DNA of 64,000 nt from Massalongia carnosa (GCA_965645245.1 OZ287067.1:1-64000); one strand, 5' to 3'. Positions 1 to 64,000 are shown, counted from the stretch's first letter. The notes: generated from the letters alone by a model not told the origin. A program made the numbers and translations.

Positions 1-172
1 CCCTAACCCTAACCCTAACCCTAACCCTAACCCTAACCCTAACCCTAACCCTAACCCTAACCCTAACCCTAACCCTAACCCTAACCCTAACCCTAACCCT
101 AACCCTAACCCTAACCCTAACCCTAACCCTAACCCTAACCCTAACCCTAACCCTAACCCTAACCCTAACCCT
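1..172 (+). repeat. Telomeric repeat (CCCTAA)28 + CCCT; chromosome end
   Basis: Perfect CCCTAA tandem array from base 1, the C-rich strand of a TTAGGG telomere. Confidence 0.99.
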
Positions 173-320
173 TCCATGATAAGTTAAGACCCCACACTAT
201 GCCTAACTGGGTTAGGCGGGACCTTATTGTCTTGGTGGTTGTTTTGGCTGTATGTATCCCACATAGCCACATAGGCCAGTCTTACGTTCAACGAACGCAT
301 ACTAGGCCTACCCTATTACA
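173..320. mobile_element. Truncated LTR (last ~148 bp of the 484-bp LTR family) abutting the telomere
   Basis: Near-identical to ~8035-8181 (taagttaag.ccccacactatg...ccctattaca) and to 29340-29427. Confidence 0.92.
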
Positions 321-1510
321 GATAATCTTCTGATTAGCATTGCCAGTCTTCCTTATCGAATTTGGCTGCAGTATCTTCAGAGCACTAATAATTACAAGCA
401 ACGGCCGAATTAATTGTTTAAACAACTGAAGCTATAGAAAGCTTTGGTGCTTAGGCCCCGCCCGCTAGGCCGTGTCAGTGCTATATTATACATGATGTAG
501 TATATAAAGCAGTCAATCTCGCCTTCTAGGAAGTCTCACTATCCTCTCAGAAGCCGTATATACAGGCAATACCGTCAAGGCGTCATGGATTCCCTCACTT
601 CGGGCCTTGACTGACTTCCTGCCTCTTTTACCTCTCATCCCTCTATCCCTAACATCCTGTTACTCAGTCTGTATAGCGAACTCCGGATCCTCATTCTCTA
701 AGCAAGGCTCTGGCGGAGCAAGCGTTGAAGGGTCTAAATCGATGGAAATTGGCTGGATAGCCTGTGCCTTCTTATTTGTCTTGTTTTTCAGACTTTGAGG
801 TTTGGGCTCTGCAATGAGACTCCAAACAGATTTCTAGGCCTCCCAGAACTCCTTCTCTTGTTTATCTGCACGCTTCTTCTGCTCCTCTGTGTGCTTCTTC
901 ATCTCCAGTTCTTCGAGGACGTCATGATTCATTATACGTCCTTTACCGAGCTTTTGATTTGAACGTTTAGCCTTCTCCTTTTTACGCTGTTGATTCTCCA
1001 ACAATTCAGTATTTGTAGTCTCTAGTCTCGACGTACTTTTTTAATCCAGCCTTGCCTAGCTTCATCATCTCATGCTAGGTAGCCTTCCCATCAATAGCTT
1101 TGTGGAAGATTTCATTGAATTCAGCTGCATTTCTTGGAGGCTTGATAGGAGCGGATATAGTGACGCCATCCGATGATCGGAAATATACTTCTGGTGGCGT
1201 ATACGGCCTTAGAGTAATTGTGTTTATCACATCTTTCGGCTGTGGCAATGTCTTCAAAAGACTCTCTGGATCCAGAAGAAATAGAAGTGCTTTCTGCCAA
1301 GCACTGAGAATAGTAGTGAGTTTGGCTGTCTTACTCCGAGCTCGTTAATATAAATCAATGAAATCGACCTTATCCACATTAGCACTGCTATCCCACTTTA
1401 TCAGACGCAGTAGCGTGGTCCGATGAGATTCCCCAGTGGCTGAAATAAACCCACATCTAACGGCTGGAGGACGTGAGTTATGTGAGCTGGAAGGCAAGCA
1501 AGAATAATCT

Positions 1511-1723
1511 TGTCAGGACTCGGGTGTGGGAGCGCTAAATCCAACGGCTCTTTCCGACCGAAGCTTCGGAGATAAGCTTCTAGAGCCGGATGGAAACTTC
1601 GAGAAGAAGTGCAAACGGGCATATAGATTTCAAATTTTTCTTTGTAGAAAGATTTCTCTTCTTCATGCTTAGTCTCTTAGGTAGCTGACTACTATTCGTC
1701 TTCCCTGGATAGTGGTTCTTTCA
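1511..1723. mobile_element. Solo LTR (213 bp) inserted in the pogo transposase
   Basis: TG...CA ends; TSD AATCT at 1506-1510 and 1724-1728; interrupts the DDE coding sequence. Confidence 0.85.
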
Positions 1724-2506
1724 AATCTTCTCATTGATACAGAATTGGATAACTTCCGACGTAATATGAGAAGCATGCCCGTCGAGCTCAAGCAAGCGAT
1801 ATTTGCCCTGTTGTCGCCTTCTTCGAATATGGATCAAATACACGTTTAAACAACTCGAAAGCGAGTGTATTATTGGTCTAGCCCTTGTCACTGATAGCGA
1901 TATTATTACCACTCTCTAATTCATTCATCTAGGCCTTCCGTTGAGTCTTTGCTTTAAAGATGACGAAAGGAGGAAGAAGTGCTCCATCTGCAGAGATACA
2001 TTCAAGAAGAGATCTTTATTTCCCGCTCCCATTCTGACATATGTATGCATTGAGGTTTGCCTTTGAAACAACTACTTTCTGCTTTCCTGCTTGACCTATT
2101 GCGAAGCCCTTCTCGTCCATATTATATACGTCTCTTTTTTCAATATTGTATTGCTTCATTGTGTCCGAAAAGAGCTTAAACCAATTATTGATTGATTCGT
2201 AATTGACTGCATTGATGCACTCTTTATCTAACGGAGTGCAAAACCGAGATTTTAACGAATTATGTCGATTCAAGAACTTGTCCACCCAGTGACATCCTTA
2301 TGGGGTATGATTTCCACTTTTTTTGAGAAACTCTTCTGCTTGTAACTTGATTCGATAAATCATTAGAGGGATGCCCCATTTGGCCAATAATTTGATCCAG
2401 TTTATTAAGCATTCCTCCTCAATGAAAGTGAGGCGTTGTTGAGCTTGATGAGCTTTATGATGAGGTAATATTTCTCCTTTATATCGTCGATATAATGTTG
2501 TATGGG

Positions 2507-3214
2507 AAACATTGTATTTGTTGGCATATTGGCGGAATGAAGGCTTCTCTTGCTTAGGCTTTATTTCAGGCTAGAGTTATATTCATCCCACCGCTTGATA
2601 GCTTTGTCAAAGGAGATCATAACAAGCTCCATGTGCTCACGCCTTGGGATAACCTCTGTATCTGATTCCTCTTCTAATGGGTCTTCCTCAACAGCTTGCA
2701 TGATATTTTGGTAACGGAGGGATGGCTAGGCCAGGCGCTGATACCAATTATAGCTTCAATGGCCAGGGTTAAGGGTTGGAGAGTAGGTACAGGTCAATTG
2801 GCTGATTTGTAGAGACGCTACAGTATAAATTTTGGTAGGAATGCTTCAGCATCGGATAAACATTGTATTTGTTGGCATATTGGCGGAATGAAGGCTTCTC
2901 TTGCTTAGGCTTTATTTCAGGCTAGAGTTATATTCATCCCACCGCTTGATAGCTTTGTCAAAGGAGATCATAACAAGCTCCATGCGCTCACGCCTTGGGA
3001 TAACCTCTGTATCTGATTCCTCTTCTAATGGGTCTTCCTCAACAGCTTGCATGATATTTTGGTAACGGAGGGATGGCTAGGCCAGGCGCTGATACCAATT
3101 ATAGCTTCAATGGCCAGGGTTAAGGGTTGGAGAGTAGGTACAGGTCAATTGGCTGATTTGTAGAGACGCTACAGTATAAATTTTGGTAGGAATGCTTCAG
3201 CATCGGATAAACAT
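2507..3214. repeat. 351-bp tandem duplication (2 copies)
   Basis: 2507-2857 is repeated at 2858-3208 with one mismatch seen; AAACAT occurs at all three junctions. Confidence 0.93.
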
Positions 3215-3289
3215 CGGATATAAACCACTACTAGTACTGTTGCATATCTAGGTTTGTTGCATATCCCAGTCATCCCGAGTAATTACGTA

Positions 3290-4990
3290 ACACATCGTCT
3301 CAGAATTCGGTTAGTTTTATATGAGGTTCGCTTATTTAGAAGTTCTTCGATTAATCTCGCGTGCAGGAGAGGTCTCTTTTAAGCGAATTCCATATTCGCT
3401 TAATTTTTTTGGTGGCAGGAGACCTTCGAATCAAGAACCATGTATACAGAAATTCGATGTGTTGCCTGCGCTGTTCATCCCTGCACGATGCGATTACGGA
3501 TGTTGGCGCGACTCGTGCCGCTGCGAGACATTTGCACCTCGTCGCGTACGAATCCCATCCGACTATACTATTCCATCTCCTGCCGGGGCGGCAACGTCGC
3601 CGTCAAAAATATAATCTGCGTTTCTGCCCCGATTAATCGCCCTAATTGCTACAACTGCGGTCGGAAATCCTATTATTCGGTCAATGTAACATGACATTCG
3701 TCAATGACTGTACGTTCCATACGCAGCATAGCTCTTAATCGGTTGATGAATATCTGAAAATCCCCCGTCACCGCCGACTCCGGCGTGACCAACACCAACG
3801 ACGCCGCCTCGGGTCGCCGACGACTGCTGCACTCCGCGCACTCCGCGCACGTGATGCCCATGGTCTCACACCGTCGCCGTATTGCTTGTCGCAATGCGAT
3901 CAACGGCAAGACAACTACGCTCACCCCTCCGTGCCTGCACGACGCTGGCAACATAAATGTCATGCTTTTGCCGCCCCAGGTAGGCATCACCGCGATCACC
4001 GGCCTTTCGCAGGCCATGATCTTCTCAATCGTGACCCGTTGCACCCCGCGGAACCGACTGCCGGCGCCCATCAGTTGCTCGAACTTCTGTTGAATATCTA
4101 CTGCACGTAATCGTTTCTATCGATATATCCGAAACTCTTGATTCTCTCCTTTCCATACCGTCCGGCGTGTGGTTTCCTGTTTCGACGACTCGTGCGTCGT
4201 CATGACCGATGCAAATCCTAAAAACAGATGCCAGTCTTGACTGCTTTGACGAAACCGCTGACGCTTGCTGGCTACCTCTAAATCAGACTACATAATGCCT
4301 CGTGTATATATCATGCCCGCCACGTTCGATCTATGCCCCGCCTGCACGTCCGAAATATCGTTGAACCCCTCGTCGGCCGTCTCCTCGTTTTCCGTGTCGG
4401 CGTGAAATTACAAACCCTCTCGCATTTACTTTCGACTGATGCCAATGACAAACTCCCCATATACCTTAATGCCAAATGACGCGCCCATGCCAATTCGACT
4501 CTCGCGTTGCAATACCGTCCGCAACCGCTGCGACGGTCTCCGTTTGCCATCCGGGTCGGATCGTTATATGAACGCTGACACCTGATCATTTTCCCAAATC
4601 TTGACTTCAAATTATTGCTGAAAGGTCAACACCAAACATTTGTAATACATCAACAACTACCCCATCTCGCGTGGCAGATATCGATGACTCACCTTGAAAT
4701 CTCCTATTCTCACGTATCATTTATGATATCGGGTCACGTATACCATCAATCCCTGCTCCACGAATATGTTGCGCTGCTCTCCTCGCGCCGTGTTGCTGTG
4801 TCGACAACGCAATATTTAGGGGTCTCGTCCGGGATTTCCGCCGCCCATATGCATTAACACCAATAATTTCTCGCGAAATTCCGTCACCTGCGCCATGTAC
4901 GTCTCGATTCCCTTGCGATTCCATTGCATTTCGGATTTGGGCTGAACGAATCGTCGTTTCACCTCCTCATGATTCCATGTTCGATTGAAC
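3290..4990 (-). pseudogene. Telomere-linked RecQ-family helicase (TLH-like) relic
   Basis: ORF 3673-4071 has a motif I-like MPTWGGKS, motif Ia VVVLPLIAL, LVTPES and motif II VIDECH. Flanking sequence is fragmented and boundaries are approximate. Confidence 0.8.
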
Positions 4991-4999
4991 AACCACTAT

Positions 5000-6355
5000 T
5001 AAAAATTTCTTAGAGATCGAACACTTTCCGGCCTATCCAGATATTCTCCATGCGCAAACGATAGTACCTGACGCACTCCAGAAGCACGTGGTGAGCTGTA
5101 TGATAACCGAAGTAGCATAGATATTCGCCTGTTTCGGTGCGGCCTGTATCTGAGATATACTTGCGGAGACCAATCTTTCCTGTTCTTATCTGCACCAGGG
5201 TGGAACTCATTGACTTGTGAAGCCCCTGGTAGAGCTGCAAGACCTTGTTAGTGGGCTGGGGGAGGAGCTTTTTCGTTATCTGTCCGCGTTTTTCTGCCTC
5301 CCAATCCCCAGCCCATTCTTTGCAAATTATTGTCCTCATGTTGCGTTTTATCGCCGACTTTACTGTGTGTCCGACGAAGTCGAAATAGGTAAAGGAGGGA
5401 CTCTGGCCAGGTTCTAAGCAGCATGATGCTTCGTTTGCTGCTTAGTCAGCTATCTTGTTGCCTTCTACTCCTATATGCCCAGGTATCCAGCAGAGTCTGA
5501 CTCTTGCCTGTATCTCCCGGCATGCGTGGGGTTCCAATGATCTCGCCTAGTATGAACTGACCTGATTGAGTTCCGGGGTCGGCTACTGATTTGATGGCTG
5601 ATTGATTACCTGCAAAAATCGTTATTATCTCCCCTTGCCATCGTGCTATAGCCCCCGCCAGTCCCAGATCGATGCCCACTTGTTCCGCGAGGTAAACTGT
5701 GGCTTCTTACTTCGTTCCGAAGCGGGTTCCTACCCGTTGTGTTGTCGCTGGGGATGACCGCTGCCGCACCATGCTTCCAGTATGAATAGAAGAATGACCT
5801 CTAACCGCCAGGGTTGAGGGCATTTCCCCGAAGTCATTAAGCGGGACTCTAGCTTAGCAAGAGGGCTTCAGTATCGATAGTGGGAATCCGCTTGGCTTGT
5901 CTAGGCGCGGATCTCACGTATTATAACGTAGAGGGGGCTTGAACGTATGCGTAGTAGTGACTCGTTCACTGCCTGCTCCATGCGTTGCAGGCCATGCAGG
6001 AGGTGAAGATCCATATCCAACGCCGGGCCCGAGGTTGTTCTAAATGCTCCTGAAATGATCAGTGCCGCCCATCGCTAAATAGATTTGACGGCTTTGAGTA
6101 CGGCGGTTGCTTGCGTGATAGTCCCGTATCCGCCCTCCGGAACATACCATGCAGAGCATCCAAAGGTGAGTTACGGTAGTATGGTAGCTTGATAGATCCT
6201 TCGAAGGCTCGCAAGATTGGTGCCCCATGTGGAGCCCGCAAGGCTGCCTAGAGCCTCCAGTCTCTTTGAGGTTCTTGCTTCCAGTTTCCTTAAATGGGCG
6301 TGCCATTTGAGCTTGTCGTCGAATGTGGCACTCAGGTAGGTGGCGGTATGCTGTG
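5000..6355 (-). mobile_element. Tad1-like LINE, 3' part of ORF2 (end of RT, RNase H, C-terminal Cys/His region), degenerate
   Basis: YLSATFDDKLKW...YQATILP; RNase H-like IFAGNQSAIKSVADPGTQSGQ; VQIRTGKIGLRKY...HHVLLEC. Rejoins 16491 in frame once the 6356-16490 insert is removed. Confidence 0.88.
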
Positions 6356-6591
6356 CGAGTAGATTGGGGACAGACCCCATCTGGCAGACCCCTCGTAAAG
6401 TTCTACTGCTTATTAGGACTAGTTTAAACCTCACTCTCACACTAAACTAATAGTCCATCTACTAATGCAATTCCCCCCCCGCAAGCTTCATATACTTAGC
6501 TAATAAGTCGAAAAGATCGTTATATCCAGATTGAGTGTCTAAAAAAGTCACACCTATTACACTCTACTATTTCATTACTATTATATACAAC

Positions 6592-6720
6592 TCATTGCGA
6601 TGATCTCAACTCTGAAAACTCGTCAATCAGTTGCGAAACATCCTCCTTTCTAGGCTTCATAGTCCTAGCAATCTTCATAGCTGTCGCCTGCTTCTTCGCC
6701 TCGGCCCTTGCTACGCCGCG
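6592..6720 (-). pseudogene. Probable C-terminal remnant of the Mutator-like element's own gene
   Basis: Short open frame (..EAKKQATAMKIARTMKPRKEDVSQLIDEFSELRSSQ*) ending just inside the left TIR. Assignment is inferred from position. Confidence 0.4.
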
Positions 6721-6724
6721 GAAT

Positions 6725-6793
6725 GGGATGGGTTGGGTTCGGGTTGGGTTATTGTTGGGTTGGGTTGGGTTCGGGTTGGGTTTTCATTGGGTT
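6725..6793 (+). repeat. GGGTT/GGGTTC short-repeat cluster, likely hAT subterminal repeats
   Basis: About 10 GGGTT units upstream of the hAT ORF; not TTAGGG. Confidence 0.5.
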
Positions 6794-7697
6794 ACCCAAA
6801 TCACATGCTTAGTAATAGACCTTGACTTATCAACGTGGCGATCGGCGTTAGTATCTTATGTATTCTCAACTATACCATCTACTTACCATCAGGCATACTC
6901 TTCCTGGTGGTTGGTTTTCTTATCGCACCAGTTCTGGTACCTGGTCCGGGTATTCTGTCGAGTGTTCGGTTTGGAATTCGCTCAGGTTTGCGCGTACGCT
7001 TGCGCGGAGTCTTCGGTGCCATATCTAAAAGCAAAGAGACAAGCACACAGGTTATCAGTGGTCGCGCGTGGCAACTAGGTTATGTTGGGTACGGTTAGGT
7101 TCAGTATGACTAGGTTTGGCTGACTAGTTTAGGTGGAATATCTATGCATGCGTTTGATTTGACTGAGTGTTTAGAACGTAAACGTAGTTATTAATGCTTT
7201 ATCGCAGCATAATCTAGTCAATGAAGTTACATTCCTACAGCTACATTCCTACTGTTACATCCTGTATATACATTCCTATATATACAATCCTCGTCATTCG
7301 CAACAATGAGCAGCTCGCAGATGATAGATTCAGAGATATACGATCTTCAAGTTGTGGGCAAACCCACCAGATGCTACGCATATGTGGCCGAGAAGAGCGA
7401 GGAGTTTATGGAATGGTGGCGAAGTACGAGATGGCATGTTGCTAATGAAGAGAAGAGTAGAAAGGCGATGAAGAAGATCGATTGGGGATCGACCAAAAGA
7501 AAGGCGACGGAATGGAAAGAGTTTCAGGAAGGCGCCACTGTGGGCGATGGTAATCCCAAAATAACCTGCTCGCGATGCTCCCTGGTCTTGAATCATCCCT
7601 CACTGGGCTCCGGAAATAACTGCATGACTAATCACTTAAATTCCGAGTCCTGTAAAAAGACGTCGAAATTGAAAGGAATGAAGCAACTTTCCTTAAA

Positions 7698-8181
7698 TGA
7701 AACGGGGAGACCTTCTCCCAGCAGGCATTCACTACTGGAAGATGGGATCCACAGGGGCTACACAACGTGATAGTCACAATAGAGGTACAAATAGGTTGGG
7801 TCGGGTCAAAGGGTAGACTAAATGCTACCCTTTTGAAGTGCTTAATCATTGATCTATATAGGATAGGACAATCCATAATCTAAGCTCTTCTTCCATACCT
7901 TGCCCATACTACCTGGTATTTTCGGACTCCGAAATACTTCGGACACCGAAAGACACGGGTAGATAAGACTAGGCAGGTGAGCTAGGGGAGGTGAGGCGAG
8001 GCGAGGGGATACTTCGTGTACTACGAAAACACCTCTATAATAAGTTAAGTCCCCACACTATGCCTAACTGGGTTAGGCGGGACCTTATTGTCTTGGTGGT
8101 TGTTTTGGCTGTATGTATCCCACATAGCCACATAGGCCAGTCTTACGTTCAACGAACGCATACTTGGCCTACCCTATTACA
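7698..8181 (-). mobile_element. Solo LTR (484 bp)
   Basis: TG...CA; TSD TTAAA at 7693-7697 and 8182-8186. Orientation inferred from the 20484 copy. Confidence 0.92.
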
Positions 8182-9711
8182 TTAAAGGTTGGATATCGTG
8201 CCGAAGTATGACTACTACAATGACTACTATATTACGTGCTTTGCTAATCAATATTAGATTGAAGCAAAAAGACAAGAGGCCTTAACTCTCAATGGGCGTA
8301 GACTAAAAAAGGATAATTTCACGCCTCAATTGCTTCGTATGATTGTTGCTCTTGGGCTACCGTTACGAAGTGTCGCCAATGTCAAATTGCAAAGAGCGTT
8401 CAACTGTCTGCTCGATAATGTACAGTTTCCTTTACCATCGACAATCAAGAATCGCTTGATGACCCGAAGTCAAGAGATTATTCCGCTTTTGCTCGAGAGG
8501 CTACCTAGGGGTAGTTCAAAGGTCTCTCTGGCTTTGGATCGTTGGTCGTCATTTAATCGTCAAGGTTATCTGGCCATCAATGCTTACTTCATTGACGATA
8601 AATGGAATTATCACGAAGTGCTTCTTGCCTTCGAACACGTTGAAGGCTCACACACGGGAATAAAACTTGCTGAAGTATTGAACAGCGTTTTAATTAGACA
8701 TTCTATTGAAGATCGTGTTTTGGCATTAACCACGGACAGTGCATCTAATAACACAACGATGGTAGATGAGTTGCGACGAATGATACGAAGCAATCGAGCC
8801 TTGGCACTTCTACACACTGATGCTAATGAGATACAGCGAGTGCCTTGTTTATCGCATGTAATTCAACTTGCCGTGAAACAGCTACTTGGGTGAATTCACA
8901 TTAATCCCAAAAATGCCGATTATAAAACTAGCTGGGATGATAAGCAAGATAGACTGGATTTCGAAAACCCGACACCTGGAGTTCCCCTTACGCTAGCTAA
9001 GGCAAGATTTATTTTGTGTTAGTCGTTGTGGTAGTCGTTCCTTCGATTAGGTTCGAGCATTAGCTGTTTACATTAACAGTAGCAATTTACGTAAGGAGAA
9101 CTTCTACGCTGTTCAACGAGCATTGAATAACGAAGAGAGACGCACTGGAAACTCGGTCAGCGGTACAGTACTTAACCTTTTTCAAGATGTAAAATACTCG
9201 ATAGGATTCCACATGTCACATGTTAATTCGAGCGCTCAAGTTGCGACAGGTGCTGAATAGATATCATGATATATCAAAAGGTAGTATAGTAGATAGAGGA
9301 TAGAACGCTTGCTGTTGTTCTATATAGTGGGAATAGCTAGATTTATAGACAATGTACGGTATGCTAGTATTAGACTAGCGATACGTCTAGCCATTAGCGT
9401 GCGCCATACTCGTGCGGTAGAAGGTGAGTGCGGCTGAAATGAAGTAACCTGATTTGTACATTCTAACACTCCCACTCAGGCACTGAAATAGCACTCCCAC
9501 ATGATAAAGAGAAATTCAATAACTCCCACATACTCCCGTATAATATCATGCTTCCCAGTGGATCACCTGCAGGTGAGTCAGTGTACTCCGCAGGCTAATG
9601 CTGCTGGCGATGTACGAAAACACCCCCACAGGCTCAGCTGTGGGTGATACTTTTTTTTTTTTTTTTTTTTTTGGGTTAAGGTCGAAATTTTTACGACAAA
9701 GGGCTTCTGGT

Positions 9712-12700
9712 TTATTCTAAGCCTAAAGCTTTTCGAAAGACAACAAATTTGTCCTTTGGTAGGGCCTTGGTTAGGCCGTCAGCTACCTGTTCTTCGGTAG
9801 GAACATAGCGAAATTCCACTGATTTGTCTTCGATCTTCTCTCTTTGGTAGTGCCATTGGATGTCAATATGCTTGCTCCGCGCGTGTGCCTGGGGATTTTT
9901 GGCCAAAGCTATTGCTCCTTGATTGTCGCAGTAAATGATGATAGCATTTAGGGCGAAAGATGTAGGCAAGCAGGCAAGGGCTACAGAGGTGCTCTGGGTT
10001 TGGAGAGAGTGTATCCCAGGGACTTGAGGTGCTGAAAGTTGGTCGAGAAGACTAGACAGCCAGACGGCTTCCTTGGTGGCTTGAGTCTGACCCATGTACT
10101 CGGCTTCGCATGAAGATAGGGCTACGGTCGGTTGTCGTTTGGAAGACCAGCTAATAGCGCCACTACCCACATTAAACACGAAGCCTGAGGTAGACCTTCG
10201 GGTATGATGATCTCCAGCCCAATCCGCGTCAGTGTAACCGTTCAAGGGTTGTAAGTGACCTTTGTATGTTAACTGCAACGGTAGAGTGCCCTTGATGTAT
10301 CGAAAGATGCGTTTGACTGCCTTCCAGTGCGTATCGGTCGGGTTCGAGGCATAGCGGCTGACCACCGATACGGCGTAGGCTAAGTCAGGCCTAGTGCCTA
10401 GCATAGCATACATGAGAGAGCCCACCGCTGATTGGTAGCGGAGGCGAGAGTCATCTGTGGCCTGATGGCCCTCTGGTGCAGCCTCCAGTCGCCCATCCAT
10501 CGGGGTAGCCACGGGGTTAGTGTCCCACATGCCATGGTCGCGTAGTACTTTTTCCAGATAGGCCTGCTGACCAAGGCGAAGAATCCTATTAGCCCGATCC
10601 CGAGTTATCGTCATGCCCAGGTAGTAATTGATAGGGCCTAAATCGACCATCGAGAACTCGTCACTCAGCAGTTTCTTGACACGTTGTATCTCGGAAGAAG
10701 AAGAGCCAGTGATGATTAAATCATCGACGTAAATTGCTACGATAACCCTTTCTTTAACGAAAACGCTAAGGTCGGCGTTGACTGGAACGAATTCATGAGA
10801 CTTGAAAAAAGTAGGGATCGTTTCATACCAGATTCTAGACGACTGTTTCAGGCCATAAAGAGCTTTCTTCAACTTGCAAACTCTCGTTGACCCGTCATCC
10901 AGACCGGTTGGTTGCTCCACGTAGATTTCCTCGTCCACCCTTCCGTACAAGAAGGCTGTTTTTACGTCCATTTGGTGGATTTCCCAATCATTGGCTGCAG
11001 CGATAGCGAAGATGGCTTTATAGCTCATTGGCTTCACTACTGAAGCAAAAGTCTCATTGTAGTCAATGCCTTCACGTTGCTCAAAGCCTCTGACTACCCA
11101 TCGAGCCTTGTAACGAAGAATCTCGCCAGCCGGGCCTCGTTTGATTTTATAAACCCATTTGCCTCGCAGGGCTTTGCGGTCCGGGGGCAGGGAGGTGAGG
11201 ATCCAGGTATCATTTTCGTTGATAGAGTCAATTTCTTCCTGCATTGCCCTTCGCCAATCCTTTTCCTCCCGACTATCTACGGCCTGTTTATAGGTTTTAG
11301 GCTCGTATGGCTCCGGGTCATTGGCTCGAGCAAGAAGAGCCAAAAGAGCAAGCGGGTCAGGCGAGGGGGCGCGAAGTTTTGGATGCTTAGAGAGAATATC
11401 TGCCTGGGACCAAGGCTCAATGGGCAGTTGGTTTGCCAATGCCTCTTTTCCAGCGTTTGATGGGAGAGGTCCAGTGGGAATTGATTCTATGGATTCATGA
11501 GCGTCGACTAAGTCCGTATGAGGGATGTCCGTATGATGGGTAATTTTTTGCTTTCTTGTGGGCGGTCCTGACTGTCCAACATGTAGGGCTCTTTTAGTTT
11601 GAGAGAATGATAAGGAAGGAGGAGTTGGGGGGTTGTTATCTATCCACTGAACATTGGAATAACGCATGATCGCGCCCCGTGGATTTATCACTCGATAGAT
11701 GTGATCGCCTTCGTATCCTACTAAAGTACATTTGGTGGCTCGTTCCTGAAATTTCTTCCATCCGGTGGAGGGCTTGCGATTTTGCGCATAGCCAGTCTGT
11801 CCTATTATCCTTAGATGTCCTAGTTCTGGTGGGCTGCCGGTGTGAGACTCGTAGGGGGTGATGGAGCGTCCCGCATTTGGTTGTCGATTTCTTAGGTAGT
11901 TGGCAGTGAGAACCATCTCAGCCCAATATTTGATGTCTAGTTTAGCGCCTTCTCGCATGGTGCTGGCTAACTTGTGAAGCGTTTGACCTAGGCGCTCGGC
12001 TGTCCCGTTCATGGGTGGATTTCCCGGTACGGTAGGTTCCCACTGAATGCCATGCTCGTTTCTGAAATTCTCGAAGTCCTTGGAGTCATACTCACCCCCA
12101 CAGTCCGATCGCAAGCGCTTAATTCGTTTGTCCCCATATTCATTTTGCTTCTTGTAGTTTTTAAAAGCTTGAAGGACTCCGCTTTTGACGCGCAGTAAGG
12201 TGACGTGGGACCGTTTATCGAAATCGCAAAGAAAGGTCACCATATATTTGGCGCCGTTCAAGGCTTCTGGGAAAGGTCCTTGGACATCACTGTGAATTAA
12301 GTCCAGCGGGTGCTTGCCTGGTTGGATGGGGGCCCGGTGTGGTTCTACTTGGGACTGAGCTATGGCGCACGGAGGACAGGCGTCTTGGGGCGGGGGCTTG
12401 GTGAGGTCCATTCCTTTTGACATGCCAGCGAGCTTGAGAATGTTTTGATTTCCAAGATGGCCTAAACGAGCGTGCCACATATTTATCGCCTCGCTATTAA
12501 TTGCAGCAAGAGCGAGAGCGGCTTCAGAGACGTTCCACATATTCAGGATATACAGATTGTTGTTCTGGCGGCGAGCGATAATACCATAGTTCCCGATTTC
12601 AATTCCCTCTGGTACAATCTTCAGGGGACATCCATCTCGTTGTAATTGTCCTTGGGAGATGAGATTAGGCCTCCGTCCGGAACGTATAACACATCGAAAA

Positions 12701-13835
12701 GAGGGAACTCCCGAAGACCCTCGTTACCGGCACACCGCAACATGACGTTACCTATTCCTTTGGGAATTAATACTCCTCCAATACCTTGAATTGGAGGGCA
12801 ATCGGATGTCTTGAATGAGGTGAAGATGGAGCGATCGTGGGTAATATGTTGGCTAGTTCCAGAGTCACAGATCCAGAGCTTAGATATTTTGGTTATATCT
12901 GCGGTGGCCATGTAGGCGCAGAAGGCTCCTTTGGTTGAGTCATTGTTTCCGGTTGGCTTTTGGCTTTGGCCTTGACTTTTGGAATTCCTACGACGCTTAT
13001 TGGACTTACGCTGTGAGTCTTGGTTAACGAGGTGTGGATATTTTTCACGACACTCGCTCTCTACGTGATAGTCTTTTCGGCAGTGGTTGCAGAACTTGAT
13101 GGTCTTGGTGATGATTCGAGAATGGGCTGTTCCGGGTTGAGCTCCTGCTTGGGTTTGAGCGTTTGAAACAGCTGCCATTGCGATTACGGCCTTATCGCTG
13201 GACTTGCTTGGGTTGGTCACCGTGTTTTGGAAATGCTGCATAGCCTGACTTAACGTGTGCTTGGGTTCACCCATTTCATTGAAAGGATCATGATCCTGAG
13301 CGTATCGTTCGAAATAGCTGTTGTATTCGAAGCCTAAATTGGTATGGAAGCGATAGATAAGCCAGTTTTCGTCCAGGCTTAGCTTGCTTGAGAAGGTGCG
13401 AAGCTTATTCACCGTGGCGCGAAATTGGGTAACGTAGTCTGCAGGGCTGCTGCAATCCGATAGGATAAGGGTGTCTAATTTTCTAAAGGTGTCATTGAGG
13501 AAACCCGAACCGCGAGGCTTATAGTTTGACTCAAGCAGGTCCCAGGCGACGGAAGCAGTAGTATGGTCTTCTATATCGGTGTAGGCATTTCCTTCACAAG
13601 CTAATCGTAGAGCAGTGCAGGCCTTATCTTGGCCCTTTTTCCATTTGTTGAAGCCATCATTGGGAGCGTTTGGGCGTGGTGCAGCTTCGGTGTTATCACA
13701 ATAGATCCAAAGATCTATCATTTTGAGGCAATCTCGCATGGCTCGCTTCCATGCTGGATAACCCTCGTGGTGCACTAGCTTAGGGATCCTATCAATAGCG
13801 CTATAGGACCCCGATCCAGAGATTTTTTCACTCAT
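9712..13835 (-). CDS. Copia-1 gag-pol polyprotein with a single frameshift near 12670
   Basis: Gag CNHC..H....C; protease WICDSGTSQH; integrase WHARLGH and SDCGGEY; RT YKARWVVRG and YVDDL; RNase H YTDADWAG. The frame shift near 12670 restores PNLISQGQLQRDG, continuing into ORF 9712-12540. Confidence 0.9.
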
Positions 13836-14438
13836 GATGGAAAGGGTTTATTGGAAGAGCTTAATGGATTGTCCTTGTTAACGGACTGGCTTGAACTGGT
13901 GTTTGGTTTTACCGGATTCCGACGGAGTGCTATTATAAGTGCTTGGTGACTTGGTTCTGGCTCTTAGATCGAAAGGATCACAGTCGCTGGGCGGTTCTAG
14001 GTTCGATTTTGATGTGGACTGACCGGGAGTGACTGGAGGCTCAGGGATGATGGTACAAAGCAATCCAATTTTGATTGATCTGAGTTATCTTCTAAGAGAA
14101 AGCAACGATTTCCGCACTAGCCGCCTGTAATGTATGTTGTGAATCCCGTTCAAGCCTTGTTGCCGGCCTATTATTTGGTTGAGGCTCTGAGAGTCATTGG
14201 ATCTCGGCAAGAGTGCCACGTAGGAATGGGGCAGTGATTGATATAATAGATCTAAACGCAGAAGCAGATGCAGGTGCAAAGATAGATTTGAGGCGTTTAG
14301 TTGTGCCTTTGGGGTTGATAAATCGAGAGCGTTTTTTGTTGCTCGAAGCCATAATCCTGCAGTCTTATAACTGATACGCAGATGCTGACTATAAATAGAG
14401 GGCAAAATCGATTACAGGGAGATTTGGTTTCATCCCAA

Positions 14439-14763
14439 TGGATGTCACATTCCCGGTTTTTTGTTGGGAACGTAGATCATCCGAGACATCTGGATGTCAC
14501 ATTCCCGGTTTTTTGTTGGGAATGTAGATCATCCGAGACATCGAAGTGAAAGTCACATTTCCGGTTTTTTATTGGAAATGTAGATCATCCGAGACACCTG
14601 GATGTCACATTTCCGATTTTTTGTTGGGAATGTAGATCATCCGAGACATCAAAGTGAAGTGGATGTCACATTCCCGGTTTTTTATTGGGAACGTAGATCA
14701 TCCGAGACATCTGGATGTCACATTCCCGGTTTTTTGTGGGGAATGTAGATCATCCGAGACATC
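14439..14763 (-). repeat. Six ~52-bp hairpin-forming tandem repeats in the Copia-1 5' UTR
   Basis: Unit tggatgtcacattcccggttttttgttgggaatgtagatcatccgagacatc, arranged as three pairs with ~9-bp spacers. Confidence 0.92.
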
Positions 14764-15016
14764 GAAACGAAGTGCAAGGAGGTGCCTGTTAAAATATTTG
14801 TTAGCGTTCGTTTAGTAAGGGGCAAAGAAGAAGCCGGGCGCCCGATAGTAGTGCTTAGCCATCTCAAACACTGCCGACTGTTTCATATGTGTCGATTTGT
14901 GTCGAATTTTTTTGTAGGAGATTATTCGCGACGGTAATTGTTTGCGACGGTAAGGAGGCTTGTGTTAGTGTAGGTAAAGTAAGACAAGCAAACACATGTA
15001 AAGAGGCGCCCTGCGG

Positions 15017-15030
15017 CCGGGCTCATAACC
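15017..15030 (-). promoter_or_regulatory. Primer-binding site, half-tRNA-iMet type (GGTTATGAGCCC)
   Basis: Immediately 3' of the 5' LTR on the minus strand; same motif as the Ty5/copia-type PBS. Confidence 0.8.
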
Positions 15031-15614
15031 TATCAAAAGATAGTATAGTAGATAGAGGATAGAACGCTTGCTGTTGTTCTATATAGTGGGAATAGCTAGA
15101 TTTATAGACAATGTACGGTATGCTAGTATTAGACTAGCGATACGTCTAGCCATTAGCGTGCGCCATACTCGTGCGGTAGAAGGTGAGTGCGGCTGAAATG
15201 AAGTAACCTGATTTGTACATTCTAACATGATAAACATGAAGCCGAGTATTTGAGATTGCTCGACGTGGAATAGTCACAGATAGAATATCTTATCGATTTA
15301 ACGAAGCTATTCTGCGTCTTCACAAAGATAATTGGTCTATCAAAGCAACCGACCATTCATCAGGTGTTCGAGATCTACAATAAGCTGTTCGATCCTCTGG
15401 ATCAAGCTCGCGTAAGATTATCTCGTAAGCGAGTATCGTGGAAACGTGCTCTATTGAATGGCATCGAGGCGGCTTCAACGAAATTACGTCAATATTATTC
15501 TAAAACTCAGGGGTCATTAGGTTATCTATATGGAAAGGCGGCATTGCTATCTCCTAATAAGAAGGACCTAATTATCAAGGGTCCCAATTGGGATGCGCCC
15601 TATGGGGAAAGTCG

Positions 15615-16285
15615 AGGGTTACATCTTCAGTCAAATCTACTACATCATATGTTAGTAATGCTGCGTCGATTTGCTTATATCGTGGGTTTTTACCGTCGCT
15701 AATCACACTTTCGTTTTCATCGCTTTCACGCAGTTTATCATGCCGTCGCCTTCTCCCTTGTTCAATCGAGTCCATACGTTTAGCACGTCGCTGATTGGCC
15801 TCATCTGCCTCAGCTGCCTCGCGGCCAGTGCAAGCACGCCGACGACTTCCTCCCTTTTTCCACCAGAGGTTTTCCTTCGGTCTGATTTCATCAGGAAAAG
15901 TTGTGGAGATAAGAGATCTAGCCGATCCTCTTTTCAGTCATTGTTTATTGAATTTGGCGCTGTTTGCTACGTATTCTGGAGCATACTCCTCATCTCGATG
16001 TGAATTTTCCATAGATTTATGCAAATCCATTGACTCAAATAATGCAGATTGCATCATATCAACTCCACCGCGGCGATATCTATCACCGGCCTTCTTCAAT
16101 TCTCCCCCTTCGCCTTTCCTTGTTCTCACCTCCTGCTCATCCTCCTCTTCCATCTCCTTCTCATCCTCCTCTTCCATCTCATCCTCACCCTCCCCCCATA
16201 CCTCCTCCTTATCCTTTCCCTTATCCTCTTCTGGCTCCGCCCCTCCCTCTCCCGCAGCGTATATGTGATGATTACCCCTCATCAA
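15615..16285 (-). pseudogene. Probable N-terminal (acidic) remnant of the Mutator-like element's own gene
   Basis: Glu-rich ORF 15938-16285 starts just inside the right TIR and points inward. No recognisable domain. Confidence 0.4.
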
Positions 16286-16490
16286 ATAATCCGAGGCTAG
16301 CTACGTGTGATGTTGGAATTGACTACAGCAATAAGTAATGTTGCAAGTGACTGGGTATATGAAGCTTGCGGAACGTTGCATTAGTAGATGGACTATTAAT
16401 TTAGTGTGAGGGTGAGGCTTAAGCTAGTCCTAATAAGCAGTAGAACTTTACGAGGGGTCTGCCAGATAGGGTCTGTCCCGGATCTACTCG

Positions 16491-18756
16491 GTATGCTGTG
16501 GCTTGATGGTTTTGCCCGCTAGGGAGATAGCTCTCCCCGGGGGGTTCAAATCCGTCTCTGAGGGTCCTTTGATAAAGTGCAAGAGCTGGACTTTGACGGG
16601 GGCAGATTTGGAGGCGTGTGTGTCCGCCCATTTCTGCTCCCTCATCATGAACGAGGCTTCGAGATTTCTACGGTTCTGTTCTGCTGAAGTTCCAATAACT
16701 AGTTTGGATATGTCATCGACATAGCCCAAGTTCATCTTTTTGGGCCCTTCCTCTTCCATAATGTCGGTGTTGTAGAAGAGATAAAGAATAGGAGATATAG
16801 GGGATCCCTGAGGGACTCCAAAGTTCGTGGTGAATGGTTGCAAGGTGTAGTCGGGCATGGCGATGGTAGTTTTCCTTTCATGAAGAAGCTTTTGCTCTAT
16901 TTAGCTATGTTGCCATCTATTCTTCTCTTCCGTAGGTTGTGCAGTAGTCTTTCGTGGGATACGTTATCGTGAGCACCCGAGATGTCCAGCATGAGCACTG
17001 TGGCCACTTCGTTGTTAAGCCAGGCTGCGTGCATGGCCTCTAGGAGCAGATGGAGGGCGTGTTCGGGTGATCTAGCTCGCCTGCCGCCTATATGGAGTCT
17101 GGGGAGTAAGCTCTCGGTCTCCACCGCGTGATTGATTCTGGTTGCAATGATCTTCGCCATAGTCTTACCTAAAGTGTTGAGTAAGGCTATGGGTCTGTAT
17201 GAATTCGGCAAACTGTAATCGGCCTTAGCTGGTTTTGTGAGAACCACCGTGGTGGATTCTCTGAAAGCATTGGGGTGATGACCCAGTTCCCAGCTGGCGA
17301 TATACAGAGCTACAAGTGTGGGCACGATGACATCTCTGAGGATTCTATTAGGCAGTCCGTCGGGACCTGGGGCCGAGAGTGGTGCTGCCTTTGTGATGGC
17401 TTTAGTTATTTCCCGAGCTGAGATGGGAGCAAATTGGATTGGCTCTGGATAGTGATAATCGGCGATGTCTTCAAGATTGTTCGCGTCCGGGATAAGAAAA
17501 AACTTTCTGCGAAGAAGTTCAGCCTTGCCCGAGGCCTCCGTCACTTTGGAGCGATCGCTTTTCATTAGGGTTGGGGTGAAGGCTTGGAATGGGGTCGACC
17601 TGTTCTTAGCCCATTTCGCAAGCTTCCAGAGACCATCTGGAGTGCTGGTGGCCTCCTCTACCCTGTCCCTATGTGTTGTCTTGAGAGCTTTTTGTACGAT
17701 TTTGTTTTTGCTGTTTCTCGCCTCTCGGTAGGCTTCCCAGTCTTCCAGAGAGCGCGTATCCTTATGCTTGCGCCTGAGACGTCTGCATAGGGTGACTGCC
17801 TCTTTGCATTCCGGGGTAAAGCCAGGTTTTGAATGATTGCACCCTCTAGAAAGTGTGATTGCTGTCTCCATTGCGTGCTGGATAGCTTCAACTAACTCAT
17901 GGGCCAAGTTGTCGAGTTCTTGAACTGCGCTCACGCTCCTAGGTGCCGGGAGCTTGTCTGTCATCGTGTCTAGTAGCTTTTTCCTATCAGTCTTAGACCA
18001 CATGCGAGAGGAGCTTATGGCCCTCTTAACTGTGGTGATATCGAATTCTGTGCCAATAGGGTAGTGATCTGAGTCACTATCCAACTCTCTTCTCACATCG
18101 CACATGAGTACGGCTGAAGCCACTGCGGGGGTTGCGAAAGTTAAGTCTATCGTGCTCTGTGCTGATCTATGATCGTATGTTATGGTGCCAGGGGGGAGCA
18201 GAAGTTCTAGCTCGCTTTGATCGAGAATCTCCAGTAGTTGGTCTGCCTCCGGATGTTGATGATGGTAGTCTTCGCCAGTCAATAGGGGATGGTGAAGATT
18301 GAAGTCCCCTACCACTATTTGTTCTCCCTCGACCTCTAGCGCCTTGATTAGGTCTGACAAGGCGCTGTAGTTTCCCTGAGAGGGGGAGGGCTTGTAGATG
18401 TTATGGATATTGATGACTCTCTGGGTTTCGTCAGGAAATTCCAAGTGCAAAGTCATCAGATCCGGAGAGTGGAAGGTAACCTTCCAAGAGGCGCTTGCTA
18501 TGTCTTTGTTGACGAACATGCATACTCTCGGAGGGAGCTCTTGTTCTCCTGTTTCGGGGGGATAGAGAAGGTGAAAAACATTTTTGACCGGATTGTGCGT
18601 AGTGTGTTGATATGGGTTCCCCGCCCAGGGTTCCTGGATGGCCAGAATGCCGTATTTCATGGTTTCCTCCCTACAAAGGAAGTCCGCGATGACAGTGTTC
18701 TTGGATTTGTTGCAGTTGTACTAAAGTATGGACAGATAAGGGGTGTATTCACTCAT
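16491..18756 (-). pseudogene. Tad1-like LINE ORF2, 5' part (APE endonuclease + reverse transcriptase)
   Basis: ILAIQEPW, VGDFNLHHP, STIDLTF, SDHYPI; APGPDG, YRPIALLNTLGK, LDISGAHDNVSH, GVPQGSPISPILY, YVDD. In-frame stops. The ATG at 18756 overlaps the ORF1 TGA. Confidence 0.92.
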
Positions 18757-19400
18757 AGTTCCTCTTCTGTCTGAGTACTGGGCTGCAAGCGACGGGTTGC
18801 CGATCTGGTGGTCATTGAAGAACTATCGTCGTTCTCATTATCGCTCAAGACCTCCACAGCCTTCGAGGAGGGTTTCTTCTTTCCCTTCTTAGAAGCTGCT
18901 TGTGCCATGCTCCTGTTGGTAGAGCTGGGGTTGTCTGCCAAGGGCTCTTCCTCCCCATGCGCCTGCTTCTTCCCCTTGCGGAGAGTTGGCACGGTTTGCC
19001 AATCTTTCTCTCGTACAGAGCCCGTTCGAGGGCCCTGTTCTACCTGGGTTGAGGCTGGGGTCACCTCACTGCTTGTCGTGACCGTCGGCGTGGTCGATGC
19101 CGGCGGACTGCTCCGTTCTTGTTCCTGACCATTTAGGGTATCCCTTGAGGAGGCCCTGAGAGGCCAGAAGGGGAGAGCTTCTTCTTTGGCCCGCTTCATT
19201 CGGGCCTTTTTCTTCTTTCGCTCCGGGCAAGACTCTGCGCTTGCCCCATGGTCTTCCTTGCCACACGCATTTTATTTGAGAGTGACCGATTTGCAATGGG
19301 TCATGTGGTGACTTTCGGAACATTTGAAGCATGTTTGATGCTTCTGTCGGCAAGCATGGCTCGTGTGACCTACCTTACCGCACCGGAAACATTGCCTAAG
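18753..19400 (-). pseudogene. LINE ORF1 (gag-like) 3' remnant
   Basis: Cys/His knuckle remnants (CFKC...H...C) upstream of ORF 18753-19199; 5' truncated. Confidence 0.7.
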
Positions 19401-19409
19401 CCTGGCTCA

Positions 19410-20832
19410 ATAATCTCATCAGGATGCGGGAGAAGTCAATGGAACTGCGGCGACGAAAACGATTTCAGTATGCTACACGATGATGATACACGATGATGCA
19501 CGAGAAAGGGAAGAAACCCTAATCCACGGAAATGTCAGTCAAGCCCATCGCCGAAGAAGAAAAGAAATCAATGCAAGCTTGAACCCAAGATGCTTCATTC
19601 ACGGGCTTCGAGGGTTCCATCAAGAATCGTCGACTCCAGTTCGGAATGACATCAGTCTCGTGCGGGGTGACACTGGCTGCGTACGCGCAGGTGAGGCGAG
19701 GCACCCAGGGCTTGGTGTCGCGGAAGACGGCGCTCAACTGAGTCCACTATGCGTTGAACTAATATTCCATGACCGAGTCGGAAAGGTTCTGGTCGAAGAG
19801 GTGCAAGCTCTGATCTTCGTCTAGCACATGAACAAGCTCATTTCATCGACTATTGACCCGAGCTTTGAACTGAATGTGACATAGTCGTTTTAATCGAATC
19901 GTTTAGATCAGATCGCCCGAGATCGGGATCTGGAAGGAGATGGAGATGAGTTCGAAAGAATAAACTCGCTCGAGCATTCGATCGTTCATCGCTTCGTCGA
20001 CCTTGATCCCTTGATTCATCAATGCATCGCTCTCTCGTTTCATGGAATATTTCCCCGATCTTCGTTCTTGACGATGTTCAAGTGTCGACTGAGAAATATC
20101 AGAGTCCCTCGTCGTCGAGCCGTTGTGACGGACGAATGCAGCTCGTACTTTGCAATGTCGTCCAGCTTCTTGTGAATGACGGTCATGAATTTGACTAGTC
20201 AATCTGGGCTCGTCAGCGGAGGCGGAGGAGGCGCGTGAGCGACCCGCATCAATGCCTGTTCCGCGTTGGGATCGAAATTCAACGGTAGAGTCAACATGTT
20301 TTGGAAAGAGCTGGGAACATCTTCGCCGACGGGCTCGGGGGGATCGAAGCGATTCAAGACGTTACAAAGGCACTGCTGAACCGATAGAATGGCGCGAGTG
20401 GTGGCGAAGTTGGCGAGCACCTGGAAAAGCAGATGAGCGGGCTTGAACGAAAGACAGGATTCGGTCGAGGAGAAGAAGCTTAGTGAAACGGGGAGACCTT
20501 CTCCCAGCAGGCATTCATTACTGGAAGACGGGATCCACAGGGGCTACACAACGTGATGGTCACAATAGAGGTACAAATAGGTAGGGTCGGGTCAAAGGGT
20601 AGACTAAATGCTACCCTTTTGAAGTGCTTGATCATTGATCTATATAGAATAGGACAATCCACAACCTAAGCTCTTCTTCCGTACCTTGCCCATACTACCT
20701 GGTATTTTCGGTCTCCGAAATACTTCGGTCACCGAAAGACACGGGTAGATGAGACTAGGCAGGCGAGCTAGGGGAGGTGAGGCGAGGCGAGGGGATACTT
20801 CGTGTACTACGAAAACACCTCGATAATAAGTT
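19410..20832 (-). mobile_element. Degenerate LTR-element remnant: internal leader/gag relic (19410-20483) plus part of a 484-bp-family LTR (20484-20832)
   Basis: 20484-20832 matches 7698-~8046, and the LTR resumes at 29340 after the Mutator insertion. The internal segment has no clear ORF. Confidence 0.7.
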
Positions 20833-23185
20833 GAGTACGGATACATGGACACCCCTTTAGTTACCTAGACACTCCCCTGGGTTACCTAGACACCCCCCTC
20901 CTAGAATAGGTAAAGATTAAGGGTCATGCCCTACCGCTTACCTGCATCGGGGTAGTGAGGGGGCAATTTCTTTGGCACCTGAAAATTTTTTCTTTTTTCG
21001 AATGTTGGCACACGAAATTCTTCTGCCACTTGAACTTCATCTATCCGATGTCGACCTCTCTACCACCTGGTGGACTCGCTCCTCCTGAAGATGGACAAAG
21101 CTTCGAAAGTTTGGAAGACCTCATTCTTCGCGTCAACGAGCATGCCGGCCGTCAAGGATATGCCGTTGTTTTGGGCCGGACCAAGAAGTCGAAACTCAAG
21201 GTGACGAGAAAGGCTTGGCTGGTCTGCGACCGAGGCAGGAAATCCAATGGACCGACTGGTCAGGATCGGCGACATACAAGCAGCAGACGGATTGAGTGCC
21301 CTTTTTCCTGCGTTGCGAAGCGCGAAAATGAGAATGGAATTTGGTTCTTAGAGGTCATCACACCGGGACATAATCATTCCGCCACACTTGCCGGCGCCTA
21401 TCCTGCATTGAGGAAGCTGGCGATGACATCAGAGGTTAAGAGCGAGATCTCTCGAGCGCTGACAGTGCAGACGGCACCTTCTAGAATTCTTTCAAGTCTC
21501 AGAATTCCTGACCCGATGACTGGAGTCAATCACGAAGATCCCGAAGATCCCGTCATCGTCAATCCAATGTTCAAACCTCGAGACATTTACAATGTCAAGG
21601 CGCAGCTACGTCGCGAAGCCCTCGGTCCATTGACTTCCGTTCAGGCATTGATTCGCGAGTTGGATCAAGGAGATTAGGTATACAATGTGCAGAAGAATCA
21701 TCTCAATCAGATCAGTCATTTATTCTTCATAAAGGGCAGTTCTCAAAGAATTCTGAAGACCAATTACGAGGTGTTGGTGATGGACTGCACATACAAAACG
21801 AATCGCTACAAAATGCCACTTTTGATTATTAGTGGTCAGACGGCATTACATTCCAACTTCTATGTGGCGTTTTGTTTCATGGCCAAAGAAACGACTTCTG
21901 ATTATACATGGGTTCTGCAGCAATTGCAAGCTTTGTATGTGAATTTGGAGCTTCCTACTCCGACGGTTATCGTCACCGACATGGAAAGAGGTCTGATGTC
22001 TGCAATTGAGACTGTCTTGCCTACAACCAATCATCTGCTTTGTCTTTGGCACATTAACAACAATGTCCTAGTCAATTGTAAGAAGCATTTCGATTCCAAA
22101 GAATCTTGGGATCGATTCTTCGCAGATTGGAAGTCAGTGATATACGCATCTTCGGAAACGGAATTTCGGGAGACATGGGAGCGGTTTAGTCTGCAATATC
22201 AGGGAAATTGCATTGAGTATCTGGACTCCACCTATGTCTCTTCTTTTCGGCATCACTTTGTCAAGTGCTATACCAATACGATCTTGCATTTCGAGACGAC
22301 AACCACCTCTCGCGGAGAAGGCGGGCATGCGGTTCTGAAACGACAGTTGGGATCCTCATCCGGAGATCTCAAGACAGTAGTGGACGGAATCAATTTGCTG
22401 CTGATCAATGAGCTACATAACTATCTGATCAATCTTGATGAGGCTAAAGTACGACTTCCTTTGAGTCTTCGTAAACCAATCTTTCAAGAAGTGGCACCAT
22501 ATATCACCCCATACGCCTTGAGAAAGATACTCCCTCAGTATCTTCGACTCATTGAGAGACCAACAGCCCTGCCGGCCTGCACTCAAACCTGCACGCTGAC
22601 TACCGGTCTTCCATGCAGTCACAAGATTCAGCAACGGCTGTATGAGGGTGGCAGATTGTTGATCGAAGATGTGCATTCACATTGGAGGTAGTACTCAACT
22701 TTCTAACTTTCTAGATTGATGAAGCTGACTTGAAATGTAGATTTGATAGAACTCAAGTTCTGCCTCGCGTCGAGATCGATAATCCCCATCTTCTGATTCA
22801 AGAACCAGAAGTTGCAAGAACTCGAGGGTGTCACGGTGCGAGGTCAGGTAGGAATTCAGGTGGTGCAAACGTGTTACTTGATTGTCTAGCTAGGTGGACA
22901 AGACGTTCGACAAGGAGAAAAGAAACAGAAAATCCAACGTGGGCGAGTATAAGACTCTGGCGAACGGAACTAGTCCCAATCCAGCCGTTGATCCAATTTC
23001 CCCAAGTCCCTAGCATGAAACTATCGCCATGACACTATTGATAGTCGGAACACTTACCTTTGAACCGGATTAAGCTTAGTTCCTTTCGGATCGGCTAACC
23101 GGCTAGTGCTTCGTTCAAGCAGCTAAGGTTGATTCAATGAACTAACTGGCAGGTGCCCAGTCACTCCATGACACCAGCTCCCCTT

Positions 23186-26100
23186 TTAGGTCCGAGCTCC
23201 GCGAGGACCACCGGGCTTGGTAGGCCTCAGTCGATGAAAGTCTTCCAATAGGTCGGAGCAGTGGGTGACGTCCTTAGCTTCGGTCCAGTCGGGTGCGTCC
23301 CAACCAGTCCACTTGATTAGGTACTGTAAACGTCTTCGGAAGAAACGAGAGTCCAAAATTTCCTCGACCTCCCACTCCGTTTCACCTTCAACTTCGACAG
23401 GAGGGGAAGGAGCGGGTATGTGGCCGACGTGGGGGTGTTGAGAGACAGGTTCTAGGAGGGAGACATGGAACACAGGATGAACGTTCATGGAGGCGGGAAG
23501 GTCTAACTCGTATGCGTACTTGCTGACAACTTTCTTTATAGTGAACCTTCCAAGCTTTTTCCAGTCCAACTTTCGCGATGGCCGTTTGGTCTTTATATGT
23601 CGAGCGTCCAACCATACCTCGTCACCGATCTGAAACATAGGAGCCGGGGTCCTACTTGCATTAGCAGATGCTTCGTAACGTGCTTGAGCTAGGCGCATTT
23701 CGTCGCCGAGGTGTTCACTGATACTTTCCATTTTGAAAGCAAATTCGTCAGCGCTAATGACATGGGCATTAGGGGAGTCGCGATGAACAGGTTCAAAACC
23801 AAGACGGGGGTGGAAACCATAGTTGGCAAGGAATGGGCTGACGGACGTTGTCTCGGAGTCGGAGTTATTACTAGTGAATTCAGCCATGGGTAGCCAGTCG
23901 GTCCAATCATCTTGTTGATAAGACACATAGCTTCTGAGGTATTGTTCCATGACTGCATTATAACGTTCCGTTTGACCGTCAGTTTCCGGGTGAAACGACG
24001 TAGATAACCGACTGTTGATCCTTAGTCGTTCACATAGTGCTTTCCAAAAGTCAGCTATGAACTGGCCTCCTCGATCCGACACAATGGAGTCGGGTAGGCC
24101 ATGAAGTTTCCAGACATGTTCAACGTATAGTCTAGCCAAGGCCTTAGCGTCGGTGGTTTCTCTGCAGGGAATAAAGTGCTTCATCTTGGTTAGTCGACAA
24201 ACAACGCTTAGCACGGCGTTTTTATCACTACTTTCGGGTAGGCCGGTAACGAAATCCATAGATATGTCCTTCCATCGTTGTTGGGGAACGGGCAAAGGTT
24301 TTAACACTCCGTACTTGGCATGATGGGAAGCTTTACTGCGAGAGCATGTATGACAGTGTTGAACATAGCGAGCAATGAACTGATGATATCGGGGCCAGTA
24401 GTAGTCTCGCGCCATCAGACTAAATGTTTTAGATCTGCCTGGATGGCCGGCGACTGGGCTGTCGTGATATTCCTTGCATAGTCTCATTTTTAGTTCATGC
24501 CAATCAGGGACATAAAGCCTTTCCTTGTAGTATATTCTTCCATTCCTGTCTTCGCATTCGGCTAGGGTGATGTCCTTGCTGTGTCGAGCACCGTTTCGGA
24601 GAAGGGTCAGGATTTTGTTAGGCGTGGGGTCATGTTCATATCCTAGATCAATGAGTTCGTCTATAGATTTGTCTTCCGAGTCGAGGGCAGGGGCGAGATT
24701 CGATGGTTCAATGGCGATGTCAGGTGCGATGTCAGGTGCGATGTCACGTTCAGAGTCGGACACGTCAGTCACACGAGGCACGTTGTTAGCATGAAGTTCA
24801 AAATTATGCGGTTTTAATACCACCTGATTCTGATGTTCTAGTCTCACGTCCCCTTCTTTAGGAAGATCTCCTGATCTTCTAGTCAAAGCGTCAGGTTTTC
24901 CGCCTAATTTGCCGGGTCGATACGTGATTTTGAAGTCGAAACGTGAGAGATATTCTGCCCAGCGGGCCTGTCGCCTGCTTAGCTGCTTGGTGGTGGTGAA
25001 ATACTCCAGGTTTTTATGATCAGTGATTACCTTGACCGGGTAGGCGGCTCCCTGAAGTTCTGGTCTCCATTCCTCGAAGGCACGTATTATGGCTAACAGT
25101 TCTTTATCATAAATCTCGTAATTGCACTCTGCCGGTGACAAACGTCGCGAGAAAAAGGCTACGGGGCGAAGGACTCCATCGTCATCATACTGTGAGAGGA
25201 CTCCGGCATTGACATAATCGGAAGAGTCAGTTTCAACCACGCTTTCCTTATCAGGGTCAAAATGCAGCAAAACAAGGTCACTAGTGAACATAGCCTTCAG
25301 ATCTTCGAAGGCCTTGGCGCAGTCATCGGTCCATACGAATGGTATCTTCTTTTTTGACATAGCAGTCAATGGTCCGGCTATACGAGAGAAACCCTTGACA
25401 AATCGACGATAGAAATTCGCGAATCCTATGAAGGCCTGCACGTCCTTGAGGTTCTCGGGGGTGTTCCAATTCTGAATAGTTTCAATTTTCTTAGGGTCCA
25501 TTCTTATACCATCTTTGGATATTATTAACCCTAAGTAAATGGTCTCCGTGACATGGAATTCACACTTTGAGATGTCGAGTTGTAATCCGGCCTTTTGTAA
25601 GGCCATCAGCACTTTTCTCACATGATCCTTGTGTTCTTTCAGGGAATTGCTGTAAATCAATATGTCATCGATGTACGCGGTGCAGAAGATGTCTAGATAT
25701 TCACGAAGCACATCATTAATGTACTCCTGAAACGAAGATGGGGCTCCACAGAGTCCAAACGGCATGACGAGATATTCATATAATCCATAGCGTGTTCGAA
25801 AGGCAGTCTTCCATTCCTCTCCATGAGCTACACGGAGACGGTTGAAGGCCGCGACAATATCCAACTTAGTAAAGATAACTGCTTTACTCAGGCGGTCCAA
25901 GGTTTCTCTGATCAAAGGTAGGGGGTATCTGTTCTTGATCGTTATCGCATTTAATGCTCTGTAATCAACACAAAAACGCAGGCCTCCGCCTGGTTTCCTA
26001 ACGAACAACACCGGGGACGCAGCAGGGGAAGAACTGGACCGAATAAAACCCTTCTTCAGGTTTTCCGTCAGATACTTCTGTAGAACTAACAGTTCATCTC

Positions 26101-27175
26101 GACTCATGCCATATAACGGGCCATACGTGGGTTCCTTTCCATTCATCAACGGAATTTTATGATCATGGCTACGTCGCCCCGGAAGTTTATCAGCTTCTTT
26201 CTTGGAAAATACATCAAGAAATTCATGATATTCCGATGGCAACACTGTAGCGGGATCAACTTCCGGCTTAGGGTTCAAGGAATGTTCAATGTCTCTCATG
26301 TTCACGGTAAAGAGTTCACACTCCTTCTTCTTCGCTAGACGGGTAAAGGGGGCTGCCCCTATCATACATATGCTCAATGGTGGATTCTTATGGGTCGGCG
26401 GCGGAACGAGCAGGGACGGGACGGGTGAAGTCCAAGGCAAGATAGGCGAAACGGGCAAGGTCGGAGGCAAGATGGGCGAGGCGGCGATCGCGATCGATTT
26501 TGAATTAACGCGCCGATTTAACCGGCCGGGCCTGTTAAATCTAACCGCTTCGGGACTAGGGTCTTCGGTGATTGCAGCAGTCAAGTCGGTACTAGCGCTG
26601 CTTTCAACTACGAGGGGTTTTTCAGCGCGGAGTTCTGGAACGTTGGTTATGCCGATGACCGTGTTTGACTCGGAGTTGTCAAGACAGTGCTGACGGCAGT
26701 AAGGTGAGTTGAAAGTGAGAGAGTTCATGGCCCATCGTATGCTGACGTCGTGAATTTGCAGCCATTTAATGCCGAGAACGATGGGATAGTGACCGAGGCT
26801 AGTGACGAGAAGGTTAGCGGGTTCGGAATGCGAGGCGATGTCAAGGTTCAGACGGGCGAGGTGAGTAAGCTTTCCAGACGACACGGGACGGCCGTCTGCG
26901 AGTTCAAGAATACGAGGGTTCTTCATGAGGGCGAGGGGTATGCGATGATGGTGCGCGAACGAGGAATCAACAAAGGCAAATCCAGATGCTCCACAATCAA
27001 TCAATGCATAAGTCTTGATTCTGATTGTTCCTATGGAAACAACAAGAGACACAACCAAATGCCTTCCATCCAAATATTCTTCGGATAGAGGTTCTTTGGA
27101 CAAGGAAAATGCCGAAATCGAAATAGTTTCTTTTTGTCTTCGGCCGCGACTTAGGCCGAAGACTGAACTTTTCCC
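23186..27175 (-). CDS. Gypsy-A Pol (PR-RT-RNase H-integrase-chromodomain), -1 frame relative to gag
   Basis: Uninterrupted ORF with LIDCGAS, YIDDILI, ETDSSD, HPGRSKT...CHTC, VSDRGGQF, VHPVFHVSLL and WEVEEILD...YLIKWTG. Confidence 0.96.
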   Translation of the reverse strand, partial: GKSSVFGLSRGRRQKETISISAFSLSKEPLSEEYLDGRHLVVSLVVSIGTIRIKTYALIDCGASGFAFVDSSFAHHHRIPLALMKNPRILELADGRPVSSGKLTHLARLNLDIASHSEPANLLVTSLGHYPIVLGIKWLQIHDVSIRWAMNSLTFNSPYCRQHCLDNSESNTVIGITNVPELRAEKPLVVESSASTDLTAAITEDPSPEAVRFNRPGRLNRRVNSKSIAIAASPILPPTLPVSPILPWTSPVPSLLVPPPTHKNPPLSICMIGAAPFTRLAKKKECELFTVNMRDIEHSLNPKPEVDPATVLPSEYHEFLDVFSKKEADKLPGRRSHDHKIPLMNGKEPTYGPLYGMSRDELLVLQKYLTENLKKGFIRSSSSPAASPVLFVRKPGGGLRFCVDYRALNAITIKNRYPLPLIRETLDRLSKAVIFTKLDIVAAFNRLRVAHGEEWKTAFRTRYGLYEYLVMPFGLCGAPSSFQEYINDVLREYLDIFCTAYIDDILIYSNSLKEHKDHVRKVLMALQKAGLQLDISKCEFHVTETIYLGLIISKDGIRMDPKKIETIQNWNTPENLKDVQAFIGFANFYRRFVKGFSRIAGPLTAMSKKKIPFVWTDDCAKAFEDLKAMFTSDLVLLHFDPDKESVVETDSSDYVNAGVLSQYDDDGVLRPVAFFSRRLSPAECNYEIYDKELLAIIRAFEEWRPELQGAAYPVKVITDHKNLEYFTTTKQLSRRQARWAEYLSRFDFKITYRPGKLGGKPDALTRRSGDLPKEGDVRLEHQNQVVLKPHNFELHANNVPRVTDVSDSERDIAPDIAPDIAIEPSNLAPALDSEDKSIDELIDLGYEHDPTPNKILTLLRNGARHSKDITLAECEDRNGRIYYKERLYVPDWHELKMRLCKEYHDSPVAGHPGRSKTFSLMARDYYWPRYHQFIARYVQHCHTCSRSKASHHAKYGVLKPLPVPQQRWKDISMDFVTGLPESSDKNAVLSVVCRLTKMKHFIPCRETTDAKALARLYVEHVWKLHGLPDSIVSDRGGQFIADFWKALCERLRINSRLSTSFHPETDGQTERYNAVMEQYLRSYVSYQQDDWTDWLPMAEFTSNNSDSETTSVSPFLANYGFHPRLGFEPVHRDSPNAHVISADEFAFKMESISEHLGDEMRLAQARYEASANASRTPAPMFQIGDEVWLDARHIKTKRPSRKLDWKKLGRFTIKKVVSKYAYELDLPASMNVHPVFHVSLLEPVSQHPHVGHIPAPSPPVEVEGETEWEVEEILDSRFFRRRLQYLIKWTGWDAPDWTEAKDVTHCSDLLEDFHRLRPTKPGGPRGART

Positions 27176-28305
27176 TCCTCTTCCGAAGTCACCGTGCTCA
27201 GTTCATATGTCCTCACTCTAGGTTTTCCCTTGGAGGCTGGGCAGGAATTGGCGAAATGTCCTGATCCTCCACAGTACATGCATAGTCCTTCGTTCATGCG
27301 GCGTGATCTTTCCGCCGGGGTGATGGGACCGCGACGCCTGGAGGTCGACAGGTCCATGGCGTCCGTGTCTGCGGATGGGGTGATTGCGGGCCTAGGAGCG
27401 GGAGTGCTGAAGGTGGAGGTGGAAGAGGTCTTGGTAGTCGGGGTGGACGGGGCGGAGGAAGAGCGAGATGAACCATATGAAAATGGTTTGCGGATTGAGG
27501 CCTGGACGGAACGGAATCGATTATCAATTTTCTGGAGAACTTGTATGGTGTCGTCCAACGACGGGGGTAGGTCAACCGTGATGAGAGCAGATTTCAACTC
27601 ATCACTGAGACCATCTAGGAGAATGGATCGCTTGGCTTCATCATCGAAGCCTGTGTCTGGAACGAGACGTTGATAATCTGATAGGTATAGGTAGAACTCT
27701 TTATTCTTTTGTCGAAGCTGTCGCAGTTCCCTTTGTGCTGTCGCTTTTCTATCGGGGTCACCGAAGGCCAATTGCAATTTTGTATAAAACGCTTCCATAT
27801 CGACAAGAGCGATATTTCCATCTTTTTCCAGGTACGGCTGCAGTTGTTCCAATGCTCTCTCCTTCAAGCGGCTTAGTGCATAAGCGAGCTTGCTTTGCTC
27901 GGTGGGATAGTGGTCCTTGTTGATGTTCAGCTTTATTCGGAGTTGCGTCATCCATCCCCGAAGTTCTGCCTTATCGCCACCAAAGGAAGATGGGTCCGGA
28001 TGTTTGGTAGAACGATGTGACTTAGACTGCGAGGCATCGATCAGATTGGTGCGAAGTTCGTCTATGACAGCTTGTCCAGCGGCCATGGTGATTGCATTCT
28101 CGGACAGAGTGATGTTAACCTGCTCAAGGGAAGATAGTGCAGTTGCTTTGTCGGTCTCTAAAGTGGTGATAAGTTCCTGAGCATTGGCCGAGAAGTTGGT
28201 GACGCGAAGAAGGAACTCGAGCCATGCCTGTGGCTGTTGCTGCACGGCAGTTCTCAGTTCGTCGGCGTTGGAAACGGAGATAGGGGGGTCGAGGTTGATG
28301 GACAT
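27151..28305 (-). CDS. Gypsy-A Gag
   Basis: PDPSSFGGD, LRQLRQ, AMDLS and zinc knuckle CMYCGGSGHFANSC; ATG at 28305. Confidence 0.94.
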   Translation of the reverse strand: MSINLDPPISVSNADELRTAVQQQPQAWLEFLLRVTNFSANAQELITTLETDKATALSSLEQVNITLSENAITMAAGQAVIDELRTNLIDASQSKSHRSTKHPDPSSFGGDKAELRGWMTQLRIKLNINKDHYPTEQSKLAYALSRLKERALEQLQPYLEKDGNIALVDMEAFYTKLQLAFGDPDRKATAQRELRQLRQKNKEFYLYLSDYQRLVPDTGFDDEAKRSILLDGLSDELKSALITVDLPPSLDDTIQVLQKIDNRFRSVQASIRKPFSYGSSRSSSAPSTPTTKTSSTSTFSTPAPRPAITPSADTDAMDLSTSRRRGPITPAERSRRMNEGLCMYCGGSGHFANSCPASKGKPRVRTYELSTVTSEEEGKVQSSA

Positions 28306-29339
28306 TATGGTAATGCACCAGGTGAATAGGCAGGTCGAACGTAGTGTCACGGTGCGAGGTCAGGTAGGAATTCAGGTGGTGCAAACGTGTTACTTGATTG
28401 TCTAGCTAGGTGGACAAGACGTTCGACAAGGAGAAAAGAAACAGAAAATCCAACGTGGGCGAGTATAAGACTCTGGCGAACGGAACTAGTCCCAATCCAG
28501 CCGTTGATCCAATTTCCCCAAGTCCCTAGCATGAAACTATCGCCATGACACTATTGATAGTCGGAACACTTACCTTTGAACCGGATTAAGCTTAGTTCCT
28601 TTCGGATCGGCTAACCGGCTAGTGCTTCGTTCAAGCAGCTAAGGTTGATTCAATGAACTAACTGGCAGGTGCCCAGTCACTCCATGACAGAGGGCGTCCA
28701 CAAGGTGCGGGAAATAGAATACAGCAAGCATTCGACGCATCCACAAATCGAGAACCATCGCTTTTCGAACGGGCGGAACCGGAGACGCATTTGGCAGTGC
28801 ATCGAGCGGACTCGGCACCGGGTCGCGGCCGAGGTGGCAGACGAGGTGGCAGACGAGGAAGACGAGGGGGGGAAGATGAAGTTACACCAAGGACAACGAG
28901 GGTAACGAGGACAGCTACGTCCGGGGGGGCAAAGGCAACGACGAAAGGACGGGCACCGGCAGGGCGGACAGGTGGGACAGGTCGGCCAAAGAAGAGAACA
29001 GCAACGTCAGAACGGGCAACAAGCGAAGAAGATGACTTGATCATTGTAGATAGTCCAAATGAGGTTTAGCTCGTATCAAATCACTGTCTGGTTTGCAAAG
29101 ACAGTGCCAATCGACTCCGTTTCAATCATTCTCGATCGGCTGCTAACATTCGAAAAAAGGAAAAAATTTCAGGTGCCAAAGAAATTGCCCCCTCACTACC
29201 CCGATGCAGGTAAGCGGTAGGGCATGACCCTTAATCTTTACCTATTCTAGGAGGGGGGTGTCTGAGTATCATCGGGGGGTGTCTAGGTAACCCAGGGGAG
29301 TGTCTAGGTAACTAAAGGGGTGTCCATGTATCCGTACTC

Positions 29340-29427
29340 AATAAGTTAAGTCCCCACACTATGCCTAACTGGGTTAGGCGGGACCTTATTGTCTTGGTGG
29401 TTGTTTTGGCTGTACGTATCCCACATA
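29340..29427 (-). mobile_element. Continuation of the split 484-bp-family LTR, cut by a Tc1-like insertion at TA
   Basis: Matches ~8039-8126. Confidence 0.88.
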
Positions 29428-29793
29428 TTAGCGTATGCAAAATGATTTGCAATTTCGCTTATGAAAACACATACCACCAACATGACCCCACCATTCAAAC
29501 TCCAAAACCTTAATTTTCCTAGATATTCCTACTCCAAAATCCTAACATATTTTTATAATTTGGTAGACATCTATAGAAATTATTATGCCTCCAAATAGAC
29601 GGAGTAAAAAGGGACCAGTTAACTAAGTTTTGCCGCCGGCGCCGACTCGGGGGGTCGTCGCCGCCAAGTTCCTGCTCGCCTACGAAGCTCGCCCACCCCT
29701 CTTGGTCCTAACCCTCAAACCCCGCTCCAGGGTGCACGCCGTCCCCATGAGAGCCCTCCTCCTAATCCTCCTAACCCTCCTTCTTCTCCTCCT
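29428..29793 (+). mobile_element. 5' fragment of the two-gene Tc1-like element (TIR + start of the partner ORF)
   Basis: Near-identical to 46208-46305 joined to 51920-~52188; follows TA at 29426-29427; partner ATG at 29585 has an early CAA>TAA stop. Confidence 0.93.
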
Positions 29794-31066
29794 AGCTGCT
29801 GCTTGAAGTGCAGTCCTGCCATTGACTTTAGCAGCAGCAGCATTAACGTCAGCCTTCACTTGAAGCAACCTCTCCACGACATCTAAATGACCACCTTCAG
29901 CTGCTACTTGTAGTGCAGTCCTGCCATCCTTATAAGCAGCAGCAGCATTAACGTCAGCCTTCGCTTGAAGCAACTTCTCCACCACATCTAAATGACCACC
30001 TCGAGCTGCTGCTTGAAGTGCAGTCCTGCCATCGTATGAAGCAGCAGCAGCATTAACGTCAGCCTTCGCTTGAAGCAACTTCTCCACCACATCTAAATGA
30101 CCACTTTCAGCTGCTGCTTGAAGTGCAGTCCTGCCATCGTCATAAGCAGCAGCATTAACGTCAGCCTTCGCTTGAAGCAACTTCTCCACCACATCTAAAT
30201 GACCACATTCAGCTGCTGCTTGAAGTGCAGTCCTGCGATCGTATGAAGCAGCAGCAGCATTAACGTCAGCCTTCGCTTGAAGCAACCTCTCCACCACATC
30301 TAAATGACCACCTTCAGCTGCTGCTTGAAGTCCAGTCCTGCCATCGTATGAAGCAGCAGCAGCATTAACGTCAGCCTTCGCTTGAAGCAACCTCTCCACC
30401 ACATCTAAATGACCACCTTCAGCTGCTGCTTGAAGTGCAGTCCTGCCATCGTCATAAGCAGCAGCAGCATTAACGTCAGCTTTCGCTTGAAGCAACCTCT
30501 CCACCAAATCTAAATGACCACCTTCAGCTGCTGCTTGAAGTGCAGTCCTGCCATCCTTATAAGCAGCAGCAGCAGCATTAACGTCAGCCTTCGCTTGAAG
30601 CAACTTCTCCACCACATCTAAATGACCACCTCCAGCTGCTGCTTGAAGTGCAGTCCTGCTACCGGATGAAGCAGCAGCAGCATCAACGTCAGCCTTCGCT
30701 TGAAGCAACCTCTCCACCACATCTAAATGACCACTTTCAGCTGCTGCTTGAAGTGCAGTCCTGCCATCGTATGAAGCAGCAGCATTAACGTAAGCCTTCG
30801 CTTGAAGCAACCTCTCCACCACATCTAAATGACCACCTCCAGCTGCTGCTTGAAGTGCAGTCCTGCTACCGGATGAAGCAGCAGCAGCATCAACGTCAGC
30901 CTTCGCTTGAAGCAACCTCTCCACCACATCTAAATGACCACCTTCAGCTGCTGCTTGAAGTGCAGTTCTGCCATAGTATTCAGCAGCAGCAGCATTAACG
31001 TAAGCCTTCGCTTGAAGCAACCTCTCCACCACATCTAAATGACCACCCCCAGCTGCTGATTGTAAT
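29794..31066 (-). repeat. 12 near-identical ankyrin repeats (102-108 bp) plus a partial 13th
   Basis: GRTALQAAAxxGHLDVVE[RK]LLQAKADVNAAA... repeated; identity is obvious at the DNA level. Confidence 0.96.
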
Positions 31067-33942
31067 CCTGAATCTAGAATGTATTGCGAAATACCTTCTG
31101 AGCCCAGACTAATCTCTATCAAATGTGCATGTCCTCTCTTTGCAGCGCCTTTGACGAGATTTAGAAGATTTTGTTTAATCCTTACGTCAGGGCCTATGAT
31201 CAACCAAGCTAACGAACAGTGGTTCTGTTCTACTACCCATTGTATGACTTTAGTAGTGCGCTTCTTCCAGTCCTCCATTGTCCATGGCATGCTAGATAGA
31301 GTGTCACGCCAACTAGCTTCCATTATTAAATTGGACCAGAGTCCCCACAGCTTCCTAGAACCAGGACTCATTCCATGCTTAGTGTGTTCAAGCCAGAATT
31401 GGTTTGCGTATGGTCGAAAGGAGTAAGGTCTGAGAATTATATCCTGGCGGCAAGCTTCGGTATCACCGGCTACTTCCTCCAATAGACGATGAACTGACTT
31501 GCCAGACTTATCATCTCGTCTCAGTAACTCAAGAGCAATTTAATTCGAGAAATTTCCAAACGATAGGCTATTCTTTATGATCATTGACGTGATACCGCTA
31601 GTGGTGATGCTTTTGCCGGTATTATGCGTTATGTTATTTGCCTATTGAACACGGGGAAATTGAGATATGTGACACAGATAGCACCTGCAATTTCATCGGC
31701 TTTTTTCAGATCGATGTGATATTTGCTCAGCGAATCCTGAACGGCTCTTGAAAGCAAATACTGTTTGACGCTACCATGCGTAAAGTGTACCGTTTGCTGT
31801 TCCTCTTCTATGAAGACGAGATTACCGCAACATGCCACCGCTTTCTTCATGTCGTTGATATATATATTATCATTCCATGCCTCTTGTAGTGGTATGGTCC
31901 CTATGGCTTCCCGAAGTTCTTCGACCGTAAGAGGACGTTTCGCTACACCCAGCGAAATATTTGCCTTCCAATATCAATGTCGTCAGCTTCGGTATATTTG
32001 GAGAGAATTCTTTTAAACGTCTCCGAAGATCGCGTGGAAGATTTCTCAATGCGGCAACTATCAGACTATCCGATTTTTTCTCACGCAACTCTTGGAGTTG
32101 AAATTTGACCCATAAGAACCTTTTGAGGTAAGCCCTACACTGTTATTTAGGACACAAGGATATCATACATTCCCTGAGCTTTCTTTTCAAGACAGTCTCG
32201 AATCGTTATTATCAGGGTTGGAGCATTGATTTGCAGTTCCGGTGTCTCGCCTTCTAGCCACGCCTCGAGTGTGACGCGGATGAATGTACGAATATCGTGA
32301 GCGACTCTGCTTTGATTCTCAACGGTTTCTAAATCGATATGCTGCTGGGTCAGGAATCTTCCTGGTAGCCAACTCAGTACGTTTGGACGACTAGACCAAA
32401 ATAAGTTTATACGCAAATGGGGGGAAAGCAAAAGCCCGTGGAAGATCTCAGCAACCTCCTTGACTTGTGCTTCTTCACATTCGTCCAAGCCATCCAGCAC
32501 TATAAAGTATTGGCGAGTATGGCTCAACATAGCTTCAAGAGCGCTAATGATGCTTGTTTCATCGATATTTTTCTGATTGAATGCGCGGAACGCTTTTGCA
32601 GGCAAATCACACATTAATTGCCTGGCAATACTTCCAATGATTGTCTTTGCTTTTAGAGAATCCGTTTCATCGAAGCGACAGAAAAAAAAGGCAGTAACAT
32701 CTTTCGGCGATACTTTCTCCATTAAATGTGCAGCCACACAAGCGCTTGGACTTCATTAGTAAAACTTCATCGTGAAAGCTAACAAGGGACTGAACCTTGT
32801 GACCGATTTACCCGATCCTACTGATTTTCACATAAGCATTGCTGGGCACTAGGAGTAATTATACACTTACACCTGCCAGTAAACCTAAGTGTTTTCAGAG
32901 TCCCAGATATCCATGCATGAAATTCTGGGTTCTCACATATCCACATTGATGTACTAGGTACGCACTCTTTACGAATCTGCCTGTACGTCTTCTGATAGTC
33001 ATAAGTCGAAAGACCGTTCAAAGCTTCCAATCTCTTTTCTTCAAATTTACGGCGGTCGATCTCCAAACGCAAATGTCTTTCCTCTTCCTTACTTTTGTGA
33101 TGATCGTTCCTGAATTTGTCCACGATTTCCCGATACCTCCTAGCATCCGAACGTTCTTTAGCTTGGAGCTCATTTTCCTGCTTTTGAGCTTGCTTCGATG
33201 CCAGAGATGCTTCCTCTCGAACTTCTTGAGATAATCTTGCAATTTCCCCTTCATACGGTCCGAACTCCGCCTTGAAGGAGACCAGCAGTGCCTTTGCCAA
33301 CTGTGTATATACTGGAAACACGTCAATTCTTGGACTGCGTCAAAGATAGACAAGGGAGTTGCGAAGAAGAACAGAAAGCGTATATACCTGGCTTTCGAAG
33401 AGACAGCGTTACGTGCTTACAAAGCCGTATAATGGCAGCGTAATAGTCATAGAGCGCTTTCTGTAGTCCTATTGAAGGATACAAGGATCTAAACCCATGA
33501 ATTCGAGGGCATTGCCTTCCTACATTCATGGGTAGGATTGACAACTGATCAAAGTAAGACGAAACATTGTTTGCAGCCTGCAAGTGTCAAACCTAATACT
33601 TGAGCCGGGGAGAGGTATTACGAGTAAAGCCAGTTTCACCCCTCCCTACACCAATGCCGCGACGTGAGGATTAGAGCTGATAAATACATCAACTACCTGA
33701 GAGAATTGCTGAATTGATTCAAGGAATGTAATCAGCCTTGGACCCATACATTGACTACGGCGGCTGCTGCATTTTCTATCAATGAGAGACGTGAGATTGA
33801 TAGCAGCTGTAGCATCTGGCAATGCTTGAGAGTGGAGTTGGCTCCTGTCTTCATCAGAAAGGATCGTCTCGTAGTCATGTAATGCTTGCGCAAGATTGAT
33901 TTCAGGCTTCAGCGGCGCTGCGCTAGCGAGCACCAAAGCCAT
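29794..33942 (-). pseudogene. NLR-like NACHT-ankyrin gene, multi-exon, frameshifted and 3' truncated
   Basis: Helical N-terminal domain (33646-33942); NACHT segments (WICENPEFHAW, P-loop split by an intron, FFFCRFDE, FIVLDGLDEC); winged-helix-like CCGNLV...FTHGSVKQYL; ankyrin array. Confidence 0.88.
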
Positions 33943-35359
33943 ACTGGTAGATAGCACACTTGCTAATCACGGAGATAGTCAGTCATATTCTTATGGGTTT
34001 CGCAAACCTTTGTCTATAGTGTTCGACTAAAAGCGGTTGCGCCCGTAGCATATGCTATTGTACTACGGGATTGTTATAACGTCTTATTTCGTCGGTTGGG
34101 TTCAATGTCGGAAATGGTGATATAAGCTAGTAAATATTGCTATGAGTCGATTCCAATATCGAAGGTTCATTCGGAAAGCAAATACTCAGACGCAGTTAGA
34201 TATAAAGGAAAGAATTGAAGTAGTGCGAGACGTAAAGTATCCGAGTCTAGGAGCCCCAGCCACATTTGGATCATCTTGGCGGGCTGCATCGCCCACGTGC
34301 GGAATACGTTTCCGCACCCTTCCGTTAATATTCCTGTATCGAGTTCACGTTGATGTCATTCAGTTGGGAAGACACGTTTGAGCCTCAATCTGCTAATTCT
34401 AGTTCCATCGAGGACATTCTGTGTGACCCCCTTTTAGGGGGAGAGTTGGGCACAGGCTAAATGCTTTCTTAACTACAGTGCTAATAGCCCCGTAGCCTGC
34501 ATGATCAAGATGCAGGTTTTAAAAAAAATGCAAAGGCAGCCAATATAGCAGAAGCACGAGAACCAACTCGAAAATCGCTACTGCTCTCCCTGCGCCCAAT
34601 TTCTATCCAACTTGCAAGAATCACCATTCGGACAAGGCTGAGAGGCGTATTGATCAATCCCGACGGCAAGATTTAGTGTGCCCTTCGTGCTACACTCCAT
34701 GTTCACCAGCAAAATGCTATATTAAGTCCCGCATGTAAAAGGACTTAAGTACTAACTAGACGTGCTCATGGCTCTTGGTCCGGATAGTTTGTCCAAAGCT
34801 GAGGCAGGGGAACAAAGCTTTTCCTCTCTCAAAGCCTCGCTTATTAGCGCACTAGTTGCCCCACGGCCAAAATCTTTGGATGCGAAGGTGTGCAACGACA
34901 TGCCGAAGCAAATGATCTTGATGTTGACGAATTAGATTTTGGATACAATCTTGATTATAGCCTCTATCCTCTCGACAACCTCTGCTCTTTGCAGTAAATC
35001 TTTGAATCTGTACCAGTGTCATCAACATCTTGCGAATCTTCGGAATTTCTTCGACGAATACGCTTATTGAGTGCCTAGACATCTGTCAAATTATAGGATA
35101 ACTAATCCTAAACATCAGTGGTAACTCAGGATGATATATCCGAAGGGTTAGTCCGGCCCGACTAGACACGTGGCCTCCCCCCTTAGATAGATTCCCACTT
35201 TTCCACATCCTCCACAATACAATCAACATCTACCCAATTCCCTGATTATGCCTTTTGACCCTTATATATTTGACAGTTATGAGCCCGGATAGTCGTAAAG
35301 ACACCGCAAATCGTCAAGAGCATTAGATTCTTAAATTTAACGAGACAGCAATCGCGAAA

Positions 35360-36412
35360 ATGGCAGCAGAATCCAAAACGATGAGGACAATCCTCGAGAC
35401 ATCAGAGGATTGGGAGACGTGGTATGATGAATTGAAAACGATATCAGCTAACGAGTTTTGGAATATGGCAAATCCAGACCAACCTACTGTTCTTCCTGCG
35501 GCAGCTCCCTACAAGCCGGTAGTAGCAGACATAGTACAAGGAGAGACACTATACACAAACCTCTCAGCCGCAAATCAGCGAATGTTCGATAATGCAAGAA
35601 AACATTACGAGTCGGATCAGAAAGACTATATAAGACAAGAAACCTCGTTGACGACGATAAGAAAACACATAGTAGAAACAGTTCCGATCACAAACCAAAC
35701 GAGCAATAAAGCGATTATGTCAGTAAAGGAGTGTCTCATTATCTTACGAAACCTTATGGCACCTCCGACGGGACATTCTATGGCGTTGGCGAAGGAGAAA
35801 TATGATAAGTTGCTTAGGATGAAGGCGAAACCACTAGACTGGTTGGATAAGTGGGAGAAGGTAGTAGCCAAGGCCCGACAACACGATTTGTCGGAGTTCA
35901 AGCACGGAATATGGCTTGGAAATATGTCGTCGTGGATGAAACCACACGCACCAGAACTATCCTATGCACTTCGATCCAGAGGCAACGACGCCGCAAGAAA
36001 TGACATATCGCAATATCCAGAAGTCCTACGAGAAATCCGAGAATACTTGAGAGATGGAGTGAAGCAGACGGTCCGGGGAGCCGCGTTCCAGACATTAGTG
36101 GACGACGAAGACGAAGATAGCCTACTAGAAGAAGTAGCCAATACAGCCACTAAGAGAAAGAGGGCAAATACAACTGGACAATCTCACCGTGGAGGGAAAA
36201 GGCACGATAAGATATGCCCTGCGTGTGAAAGAGCAGGCCATGATCTCGAGAACTGTTGGTTTATATTCCCAGAAGGGAAACCAGATGACTACACTCTAGG
36301 GAAAAGGAAAACTAAAGAGGTAAACACTAGAGTGGATAAGGACAGGAAGTTAAAAAAAGAAGTCGAAAGGATAAGGAAGGATAAAAAGAAGGTTGAGGAG
36401 ATTCCACCATAG
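35360..36412 (+). CDS. Copia-2 Gag
   Basis: 350-aa ORF after the PBS with CPAC...H....CW knuckle; ends in TAG in frame with pol. Confidence 0.85.
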   Translation: MAAESKTMRTILETSEDWETWYDELKTISANEFWNMANPDQPTVLPAAAPYKPVVADIVQGETLYTNLSAANQRMFDNARKHYESDQKDYIRQETSLTTIRKHIVETVPITNQTSNKAIMSVKECLIILRNLMAPPTGHSMALAKEKYDKLLRMKAKPLDWLDKWEKVVAKARQHDLSEFKHGIWLGNMSSWMKPHAPELSYALRSRGNDAARNDISQYPEVLREIREYLRDGVKQTVRGAAFQTLVDDEDEDSLLEEVANTATKRKRANTTGQSHRGGKRHDKICPACERAGHDLENCWFIFPEGKPDDYTLGKRKTKEVNTRVDKDRKLKKEVERIRKDKKKVEEIPP

Positions 36413-39400
36413 CAAATATCGTTGGTGGACCACCAAGGTCTTCACGAATCAACGTCGGTGGATCATCAGAATCAAGACGAATCAATAGACGCTGCATTCC
36501 TTCTAAATCATCAATCAGAAACATTACTTCCTTCTTCATGGCCTGACGACATCCTAGATTCCGGAGCCTCCATACATGTCTTCAATAACATAGCTCGTTT
36601 CCAGAACTTCACTAAAGCATCAAAGATCATATACATACAAGCCGGATCATCAAGGATTTCAATCCTTGGTTACGGTAGTGTCAGAATACCTATACTCCGA
36701 GAAGATAAATCTGAGGGGGTGATGAGACTATCGAACGTGGCATATTGTGTGGACTTCGTGGTAAATCAAGTGTCGTTTCAACAACTAAGAAAGAGAGATA
36801 TATACTGGGACACGGAAAGGAATGTTCTATACAAGAAGACTAATAAAGGACGAAGGACAATTTGTCTAATTCATCAAGTTGACGAACTTCCTGCATTCCA
36901 AAGGTCAGATTCATCTAGTAAGGCCGCATTGCTAATAACTCCAATACCTCGTCGTCGTTCAGGAAAACCTAGATCCTCCTCAAAGGGAGATGCCTTCATC
37001 TGGCATTGTCGTATGGGACATCCTGGACCAATAAGCCTTCACAAACTAGGAGAGAACTCATTAGGTGTTACACTATTAGGGCCATCGACCACTCAGTGTG
37101 AGGCGTGTAGTCTTGCAAAGATGCATAGACAAATATCACGTCGGCCAGGAAATAGAAAAGTGACGAAGCCATTCCAGGAACTGCACATAGATTGGACGGA
37201 TTTCGATAAGGCCATGGATGGTTTTATACGAACAATGTTTATCACAGACAAATATACTGGATTAGTCATACCTTATTTCATGTCAACACACGGAGAGGAG
37301 TCAGAAACCCTCAAGATTCTCAAAGACCTAATGGCTTGGTGCAAGCAACGGAACCTACTGATAGAAAGGATACGGTCAGATTTGGAGTTGAATAGAAAGC
37401 GTACCAACAAGTGGTTGTCATCGGTAGGGATAGAATTCGAACCTTCCGCTCCTAGAACTGCAGCACAAAATGGTGTAGCGGAACGTTCAGGGGGTGTGAT
37501 AGTGACGAAGGCGAGGGCGATGTCAATAGGAGCTAAGTTACCATCAAATCGCTGGAAGGAGGTAATAGATGCGTCAACGTATTTATATAATAGGACTCCT
37601 AGAGAGGCTCAGTCCTGGAAATCACCGTTCGAAACATTCTACAAAACCAAACCTCAATTGGCCCATTTAAAGGCCGATGGCTGCAGAGCATATGCGATGA
37701 CTGAGGACGCTCAACTTCATAAGAACAGACGACAGAAACTCCAACCCCGTGCATATATAGGACACCTGGTAGGATACCGATCGACGAATATCTTTAGAGT
37801 GTGGATACCAGAAAGACATGGTGTCATCTCCACACGAGACGTGATATTCGATGAGTCCAGATTCTACGAAGGACAGTTACCCGAAGAAGGAACGTCTGAA
37901 GTAGAGAGAGAGACCATCATAAAAAGGATCGAGTTGCCAGTGGCTGAAGCAATAAATGAAGGCATCTTAGAGGAAGATGTGGAGATACTGGAGTATCATA
38001 ATGATGAAACAGAGGATATATCTGACGTCGATAGGCTTGATAGAGCAGACAAATTGATCGAGGATCTACGCCAAGCAGAGGAACAAGAACGTGGATTACC
38101 AACACCACTACCAGATGAGGATGACGAATTAGCCATGGCACTTCATGCTCGGTTAGAAATTGAAGATATACATGAGGCAAGCTGCTCTCAATGTGACTTC
38201 GACAATAATATCTATATCAATAAAGAAGCACCACGCATCCAAACATCAGAACTCGGGGCATTTGCCGCTGGTCGGTTGTTCAGTAAGTTCCATAAGTTAA
38301 TCTACCCCCACCTCCCAAAACCATACGTGACCTGGAGGGTCACATGTTCGAGTCTCACTTCATCGATGCCATCAGAGAACATCTCGGTAAGCATGAGAAG
38401 ATGGAGACGTTTGAACTAGTCGAAAGCAAGCATACCATAAGACATCATGTGCTGGACTGCATGTGGGTTTTCACCTACAAGACAGACAGTGATGGCTATT
38501 TGGTAAAATGCAAAGCTAGATTAGTAGTATGTGGGAATCAACAAGAGGTTGGGGAACTACCAACACGAGCGACCACTTTGGCCAGCTCAGCATTCAGGTC
38601 CATGATGGCGTTAGTTGCGAAGTATGATCTAGAAACTAGACAACTCGATGCAGTAAATGCATTTGTCAACTGTCCGCTGGACGAGGTGGTATACATACGT
38701 ATTCCACCATATTATCCATTCACAGGTAGGCATTCGCATTCGCCGTCGAGCGGGCGGGCACTGAAAAGAGGACGAATCTTTCAGAAGACCAAACAGCGGC
38801 GACCCCTGGTGAAATTATGACTTCTGTAAAAGGAAGGCCTTCACACCCAAGAGAAAACGCGGCCATTCTAGGTGAGAAACCATTCTGGAGAACTAGTCGA
38901 CAATGACTGATCACCCTTGAATCGGTATAGTCCCGGACAGTAAAGCTCAAAGGTGGAAAAGGTTAAATCAGAGATGTGGTCTAAAACAAAAATATGTGTT
39001 AAGACTGAGAAAAGCACTCTACGGCCTGAGACGGTCACCATATCTATGGCAGAAGCATCTGTCAAAAACATTTCAATCCATGGAATTTAGGGCCATACCT
39101 CAAGAATCATGTATAATGATGAGAGGCGGAATCCTAGCAACCAAGTCGTAGGGGTTGGTTGCACCGGGACGAAAAGTCTTCCTACATCTCAAATACCCAG
39201 GCCTACAACTCTCGAAGGTTTTCGTCCCCCGCGGCTCCTAGCATTCTATTATATGGATGACACGGTATTTTGTTGCCACAAATCGATCGAGGGTCAGGCC
39301 TTGAAAGCCATCGAGCATTTATGTTCAATATACACCATGAAATCACTGGGGGAAATCGAATGGTTCTTAGGAATCAGAGTCATAAGAGATAGGTCTAAAC

Positions 39401-40369
39401 GACTTCTATGGCTATCCCAAGAGGCCTATATTGATAAGATGGCTACAATTTCGATGTTCAACTAGATAAGAAACTACCAGATACTCCTATGATATCAACT
39501 CAATATACAGTCTCAGAAAACAAAGCTTCCCATCAGTCCATTCACTTATATCAACAAAGGATAGGAACAGCCCTATTCGCAGCCATAACCACCAGACCAG
39601 ATATCGCATTCACGGTGTCCAAACTATCCCAATTCTCCATAAATCCTTCCGATGAACATCACCAGGTAGCGATGCGAGTCCTAGAATACCTATACGCCAC
39701 CAAAACCCTGGCGATTCAATATGAAGGAAAACAAGAGGAAGGGATACAAGGGTTCCTATGTGCTAGCGACGCGTCCTTCGCGGACAACAAGGATAGGAAA
39801 AGTTCTCAAGGATATATAATGACGCTGTTCGAGGACCGGTTGCATGGAAAGCAAGCAAACAGGCGACGGTGACCACATCGAGCACTGAGGCCGAATTGCT
39901 GGCCTTGTCGGACACCACCAAAGAAGCAATGTATCTAAGACGACTGTTAAAGGCCATCAAGGTGAGACTGGAGGGACCGGTGATCATCGACTGCGACAAC
40001 AAACAGACTATCAACTTGATAACTAGTGAGGATATGAAGCTTCAAACTCGGCTTCGCCATGTGGACATACATAATCACTGGTTGAGACAGGAATATCAGG
40101 CCGGTAGGGTGTCGATAAGATGGTTGGCCACAGCTAAGATGCCGGCGGACGGATTGACGAAGACCTTATCAAGGCAGAAGCATGAGGGATTCATAAGATT
40201 GATAGGATTGGTGAACATATCGGACAGATTGGACTCGATACGAAAGATGGAAAGTTTGAAAAATCGTCTAATGCATTCACAATCGGGCGTTCAGGTGGCG
40301 TATTTCGGAGGACAAAGCATCAAGATGAGGAATATAAGGGATTATACTGGACTGATTCCAGATCTATAA
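36413..40369 (+). pseudogene. Copia-2 Pol (PR-INT-RT-RNase H) with frameshifts and two insertions
   Basis: ILDSGAS, WHCRMGH, QNGVAER, CKARLVVCG, LRKALYGLRRSP, YMDD, SDASFAD, STEAE. Confidence 0.9.
39140..39235. other. 96-bp insertion flanked by an 8-bp direct repeat in Copia-2 RT
   Basis: TCCTAGCA at 39132-39139 and 39236-39243; removal restores GGILAFYYMDD. Confidence 0.8.
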
Positions 40370-40875
40370 ACGGTGTTTCTAGATCTGAGGGGGTGTGTCA
40401 AATTATAGGATAACTAATCCTAAACATCAGTGGTAACTCAGGATGATATATCCGAAGGGTTATTCCGGCCCGACTAGTCACGTGGCCTCCCCCCTTAGAT
40501 AGATTCTCACTTTTCCACCTCCTCCACAATACAATCAACATCTACCCAATTCTCTGATTATGCCTTTTGACCCTTATATATTTGACAATATCACATCATA
40601 AATTCGAGGTGCGCCGCTCTAATGAAATTGTCCAGAGTTTACAACTAAAATGCTAATACAACTGAGAATGGAAATCTTTACATGAAGACTCACTGAGAGA
40701 TCTTGTTCAGGTAAGCCTCATTGCCTCGAATGGAGTCTTGTGTTACATCTGTGAGCTGGATATATAACAAACTCTATTGCTCAGATCTAAGATTGATGAT
40801 CATGACAAAACAGGCATGTTCCACAACCACAAAAGACAAGGGATGTATACGCCAGTGGATCAAACTGTATCTGTT

Positions 40876-43130
40876 TCACGATGCATCATCATCCACATCA
40901 AGACGTTCCAAAGCGTCAACGAAATCTTCGGTTTCTCTGTGCTCATTCCATATATCCGCTCGGTCTGCACCTAGCAATTGAGGGCCGAAAGATACTATCG
41001 TGCAAACATCGTTTCCCAACATCAATCGTTCAAAAGCACTTTGGAGCTCGGCACTTAAATCGTGTCTTAGGGTGAAGAGATCCTGCGCACCCATCCCGTT
41101 CTTGTCCAGCTTAGCAAGGTCAAGCCTTGCAATTCAACCTTTTCAAGGATGTTCATCGTCTTAGGGTCTTCATATAGTGCTACAATGTGCAAGACTGACG
41201 ACCCATTCTTGTCTCGGATACATGGTAATGGTCGATGCTGAACTAAAGCTTGGAGTGAGCTGTGGTGATTGTGTTGGACGGCTTCAATAGTGGTGGATAA
41301 CCCCAAGAATCGCAAATTGAAGCGTCTGCTCCGGCAGACAGAAGATATTCAAGGCCCCTGAACTTGCCCATTCTCGCGGCATAACCCAGAGAAGTAAGTT
41401 GATGACAATCCTGAAAATCCAGTTTTGCTCCCCCTTTGACGAGGACTTCTAGAATCTCAGGGTCATCTTGATTGCAACTAGCATATATGAGCGCTGTACG
41501 GTTCCAGTAGCCGACAGCATTGACGTTCGCGTCAGAATCAATGAGTGCTTGTAAGATTCGCGGACCCTTACGGGTAGGGTTTTGAGAGGCCCAATGTAAC
41601 GGTGTTTGTCCTCGTACGGAACTGGCATTTGGGTCTGCTCCATGCTGAAGCAATATGGTGACGGAACGTGGATCGCCCCTTGTCGCGGCCCAGGAGATTG
41701 CGGTTCGACCATCCGCGTCCTTGTCATCTATGTTTGCTGTGGACAGTTCTAGTTGTTGCTTCAAGTCCATCGATATCAAGCCTAACACGATCTTGTGCAG
41801 AGGTGGAAATGCTCGAGACTCAAGATGCTCCTCATCATCGAAGAGGCAGCGCCATGCATCTATTGTTGAGCTTCGAGCCAAGCGGCCAAACATGCGGCCC
41901 CATGCAAGGGAAATCGTAGTCCTATTTCACTCTTAGCGCACATACAACCAAATGTTATATCAAAGGTTTCCGGACGCTTGCTCTTTATCCTCCAACAACG
42001 GGTCGGCTCCAGAATCGATCAGAAATTGAGACATTTCCTGGTGATTATAATTTACTGCGTACTGAACAAGAGCTCCCATCATCAGCAGCCATCATTCGTT
42101 CTACATTAAGGCGGGGACAGCTCACGTGAAGAGCGGTTCTACCATTATTTGCGCTCATGTCAAATGGTGAAGCAAGTCCTAATTTGAATAATCTCTGCAT
42201 TTCTGACATATTGCCTTGAACAGCAAATGTGAAAATGTCTGAATTGCCATCTACGACTCGTGGCGCGTGTAGAGAGACCTGTGGGTCATTCATGTACGTT
42301 AGAGAGACTGCAAATCAGATCATTCGAGCCCAAAGCCATTGAGGGAAATGATAAGTCATCTTCAAGGTTGGTATAGATTGCTTTCGACAGTTTCTTTCGC
42401 TACACCGCTGTCGCTGTAAAGGAAAGCCTGATAATCCAATCGAAAGGGAGCCAAAGGCGGGTTCGGTGCTTTTGGGTATTTGGAAATGATTCACCAGATG
42501 GCAAGAGCAACCGCACCAGCCTTCGCATTGGCTCTCACTATATCTCGAGGCCCTGATGCGGACTGTACTATAGCTTTGCAACCTAGTTTTAGATTGCTCA
42601 TCGTCTAAATGCCTTGGAATTATCTCACACTGCTCCACTGCATCAGCAGAGCATTGGCCTGTCACCCCAAGCCTTGGCTCGGCATTGCTGGCTGATGACA
42701 CTTCTGACGGGTCACTTGGGTCCAAAGTATCCAACAACCTCTGCTTGCACACTTGTTCCAAGATGGCTTCAAAATATTCTGGTTGCTGGAACATATCGAT
42801 ACACTTTCCATGTAATGTCTCGAATGTCTCAAATTGTGATTGAATACGGGATAAATCCAACCTGCGTGGGGAGCATCGAATCAACGAGACTGACTTTCAT
42901 TATCTTTGACAAGTGTTGGAGAACCTACGAATGAGCAGCACCCCAGAGTGCAGATATACTAGTTCTCGTGCTCTTGAGCTCCTCCAGCAGAGCCTTCACT
43001 TTGTGTCTCTGCCTTATCCAGGATAGTCGTGCTGCCTTGAGCTCACCATCTGGCGTCTTTGTGCGGATCAGCCTGCCTTTGATGCCCTTGCGCATCACGT
43101 TCCTCAATGCCCTCTCCAAGACAGGTGTAG
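40876..43130 (-). pseudogene. Fungal ankyrin-repeat gene with a helical N-terminal region and Cys-rich linker; frameshifted, 5' end unclear
   Basis: WIRQRHKVKALLEELK helical segment; CEGWCGCSCH...YHFPQW; ankyrin motifs GRTALH, GRTAISWA and GQTPLHWA; frame break near 41290. Confidence 0.78.
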
Positions 43131-43735
43131 ACTAATCGTATTTCAGAGACTTCTCTTATAACTGTTTGGAACTCGTGGTCAGCCGAATGCAGAGCTCGAA
43201 GCTGGTGTAGACTTGATGATATCGTTGTGCAGATACGATTGTGTCAGCCAATTTAGTAGCCAAGCAGTGAGCGATATGTAGCTTGGATACGGTAATATAT
43301 TAACCGAATCCCAACATTCCAAGAAACTTAACTTTAGATAATTTGGGAATCCTTTCAATGCAAGCAATTATCACCCCAATTCCAAGTGTCTATCTAAAAC
43401 GTAAATCATTCTTCAATTACCAAACGCTTAGATCAATGAATCAAGCTCAACAGTTTGACAAGAAAGAGTAAAATATAGTTAATGCAACAGAGATGCAAGA
43501 GAAAGCAGCAGACGGAATAGAGTAATTCAAATCAGAGGTAGCTAATGAAAAAGACGAGAATAAATAAGTGACGGATCGCTTGACAGAAAATTTCAGAATA
43601 TATTCAATGCAGTTGTTAATTCGTACTGCTTCTTGAGCTAAAGATATATGCAGAAGATTTATCAATCATGACGAAGTTTCATCTTGTCTCAAAGTATGAT
43701 TAGCGACCGCTTCTCGCTATGCTGATTGCTATATA

Positions 43736-43849
43736 TTCCGTTCTGTGGTGTTCTGATCAAGCGAAAGTCAAATTATCAAGATTCAAGAATAATACAACGG
43801 ATTAATTCATAATGCTGATTTCAATGAAAGATAACAGCAATTCTTACTA
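43736..43849 (+). repeat. Dispersed direct repeat, paralogous to 61874-62003
   Basis: ttccgttctgtggtgttctgatcaagcgaaagtcaaattatcaagattcaaga...ttcttacta is shared, with a short indel. Confidence 0.85.
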
Positions 43850-44597
43850 TCAAAGCTATCCAAATATATGGAAGAAAATTATAACTCTAAGCATCATTGA
43901 GAAGCAGCATCAGTCCTTCCTGTCAAACAAATTGTGTCGTGACTAACTAGTCAAATGCTACTCGAGATTCAACAACATCAGGTTCTGAACATCAGACGGC
44001 CCATTTCCGAAATGCTACTTTCGGGTTGAAAAATGCAGACTAGTGAAACGCAGCCACCTTATGTTTATTGCTATTCTAGTGTTTGGGCAAAGTCCTGACC
44101 CTAGGGTGTGGCATGACACCGTTCGTGCGCCGTCCGCGCCGGGTACGGAGCCGTAACGGGTAGTCTACGGGGTCCATGGACGCTGTAGATGCGAACCCTG
44201 GGGTCAAGACATACTCCATCTATCTAAGCGACAGACTGTGTAGGAGAGGGCGAGTGGGAGAAACAGCGAAACACGATTTTTGATGAGTGTTGATGAGGAA
44301 AGAGAGAAGAGATGGGGAGATGGATGAGGTGAAGAGTTTTTCACCTCCCTGCTAGCGTCCGGCCCTATCCCGCTTACACGCCTGGTGCCGTCCGTCACGG
44401 TGACAACTTCACTAGCCCCCAGCAAGCTGGTGCGTTGTGTCAAGACCCGTGAACTATGCTGAGTACAATATAATTAATTTTAACTATGGTTTCTTTTACT
44501 ATGACGGGCTTTATCATGATATGAAGACTAGCCGGTCATGAATGACAACTGGCTTGCAACGTTCAACACGAAGTAATCCTGAGCATGATCATAGGTG

Positions 44598-44715
44598 CTA
44601 AATTGGTAGATCTGGAGGCACAAGATCAGCACGGGCGGACAGCGTTAATTTGAACAGCAGAACGAGAAGGTGGTGGAGATGTTGCTGGACAAGGGCGCGG
44701 AGTGAATGTTCAAGG
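44598..44715 (+). pseudogene. Isolated ankyrin-repeat relic
   Basis: Translates to DLEAQDQHGRTALI* ... EKVVEMLLDKGA with a stop and a frameshift. Confidence 0.6.
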
Positions 44716-44973
44716 TAGAAGGTTTGACGACTTCCTGCTATTTGGAACAGTTAGAGCGCACTGCTTAGGCCTCTCTGCTAACGCGGGCGAGTGTAAAACC
44801 TAGGGGTAGTCGCGTGCGTCAGCGAGCTTGATCATTCTGTCACTCATGTTCTGAGCTTTCAGCTTTGGACAAAATAAAAAGTAGTATTCTTACACTGCTT
44901 TGTTCATCAACCGCTCAGAAGATCAAGTTTCAAAGGTAATAATGGGATTTAGTTCTGAATTATATGAATCGCT

Positions 44974-46207
44974 TTAAGACTCCAATGATAAACTCTCCAT
45001 CTGCCACTCATTGATAGCCTCAAGCGAAGACTCTGTATCAGGATGTTGAGGACCCAATTTGTGTTTTTGTAGCTGAAAACATTCCTTTAGCAGTGAGAGA
45101 GCCTCATCATTGCGGCCTTGAGACTTCCACGTGAATGCAAGGTTATTCATGCTAGGCAGCGTGTCTGGATGCTCCGCCCCTAGCACCCTCTTTATCGTCT
45201 CCATCACTTGCACCTGCAGCTCTTCGGCCTCCGTCCATCGTCCTTGATTCCAATACGTCAATGAAAGATTAGCCATGCTAGTCAGCGTGGAAGGATGCTC
45301 CGCCCCTAGCACCCTCTTTCTCGTCGTCATCACTTGCACCTCCAGCTCTTCGGCCTTCGTCCATCGTCCTTGTTCCTTGTATGCCAAGGCTAGCATAGCC
45401 ATACTATTCAATGTCTCTTCATCCTCTGGACCAAGCACTTTTTGCCTGGTTCTTGTTGCTTTTAGGGCCATTGTCGCTGCTTCAGCGTAACTCCCTTTCG
45501 CCCACGCATACCGTGCAGCGCGATATAGTATCAAGGCCCAATCTTGTAATGAGCTTTCGACAGCTGGCTCCTGCGCTACTGCCGACTTTGCGTGAGGAAA
45601 AAGCGCTTGACACTTTGTCCAATTTTCGTAATTTCCCGTCGGAAATACTGTACAGAGATTCTTGATGTATTACTGCTTCCATCTTTCGAGCTGATTGGAT
45701 GCTTCTAGCCACTTTCTGATGGCTAGCTGCACTAGCCCGTGCATCTCAAAGGTGGTTTCATTCATGCTGATGGTGATGAACGAGAAGTTTCTCAAGACAA
45801 GTATGTCGGCTTCAAACTCGTCGACGCTGGAATCGAACACGGTATCCTTATCGCTATCGTCTTCGTGGTCATCATCTTCGTCATTTCCAGCGTTTTCTCC
45901 CGTGTTTTCATTTCCTGCCTCGTTTTGTGTCTTGAGTAAAGCCTCAGGAATTCCCTGTCGATCGAAAAAGCTCATAAGCGACAGCAGATTAGCTGCCGAA
46001 GGCTTGATCTGATGAATATGATCAAACAATATTTGCCAGGTTATAATGATTGAATTTTTAGCCTCCAGGTCCCTGCGAAGATGTCCCGCTTCGTGATTCA
46101 ACAGACTGGTCTTTCTTTATCATTTTTATAGAACTCTTTTATATACTGTCGAACAGAATATCTTGGTACTCTTGGTCGAATTTATGCGGCCGCTTGAACG
46201 ATGGCTA
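44974..46207 (-). pseudogene. NB-ARC-TPR (NLR-like) gene, 3' half; 5' part lost at the Tc1-like insertion
   Basis: AIVQAAA*I, LLSLMSFFDRQGIPE, FEMHGLVQ; TPRs LGAEHPSTLTSMANL; in-frame stops. Confidence 0.88.
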
Positions 46208-46577
46208 TGAGCGTATGCAAAATGATTTGCAATTTCGCTTATGAAAACACATACCACCAACATGACCCCACCATTCAAACTCCAAATCTTAATTTTCCTA
46301 GATATTGTCACGGTACTGCCTCGCTAGCACCCGAATCGAGTCACGGCGCTAAGGCTTGAATGATAAGTGAGGGTTAGGCTCAGCATGGTTAGCGAGATCA
46401 ACGGAAAGATTATATCTTTGCTTTCGCTGTTGAGATTTTCTTTCTTCCTTGTCGAACGTCTTGTAAATATCCGATAGCCTACATATAGCAAAGACTTCGT
46501 ACCACCTGATCTTATCTCATTGAGTCCTTCTCGTCACACTACGTTCGACCTACCCTATCAGCTGGTACGCCTTTGCT

Positions 46578-47756
46578 ATGGCCGAAGCATCGCCCCCGTC
46601 CCCATACATCGTTCCAACTCCTCCCGTTTCCGTGGGTTCTGCGGAAAATTTGTTGTCCGCAGTTCAATCTAATCCCATAACCTGGTATGAGTATATGCAG
46701 CGCCTGGATCTATTCGCCCACGATGCCAGTACGCATCTGGATACCAATGATCGCGATTTAGCAGAGGCGAATCACGCGATCCTAGATTTGAACAACAGAC
46801 TGGCTGGCAGTAACGCGATAGCTGCCGAGCTTCGTGAACAAATACGATCCGCCCCCACCGCAGTCGCACATTCATCTCCGCGTTCAGAGAAACATCCTGA
46901 TCCGCCTATGTACGGCGGAGACACAGCCGAATTACGCACATGGACTACTCAGCTGCGTCTGAAACTCTTGATGAACGCAGATCGATACCCCACCATGCCA
47001 GGAAAATTAGCGTACGCGATAAGTCGTCTCAAGGATACGGCCTTGTATCAGATACGTCCTTATATCAAGGATGACGACACTATCGATCTGCGCGATGTTA
47101 GCGAGCTGATTACCAAGCTGGAGCTGGCCTTCGGTGATCCGGACAGAAAGGCCACCGCACAGCGAGAACTTCGTCGCCTCCAGCAAGCAAACCGAGAATT
47201 CCTTGTATATCTGGCCGAGTATCAGCGGTTGATCCCCGATACTGGATACAACGAAGAGGCGAAACGATCGATCCTGCTAGAAGGCATTAGTAATGAGCTA
47301 AAAAGCGCCATCCTGACGTTTGATCTTCCGACCGACCTAGACGAGGTCATTCAGATTCTCCAGAAGATCGACAACCGCTACCGCGCCACCCAGGCCTCCA
47401 TCCGCAAAGCTGGGACTGTCTTTAGCAACACATCACGATCTAGCTCTGCACCCACTATCGCCGCTGTCAGCAAACCCACACCCGCTCCCGCTCCCACCGT
47501 CACCACCACCACCAAAATCTCCGCACCCCCCTCCTCTGACGCCATGGATCTATCAGTATCTCGTCATCGAGGCCCTCTTACCCCCGCCGAGAAATCACGA
47601 AGAATGAACGAAGGATTGTGCATGTATTGCGGGGGATCTGGACATTTTGCGCAATCCTGCCCGCTATCCTCGTCCAAAACACGCCCGCGATTCCAAGTCT
47701 CTGAAATGGAACAGAAGACTGTTGATTTGGGGGGAAAAGTACAGTCTCCGAACTAA
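46578..47756 (+). CDS. Gypsy-B Gag
   Basis: Intact 392-aa ORF with CMYCGGSGHFAQSC, clearly homologous to Gypsy-A Gag. Confidence 0.92.
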   Translation: MAEASPPSPYIVPTPPVSVGSAENLLSAVQSNPITWYEYMQRLDLFAHDASTHLDTNDRDLAEANHAILDLNNRLAGSNAIAAELREQIRSAPTAVAHSSPRSEKHPDPPMYGGDTAELRTWTTQLRLKLLMNADRYPTMPGKLAYAISRLKDTALYQIRPYIKDDDTIDLRDVSELITKLELAFGDPDRKATAQRELRRLQQANREFLVYLAEYQRLIPDTGYNEEAKRSILLEGISNELKSAILTFDLPTDLDEVIQILQKIDNRYRATQASIRKAGTVFSNTSRSSSAPTIAAVSKPTPAPAPTVTTTTKISAPPSSDAMDLSVSRHRGPLTPAEKSRRMNEGLCMYCGGSGHFAQSCPLSSSKTRPRFQVSEMEQKTVDLGGKVQSPN

Positions 47757-50700
47757 GTCGCGTTCGGAGACCAACACGGAACAAGTGTATTTCAATATCA
47801 GCATTTTCCTTGTCCACCAAACCTTTGCCAGAAGAAGAATTAGATGGCAAACATTTGGTGATATCAATGATTGTATCCATAGGTAATCGTCAAATAAAGA
47901 CCTATGCACTAGTTGACTGTGGAGCATCTGGTTTTGCTTTTATTGACTCTTCGTTCGCGCGCCGTCATTCCCTGCCCCTATCCCCCTTGAAGCAATCTCG
48001 TATCCTCGAATTAGCCGATGGACAACCCATCTCCTCTGGTGAAATCACTCACCTAGCCAAGTTACGTCTTCAAATCGCCACGCATTCCGAGCCCGCCAAC
48101 CTTCTCGTCACCAATTTGGGCCACTACCCCATCGTTCTAGGGATCAAGTGGCTACAGATACACGACACTAGCATACGATGGGCTGGAAACACTCTCTCGT
48201 TCACGTCACCATACTGTCTTCAGCACTGCCTCGAGAATCATGAACCCAACACTGTCGTCGGAATAAGCAACGTTCCAGAACTTAGTGCAGAGAAGGAGCA
48301 CCCCGCCGCAGTCATGAAAGTCACTAGTCCGGAACAACGAACATCCGCTTCAGACCAGCCCGGCCGGTCTGAAGGAAAGGGCGCTAAATTGAAGAGGTCT
48401 AGCGCTCCCTCTTTCGACCAATCAGATCCAGACCCAAGACCCAAGACCCCGCCCGAGACCGAGAAACCTGAGACCGAGAAACCTGAGACCGAGAAACCCG
48501 AGATCAAGAAACCCCTGAATATCTGCATGATAGGAGCCGCCCCTTTTGTCCGTCTTGCACGGAAAAAGGACTGCGAACTATTTACCGTGAACCTTAGAGA
48601 CATTGAACGAGCCCTGACCCCGAAACCGGAAGTTGATCCCGCTACAATATTGCCGCCGGAGTATCACGAATTTCTTGATGTATTTTCCAAGAAGACTGCC
48701 CGAACGCCGTAGCTATGACCACACTATTCCGCTGATGGAAGGGAAAGAACCCACGTAGGGACCCTTGTATGGCATGAGCCGAGATGAATTGCTGGTACTG
48801 CAGAAGTATCTTACCGAGAATTTGGAGACAGGATTTATTCGTTCAAGTTCTTCCCCCGCCGCGTCCCCAGTACTGTTTGTCAAAAAGCCGGGCGGAGGCC
48901 TGCGCTTTTGCGTTGATTATAGAGCATTGAACGCTAAGACTATCAAAAACAGATATCCCCTGCCCCTGATCAGAGAAACTCTAGACCGCCTGAGTAAAGC
49001 ATGCATTTTTACTAAGCTAGATATAGTCGCCGCATTCAATCGCCTTCGTATGGCCTATGGAGAGGAGTGGAAAACCGCCTTTCGGACAAGATACGGTTTG
49101 TTTGAATATCTCGTTATGCCCTTCGGTCTCGCCAATGCACCCAGTTCGTTTCAGCATTATATCAATGATGTTTTACGAGAAATATCTCGATATAGTCTGT
49201 ACCGCTTATATCGACGATATATTAATCTACAGTAGTTCCATGAAAGAACATAAGGGTCATGTCACCAAAGTTTTGAAGGCTCTGCAAAAAGCGGGGTTAC
49301 AACTGGATATTTCGAAATGCGAATTCCATGTAACGGAGACAATATATCTTGGATTTATTGTTTCGGATAAAGGCATAAAAATGGACCCTAAGAAAATAGA
49401 GACCATAAAGAACTGGAATACCCCGGAGAACCTCAAGGATGTGCAGGCGTTTATAGGATTTGCGAATTTCTACAGACGGTTTGTGAAATCCTTTTCAAAG
49501 ATCGCTGCCCCCCCCACCGCTATGTCCAAAAAGATTACGCCATTCGTGTGGACCTAAGAGTGTGCAAAGGCCTTTAAAATCTTAAAGGATGTGTTCTCCA
49601 GTGACACCATACTAATTAATTTCGACCCCGATAAGGAAAGCATAGTGGAAACAGATTCTTCCGACTATGTAAGCGCAGGAGTACTATCGCAGTATGAGGT
49701 AGAGGGTGTACTTAAACCAGTAGCCTTCTTTTCCAAAAGACTATCGCCAGCGGAGTGTAATTATGAAATCTATGATAAAGAACTTCTGGCCATTATCAGA
49801 GCTTTTGAAGAATGGAGACCCGAATTGCAAGGAGCAGCACATCCAGTAAAGGTAATAACAGACCATAAGAATCTCGAGTACTTCACTACCACCAAGCAAC
49901 TCAGCAGGAGCCAGGCAAGATGGGCCGAATTTTTATCACGATTCGACTTTAAGATAGGTTACAGACCAGGGAAACAAGGAGAAAAACCAGATTCTTTGAC
50001 TAGAAGATCAGGAGATCTTCCTAAAGAGGGGGACCTGAGACTGGAACATCAGAATCAGGTGGTACTAAAACCCCATAATTTCGAACTTCTGGCTAATAAT
50101 CTGCTTCGCCTGACCGATATTACCAACGATGACGCTGATACGGATAATGATCTAGAAACCGAACATGAAGACTCCGAGAAATCTATCGAGGAATTGATGA
50201 ATCAAGGATACGAGCTGGACCCATTCCCCAATAGCATTTTGACTCTTCTTCGAAACGGTGCTAGCCATAGCAAGGATATAACTCTGGCCGAATGCGAAGA
50301 CCGAGATGGGAGACTATATTACCGCGAACGCCTATACGTACCCGATTTCCATGATTTGAGACTCAGACTATGCAAGGAACACCACGATAGCCCTGTCGCC
50401 GGACATCCCGGTAGAGCCAAAACTTTCGGTTTGCTATCTCGAACTTATTATTGGCCCCAGTACCATCATTTCGTAGCACGATACGTACAGAACTGTCACG
50501 TATGTTCTCGTAGCAAAGCTTCCCGTCATCCAAAGTACGGTGTGTTAAGACCTCTGCCCATTCCTCAGCAACGCTGGAGAGATATTTCCATGGACTTTGT
50601 AAGCGGCATTCCCGAATCCGGTAGTGACAAGAAAGACGCAATCCTGGTTTAGTTGATCGACTCACCAAGATGAAGCATTACATACCGTGCAAAGAGACTA

Positions 50701-51668
50701 CCAACGCTCACGAGTTAGCCAAGTTGTATCTGCAGAATGTATGGAAATTACACGGCCTGCCCGAATCAATAGTCTCGGATCGCGGAGGGCAGTTCATCTC
50801 GGAATTCTGGAAGGCTCTATGTGAAAGACTAGGAATTAAGTCGGCCCTATCCACATCCTTTCACCCGGAGACAGATGGCCAGACGGAACGATTCAATGCA
50901 GTCATGGAATCATATTTAAGAGGCTACGTAAATTACATGCAAGATGACTGGGAAGAATGGCTACCAATGGCAGAGTTCATTAGCAACAATGTTGATTCCG
51001 AGACCACTACGACAAGTCCCTTTTTAGCGAATTATGGCTTCCACCCCCGTCTAGATTTCGAACCTCTCTCTCGCACCAACAACTCCCCAGAGCTCACCAA
51101 TGCTGATGAGTTTGCTACCAAGATGGAAGAGATTAATGCCCACCTTCAAAATGAAATGCGATTGGCTCAAGCTCGGTATGAATCCACTGCTAATTATCAT
51201 AGAACCCCCGCACCGTCGTTTCGCGTAGGAGACGAAGTCTGGTTGAATGCTAAGAACATCAAAACCAAGCGACCTTCTAAAAAGCTGAATTGGAAGAAGT
51301 TAGGAAGATTTACCATCAAGCGAGTAGTAAGTAAGTATGCTTACGAACTTGATCTCCCTACCTCTATGAAAATACACCCTGTATTCCACGTTTCTCTGCT
51401 AGAGCCGGTTGCTCAGAACCCACACGATGGCCAAATTCCTCCACCTGCCCCGCCGGTTGAAGTTGAAGGTGAAGAAGAGTGGGAGGTGGAGAGTATTCTT
51501 GATTCGAGATTTTTCCGAAGACGACTGCAATATCTTGTTAAGTGGGCCGGCCATGACGCACCTAGTTGGAATGAAGAAAAGGACATCACTCACTGCGAAG
51601 ATTTATTACGAGAATATCACCAACTGAGGCCTACCAAACCTAGAGGTTCTCGCGGAGCTCGAACCTAA
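47732..51668 (+). pseudogene. Gypsy-B Pol (PR-RT-RH-INT-chromodomain), disrupted
   Basis: Five ORF fragments homologous to Gypsy-A Pol, separated by stops and frameshifts. Confidence 0.93.
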
Positions 51669-51978
51669 AGAGGAGACCTGATGTCACGGTACTGCCTCGC
51701 TAGCACCCGAATCGAGTCACGGCACTAAGGCTTGAATGATAAGCGAGGGCTAGGCTCAGCATGGTTAGCGAGATCAACGGAAAGATTATATCTTTGCTTT
51801 CGCTGTTGAGATTTTCTTTCTTCCTTGTCGAACGTCTTGTAAATATCCGATAGCCTACATATAGCAAAGACTTCGTACCACCTGATCTTATCTCATTGAG
51901 TCCTTCTCGTCACAGATATTCCCTACACCAAAATCCTAACATATTTTTATAATTTGGTAGACATCTATAGAAATTATT

Positions 51979-53868
51979 ATGCCTCCAAATAGACGGAGTA
52001 AAAAGGGACCAGTTAACCAAGTTTTGCCGCCGGCGCCGACTCGGGGGGGTCGTCGCCGCCAAGTTCCTGCTCGCCTACGAAGCTCGCCCACCCCTCTTGG
52101 TCCTAACCCTCAAGCCCCGCTCCAGGGTGCACGCCGTCCCCATGAGAGCCCTCCTCCTAATCCTCCTAACCCTCCTTCTTCTCCTCCTGTCGGCGCCCGT
52201 CTTCCAGCCCCTCCATTGTTTCCTCCCTTAGATGCTCGACCTCGACCCCCCCCGGTTCCACGCCGCCCGAGTGCGCGTGACGACCATACACCGGTATTCA
52301 CCATGAAAACGCCCAAGATTCCCGGCAATACTCGCGAGGGGAAGGCGGAGCGTGTGTTATGGCGTGCACATTTGGAGAGAAGCAAGGAGGCCGCCGCGCG
52401 AGCAAGAGCGAGACGAGATAGGGAGGATGAAGAATGGGAAGCGGAGGTCAATCAATTCGGGGAACCGGAAGCCCGACGACGACGACTGGAAGAAATAGAG
52501 GTTAATAAAGAATTAGACAAATTGACTATATCGAGCATTGAGGAAGATGAGGCCGAAGATCTAGTATCCGATCCTATGTTGACCGTTCATGCTAGACTTC
52601 GTGTCAATGGTAGAGTTATATGGACCTCATCGCTAGGTTCTAAAAAACGAAGCGTTTTCAGTATATGGGATTTCGAACAGACATTGGAGACTGAGATTGA
52701 GAAAAGGAGCGGGCATACTAAAGGATGGACGACGACCTCCATCGTCGTCATTATTAAGGCCATTCATAGTCGGGCCAGGAATGTCCATCAAACCATTGAT
52801 AATTATACTGAGACTGAATGGGAAAAGGTTCTAATTGTCATTGATGATGAATCTCGTAAATGGAAGCCAGATATCACTATTAAGATCGAAATTTCGATGG
52901 AAGAACCGAAGCAATCAAATCCCCCTGACATATTACTAGATGCAACTGAATCATCTACTATTATTACTACACCTACCGGCCGAAGGACTAGAACTCATCA
53001 ATTATTAGAACGTCAACGAGATCAAGGTGAGATCCTTATTAATGCAGGTGAATTTGATAGACAATTGGTGAATCGATGGGTTTGTCACGCTGCTCGATGT
53101 ACGAATCAAAATAACTTCTGTTTCGTTGATGAAGATGGGCTTCATTATGATCTTTCTCATACATTGCAAAGAGATTGGGCTAAGGCTCTCGCTCGTGGCG
53201 ACATCAGTGCTTCCCTAGATAATCCACTACCAACATTGTATAGGTTCATACTACGACAGGGCCGGTGGGTCTCAATTCTAGGAAGACGAGAATACAGAAA
53301 GGACGGGAGGATTCCAGAAAAGATCGCGATGAGACGAAAAGCTTCATGGGTGAAATGATGCAATTCACAAAGCTATCGATGGAAATGCGTATGCAGGAAT
53401 CGATGATGGACCAAATAGAAAGAATGGGTGAAAGAATGAGTAATGTTCGTCGCCCCCCTCCCCCTTTCTCAACCATCATCTTCTTCGGTCCCCGAACCCA
53501 TCATCCCCCCACCCCCTGCGGCACCAAGGCCTCGCTCGAAACCGTTGACTAGGTCAAGCCCCATATGCAACCCCGAGGATGAGGAGTTTGCTATAGAGGA
53601 TTTCCTCAATTGGAAAGGGGAGGCATTGCAGAGTCAAAGAGCCAAGGATAGATGGAATGGGGTTAAGGAGATTGTTCAAAATGAGATGTGGTCTTTGGAG
53701 GATTTGAGAGATATGTCAGAAACGAGCTCACATATATATAACGGGCTATTCAACTGGGCATACCTGATGGATGGGCACGAGCATTCAGAACTGATCTCCG
53801 TACATTCAAACCTCAATGGCGACATAGAGTTGATGAGGGGGATGTGCCATAGGAAGAGGTGGGAATAA
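51979..53868 (+). pseudogene. Unknown protein carried by the Tc1-like element (Pro-rich N-terminus, Cys/His motif), frameshifted
   Basis: ORFs 51979-53358, 53265-53552 and 53443-53868 overlap in series; motif RWVCHAARCTNQNNFCF...HYDL...W. Confidence 0.7.
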
Positions 53869-53977
53869 TTGGCTATATAGGTCGGGTTGGAAGGGTTGGA
53901 AGGATTATGCGTTTATGGATATTCGGGGTTAATTGATATCTTTTTTCATGCTTATTGTCACGATTCAACCACATCCG

Positions 53978-54194
53978 ATCGGTCCTCCTCTTTCTACACC
54001 ATCGGTCCTCCTCTTTCTACACCATCGGTCCTCCTCTTTCTACACCATCGGTCCTCCTCTTTCTACACCATCGGTCCTCCTCTTTCTACACCATCGGTCC
54101 TCCTCTTTCTACACCATCGGTCCTCCTCTTTCTACACCATCGGTCCTCCTCTTTCTACACCATCGGTCCTCCTCTTTCTACACCATCGGTCCTC
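53978..54194 (+). repeat. 23-bp minisatellite, 9 perfect copies plus a partial
   Basis: (atcggtcctcctctttctacacc)9 atcggtcctc. Confidence 0.97.
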
Positions 54195-54341
54195 ACCGTG
54201 GGGCGACCGTCAAACATATAGATTTGCTCCTATCTCTTCGCATCAAAACAATGCTAGCTGTCACCTCAAGAAAAATCTATCTCGGAGCAGAATAACAATA
54301 TCCCATTTAATAGGCCCGGCCTGTTAAATAAAATCGAGGAA

Positions 54342-54476
54342 AACACAGAGTCACAAAACACATAGTCATCAATCACACGTTGTACAAAGCACACAGTCAC
54401 AAAGCACACAGTCACAAACATACAGTCACAAACACACAGTCACAAAACACACAGTCACAAAAAACACAGTCACAAA
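54342..54476 (+). repeat. Imperfect 14-16-bp tandem repeat (acacagtcacaaa)
   Basis: About 8 copies with variable A-runs. Confidence 0.88.
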
Positions 54477-54690
54477 TTAATAACACGTCCCTGTGAAGGG
54501 GGTTCTGCGGGGGCTCGTTAAGACAGATCTGCACCCCGTTAATATCGGAGTACATATTTTTAGAGGTTCAAGTCCTTTCTAGCAGTCATCAGCTGAAAAC
54601 AATGTATTTTGACACGGGCATGGTGTGGATTTGACACGGGTAGACCTCGATGGATCACAAAACGAATGAAAAGAGTTCAGCGGAACTTCG

Positions 54691-57600
54691 TTAATATTGT
54701 TCTCGAAGACCTCGTTTCCGCAACTTTTCTCTTTGTTTCAGCATGTTCACCGCTCGAAGGCCAGCTGCTGGGGTCTCGCTCTCCCTTGCTTCGAGAATAC
54801 TATCTTCCCACTTTGGGGCTTCCCCGAACATTGCTTCGAACGGTGTCATGTTGATGACGCTGTGCAAGCTATTGTTGTAAGCAAACTCAGCCATTGGTAA
54901 CCAATATAACCAGTCATCTTGCTGATAGTTCACATAACACCTCAGGTACTGTTCTAAGGTTTGGTTTTGTCTCTCCGTCTGCCCATCGGTTTGAGGATGG
55001 AAGGCTGTGCTATAATTGAGCCGTACTCGGAGGTAATAACAGAAGTGCGACCAGAATTTGGAGGTGAAAAGACTTCCCCGATCTGTTACAATCGACAATG
55101 GCATACCGAATTTGGTAAATATTTCTTCGACAAGGACATCGCTCATGTTCTCAGCTTCCCAGTCCTTTCGTGCGGGTATGTAGCGAGAGAATTTCGTATA
55201 CCTGTCTATCGTTACCAGGATAGAGTCATAAACTTGCCCCCGCCGAATACTTGGCGGAAGGTCGGTTATAAAGTCCATTGTCCAATTTTGTCTAGGTCCT
55301 TGGGGGATTGGCAACGACACCAATTCTCCGTAAGGCTTATGTCTTGGAGCCTTGACCTGATGACAACGAGTACAGGTTTCGACATAACTTTTGATGTCTC
55401 TTCGCATTTTAGGCCAGTAGTATTTTCTTTGAATTAATTCCACTGTCCGCCTAACTCCAAAGTGGCCCGCATTGGGGTCGTCATGATTCTGTCGCAGTAG
55501 CGCTTCTCTCAATATGCCTGAAGGTACGTACCATTTATTGTCTCTGCATAAAAGGCCGTCTTCTATATGCCAAAGGTTTTCTTTGTCTTTATTATCTCCC
55601 CGCGGTTTCCCTTCCAATGCCAGGGTATCTACCTGCGAGTGACTTTGGACACCTTTGTTGACTTCCAGCGTTCCATACAAACTCTCCCTCTTGTGTTGCT
55701 CCCACTGTGCCGACGAGGCGGCAAGGGGCCGTCTCTGCTGCGCGAGTTGATCAGACTCTTGCAGTGCCAGAAGGACGGTGCGTAACTCGAGCGGTGGAGC
55801 AGTAAAGGCTGAGTCCTTCTCTGAAACTTCCTTTGATTGTTCTAGAGAAATTCGAGACTCCTTCTCGGATGTCTCCACGAGTTGGAACTCTGTAGGCTTC
55901 GAATCGGCCTTTCCCTCGTCCAGTTTAGGTGAAGACTTTCTCTTCTCCTTAACTCTTCTTACTGCTCCAAGAACCTCGAGAGTTTCATTCTCAGTCCCTT
56001 CAGTAGCCAGCAAGGAACGCGCGCTTGGACCATTTTCGGTCTCATCAACGGAAGAGTCCCCTGATTCATAATCAGTTCCGTTAACAGATTCAGGTTCTAT
56101 GAATCCATGCACAATTGTGCTATCAACAGTGGGCTCCCATTCCATAACATTTCCCCTAGGAGCAGTTACAGGGATGCCGGTTATCGACGCAACCACCCAC
56201 TTCTTCGTCTCGAACTTTTCTTCGAGTTTCTCTGTCCCCTGTCGAATACTCAGAGGCTCCCCTGCTTCACTGGAAACTACTGCACCGACTTGATGAGACA
56301 AGTTGGGTTCATTTCCAGCATAGTCTGGACGCCTTGAAGGCCCGTCCGCAGGATTATAGCGCCCTGGTCGGTATTCAATTACCAAGTCGAGACTAGAGAG
56401 TCTCTCCCACCATCGCGCTTCTCTTCGCGATAAATTCATGGTGGTGAGAAACGTACGAAGGTTGCAGTGATCGGTGATCACACGAATGGGATGCATTGCC
56501 CCTTCAAGATAGTGTCGCCATTGCTTGCATGCTTCGACGATCGCTAACATCTCAGTTTCGCCCACTCCATAATTGAGTTCAGCTGGGGCCATTTTCCTTG
56601 ACCAAAAGGCGATAGGATGCCAGCGTCCGGATTCTTCGACTAACTGTGATATAATTGCAGAAATCGCGACTCCTGAGGCGTCCGTTTCTAATTGGATTTT
56701 CCTCTTCGGGTCGAAGTGCAATAGCATGGGAGCAGTCGTGAAAACAAGTTTTAATTTTTCGAAGGATTCCTTGGCTTCCTTTGTGAACGTAAACTGGCCG
56801 TCGAATTTACCCCTTTTTCCTCCTTTGAGAAGGGTAGTAAGGGCAGTTACTATCCGCGAAAACCCGTCTATAAATCGTCTATAGAAGTTCGCAAAACCCA
56901 AGAAGACTTGTACGTCTCTATGATTTTTGGGTTCTGGCCAGTTTGTTATCGTCGTTATGCGAGAGGGGTCCATTCTTATGCCCGTTGGAGTCAAAATAAA
57001 TCCTAAGTATTCAATCTCGGACTTATCGAAAAGGCATTTGGAGAGTTTCGCATGCAGATTATATTTCCGAAGCTTCTCGAGTATCATTCGAACGTGATTT
57101 GCATGCTCTTCGATTTTTTTAGAAAACACCAAAATATCGTCCAGATACACTACTACGAATACGTCCAGGTATTCCCTTAGAGCTTCGTAAATATACGCCT
57201 GAAACGTGGCAGGTGCATTCGCTAACCCAAAAGGCATTACTAGATATTCGTAGTGACCGTACCTGCATCTGAACGCGGTCTTCCATTCGTCGCCGGCTCT
57301 AATGCGTATAGAGTTGAAGGCGTCCCGAATGTCGAATTTGGTAAAGATCAGCGCTCCTATCAACACTTCAACTAATCCTTGAATTAATGGGAGTGGATAA
57401 CGGTTTTTGATCGTTACTGCATTAAGACCTCGATAATCGACGCATAGTCGCAGGCCACCATCTTTTTTCTTCGCGAATAATATTGGTGCTCCAGCCGAGG
57501 ACTTGCTTGGAACTATGTAACCTTTAGCTAATTGCTCGTCCAAATACTCACGGAGTGCATTTAATTCTGTCAGTGATAAATTATAAATAGGCCCGAAGGG

Positions 57601-58395
57601 AATGTTTCCTTCGGTCTCAATCGCATGTTCATGAGGTCCATGTTCCGGTAGTTTATGTGCTTTCTCTTTGGAGAACACATCACTATAGCCGGCATATTTG
57701 GAAGGGATTTCAGTTGGTACTTCAGTCACAGAACCAATTACTGTTCCCGTTTGGTCGAGATCTTGAACATTTAGAAGAAATGCTTGTATTCCCTCTTCTA
57801 CGCACAGCCTTCGTATCCCCTGGGAGTCCACTACCGCTATATCTGGATGACTATTGGAAGTATTACTTCGAGGGACTTGTGTCCGCTCGACTACAGGCTC
57901 ACCAGTCTCAAGGTCATAGACCTCATGCAGACGCGCCTGACCGTCCTCGTTTTCCGATGGACGAACATGGAACAATTTGCGCTCATGCCAGCGGATAACC
58001 GGGTCAACCTGATCTAGCCAGGGCATTCCCAGTATCATATCAACGCCAAACATGTCAGCACCCACGAACGTTTGATCCGCTCGTACCTCTACACCCTTAT
58101 CATCAACGACTCCAACTTGTAGAGTGTGATTATGATAAGTTTGTAGAGGCGTTCCATCCAGTGTCTTCAATTCCGACGGCGGTGGGGACTCGACAGGGAT
58201 TCGTAAGGCAGCCTCCTTCACCTTTATTTGGGAAAGGAAATTCCAAGTAGAACCGCAGTCGATCATAGCGCGTATTTGCAGAAGTACCTTGTCAATGTAT
58301 AATGTCACTACAGTGAATAGATGTTTTACCGTTTCACCTCTTTTTCTGCGAGCCAAAACAATTGAGGCAACATCGATTGGCTCTAGGCTTTTCCC
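54691..58395 (-). CDS. Gypsy-C Pol (PR-RT-RH-INT), open but truncated at the integrase C-terminus
   Basis: MIDCGST, YLDDILV, ETDASG, GHFG...CTRC, VTDRGSLF; no chromodomain and no 3' LTR. Confidence 0.9.
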   Translation of the reverse strand, partial: GKSLEPIDVASIVLARRKRGETVKHLFTVVTLYIDKVLLQIRAMIDCGSTWNFLSQIKVKEAALRIPVESPPPSELKTLDGTPLQTYHNHTLQVGVVDDKGVEVRADQTFVGADMFGVDMILGMPWLDQVDPVIRWHERKLFHVRPSENEDGQARLHEVYDLETGEPVVERTQVPRSNTSNSHPDIAVVDSQGIRRLCVEEGIQAFLLNVQDLDQTGTVIGSVTEVPTEIPSKYAGYSDVFSKEKAHKLPEHGPHEHAIETEGNIPFGPIYNLSLTELNALREYLDEQLAKGYIVPSKSSAGAPILFAKKKDGGLRLCVDYRGLNAVTIKNRYPLPLIQGLVEVLIGALIFTKFDIRDAFNSIRIRAGDEWKTAFRCRYGHYEYLVMPFGLANAPATFQAYIYEALREYLDVFVVVYLDDILVFSKKIEEHANHVRMILEKLRKYNLHAKLSKCLFDKSEIEYLGFILTPTGIRMDPSRITTITNWPEPKNHRDVQVFLGFANFYRRFIDGFSRIVTALTTLLKGGKRGKFDGQFTFTKEAKESFEKLKLVFTTAPMLLHFDPKRKIQLETDASGVAISAIISQLVEESGRWHPIAFWSRKMAPAELNYGVGETEMLAIVEACKQWRHYLEGAMHPIRVITDHCNLRTFLTTMNLSRREARWWERLSSLDLVIEYRPGRYNPADGPSRRPDYAGNEPNLSHQVGAVVSSEAGEPLSIRQGTEKLEEKFETKKWVVASITGIPVTAPRGNVMEWEPTVDSTIVHGFIEPESVNGTDYESGDSSVDETENGPSARSLLATEGTENETLEVLGAVRRVKEKRKSSPKLDEGKADSKPTEFQLVETSEKESRISLEQSKEVSEKDSAFTAPPLELRTVLLALQESDQLAQQRRPLAASSAQWEQHKRESLYGTLEVNKGVQSHSQVDTLALEGKPRGDNKDKENLWHIEDGLLCRDNKWYVPSGILREALLRQNHDDPNAGHFGVRRTVELIQRKYYWPKMRRDIKSYVETCTRCHQVKAPRHKPYGELVSLPIPQGPRQNWTMDFITDLPPSIRRGQVYDSILVTIDRYTKFSRYIPARKDWEAENMSDVLVEEIFTKFGMPLSIVTDRGSLFTSKFWSHFCYYLRVRLNYSTAFHPQTDGQTERQNQTLEQYLRCYVNYQQDDWLYWLPMAEFAYNNSLHSVINMTPFEAMFGEAPKWEDSILEARESETPAAGLRAVNMLKQREKLRKRGLREQY

Positions 58396-59498
58396 GACCT
58401 TCGAGATGGTGCTCTACACTCGGAGCGTTTGTGACCTTTCTTGTTACAATTCCAGCATGTAATTCCAAAGTTATCGTAAGTTTCTTCACGAGGTCTCTTG
58501 GAATTAGGCCGAGTAACAACAGCCTGTGTCGTGTTAGCGTTCTTGGGCTCATCGGGTTTAGAAGAGGTGGTTCTCATATAGGTAGAGGATCGCCGGGCGT
58601 ACGACGGCCGTGAGGATCTCTCTCCATTTTCACAACGAGATTGTGTTCTAGTAGAGGTGGTGCGAAGAAAGTCGGGTTTCGGCTCCACCCGCTCGGCCAC
58701 TCGTGCGGCTTCGATCAACTCTACACGATTCTTGCCTTGTAAGTTGGCGCGAATAATAGCTCGTTGCAAGTAGTCATGTAGGGAATGTAAGAGGTTACTA
58801 TGCTTTTGTGACTCCGAAGGCCTTTTCGGTAGTTGATCTTCGAGAGTCTCCAAGTAAGAAACCAATTCCGAGACGGATTGCCCCGGACGTTGTTTAAGCT
58901 TCTTTAATTGACCGCCGAAGTCTAATAGTCGGAGGTGTTTGGGTTTGAGTTTCTCCTGTAAAAAGTGAGTCATATGTTCCCACGTATAGGAGGGTTGGTC
59001 TGGGGTTGGTCTTTCGCGATGCTAGTCATTCGCCGGGGTGCCGTCAATAAAGTTCTTAGCATAGAGAATCTTTGCCCTGTCAGTCGCATAAGTGATGGGT
59101 TTAGTCTCGAACGTCCGTTGACATTCTCTAATGAAGGTCTCATAGTCCTTCTGATTAGTACCCGTGTAAAGCTTAGGGTCAGCAACTTTAAAGGACTTTT
59201 CGAGACTAAGAGGGTCCACTTCCTTTGCTCTGATAGGTATTGTCATAGTAGGAGGTTCTGTTGGGAAATCAGCGTCTCGTTCGGCCCTGGCCTTTTCGAT
59301 GTTAGTTGCCAATTGGGCTCGGGCGCGCTGGTCGTTGATATCATCCAACTCCTGTTGCATCTCTTCCATAGTTGGTAGTCGCTGGTCATTACCAGGCCCC
59401 TCGCCAGAGGTACGAGTTGTAGAACAATCGTCAGTTCCTTCAGGTTGGGTAATGGGGTTACCTCTAGCAGATGCAGCAGGACGATCTCGTGGTGCCAT
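58383..59498 (-). pseudogene. Gypsy-C Gag with one premature TAG at 59022-59024
   Basis: ORFs 59022-59498 and 58383-58973 are in the same frame; LKQRPGQSV; CWNCNKKGHKRSEC. Confidence 0.88.
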
Positions 59499-59538
59499 AT
59501 CGTAGTTGGATCGATCTTCGTTTTAAGACTGATCAATA

Positions 59539-59902
59539 TGTGAGGCGAAGTACGAACAGTGTGACTATATGGCTCTACAGTAGTGGTAGGACAATAGAAT
59601 AGGAGTCGCTATGGAACAGCAGTAGGTGGAGTGTAATCAATAGATTGATCAGTGGCCCTCCGAAAGAGGTGGGCGAAGGGCTGTTTATCCTATAGCCCCA
59701 CCTTGATTAGGCCACGTTCGTCAAACTAATTGCTATTACATGATTGGGCCGGTTGAGACCATCGCATGGGTGTCTTCCCACGCACCCCCTGCAGAAGTGT
59801 GCGACCGCTTCCTGTCTTATAGAAAGCTGTCCTGACAGTTTTCCATGTACTATAAAACTAGATAGACTCGCTCGCATGGGCCGGCCTTCGGCCGGTACCA
59901 CA
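59539..59902 (-). mobile_element. Gypsy-C 5' LTR (~364 bp)
   Basis: TGTG...CACA ends with an adjacent self-priming-type PBS; no partner LTR to confirm the outer end. Confidence 0.65.
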
Positions 59903-60651
59903 TCAGAATAAGAATCATCATCATCATAATTATCATCAACCACATCCACCCAAGGCCAATCAAAGGAAAATACGGCATCTGCCGGCGCACTAACCGCTTC
60001 CGTTACTCAACCCTTTTAGCAATCATAGGGGCAATCAACGGAGGTCTGAAAGGACTAAAAGGGACGCATCGGAACGACCTTCTAAAGCAAACACAAATAG
60101 ATGAAAGGGACAAAGGGCAGAAAGAATGTTTGACCAAACTGTTCACTTATTGATAAAGACACAAACAGCTGGATCGGGCAAAGCGATTATCTATATAGAC
60201 TCCTAGAGAGAGCACCTTTTGCTTGCTTCCTTTCTGCATCTTTGATATTTTCTAGTGCATAGCTTCCTAGTAGATAGACAATTCCATATCCTTGTAGAAC
60301 CGTCACACTTATAATTTAATGGAAACATTTGCATACATCCACACTCGTAATTCTAAAAGCCGAATGGGATCATACTATGCAAAAACACCTGTTTTTGGTG
60401 AGGTTTAACTAATTAGTATACATGCAAATGAGGTCTTTTTTCTCGATTCTGTAATAATGTAATCAATATTTATAAACATTATAAATGATCAATAGATCTT
60501 CTCAATATGCTCAGTTCGATTATGTCATGGAGTAGATTCAGGAGTGATTAATTTAATCAAAAAATTCGGATTCAGAGGTTCTAGCCTAGATGTAGGTCAG
60601 ATGTAAAATCTAGCCTAAAATCTGGTCCAGATCTGGTCCAGATTGAATAAT

Positions 60652-61695
60652 TCAATTAAAATCTATTTGCACCTCACCCCCATATAGCTCCTTTTCTAAT
60701 TCAATAATGTCGGCCTCGAATCTATTCCCCCCACCTCTACCACTATGACGAAAGTGCTCTTTAACGAAACGGTCACAATGGCTCCTGTCGATGGCATATC
60801 GAATTAAATCGCCGAAGGTGCCCTCAAATTCAGAGCGAATTGAGGTATAATGAGTTCTAAACCAAGCCTTTAGTACACTAAAACTCAACTCGATTGGATT
60901 GAAATCCGGTGAATAAGGGGGCAGATATCGTACTTCGCAACCGTATCCACGAATGGCCTCCTCAATGCGTGGGTTGCAATGGATAGCGGCATTATCCATG
61001 ACTATAACGCTTCGGGGGCCTGGATAAGGGGTGCAATATGGAGGTAATTCGTCGGTTATCTATTGAAAGAAACCATCTGCAATAAACCACCCCTCCTGAA
61101 TGCTCGTACATGGCAGATAGTCATCAACAGTATATGTAGAAAGAACGGTCTAATTATGACCCCTCCTAATGTCTCCCTGGTATCGAGCCGGTTACCCAAT
61201 TGGTGCGTATGCTCTCATCCTCCAACCGGTAATCTCATAGAATGCTGTTTCATCAACGCAAACCAACCGCTCTGCAGTCACATTAAGCATGCTAGCATAC
61301 CATTTTTCCCTCAATTCGTCGTTCCTACGCCTATGTCTTTGACTTTTCTTTTGACTCCATCGGCGTTTCTTTATTTCCCTAGAAACGGTTGATTGATGCA
61401 CGAATATACCCCACTCCTCCCAAAGAAACCAGACCATCTCCTTTTGTTGGGCCCGTTGCTGACGATTTAGATATTCAATCAAGGAGTCACCGGCGGCTTT
61501 AGTAATTTTGCATGCGCGACCTAGATGACGTCTTCGAGGAGTGGATATGCTACCATACATGAATAAATTCTCTTGGAAATTATAGATAGTTCGGACACTG
61601 CAATGAACCTCTTTGGCTATAGTATCCGGTCGCCAATGAAGGAATAAATATCGAATAATTCGCGATCGCATTGATAGAGGAAGGGATTCGACCAT
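60652..61695 (-). pseudogene. Tc1/IS630-family DD34E transposase with in-frame stops
   Basis: HTH-like IAKEVHCSVRTIY, VCVDET, MDNAAIH...YLPPYSPDFNPIE (34 residues between D and E); both ORF pieces are in one frame. Confidence 0.92.
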
Positions 61696-62003
61696 ATTGA
61701 CGATTAATATATATATGAGTCTATCAAATTATAATAATATGTTAGGATTTTGGTGTGGGGAATATCTAGGAAAATTAAGATTTTGGAGTATGAATTGTGG
61801 GGTCATGCTGGTGGTATGTGTTTTCATAAGCGAAATTGCAAATCATTTTGCATACGCTAATACGCTAATACTTTCCGTTCTGTGGTGTTCTGATCAAGCG
61901 AAAGTCAAATTATCAAGATTCAAGATGTTTGTAGATTCTAGAATACTACAACGGATTAATTCATAATTCTGATTTCAATTAATAGTAACAGCGATTCTTA
62001 CTA

Positions 62004-64000
62004 ATCGTCGCCTCGCTTACCTCCGGGATCCGACTTGAAAAAATGTCGACCGCATTTTAGTCGGGGAAAGCGGTTGCTTCCCGGAATGCGGTTGCATCCC
62101 CCCAAATTCAAATTTCTTCACCTTTTTTATTATTGACCAACAACCACATTGATTAAAAATCAGCCGATACCGTACATAGCTTGAAAATTATTTCTCCGAC
62201 CCAACTGATCATCAATTCAAATTCTTTCCTCTCGAATCAATCCCCCAAACCAATCTCCGCTTTCGTTTCATGGATAACGACGCCTCCCTTGTCTCCACTC
62301 TCAACCCCATGGAAAGATTGGAAAAGGCGAAGGAATTTCTGACAAATCATCCCAAAGAAAATAAAACGACTGCAGCTAGAATATACAATATCAACGTCAA
62401 AACTTTGACGTCTTCCATTCGTCGACCAGAAGGGAGGAAAAATGGAGGACAAAATCAGATACTGAGGGAGCATGAGGCAAGGTTAATTACTGGCTTTATT
62501 AAGTCCTTACTGATGCATGGAATTCTTCCTACACATCAGATGGTTTTCAAGGCTATTGTAAGTCTGAAAAGGCCCATAACCCCCTCGAGTTAGGCCCGTC
62601 AAGAAGATGGTTTCGGAGCTGGTGGAAATATAACAAACTTCATAAAATAAATACAAAACCACTAATAATTATTCGTTATGAAGCTGCCCAAGAATCAGAT
62701 GTGATAGAATTGTTTGAAAGGTATAGAGAGGTGTTGAAAGAGTTGAAAATTCGAAAAAGTCGGAACATTTTGAATATTGATGAAGCTGGTTTTCGGGTTG
62801 GATGCATGAGGGGTCAGGAAATAATTGTTCCTGAGGAAATCAAACAATTCTACGCCGTCAGCCCGGAAAATCGCAGATCTCCGACAGTTATTGAGACTAT
62901 CAATGCTGCCGGCGACTATCCCCCCCTCCAATGATCATCGTACAGGGTCATGACATCATGGCCACATGGTTATTAGAAGGTGTGCCCGAGGGCACGTATG
63001 TCGTGCCCTCTAACAGTGGTTTTACATCTGATAAGATAGCAATTGAATATTTGAAGCATCTTATCAAACATACAAATGCAGGAACTGATGCGGAATGGCA
63101 ATTATTGCTGATAGATAATAATGGCAATTATACAACCCCTGAATTTTCACTTTTGGCCAATGAGAATCGCATTCGACCCTTTCCCTTTATACCGCATTTA
63201 ACTCATTGCAGGCAACCATTAGATGTGGGCGTATTTCAGCCTTATAACCATTGGCATTGCAAAGCTATTGAGGAAGTCGTTGCGTCGTCATTTGTCGAGT
63301 ATTCTCTGTCTCAATTTATACAGGACTTGACTAAAATCAGAAATCATACATTCAAGACTTCTACGATTCGGCATGCATTTGAAAAGTCGGGAATGTGGCC
63401 GATTGATCCAAAGGCATGCATTCGTCAGCTGAAAAATTTCAATCCTAATGATCCCAATGATTCATTAAACAGTCTGAATAATGAGCCCTCATTACCTCTA
63501 CCCCTACCTCGTCAAATCCAACCGACAAAAGTAGCTGACATTGAGTATGGTTTGAGTCAATGGGGACCGAAAATCAGAAACTCCATGCAATAGAGTGATC
63601 CCGCTCGGGCTGAGGAATGGGACTCATTTGTAGACAATACAAATGAAGTTGTTTCGAATGCGATTATCGATGGCACGGAGCTTAAAATGCATCGAGAATC
63701 GAGAAGAAGTCAGTTAAATAACAGACGAATGTCTCGTAAACGTCTGAGACCAGAAACCGGAAGACTGGGAATCACAGCGGAAGATGCAAAGCAGGCTTTA
63801 GCCATCAGACTACAACAGGATTAAGAGGCTGAGGAGAAACGAGCGAATAATAGCTTCATGAAGCTATGGCGAAAAGAAAGAGACGAAATGCATGTCAAGG
63901 GATTGGCTGCTCGAAAAGCAGAAAGCGATCGAGTTAAACAGCTGAAAGAAATGCAGAAAATGCACGGTCCCATTCCAATTAAGATGTATGAGAAGATTCC
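62004..64000 (+). mobile_element. pogo/Fot1-like transposon with a disrupted transposase (from 62270), running off the window
   Basis: LNIDEAGFRVG, LLIDNNGNY, PHLTHCRQPLDVGVFQPY; starts after TA at 62002-62003. Confidence 0.88.

Follow-up and report, generated by a model that had tools for sequence, protein, structure and literature searches.

A convergent second gene in a lineage of fungal Tc1/IS630-like DD34E transposons

The element described here, from Massalongia carnosa (GCA_965645245.1 OZ287067.1:1-64000; one strand, the whole 64,000 nt being referred to as the window), is very probably a decayed fungal IS630/Tc1-like (DD34E) cut-and-paste transposon belonging to a two-gene lineage, in which the second gene is kept by selection and co-inherited with the transposase. 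Tc1/mariner elements are textbook one-gene transposons. That a second large gene (the partner) is kept by selection although the transposases share only ~40% identity implies some role, so far overlooked, in transposon movement or in survival of host silencing.

The original prediction of a ~3.7-kb element with TA flanks beneath nested retroelements proved accurate. Subtraction of two nested Ty3/gypsy insertions leaves 3,682 bp, bounded by TA target-site duplications at positions 46206–46207 and 61861–61862. Both insertions are foreign to the DNA transposon. The first (46306–51914, forward strand) lies within the left TIR, has 233-bp LTRs that are 98.7% identical, encodes gag, protease, RNase H, integrase and a chromodomain, and is flanked by a 5-bp duplication, GATAT (46301–46305 and 51915–51919). 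The second, of Ty3/gypsy type (53956–60307, reverse strand), lies in the spacer between the two genes, encodes a gag zinc knuckle, protease, RT, RNase H and integrase, and is flanked by the 5-bp duplication CTTAT (53951–53955 and 60308–60312); no matching LTR pair was found for it.

With these insertions set aside, the left TIR comprises an outer segment of 98 bp (46208–46305, forward strand), recognised as an inverted match to the right end, and an inner segment that runs into the partner ATG (51920–51976, forward strand). The right TIR (61705–61860, reverse strand) runs into the transposase ATG. Alignment of the arms (46206–46306 joined to 51914–51976 versus 61705–61862) gives identity at 129 of the first 137 and 140 of the first 150 aligned positions. 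The TIRs are therefore long, as predicted, but their length is ~150 bp rather than 140. A TIR query returned 41 matches across the genome. The spacer between the convergent stops consists of a left part (53853–53955), which runs straight into position 60313 onward in uninterrupted copies, and an AT-rich right part (60313–60651).

The transposase gene (60652–61695, reverse strand) has 347 codons, and its ATG at 61695 lies 165 bp in from the right end, as predicted. DDE_3 (PF13358) is matched by a sister copy with an E-value of 1.5e-27, and the spacing of the DD34E pattern is 34 in the six of eight segments where the pattern was found. A match to HTH_32 (E = 8e-4) falls under the curated cut-off of that family; many relatives bear PF13565 or PF13592. 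The protein is ordinary in length and domain make-up and the TA target is plain. The element thus has the features of Tc1-like DD34E members of the ITm superfamily, namely a TA duplication, TIRs and a DDE_3 domain with DD34E spacing. It departs from the single transposase ORF that is canonical for the narrow Tc1 family in having a conserved second gene, and from MULEs, with their MULE transposase and 8–11-bp duplications, in having DDE_3/DD34E and TA instead.

Both genes are broken in the window copy. The transposase contains three in-frame stops (codons 168, 182 and 212). The partner gene (51979–53852, forward strand), delineated from sequence, homologues, structure models and fold searches, spans ~627 codons when read in the frame of the other copies. 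Its position 157 bp inside the left end (with the LTR insertion removed) and its convergent orientation are as predicted, but the frame itself is not open: 1, 8 and 1 bases are missing at ~53258, 53465 and 53739 relative to four of five other copies. The fifth, on C16, is a duplicate with the same three gaps, and sequencing error is therefore an unlikely source of the frameshifts.

Could the second ORF owe its place to chance adjacency or to a nested insertion? A truncated second copy in the window (29426–29793, forward strand), comprising the TA, the left TIR and the first ~70 partner codons, has a different flank and an identical TIR-to-ORF junction, as had been noticed, although it stops after ~370 bp. 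Elsewhere in the genome, copy L033 is uninterrupted (3,700 bp including both TAs, with TIRs identical at 146 of 151 positions and 444 bp between the stops), and L035 is likewise uninterrupted. In contigs from two sequencing runs (X1 and X3), the whole element is absent from the L033 site and a single TA is kept. Together, the uninterrupted 3.7-kb copies, with their constant spacing, and the empty sites fix the element boundaries and lead us to reject both chance adjacency and nesting. The second gene does travel with the element, and intact copies lacking it, which the original prediction had named as contrary evidence, are not what we found: full-length copies carry the partner. The window copy and five of the six two-ended copies among those listed have TA at each end. 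Most copies are broken; the data do not support RIP as the reason why copies decayed in this genome (TpA/ApT ratios of 0.43–0.78 in five copies).

Linkage of the two genes extends well beyond the family of the window copy (family A). Four further families in the same genome, with transposases ~40% identical to that of the window and with dissimilar TIRs, pair a partner homologue with a convergent transposase, making five in all. Within family A, a convergent transposase match lies no more than 12 kb from 20 of the 29 partner matches and, in reverse, 24 of 28 transposase matches have a convergent partner within the same distance; the nine partner matches without one include a full-length gene (C14:1883779–1885671). 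In the other families, 14 of 20 loci picked by transposase have a partner HMM match and four more a partner remnant, with no partner seen at L076 and L091. A convergent transposase is present at 15 of the 20 loci chosen by their partner; no transposase was found near the partner fragments L094, L100, L101 and L105, and no intact solitary partner was present among the partner-picked loci inspected. In metagenomes, all seven confirmed loci pair a partner homologue with a convergent transposase, and two further pairs are joined only by equal contig size (3704; 4016 and 6629). Partner relatives number ~400 at 50% clustering; the genomic surroundings of no more than a few of these clusters are known, and the homologues for which they are known are linked, contrary to the prospect that they might mostly be unlinked.

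Across transposases of ~40% identity the orientation and domain order are constant. Elements of the lineage measure 3.5–3.7 kb, with TIRs of 150–225 bp and a second gene of 630–720 codons, and in families A, B and C the start codons are placed at the inner edge of the TIRs. Sequence reading of L067 and L069 suggests a splice-donor-like site in both TIRs, and each ATG would be preceded by branch and acceptor sites. For the family-A TIR we discarded the idea of an intron, because its sole donor-like site is 6 bases away from the end. A 2.6-kb family-D derivative that lacks most of the partner sits at several dispersed sites, from which we infer that the partner is not needed in cis.

The partner is under purifying selection between families. 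For family B versus C, pN is 0.274, pS is 0.640 and dN/dS is 0.24 over 549 codons, falling to 0.055 for the C-terminal domain; transposase dN/dS is 0.05–0.12. In comparisons of family A with L067/L069, and in two of the B-versus-C domains, dS is saturated and only pN<pS can therefore be stated. Divergence of the partner tracks that of the transposase (Spearman 0.936, 8 pairs, 8 of 40,320 permutations), with the caveat that the pairs are not independent and that in two of the eight the link is equal contig size only. Selection and co-divergence, with the convergent linkage, bear out the predicted bipartite family. Copies of family A, compared with one another, give no indication of selection (dN/dS 0.6–2.1 on few changes).

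These values bear directly on whether the partner was captured from the host, as a gene or a fragment, and is carried as a neutral passenger (transduplication), as has been proposed for a similar-sized two-ORF Tc1/mariner element of Pyrenophora (PMC3538342). A few unlinked partner fragments would fit such an origin. Selection between families has, however, already largely refuted it: partner dN/dS is low, divergence follows the transposase, and orientation and domain order are maintained where transposases have drifted far apart. Two protein searches of the M. carnosa genome found no cellular source gene, and no Pfam family was found in 152 homologue sequences (see below). We regard capture as very unlikely. 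A second possibility is that the second unit acts chiefly through antisense RNA, or is a negative regulator whose protein dampens the element and limits transposition. The stops nearly touch in several families, with gaps of 15 bp (B), 51 bp (C) and a few bases (L067), so that transcript 3′ ends would overlap. Against this, the family-A spacer is 444 bp, and constraint at the protein level over three folded domains exceeds what an RNA role needs, making this reading quite improbable.

What kind of protein is the partner? The predicted domain order is a Pro/Arg-rich N-terminus, a beta-grasp/PB1-like domain, a Cys3His helical domain, a coiled coil, a Pro-rich linker and a SAM/HhH-like domain; over 51 homologues the Cys, His and Trp residues are invariant or nearly so. 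Structure models reach pLDDT values of 85.8 and 76.5. In fold searches, the first folded domain of the model resembles the NBR1 PB1 domain (Z = 6.9, rmsd 3.6, 86 aligned), and the C-terminal domain, predicted to form five helices, matches the tankyrase SAM domain best (Z = 6.0, rmsd 2.5, 59 aligned); SAM domains are numerous among its top 50 matches, and an Atlas SAM score of 0.80–0.82 serves as a lead only. The RAD51 N-terminal and NusA domains score as well as SAM, and the C-terminal domain could thus bind nucleic acid rather than polymerise. All partner fold matches have middling scores (Z <8), and Foldseek with the partner models against PDB and BFVD returned nothing at E<=0.001; weak superantigen matches in that search were rejected as reflecting the common beta-grasp fold. 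No clear structural match emerged for the Cys3His domain, which was never searched alone, so that this result says little.

No Pfam family was found in the window partner, in 51 aligned homologues or in 101 further sequences; the 51 gave single scattered weak matches at E<=0.1, and no SAM match occurred among the 51 and 101. A PDB sequence search with the partner profile gave low-complexity matches only. Among viral contigs, none of 68 pattern matches was confirmed, and no RNA dataset was listed among the matching sequencing runs.

Our preferred model of function begins with the TIRs. Judging from position, each TIR probably provides its own gene with a promoter and a 5′ leader, and the two genes would therefore be expressed together; counting against this, the family-A TIR has no intron donor usable by an internal promoter. 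The transposase would cut and paste like that of any Tc1 element. The partner would be a trans-acting nuclear protein serving the element's own spread: it may oligomerise through its SAM-like and PB1-like domains (and the coiled coil where present), contact element DNA or chromatin through the probably zinc-binding Cys3His domain, if that domain binds DNA as we assume, and protect the TIR promoters from closure by host silencing, in the manner of VANC in VANDAL elements. Taken as a whole, this mechanism of a self-assembling, anti-silencing partner is plausible, though we place it somewhat short of probable.

Its main rival is a transposition cofactor of the maize MURB or Harbinger Myb-like type, which would bind the transposase or the TIRs and aid integration, target choice or nuclear import. 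Linkage, selection and co-divergence are equally expected of a cofactor, and tight co-divergence suits a direct protein partnership. Yet Tc1 transposases of the DD34E type carry out excision and integration alone, and the enzyme here, with its ordinary build, has retained the plain TA target. The layout does recall MuDR, whose insertion appears to require MURB (PMC10401008), and we consider a cofactor rather unlikely but the foremost alternative. The partner might instead be cargo that acts on the host cell, in signalling, incompatibility or cell death, or drive, the element persisting through that effect. PB1 and SAM folds typically belong to signalling scaffolds, several copies adjoin ankyrin, TPR or NACHT-type genes, and purifying selection is compatible with such a role. 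Most copies are broken, however, and show no selection among themselves, as expected of a gene that is useful only while the element moves, and the absence of intact solitary partners at the inspected loci also speaks against cargo, which we judge unlikely.

Whichever function applies, several hundred fungal 'hypothetical proteins' are explained as transposon genes, and the results suggest that at least one published host-gene capture may instead be the element's own gene. Naturally open partner frames (L082, 690 aa; L111) make the question directly testable. If the counter-silencing reading is true, fungi would, as far as the literature searched shows, gain their first described anti-silencing factor encoded by a transposon.

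The literature searched, which did not cover Repbase/Dfam and in which Figure S5 and the repeat tables of PMC3538342 may bear on the point, contained no description of the two-gene family. The usual ITm structure is a single transposase gene (PMC13469147), and the premise that Tc1/mariner elements are normally single-gene holds, with Tec, TBE and Dici as exceptions. Like other Tc1-like DD34E elements, those described here have a TA duplication, TIRs and a ~350-aa DDE_3 transposase with DD34E spacing; they differ in their size (3.5–3.7 kb), their 150–225-bp TIRs and their selected second gene of 630–720 codons. A comparable architecture may already be on record: the 'Osmo-CC' Tc1/Mariner element of Pyrenophora tritici-repentis (3.4 kb; Manning et al. 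2013, PMC3538342) is fungal, of similar size and has two coding regions between TIRs. Both regions are full length in 31 of its 46 members, transcripts were mapped, and the element was interpreted as host-domain capture (PMC3538342); it is compared here by description only. Osmo_CC (PF08946) was not found in the 51 and 101 partner homologues or in five further frames, and such a coiled-coil match may be compositional.

Dici1 and Dici2 of Diutina catenulata are also fungal DD34E ITm elements of ~4 kb with TA and extra CDSs, a 145-aa protein and a transposase relic, but have three CDSs, a central transposase and 8- or 33-bp TIRs (PMC13469147), as against two genes and ~150-bp TIRs here. Ciliate Tec and TBE elements likewise combine a DD34E ITm transposase with extra ORFs, and TBE encodes a zinc-finger protein and has ORFs that are under purifying selection; they differ in having three ORFs, a distribution restricted to ciliates and other extra proteins, such as the tyrosine recombinase of Tec (PMC7325037). 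The Arabidopsis VANDAL elements provide a functional model, VANC being an element-encoded anti-silencing protein, but they are plant MULEs with short or no TIRs (PMC6446971), likened to the present lineage by proposed function alone.

More tentatively, an old and widespread fungal Tc1/IS630 branch may have independently evolved the layout of MuDR and encode a dedicated, polymer-forming counter-silencing protein of a new family with PB1-like, zinc and SAM-like parts, a combined proposition that we hold as doubtful. The two genes of MuDR are convergent, as here. They lie inside 150–250-bp TIRs that contain the promoters of both mudrA and mudrB (PMC10401008), an arrangement that the position of the two genes in our elements fits. 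MURB and the partner are likened by layout alone. MuDR has a MULE transposase and 8–11-bp duplications (PMC6446971), in place of which the present lineage has DD34E and TA.

The transposon in the window is bounded by an inverted repeat (46206-46306 plus 51914-51976 against 61705-61862) whose arms agree at 140 of their first 150 aligned positions. A nested Ty3/gypsy element with 233-bp LTRs and a GATAT duplication (46306-51914) interrupts the left TIR arm, and a second gypsy-type element with a CTTAT duplication (53956-60307) is situated between the transposase and partner genes. Removal of both leaves 3,682 bp, confirming the predicted TIR element with two convergent genes. The repeat ends described in the original prediction also hold, and both reading frames are broken in this copy: the transposase gene (61695-60652, minus strand) has three in-frame stops, and the partner gene (51979-53852, plus strand) lacks 1, 8 and 1 bases relative to four of the five copies compared; the fifth, on contig C16, duplicates the entire region at 99.6% identity. 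Both genes of the window's copy are dead. We found no LTR pair for the second retroelement, which has TGTCAC...TCACA ends, a 5-bp duplication and, at its left end, a 23-bp unit repeated in tandem about ten times.

Several features surround this copy. At 29426-29793 lies a second, truncated copy, a left end of 370 bp whose flank differs from that of the main copy; it has a twin at C16:1936691-1937058. A 619-codon minus-strand frame (29680-31539) that encodes about 12 ankyrin repeats, each of 35 residues, runs into this truncated transposon end at 29793, and a similar ankyrin array adjoins a copy of family C, one of four further families in this genome (locus L113). About 16 kb comprising the element and both nested retroelements (45963-62404) is duplicated on C16 (L041, L052) with 99.3-99.8% identity and extra insertions in the transposase, and the left flank is also present at a C14 copy (L046). 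A TPR-repeat frame lies to the left of the element (44974-45669, minus strand) and a pogo/Fot1-type DDE_1 transposase fragment to the right (62895-63593, plus strand), and the segments 43736-43849 and 61873-62003 resemble each other as direct repeats (82%).

In the 52 Mb searched (25 contigs, the window being the first 64 kb of C1), the window element's family, here family A, gives at least 41 matches to the TIR query, at least 29 to the partner and at least 28 to the transposase side. Uninterrupted copies are found at L033 (3,700 bp including both TAs) and L035, so full-length copies do carry the second ORF; L037 is uninterrupted except for insertions in its TIRs. An empty site is provided by contigs from two sequencing runs (X1 and X3), which connect the L033 flanks across the whole element with one TA retained, and the L033 stretch is covered in 30 of 30 bins in each of the four runs examined, of six. 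Counting matches, which are fragments and not copies, a transposase match in convergent orientation lies within 12 kb of 20 of 29 partner matches, and 24 of 28 transposase matches have the partner, bearing out the claim that the second gene travels with the element. Of the nine partner matches with no such neighbour, most are short and one is of full length (C14:1883779-1885671). No fully open partner was found in the family-A copies among the loci fetched; a sister transposase matches DDE_3 (E 1.5e-27) with DD34E spacing. Many family-A copies lie close to contig ends. Two of them, L036 (C15:1919211-1921576) and L040 (C8:59396-61762), have a common internal deletion that removes the 3' ends of both genes and joins the partner frame to transposase sequence read in antisense; because they have a flank in common, they probably reflect duplication rather than transposition. 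At L060 (C19:1272780-1272918), two TIR ends, one of 78 bp and one of 61 bp, abut directly and form a tiny palindromic remnant. Contigs of a further run (X5, organism C) show RIP-like C>T and G>A changes relative to L033 at 65 and 56 places, a pattern not seen in the other three runs or in this genome.

The pairing is not confined to family A. Among 20 loci fetched with more distant DD34E transposases of this genome and searched with a partner profile, 14 have a convergent partner match, four more have a partner remnant and two (L076, L091) have no partner. They belong to family B (3.67 kb, TIRs of about 215 bp), family C (3.6 kb, about 212 bp) and family D; a fifth type is found at L096/L097. 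The catalytic regions of B, C and D are 39-40% identical to that of family A, whose TIRs theirs do not resemble. Conversely, 15 of 20 partner-picked loci have a convergent transposase, four are partner fragments without one and one gave nothing; where its context is known, the partner is mostly linked to a transposase. An intact partner of 690 aa is present at L082 and an open frame of 745 codons at L111, and the entire partner is carried by 3.5-kb members of family D (L095, L109). The transposase/partner pairing predates family A. The transposases of families B and C (L079, L082, L086) and D have an apparent intron right after the first catalytic aspartate, which is absent from family A.

A metagenome scan confirmed the partner in seven of 320 pattern matches. 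Six of the seven loci have a convergent transposase (45-69% identity), and at the seventh the last 30 or so transposase codons are followed by another insertion; since L069-L071 are near-identical, the seven represent three or four lineages. Two further transposase/partner pairs are joined only through equal-sized source contigs. Among 50%-identity representatives, 400 relatives of the partner reach E<=0.001, with genomic context seen for only a few. Relatives of the window's transposon proteins, where named, belong to lichen-forming ascomycetes, which suggests a fungal source. At the metagenome locus L067 (transposase 69% identical), the 14 terminal bases at the element's start (positions 69-82) are those of family A, with a different sequence in the remainder of the TIR.

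DNA identity between families B and C is about 70%, and over 549 codons their partners give pN 0.274, pS 0.640 and dN/dS 0.24, the constraint that the original prediction had proposed looking for. The corresponding values are 0.055 for the partner C-terminal domain, 0.054 and 0.118 for the transposase exons, and 0.27-0.35 for L067 against L069. Family-A copies among themselves give 0.6-2.1 on few changes and show no constraint, as expected after insertion. Judged from these codon comparisons, the partner is a protein gene under selection; that it is a neutral passenger seems most improbable. Pairwise identities of the transposase core and partner C-terminus are correlated (rho 0.936, 8 pairs, 8 of 40,320 permutations), which shows joint inheritance and not physical co-evolution, because the pairs are not independent. 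The element is a two-gene TIR transposon that inserts at TA and whose genes are both under selection and co-inherited. We also note that transposase exon 2 has a lower pS between L082 and L086/L087 (0.40) than do exon 1 (0.73) and the partner (0.64); recombination between families B and C may be the cause.

The distance from the inner TIR end to the start codon is no more than about 25 bases for both genes in families A, B and C. L067 and L069 have the same splice-donor-like site in each TIR and branch and acceptor motifs just 5' of each ATG, which read as a putative shared leader intron; these arrangements would be compatible with promoters in the TIRs. The stop codons almost adjoin in families B, C and L067, and family A has a 444-bp spacer. 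The symmetrical TIRs would drive both genes, with the transposase doing the chemistry. The partner would act in trans, because a dispersed 2.6-kb family-D derivative retains just its two ends. A partner that limits its own element is improbable, if marginally less so than a passenger.

The partner matches no Pfam family. In an alignment of 51 sequences, a W-x-C-x4-C-x-N-x4-5-C...H...W motif is conserved, as is a block at the C-terminus. A model of residues 170-627 or so (mean pLDDT 85.8) places in order a beta-grasp domain, a Cys3His helical domain, a coiled coil (absent from the family-C model), a disordered Pro-rich linker and a five-helix domain. Structural matches are middling: NBR1 PB1 is best for the beta-grasp domain (Z 6.9, rmsd 3.6, 86 aligned), and the last domain of the family-C model (pLDDT 76.5) matches tankyrase SAM (Z 6.0, rmsd 2.5, 59 aligned); Sans SAM, RAD51 N-terminal and NusA domains tie with it. 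The Atlas match to SAM, at 0.80-0.82, is a lead only, and Foldseek with the partner models returned no match reaching E 0.001. SAM and PB1 domains often polymerise, and Cys3His sets bind zinc. In these models the partner resembles an oligomerising scaffold and has a predicted metal-binding domain. To our knowledge, Tc1 transposases need no element-encoded cofactor, which weighs against a MURB-like cofactor, a rather unlikely role, and, together with the scaffold-like architecture, favors a counter-silencing or chromatin role on the element, the reading we tentatively prefer at somewhat less than even chances. Host-directed cargo is more doubtful than a cofactor.

VANC, an anti-silencing protein of VANDAL elements (PMC6446971), is the model for the proposed counter-silencing role. 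Excerpts of the fungal survey PMC5751038 contain no occurrence of 'second ORF', and those of 10.1101/2025.06.16.659975, PMC13004909 and PMC6737239 hold nothing further on the topic. A literature search covering 12 of the 31 PMC3538342 supplements, with Repbase and Dfam outside its scope, found no description of the two-gene family. The element has all the ITm features (TA, TIRs, DD34E) but departs from the standard structure in having two genes instead of a single transposase gene. Multi-gene ITm elements occur in ciliates (Tec, TBE; PMC7325037) and in a yeast (Dici; PMC13469147), with other layouts and other proteins. MuDR, in which both promoters are located in the TIRs (PMC10401008), has a like layout, but the present element is not a MULE. 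The closest precedent, likened by description and not by sequence of its second ORF, is a 3.4-kb Tc1/mariner element of Pyrenophora reported in 2013 and interpreted as gene capture (PMC3538342); it comprises 46 members, contains two coding regions and has transcripts mapped to it. The bipartite-family reading is thus supported on wider evidence (more families, metagenomes and selection) than that from which it was proposed, and we regard as real a DD34E lineage of fungi whose layout is MuDR-like and which carries a dedicated, conserved accessory gene.
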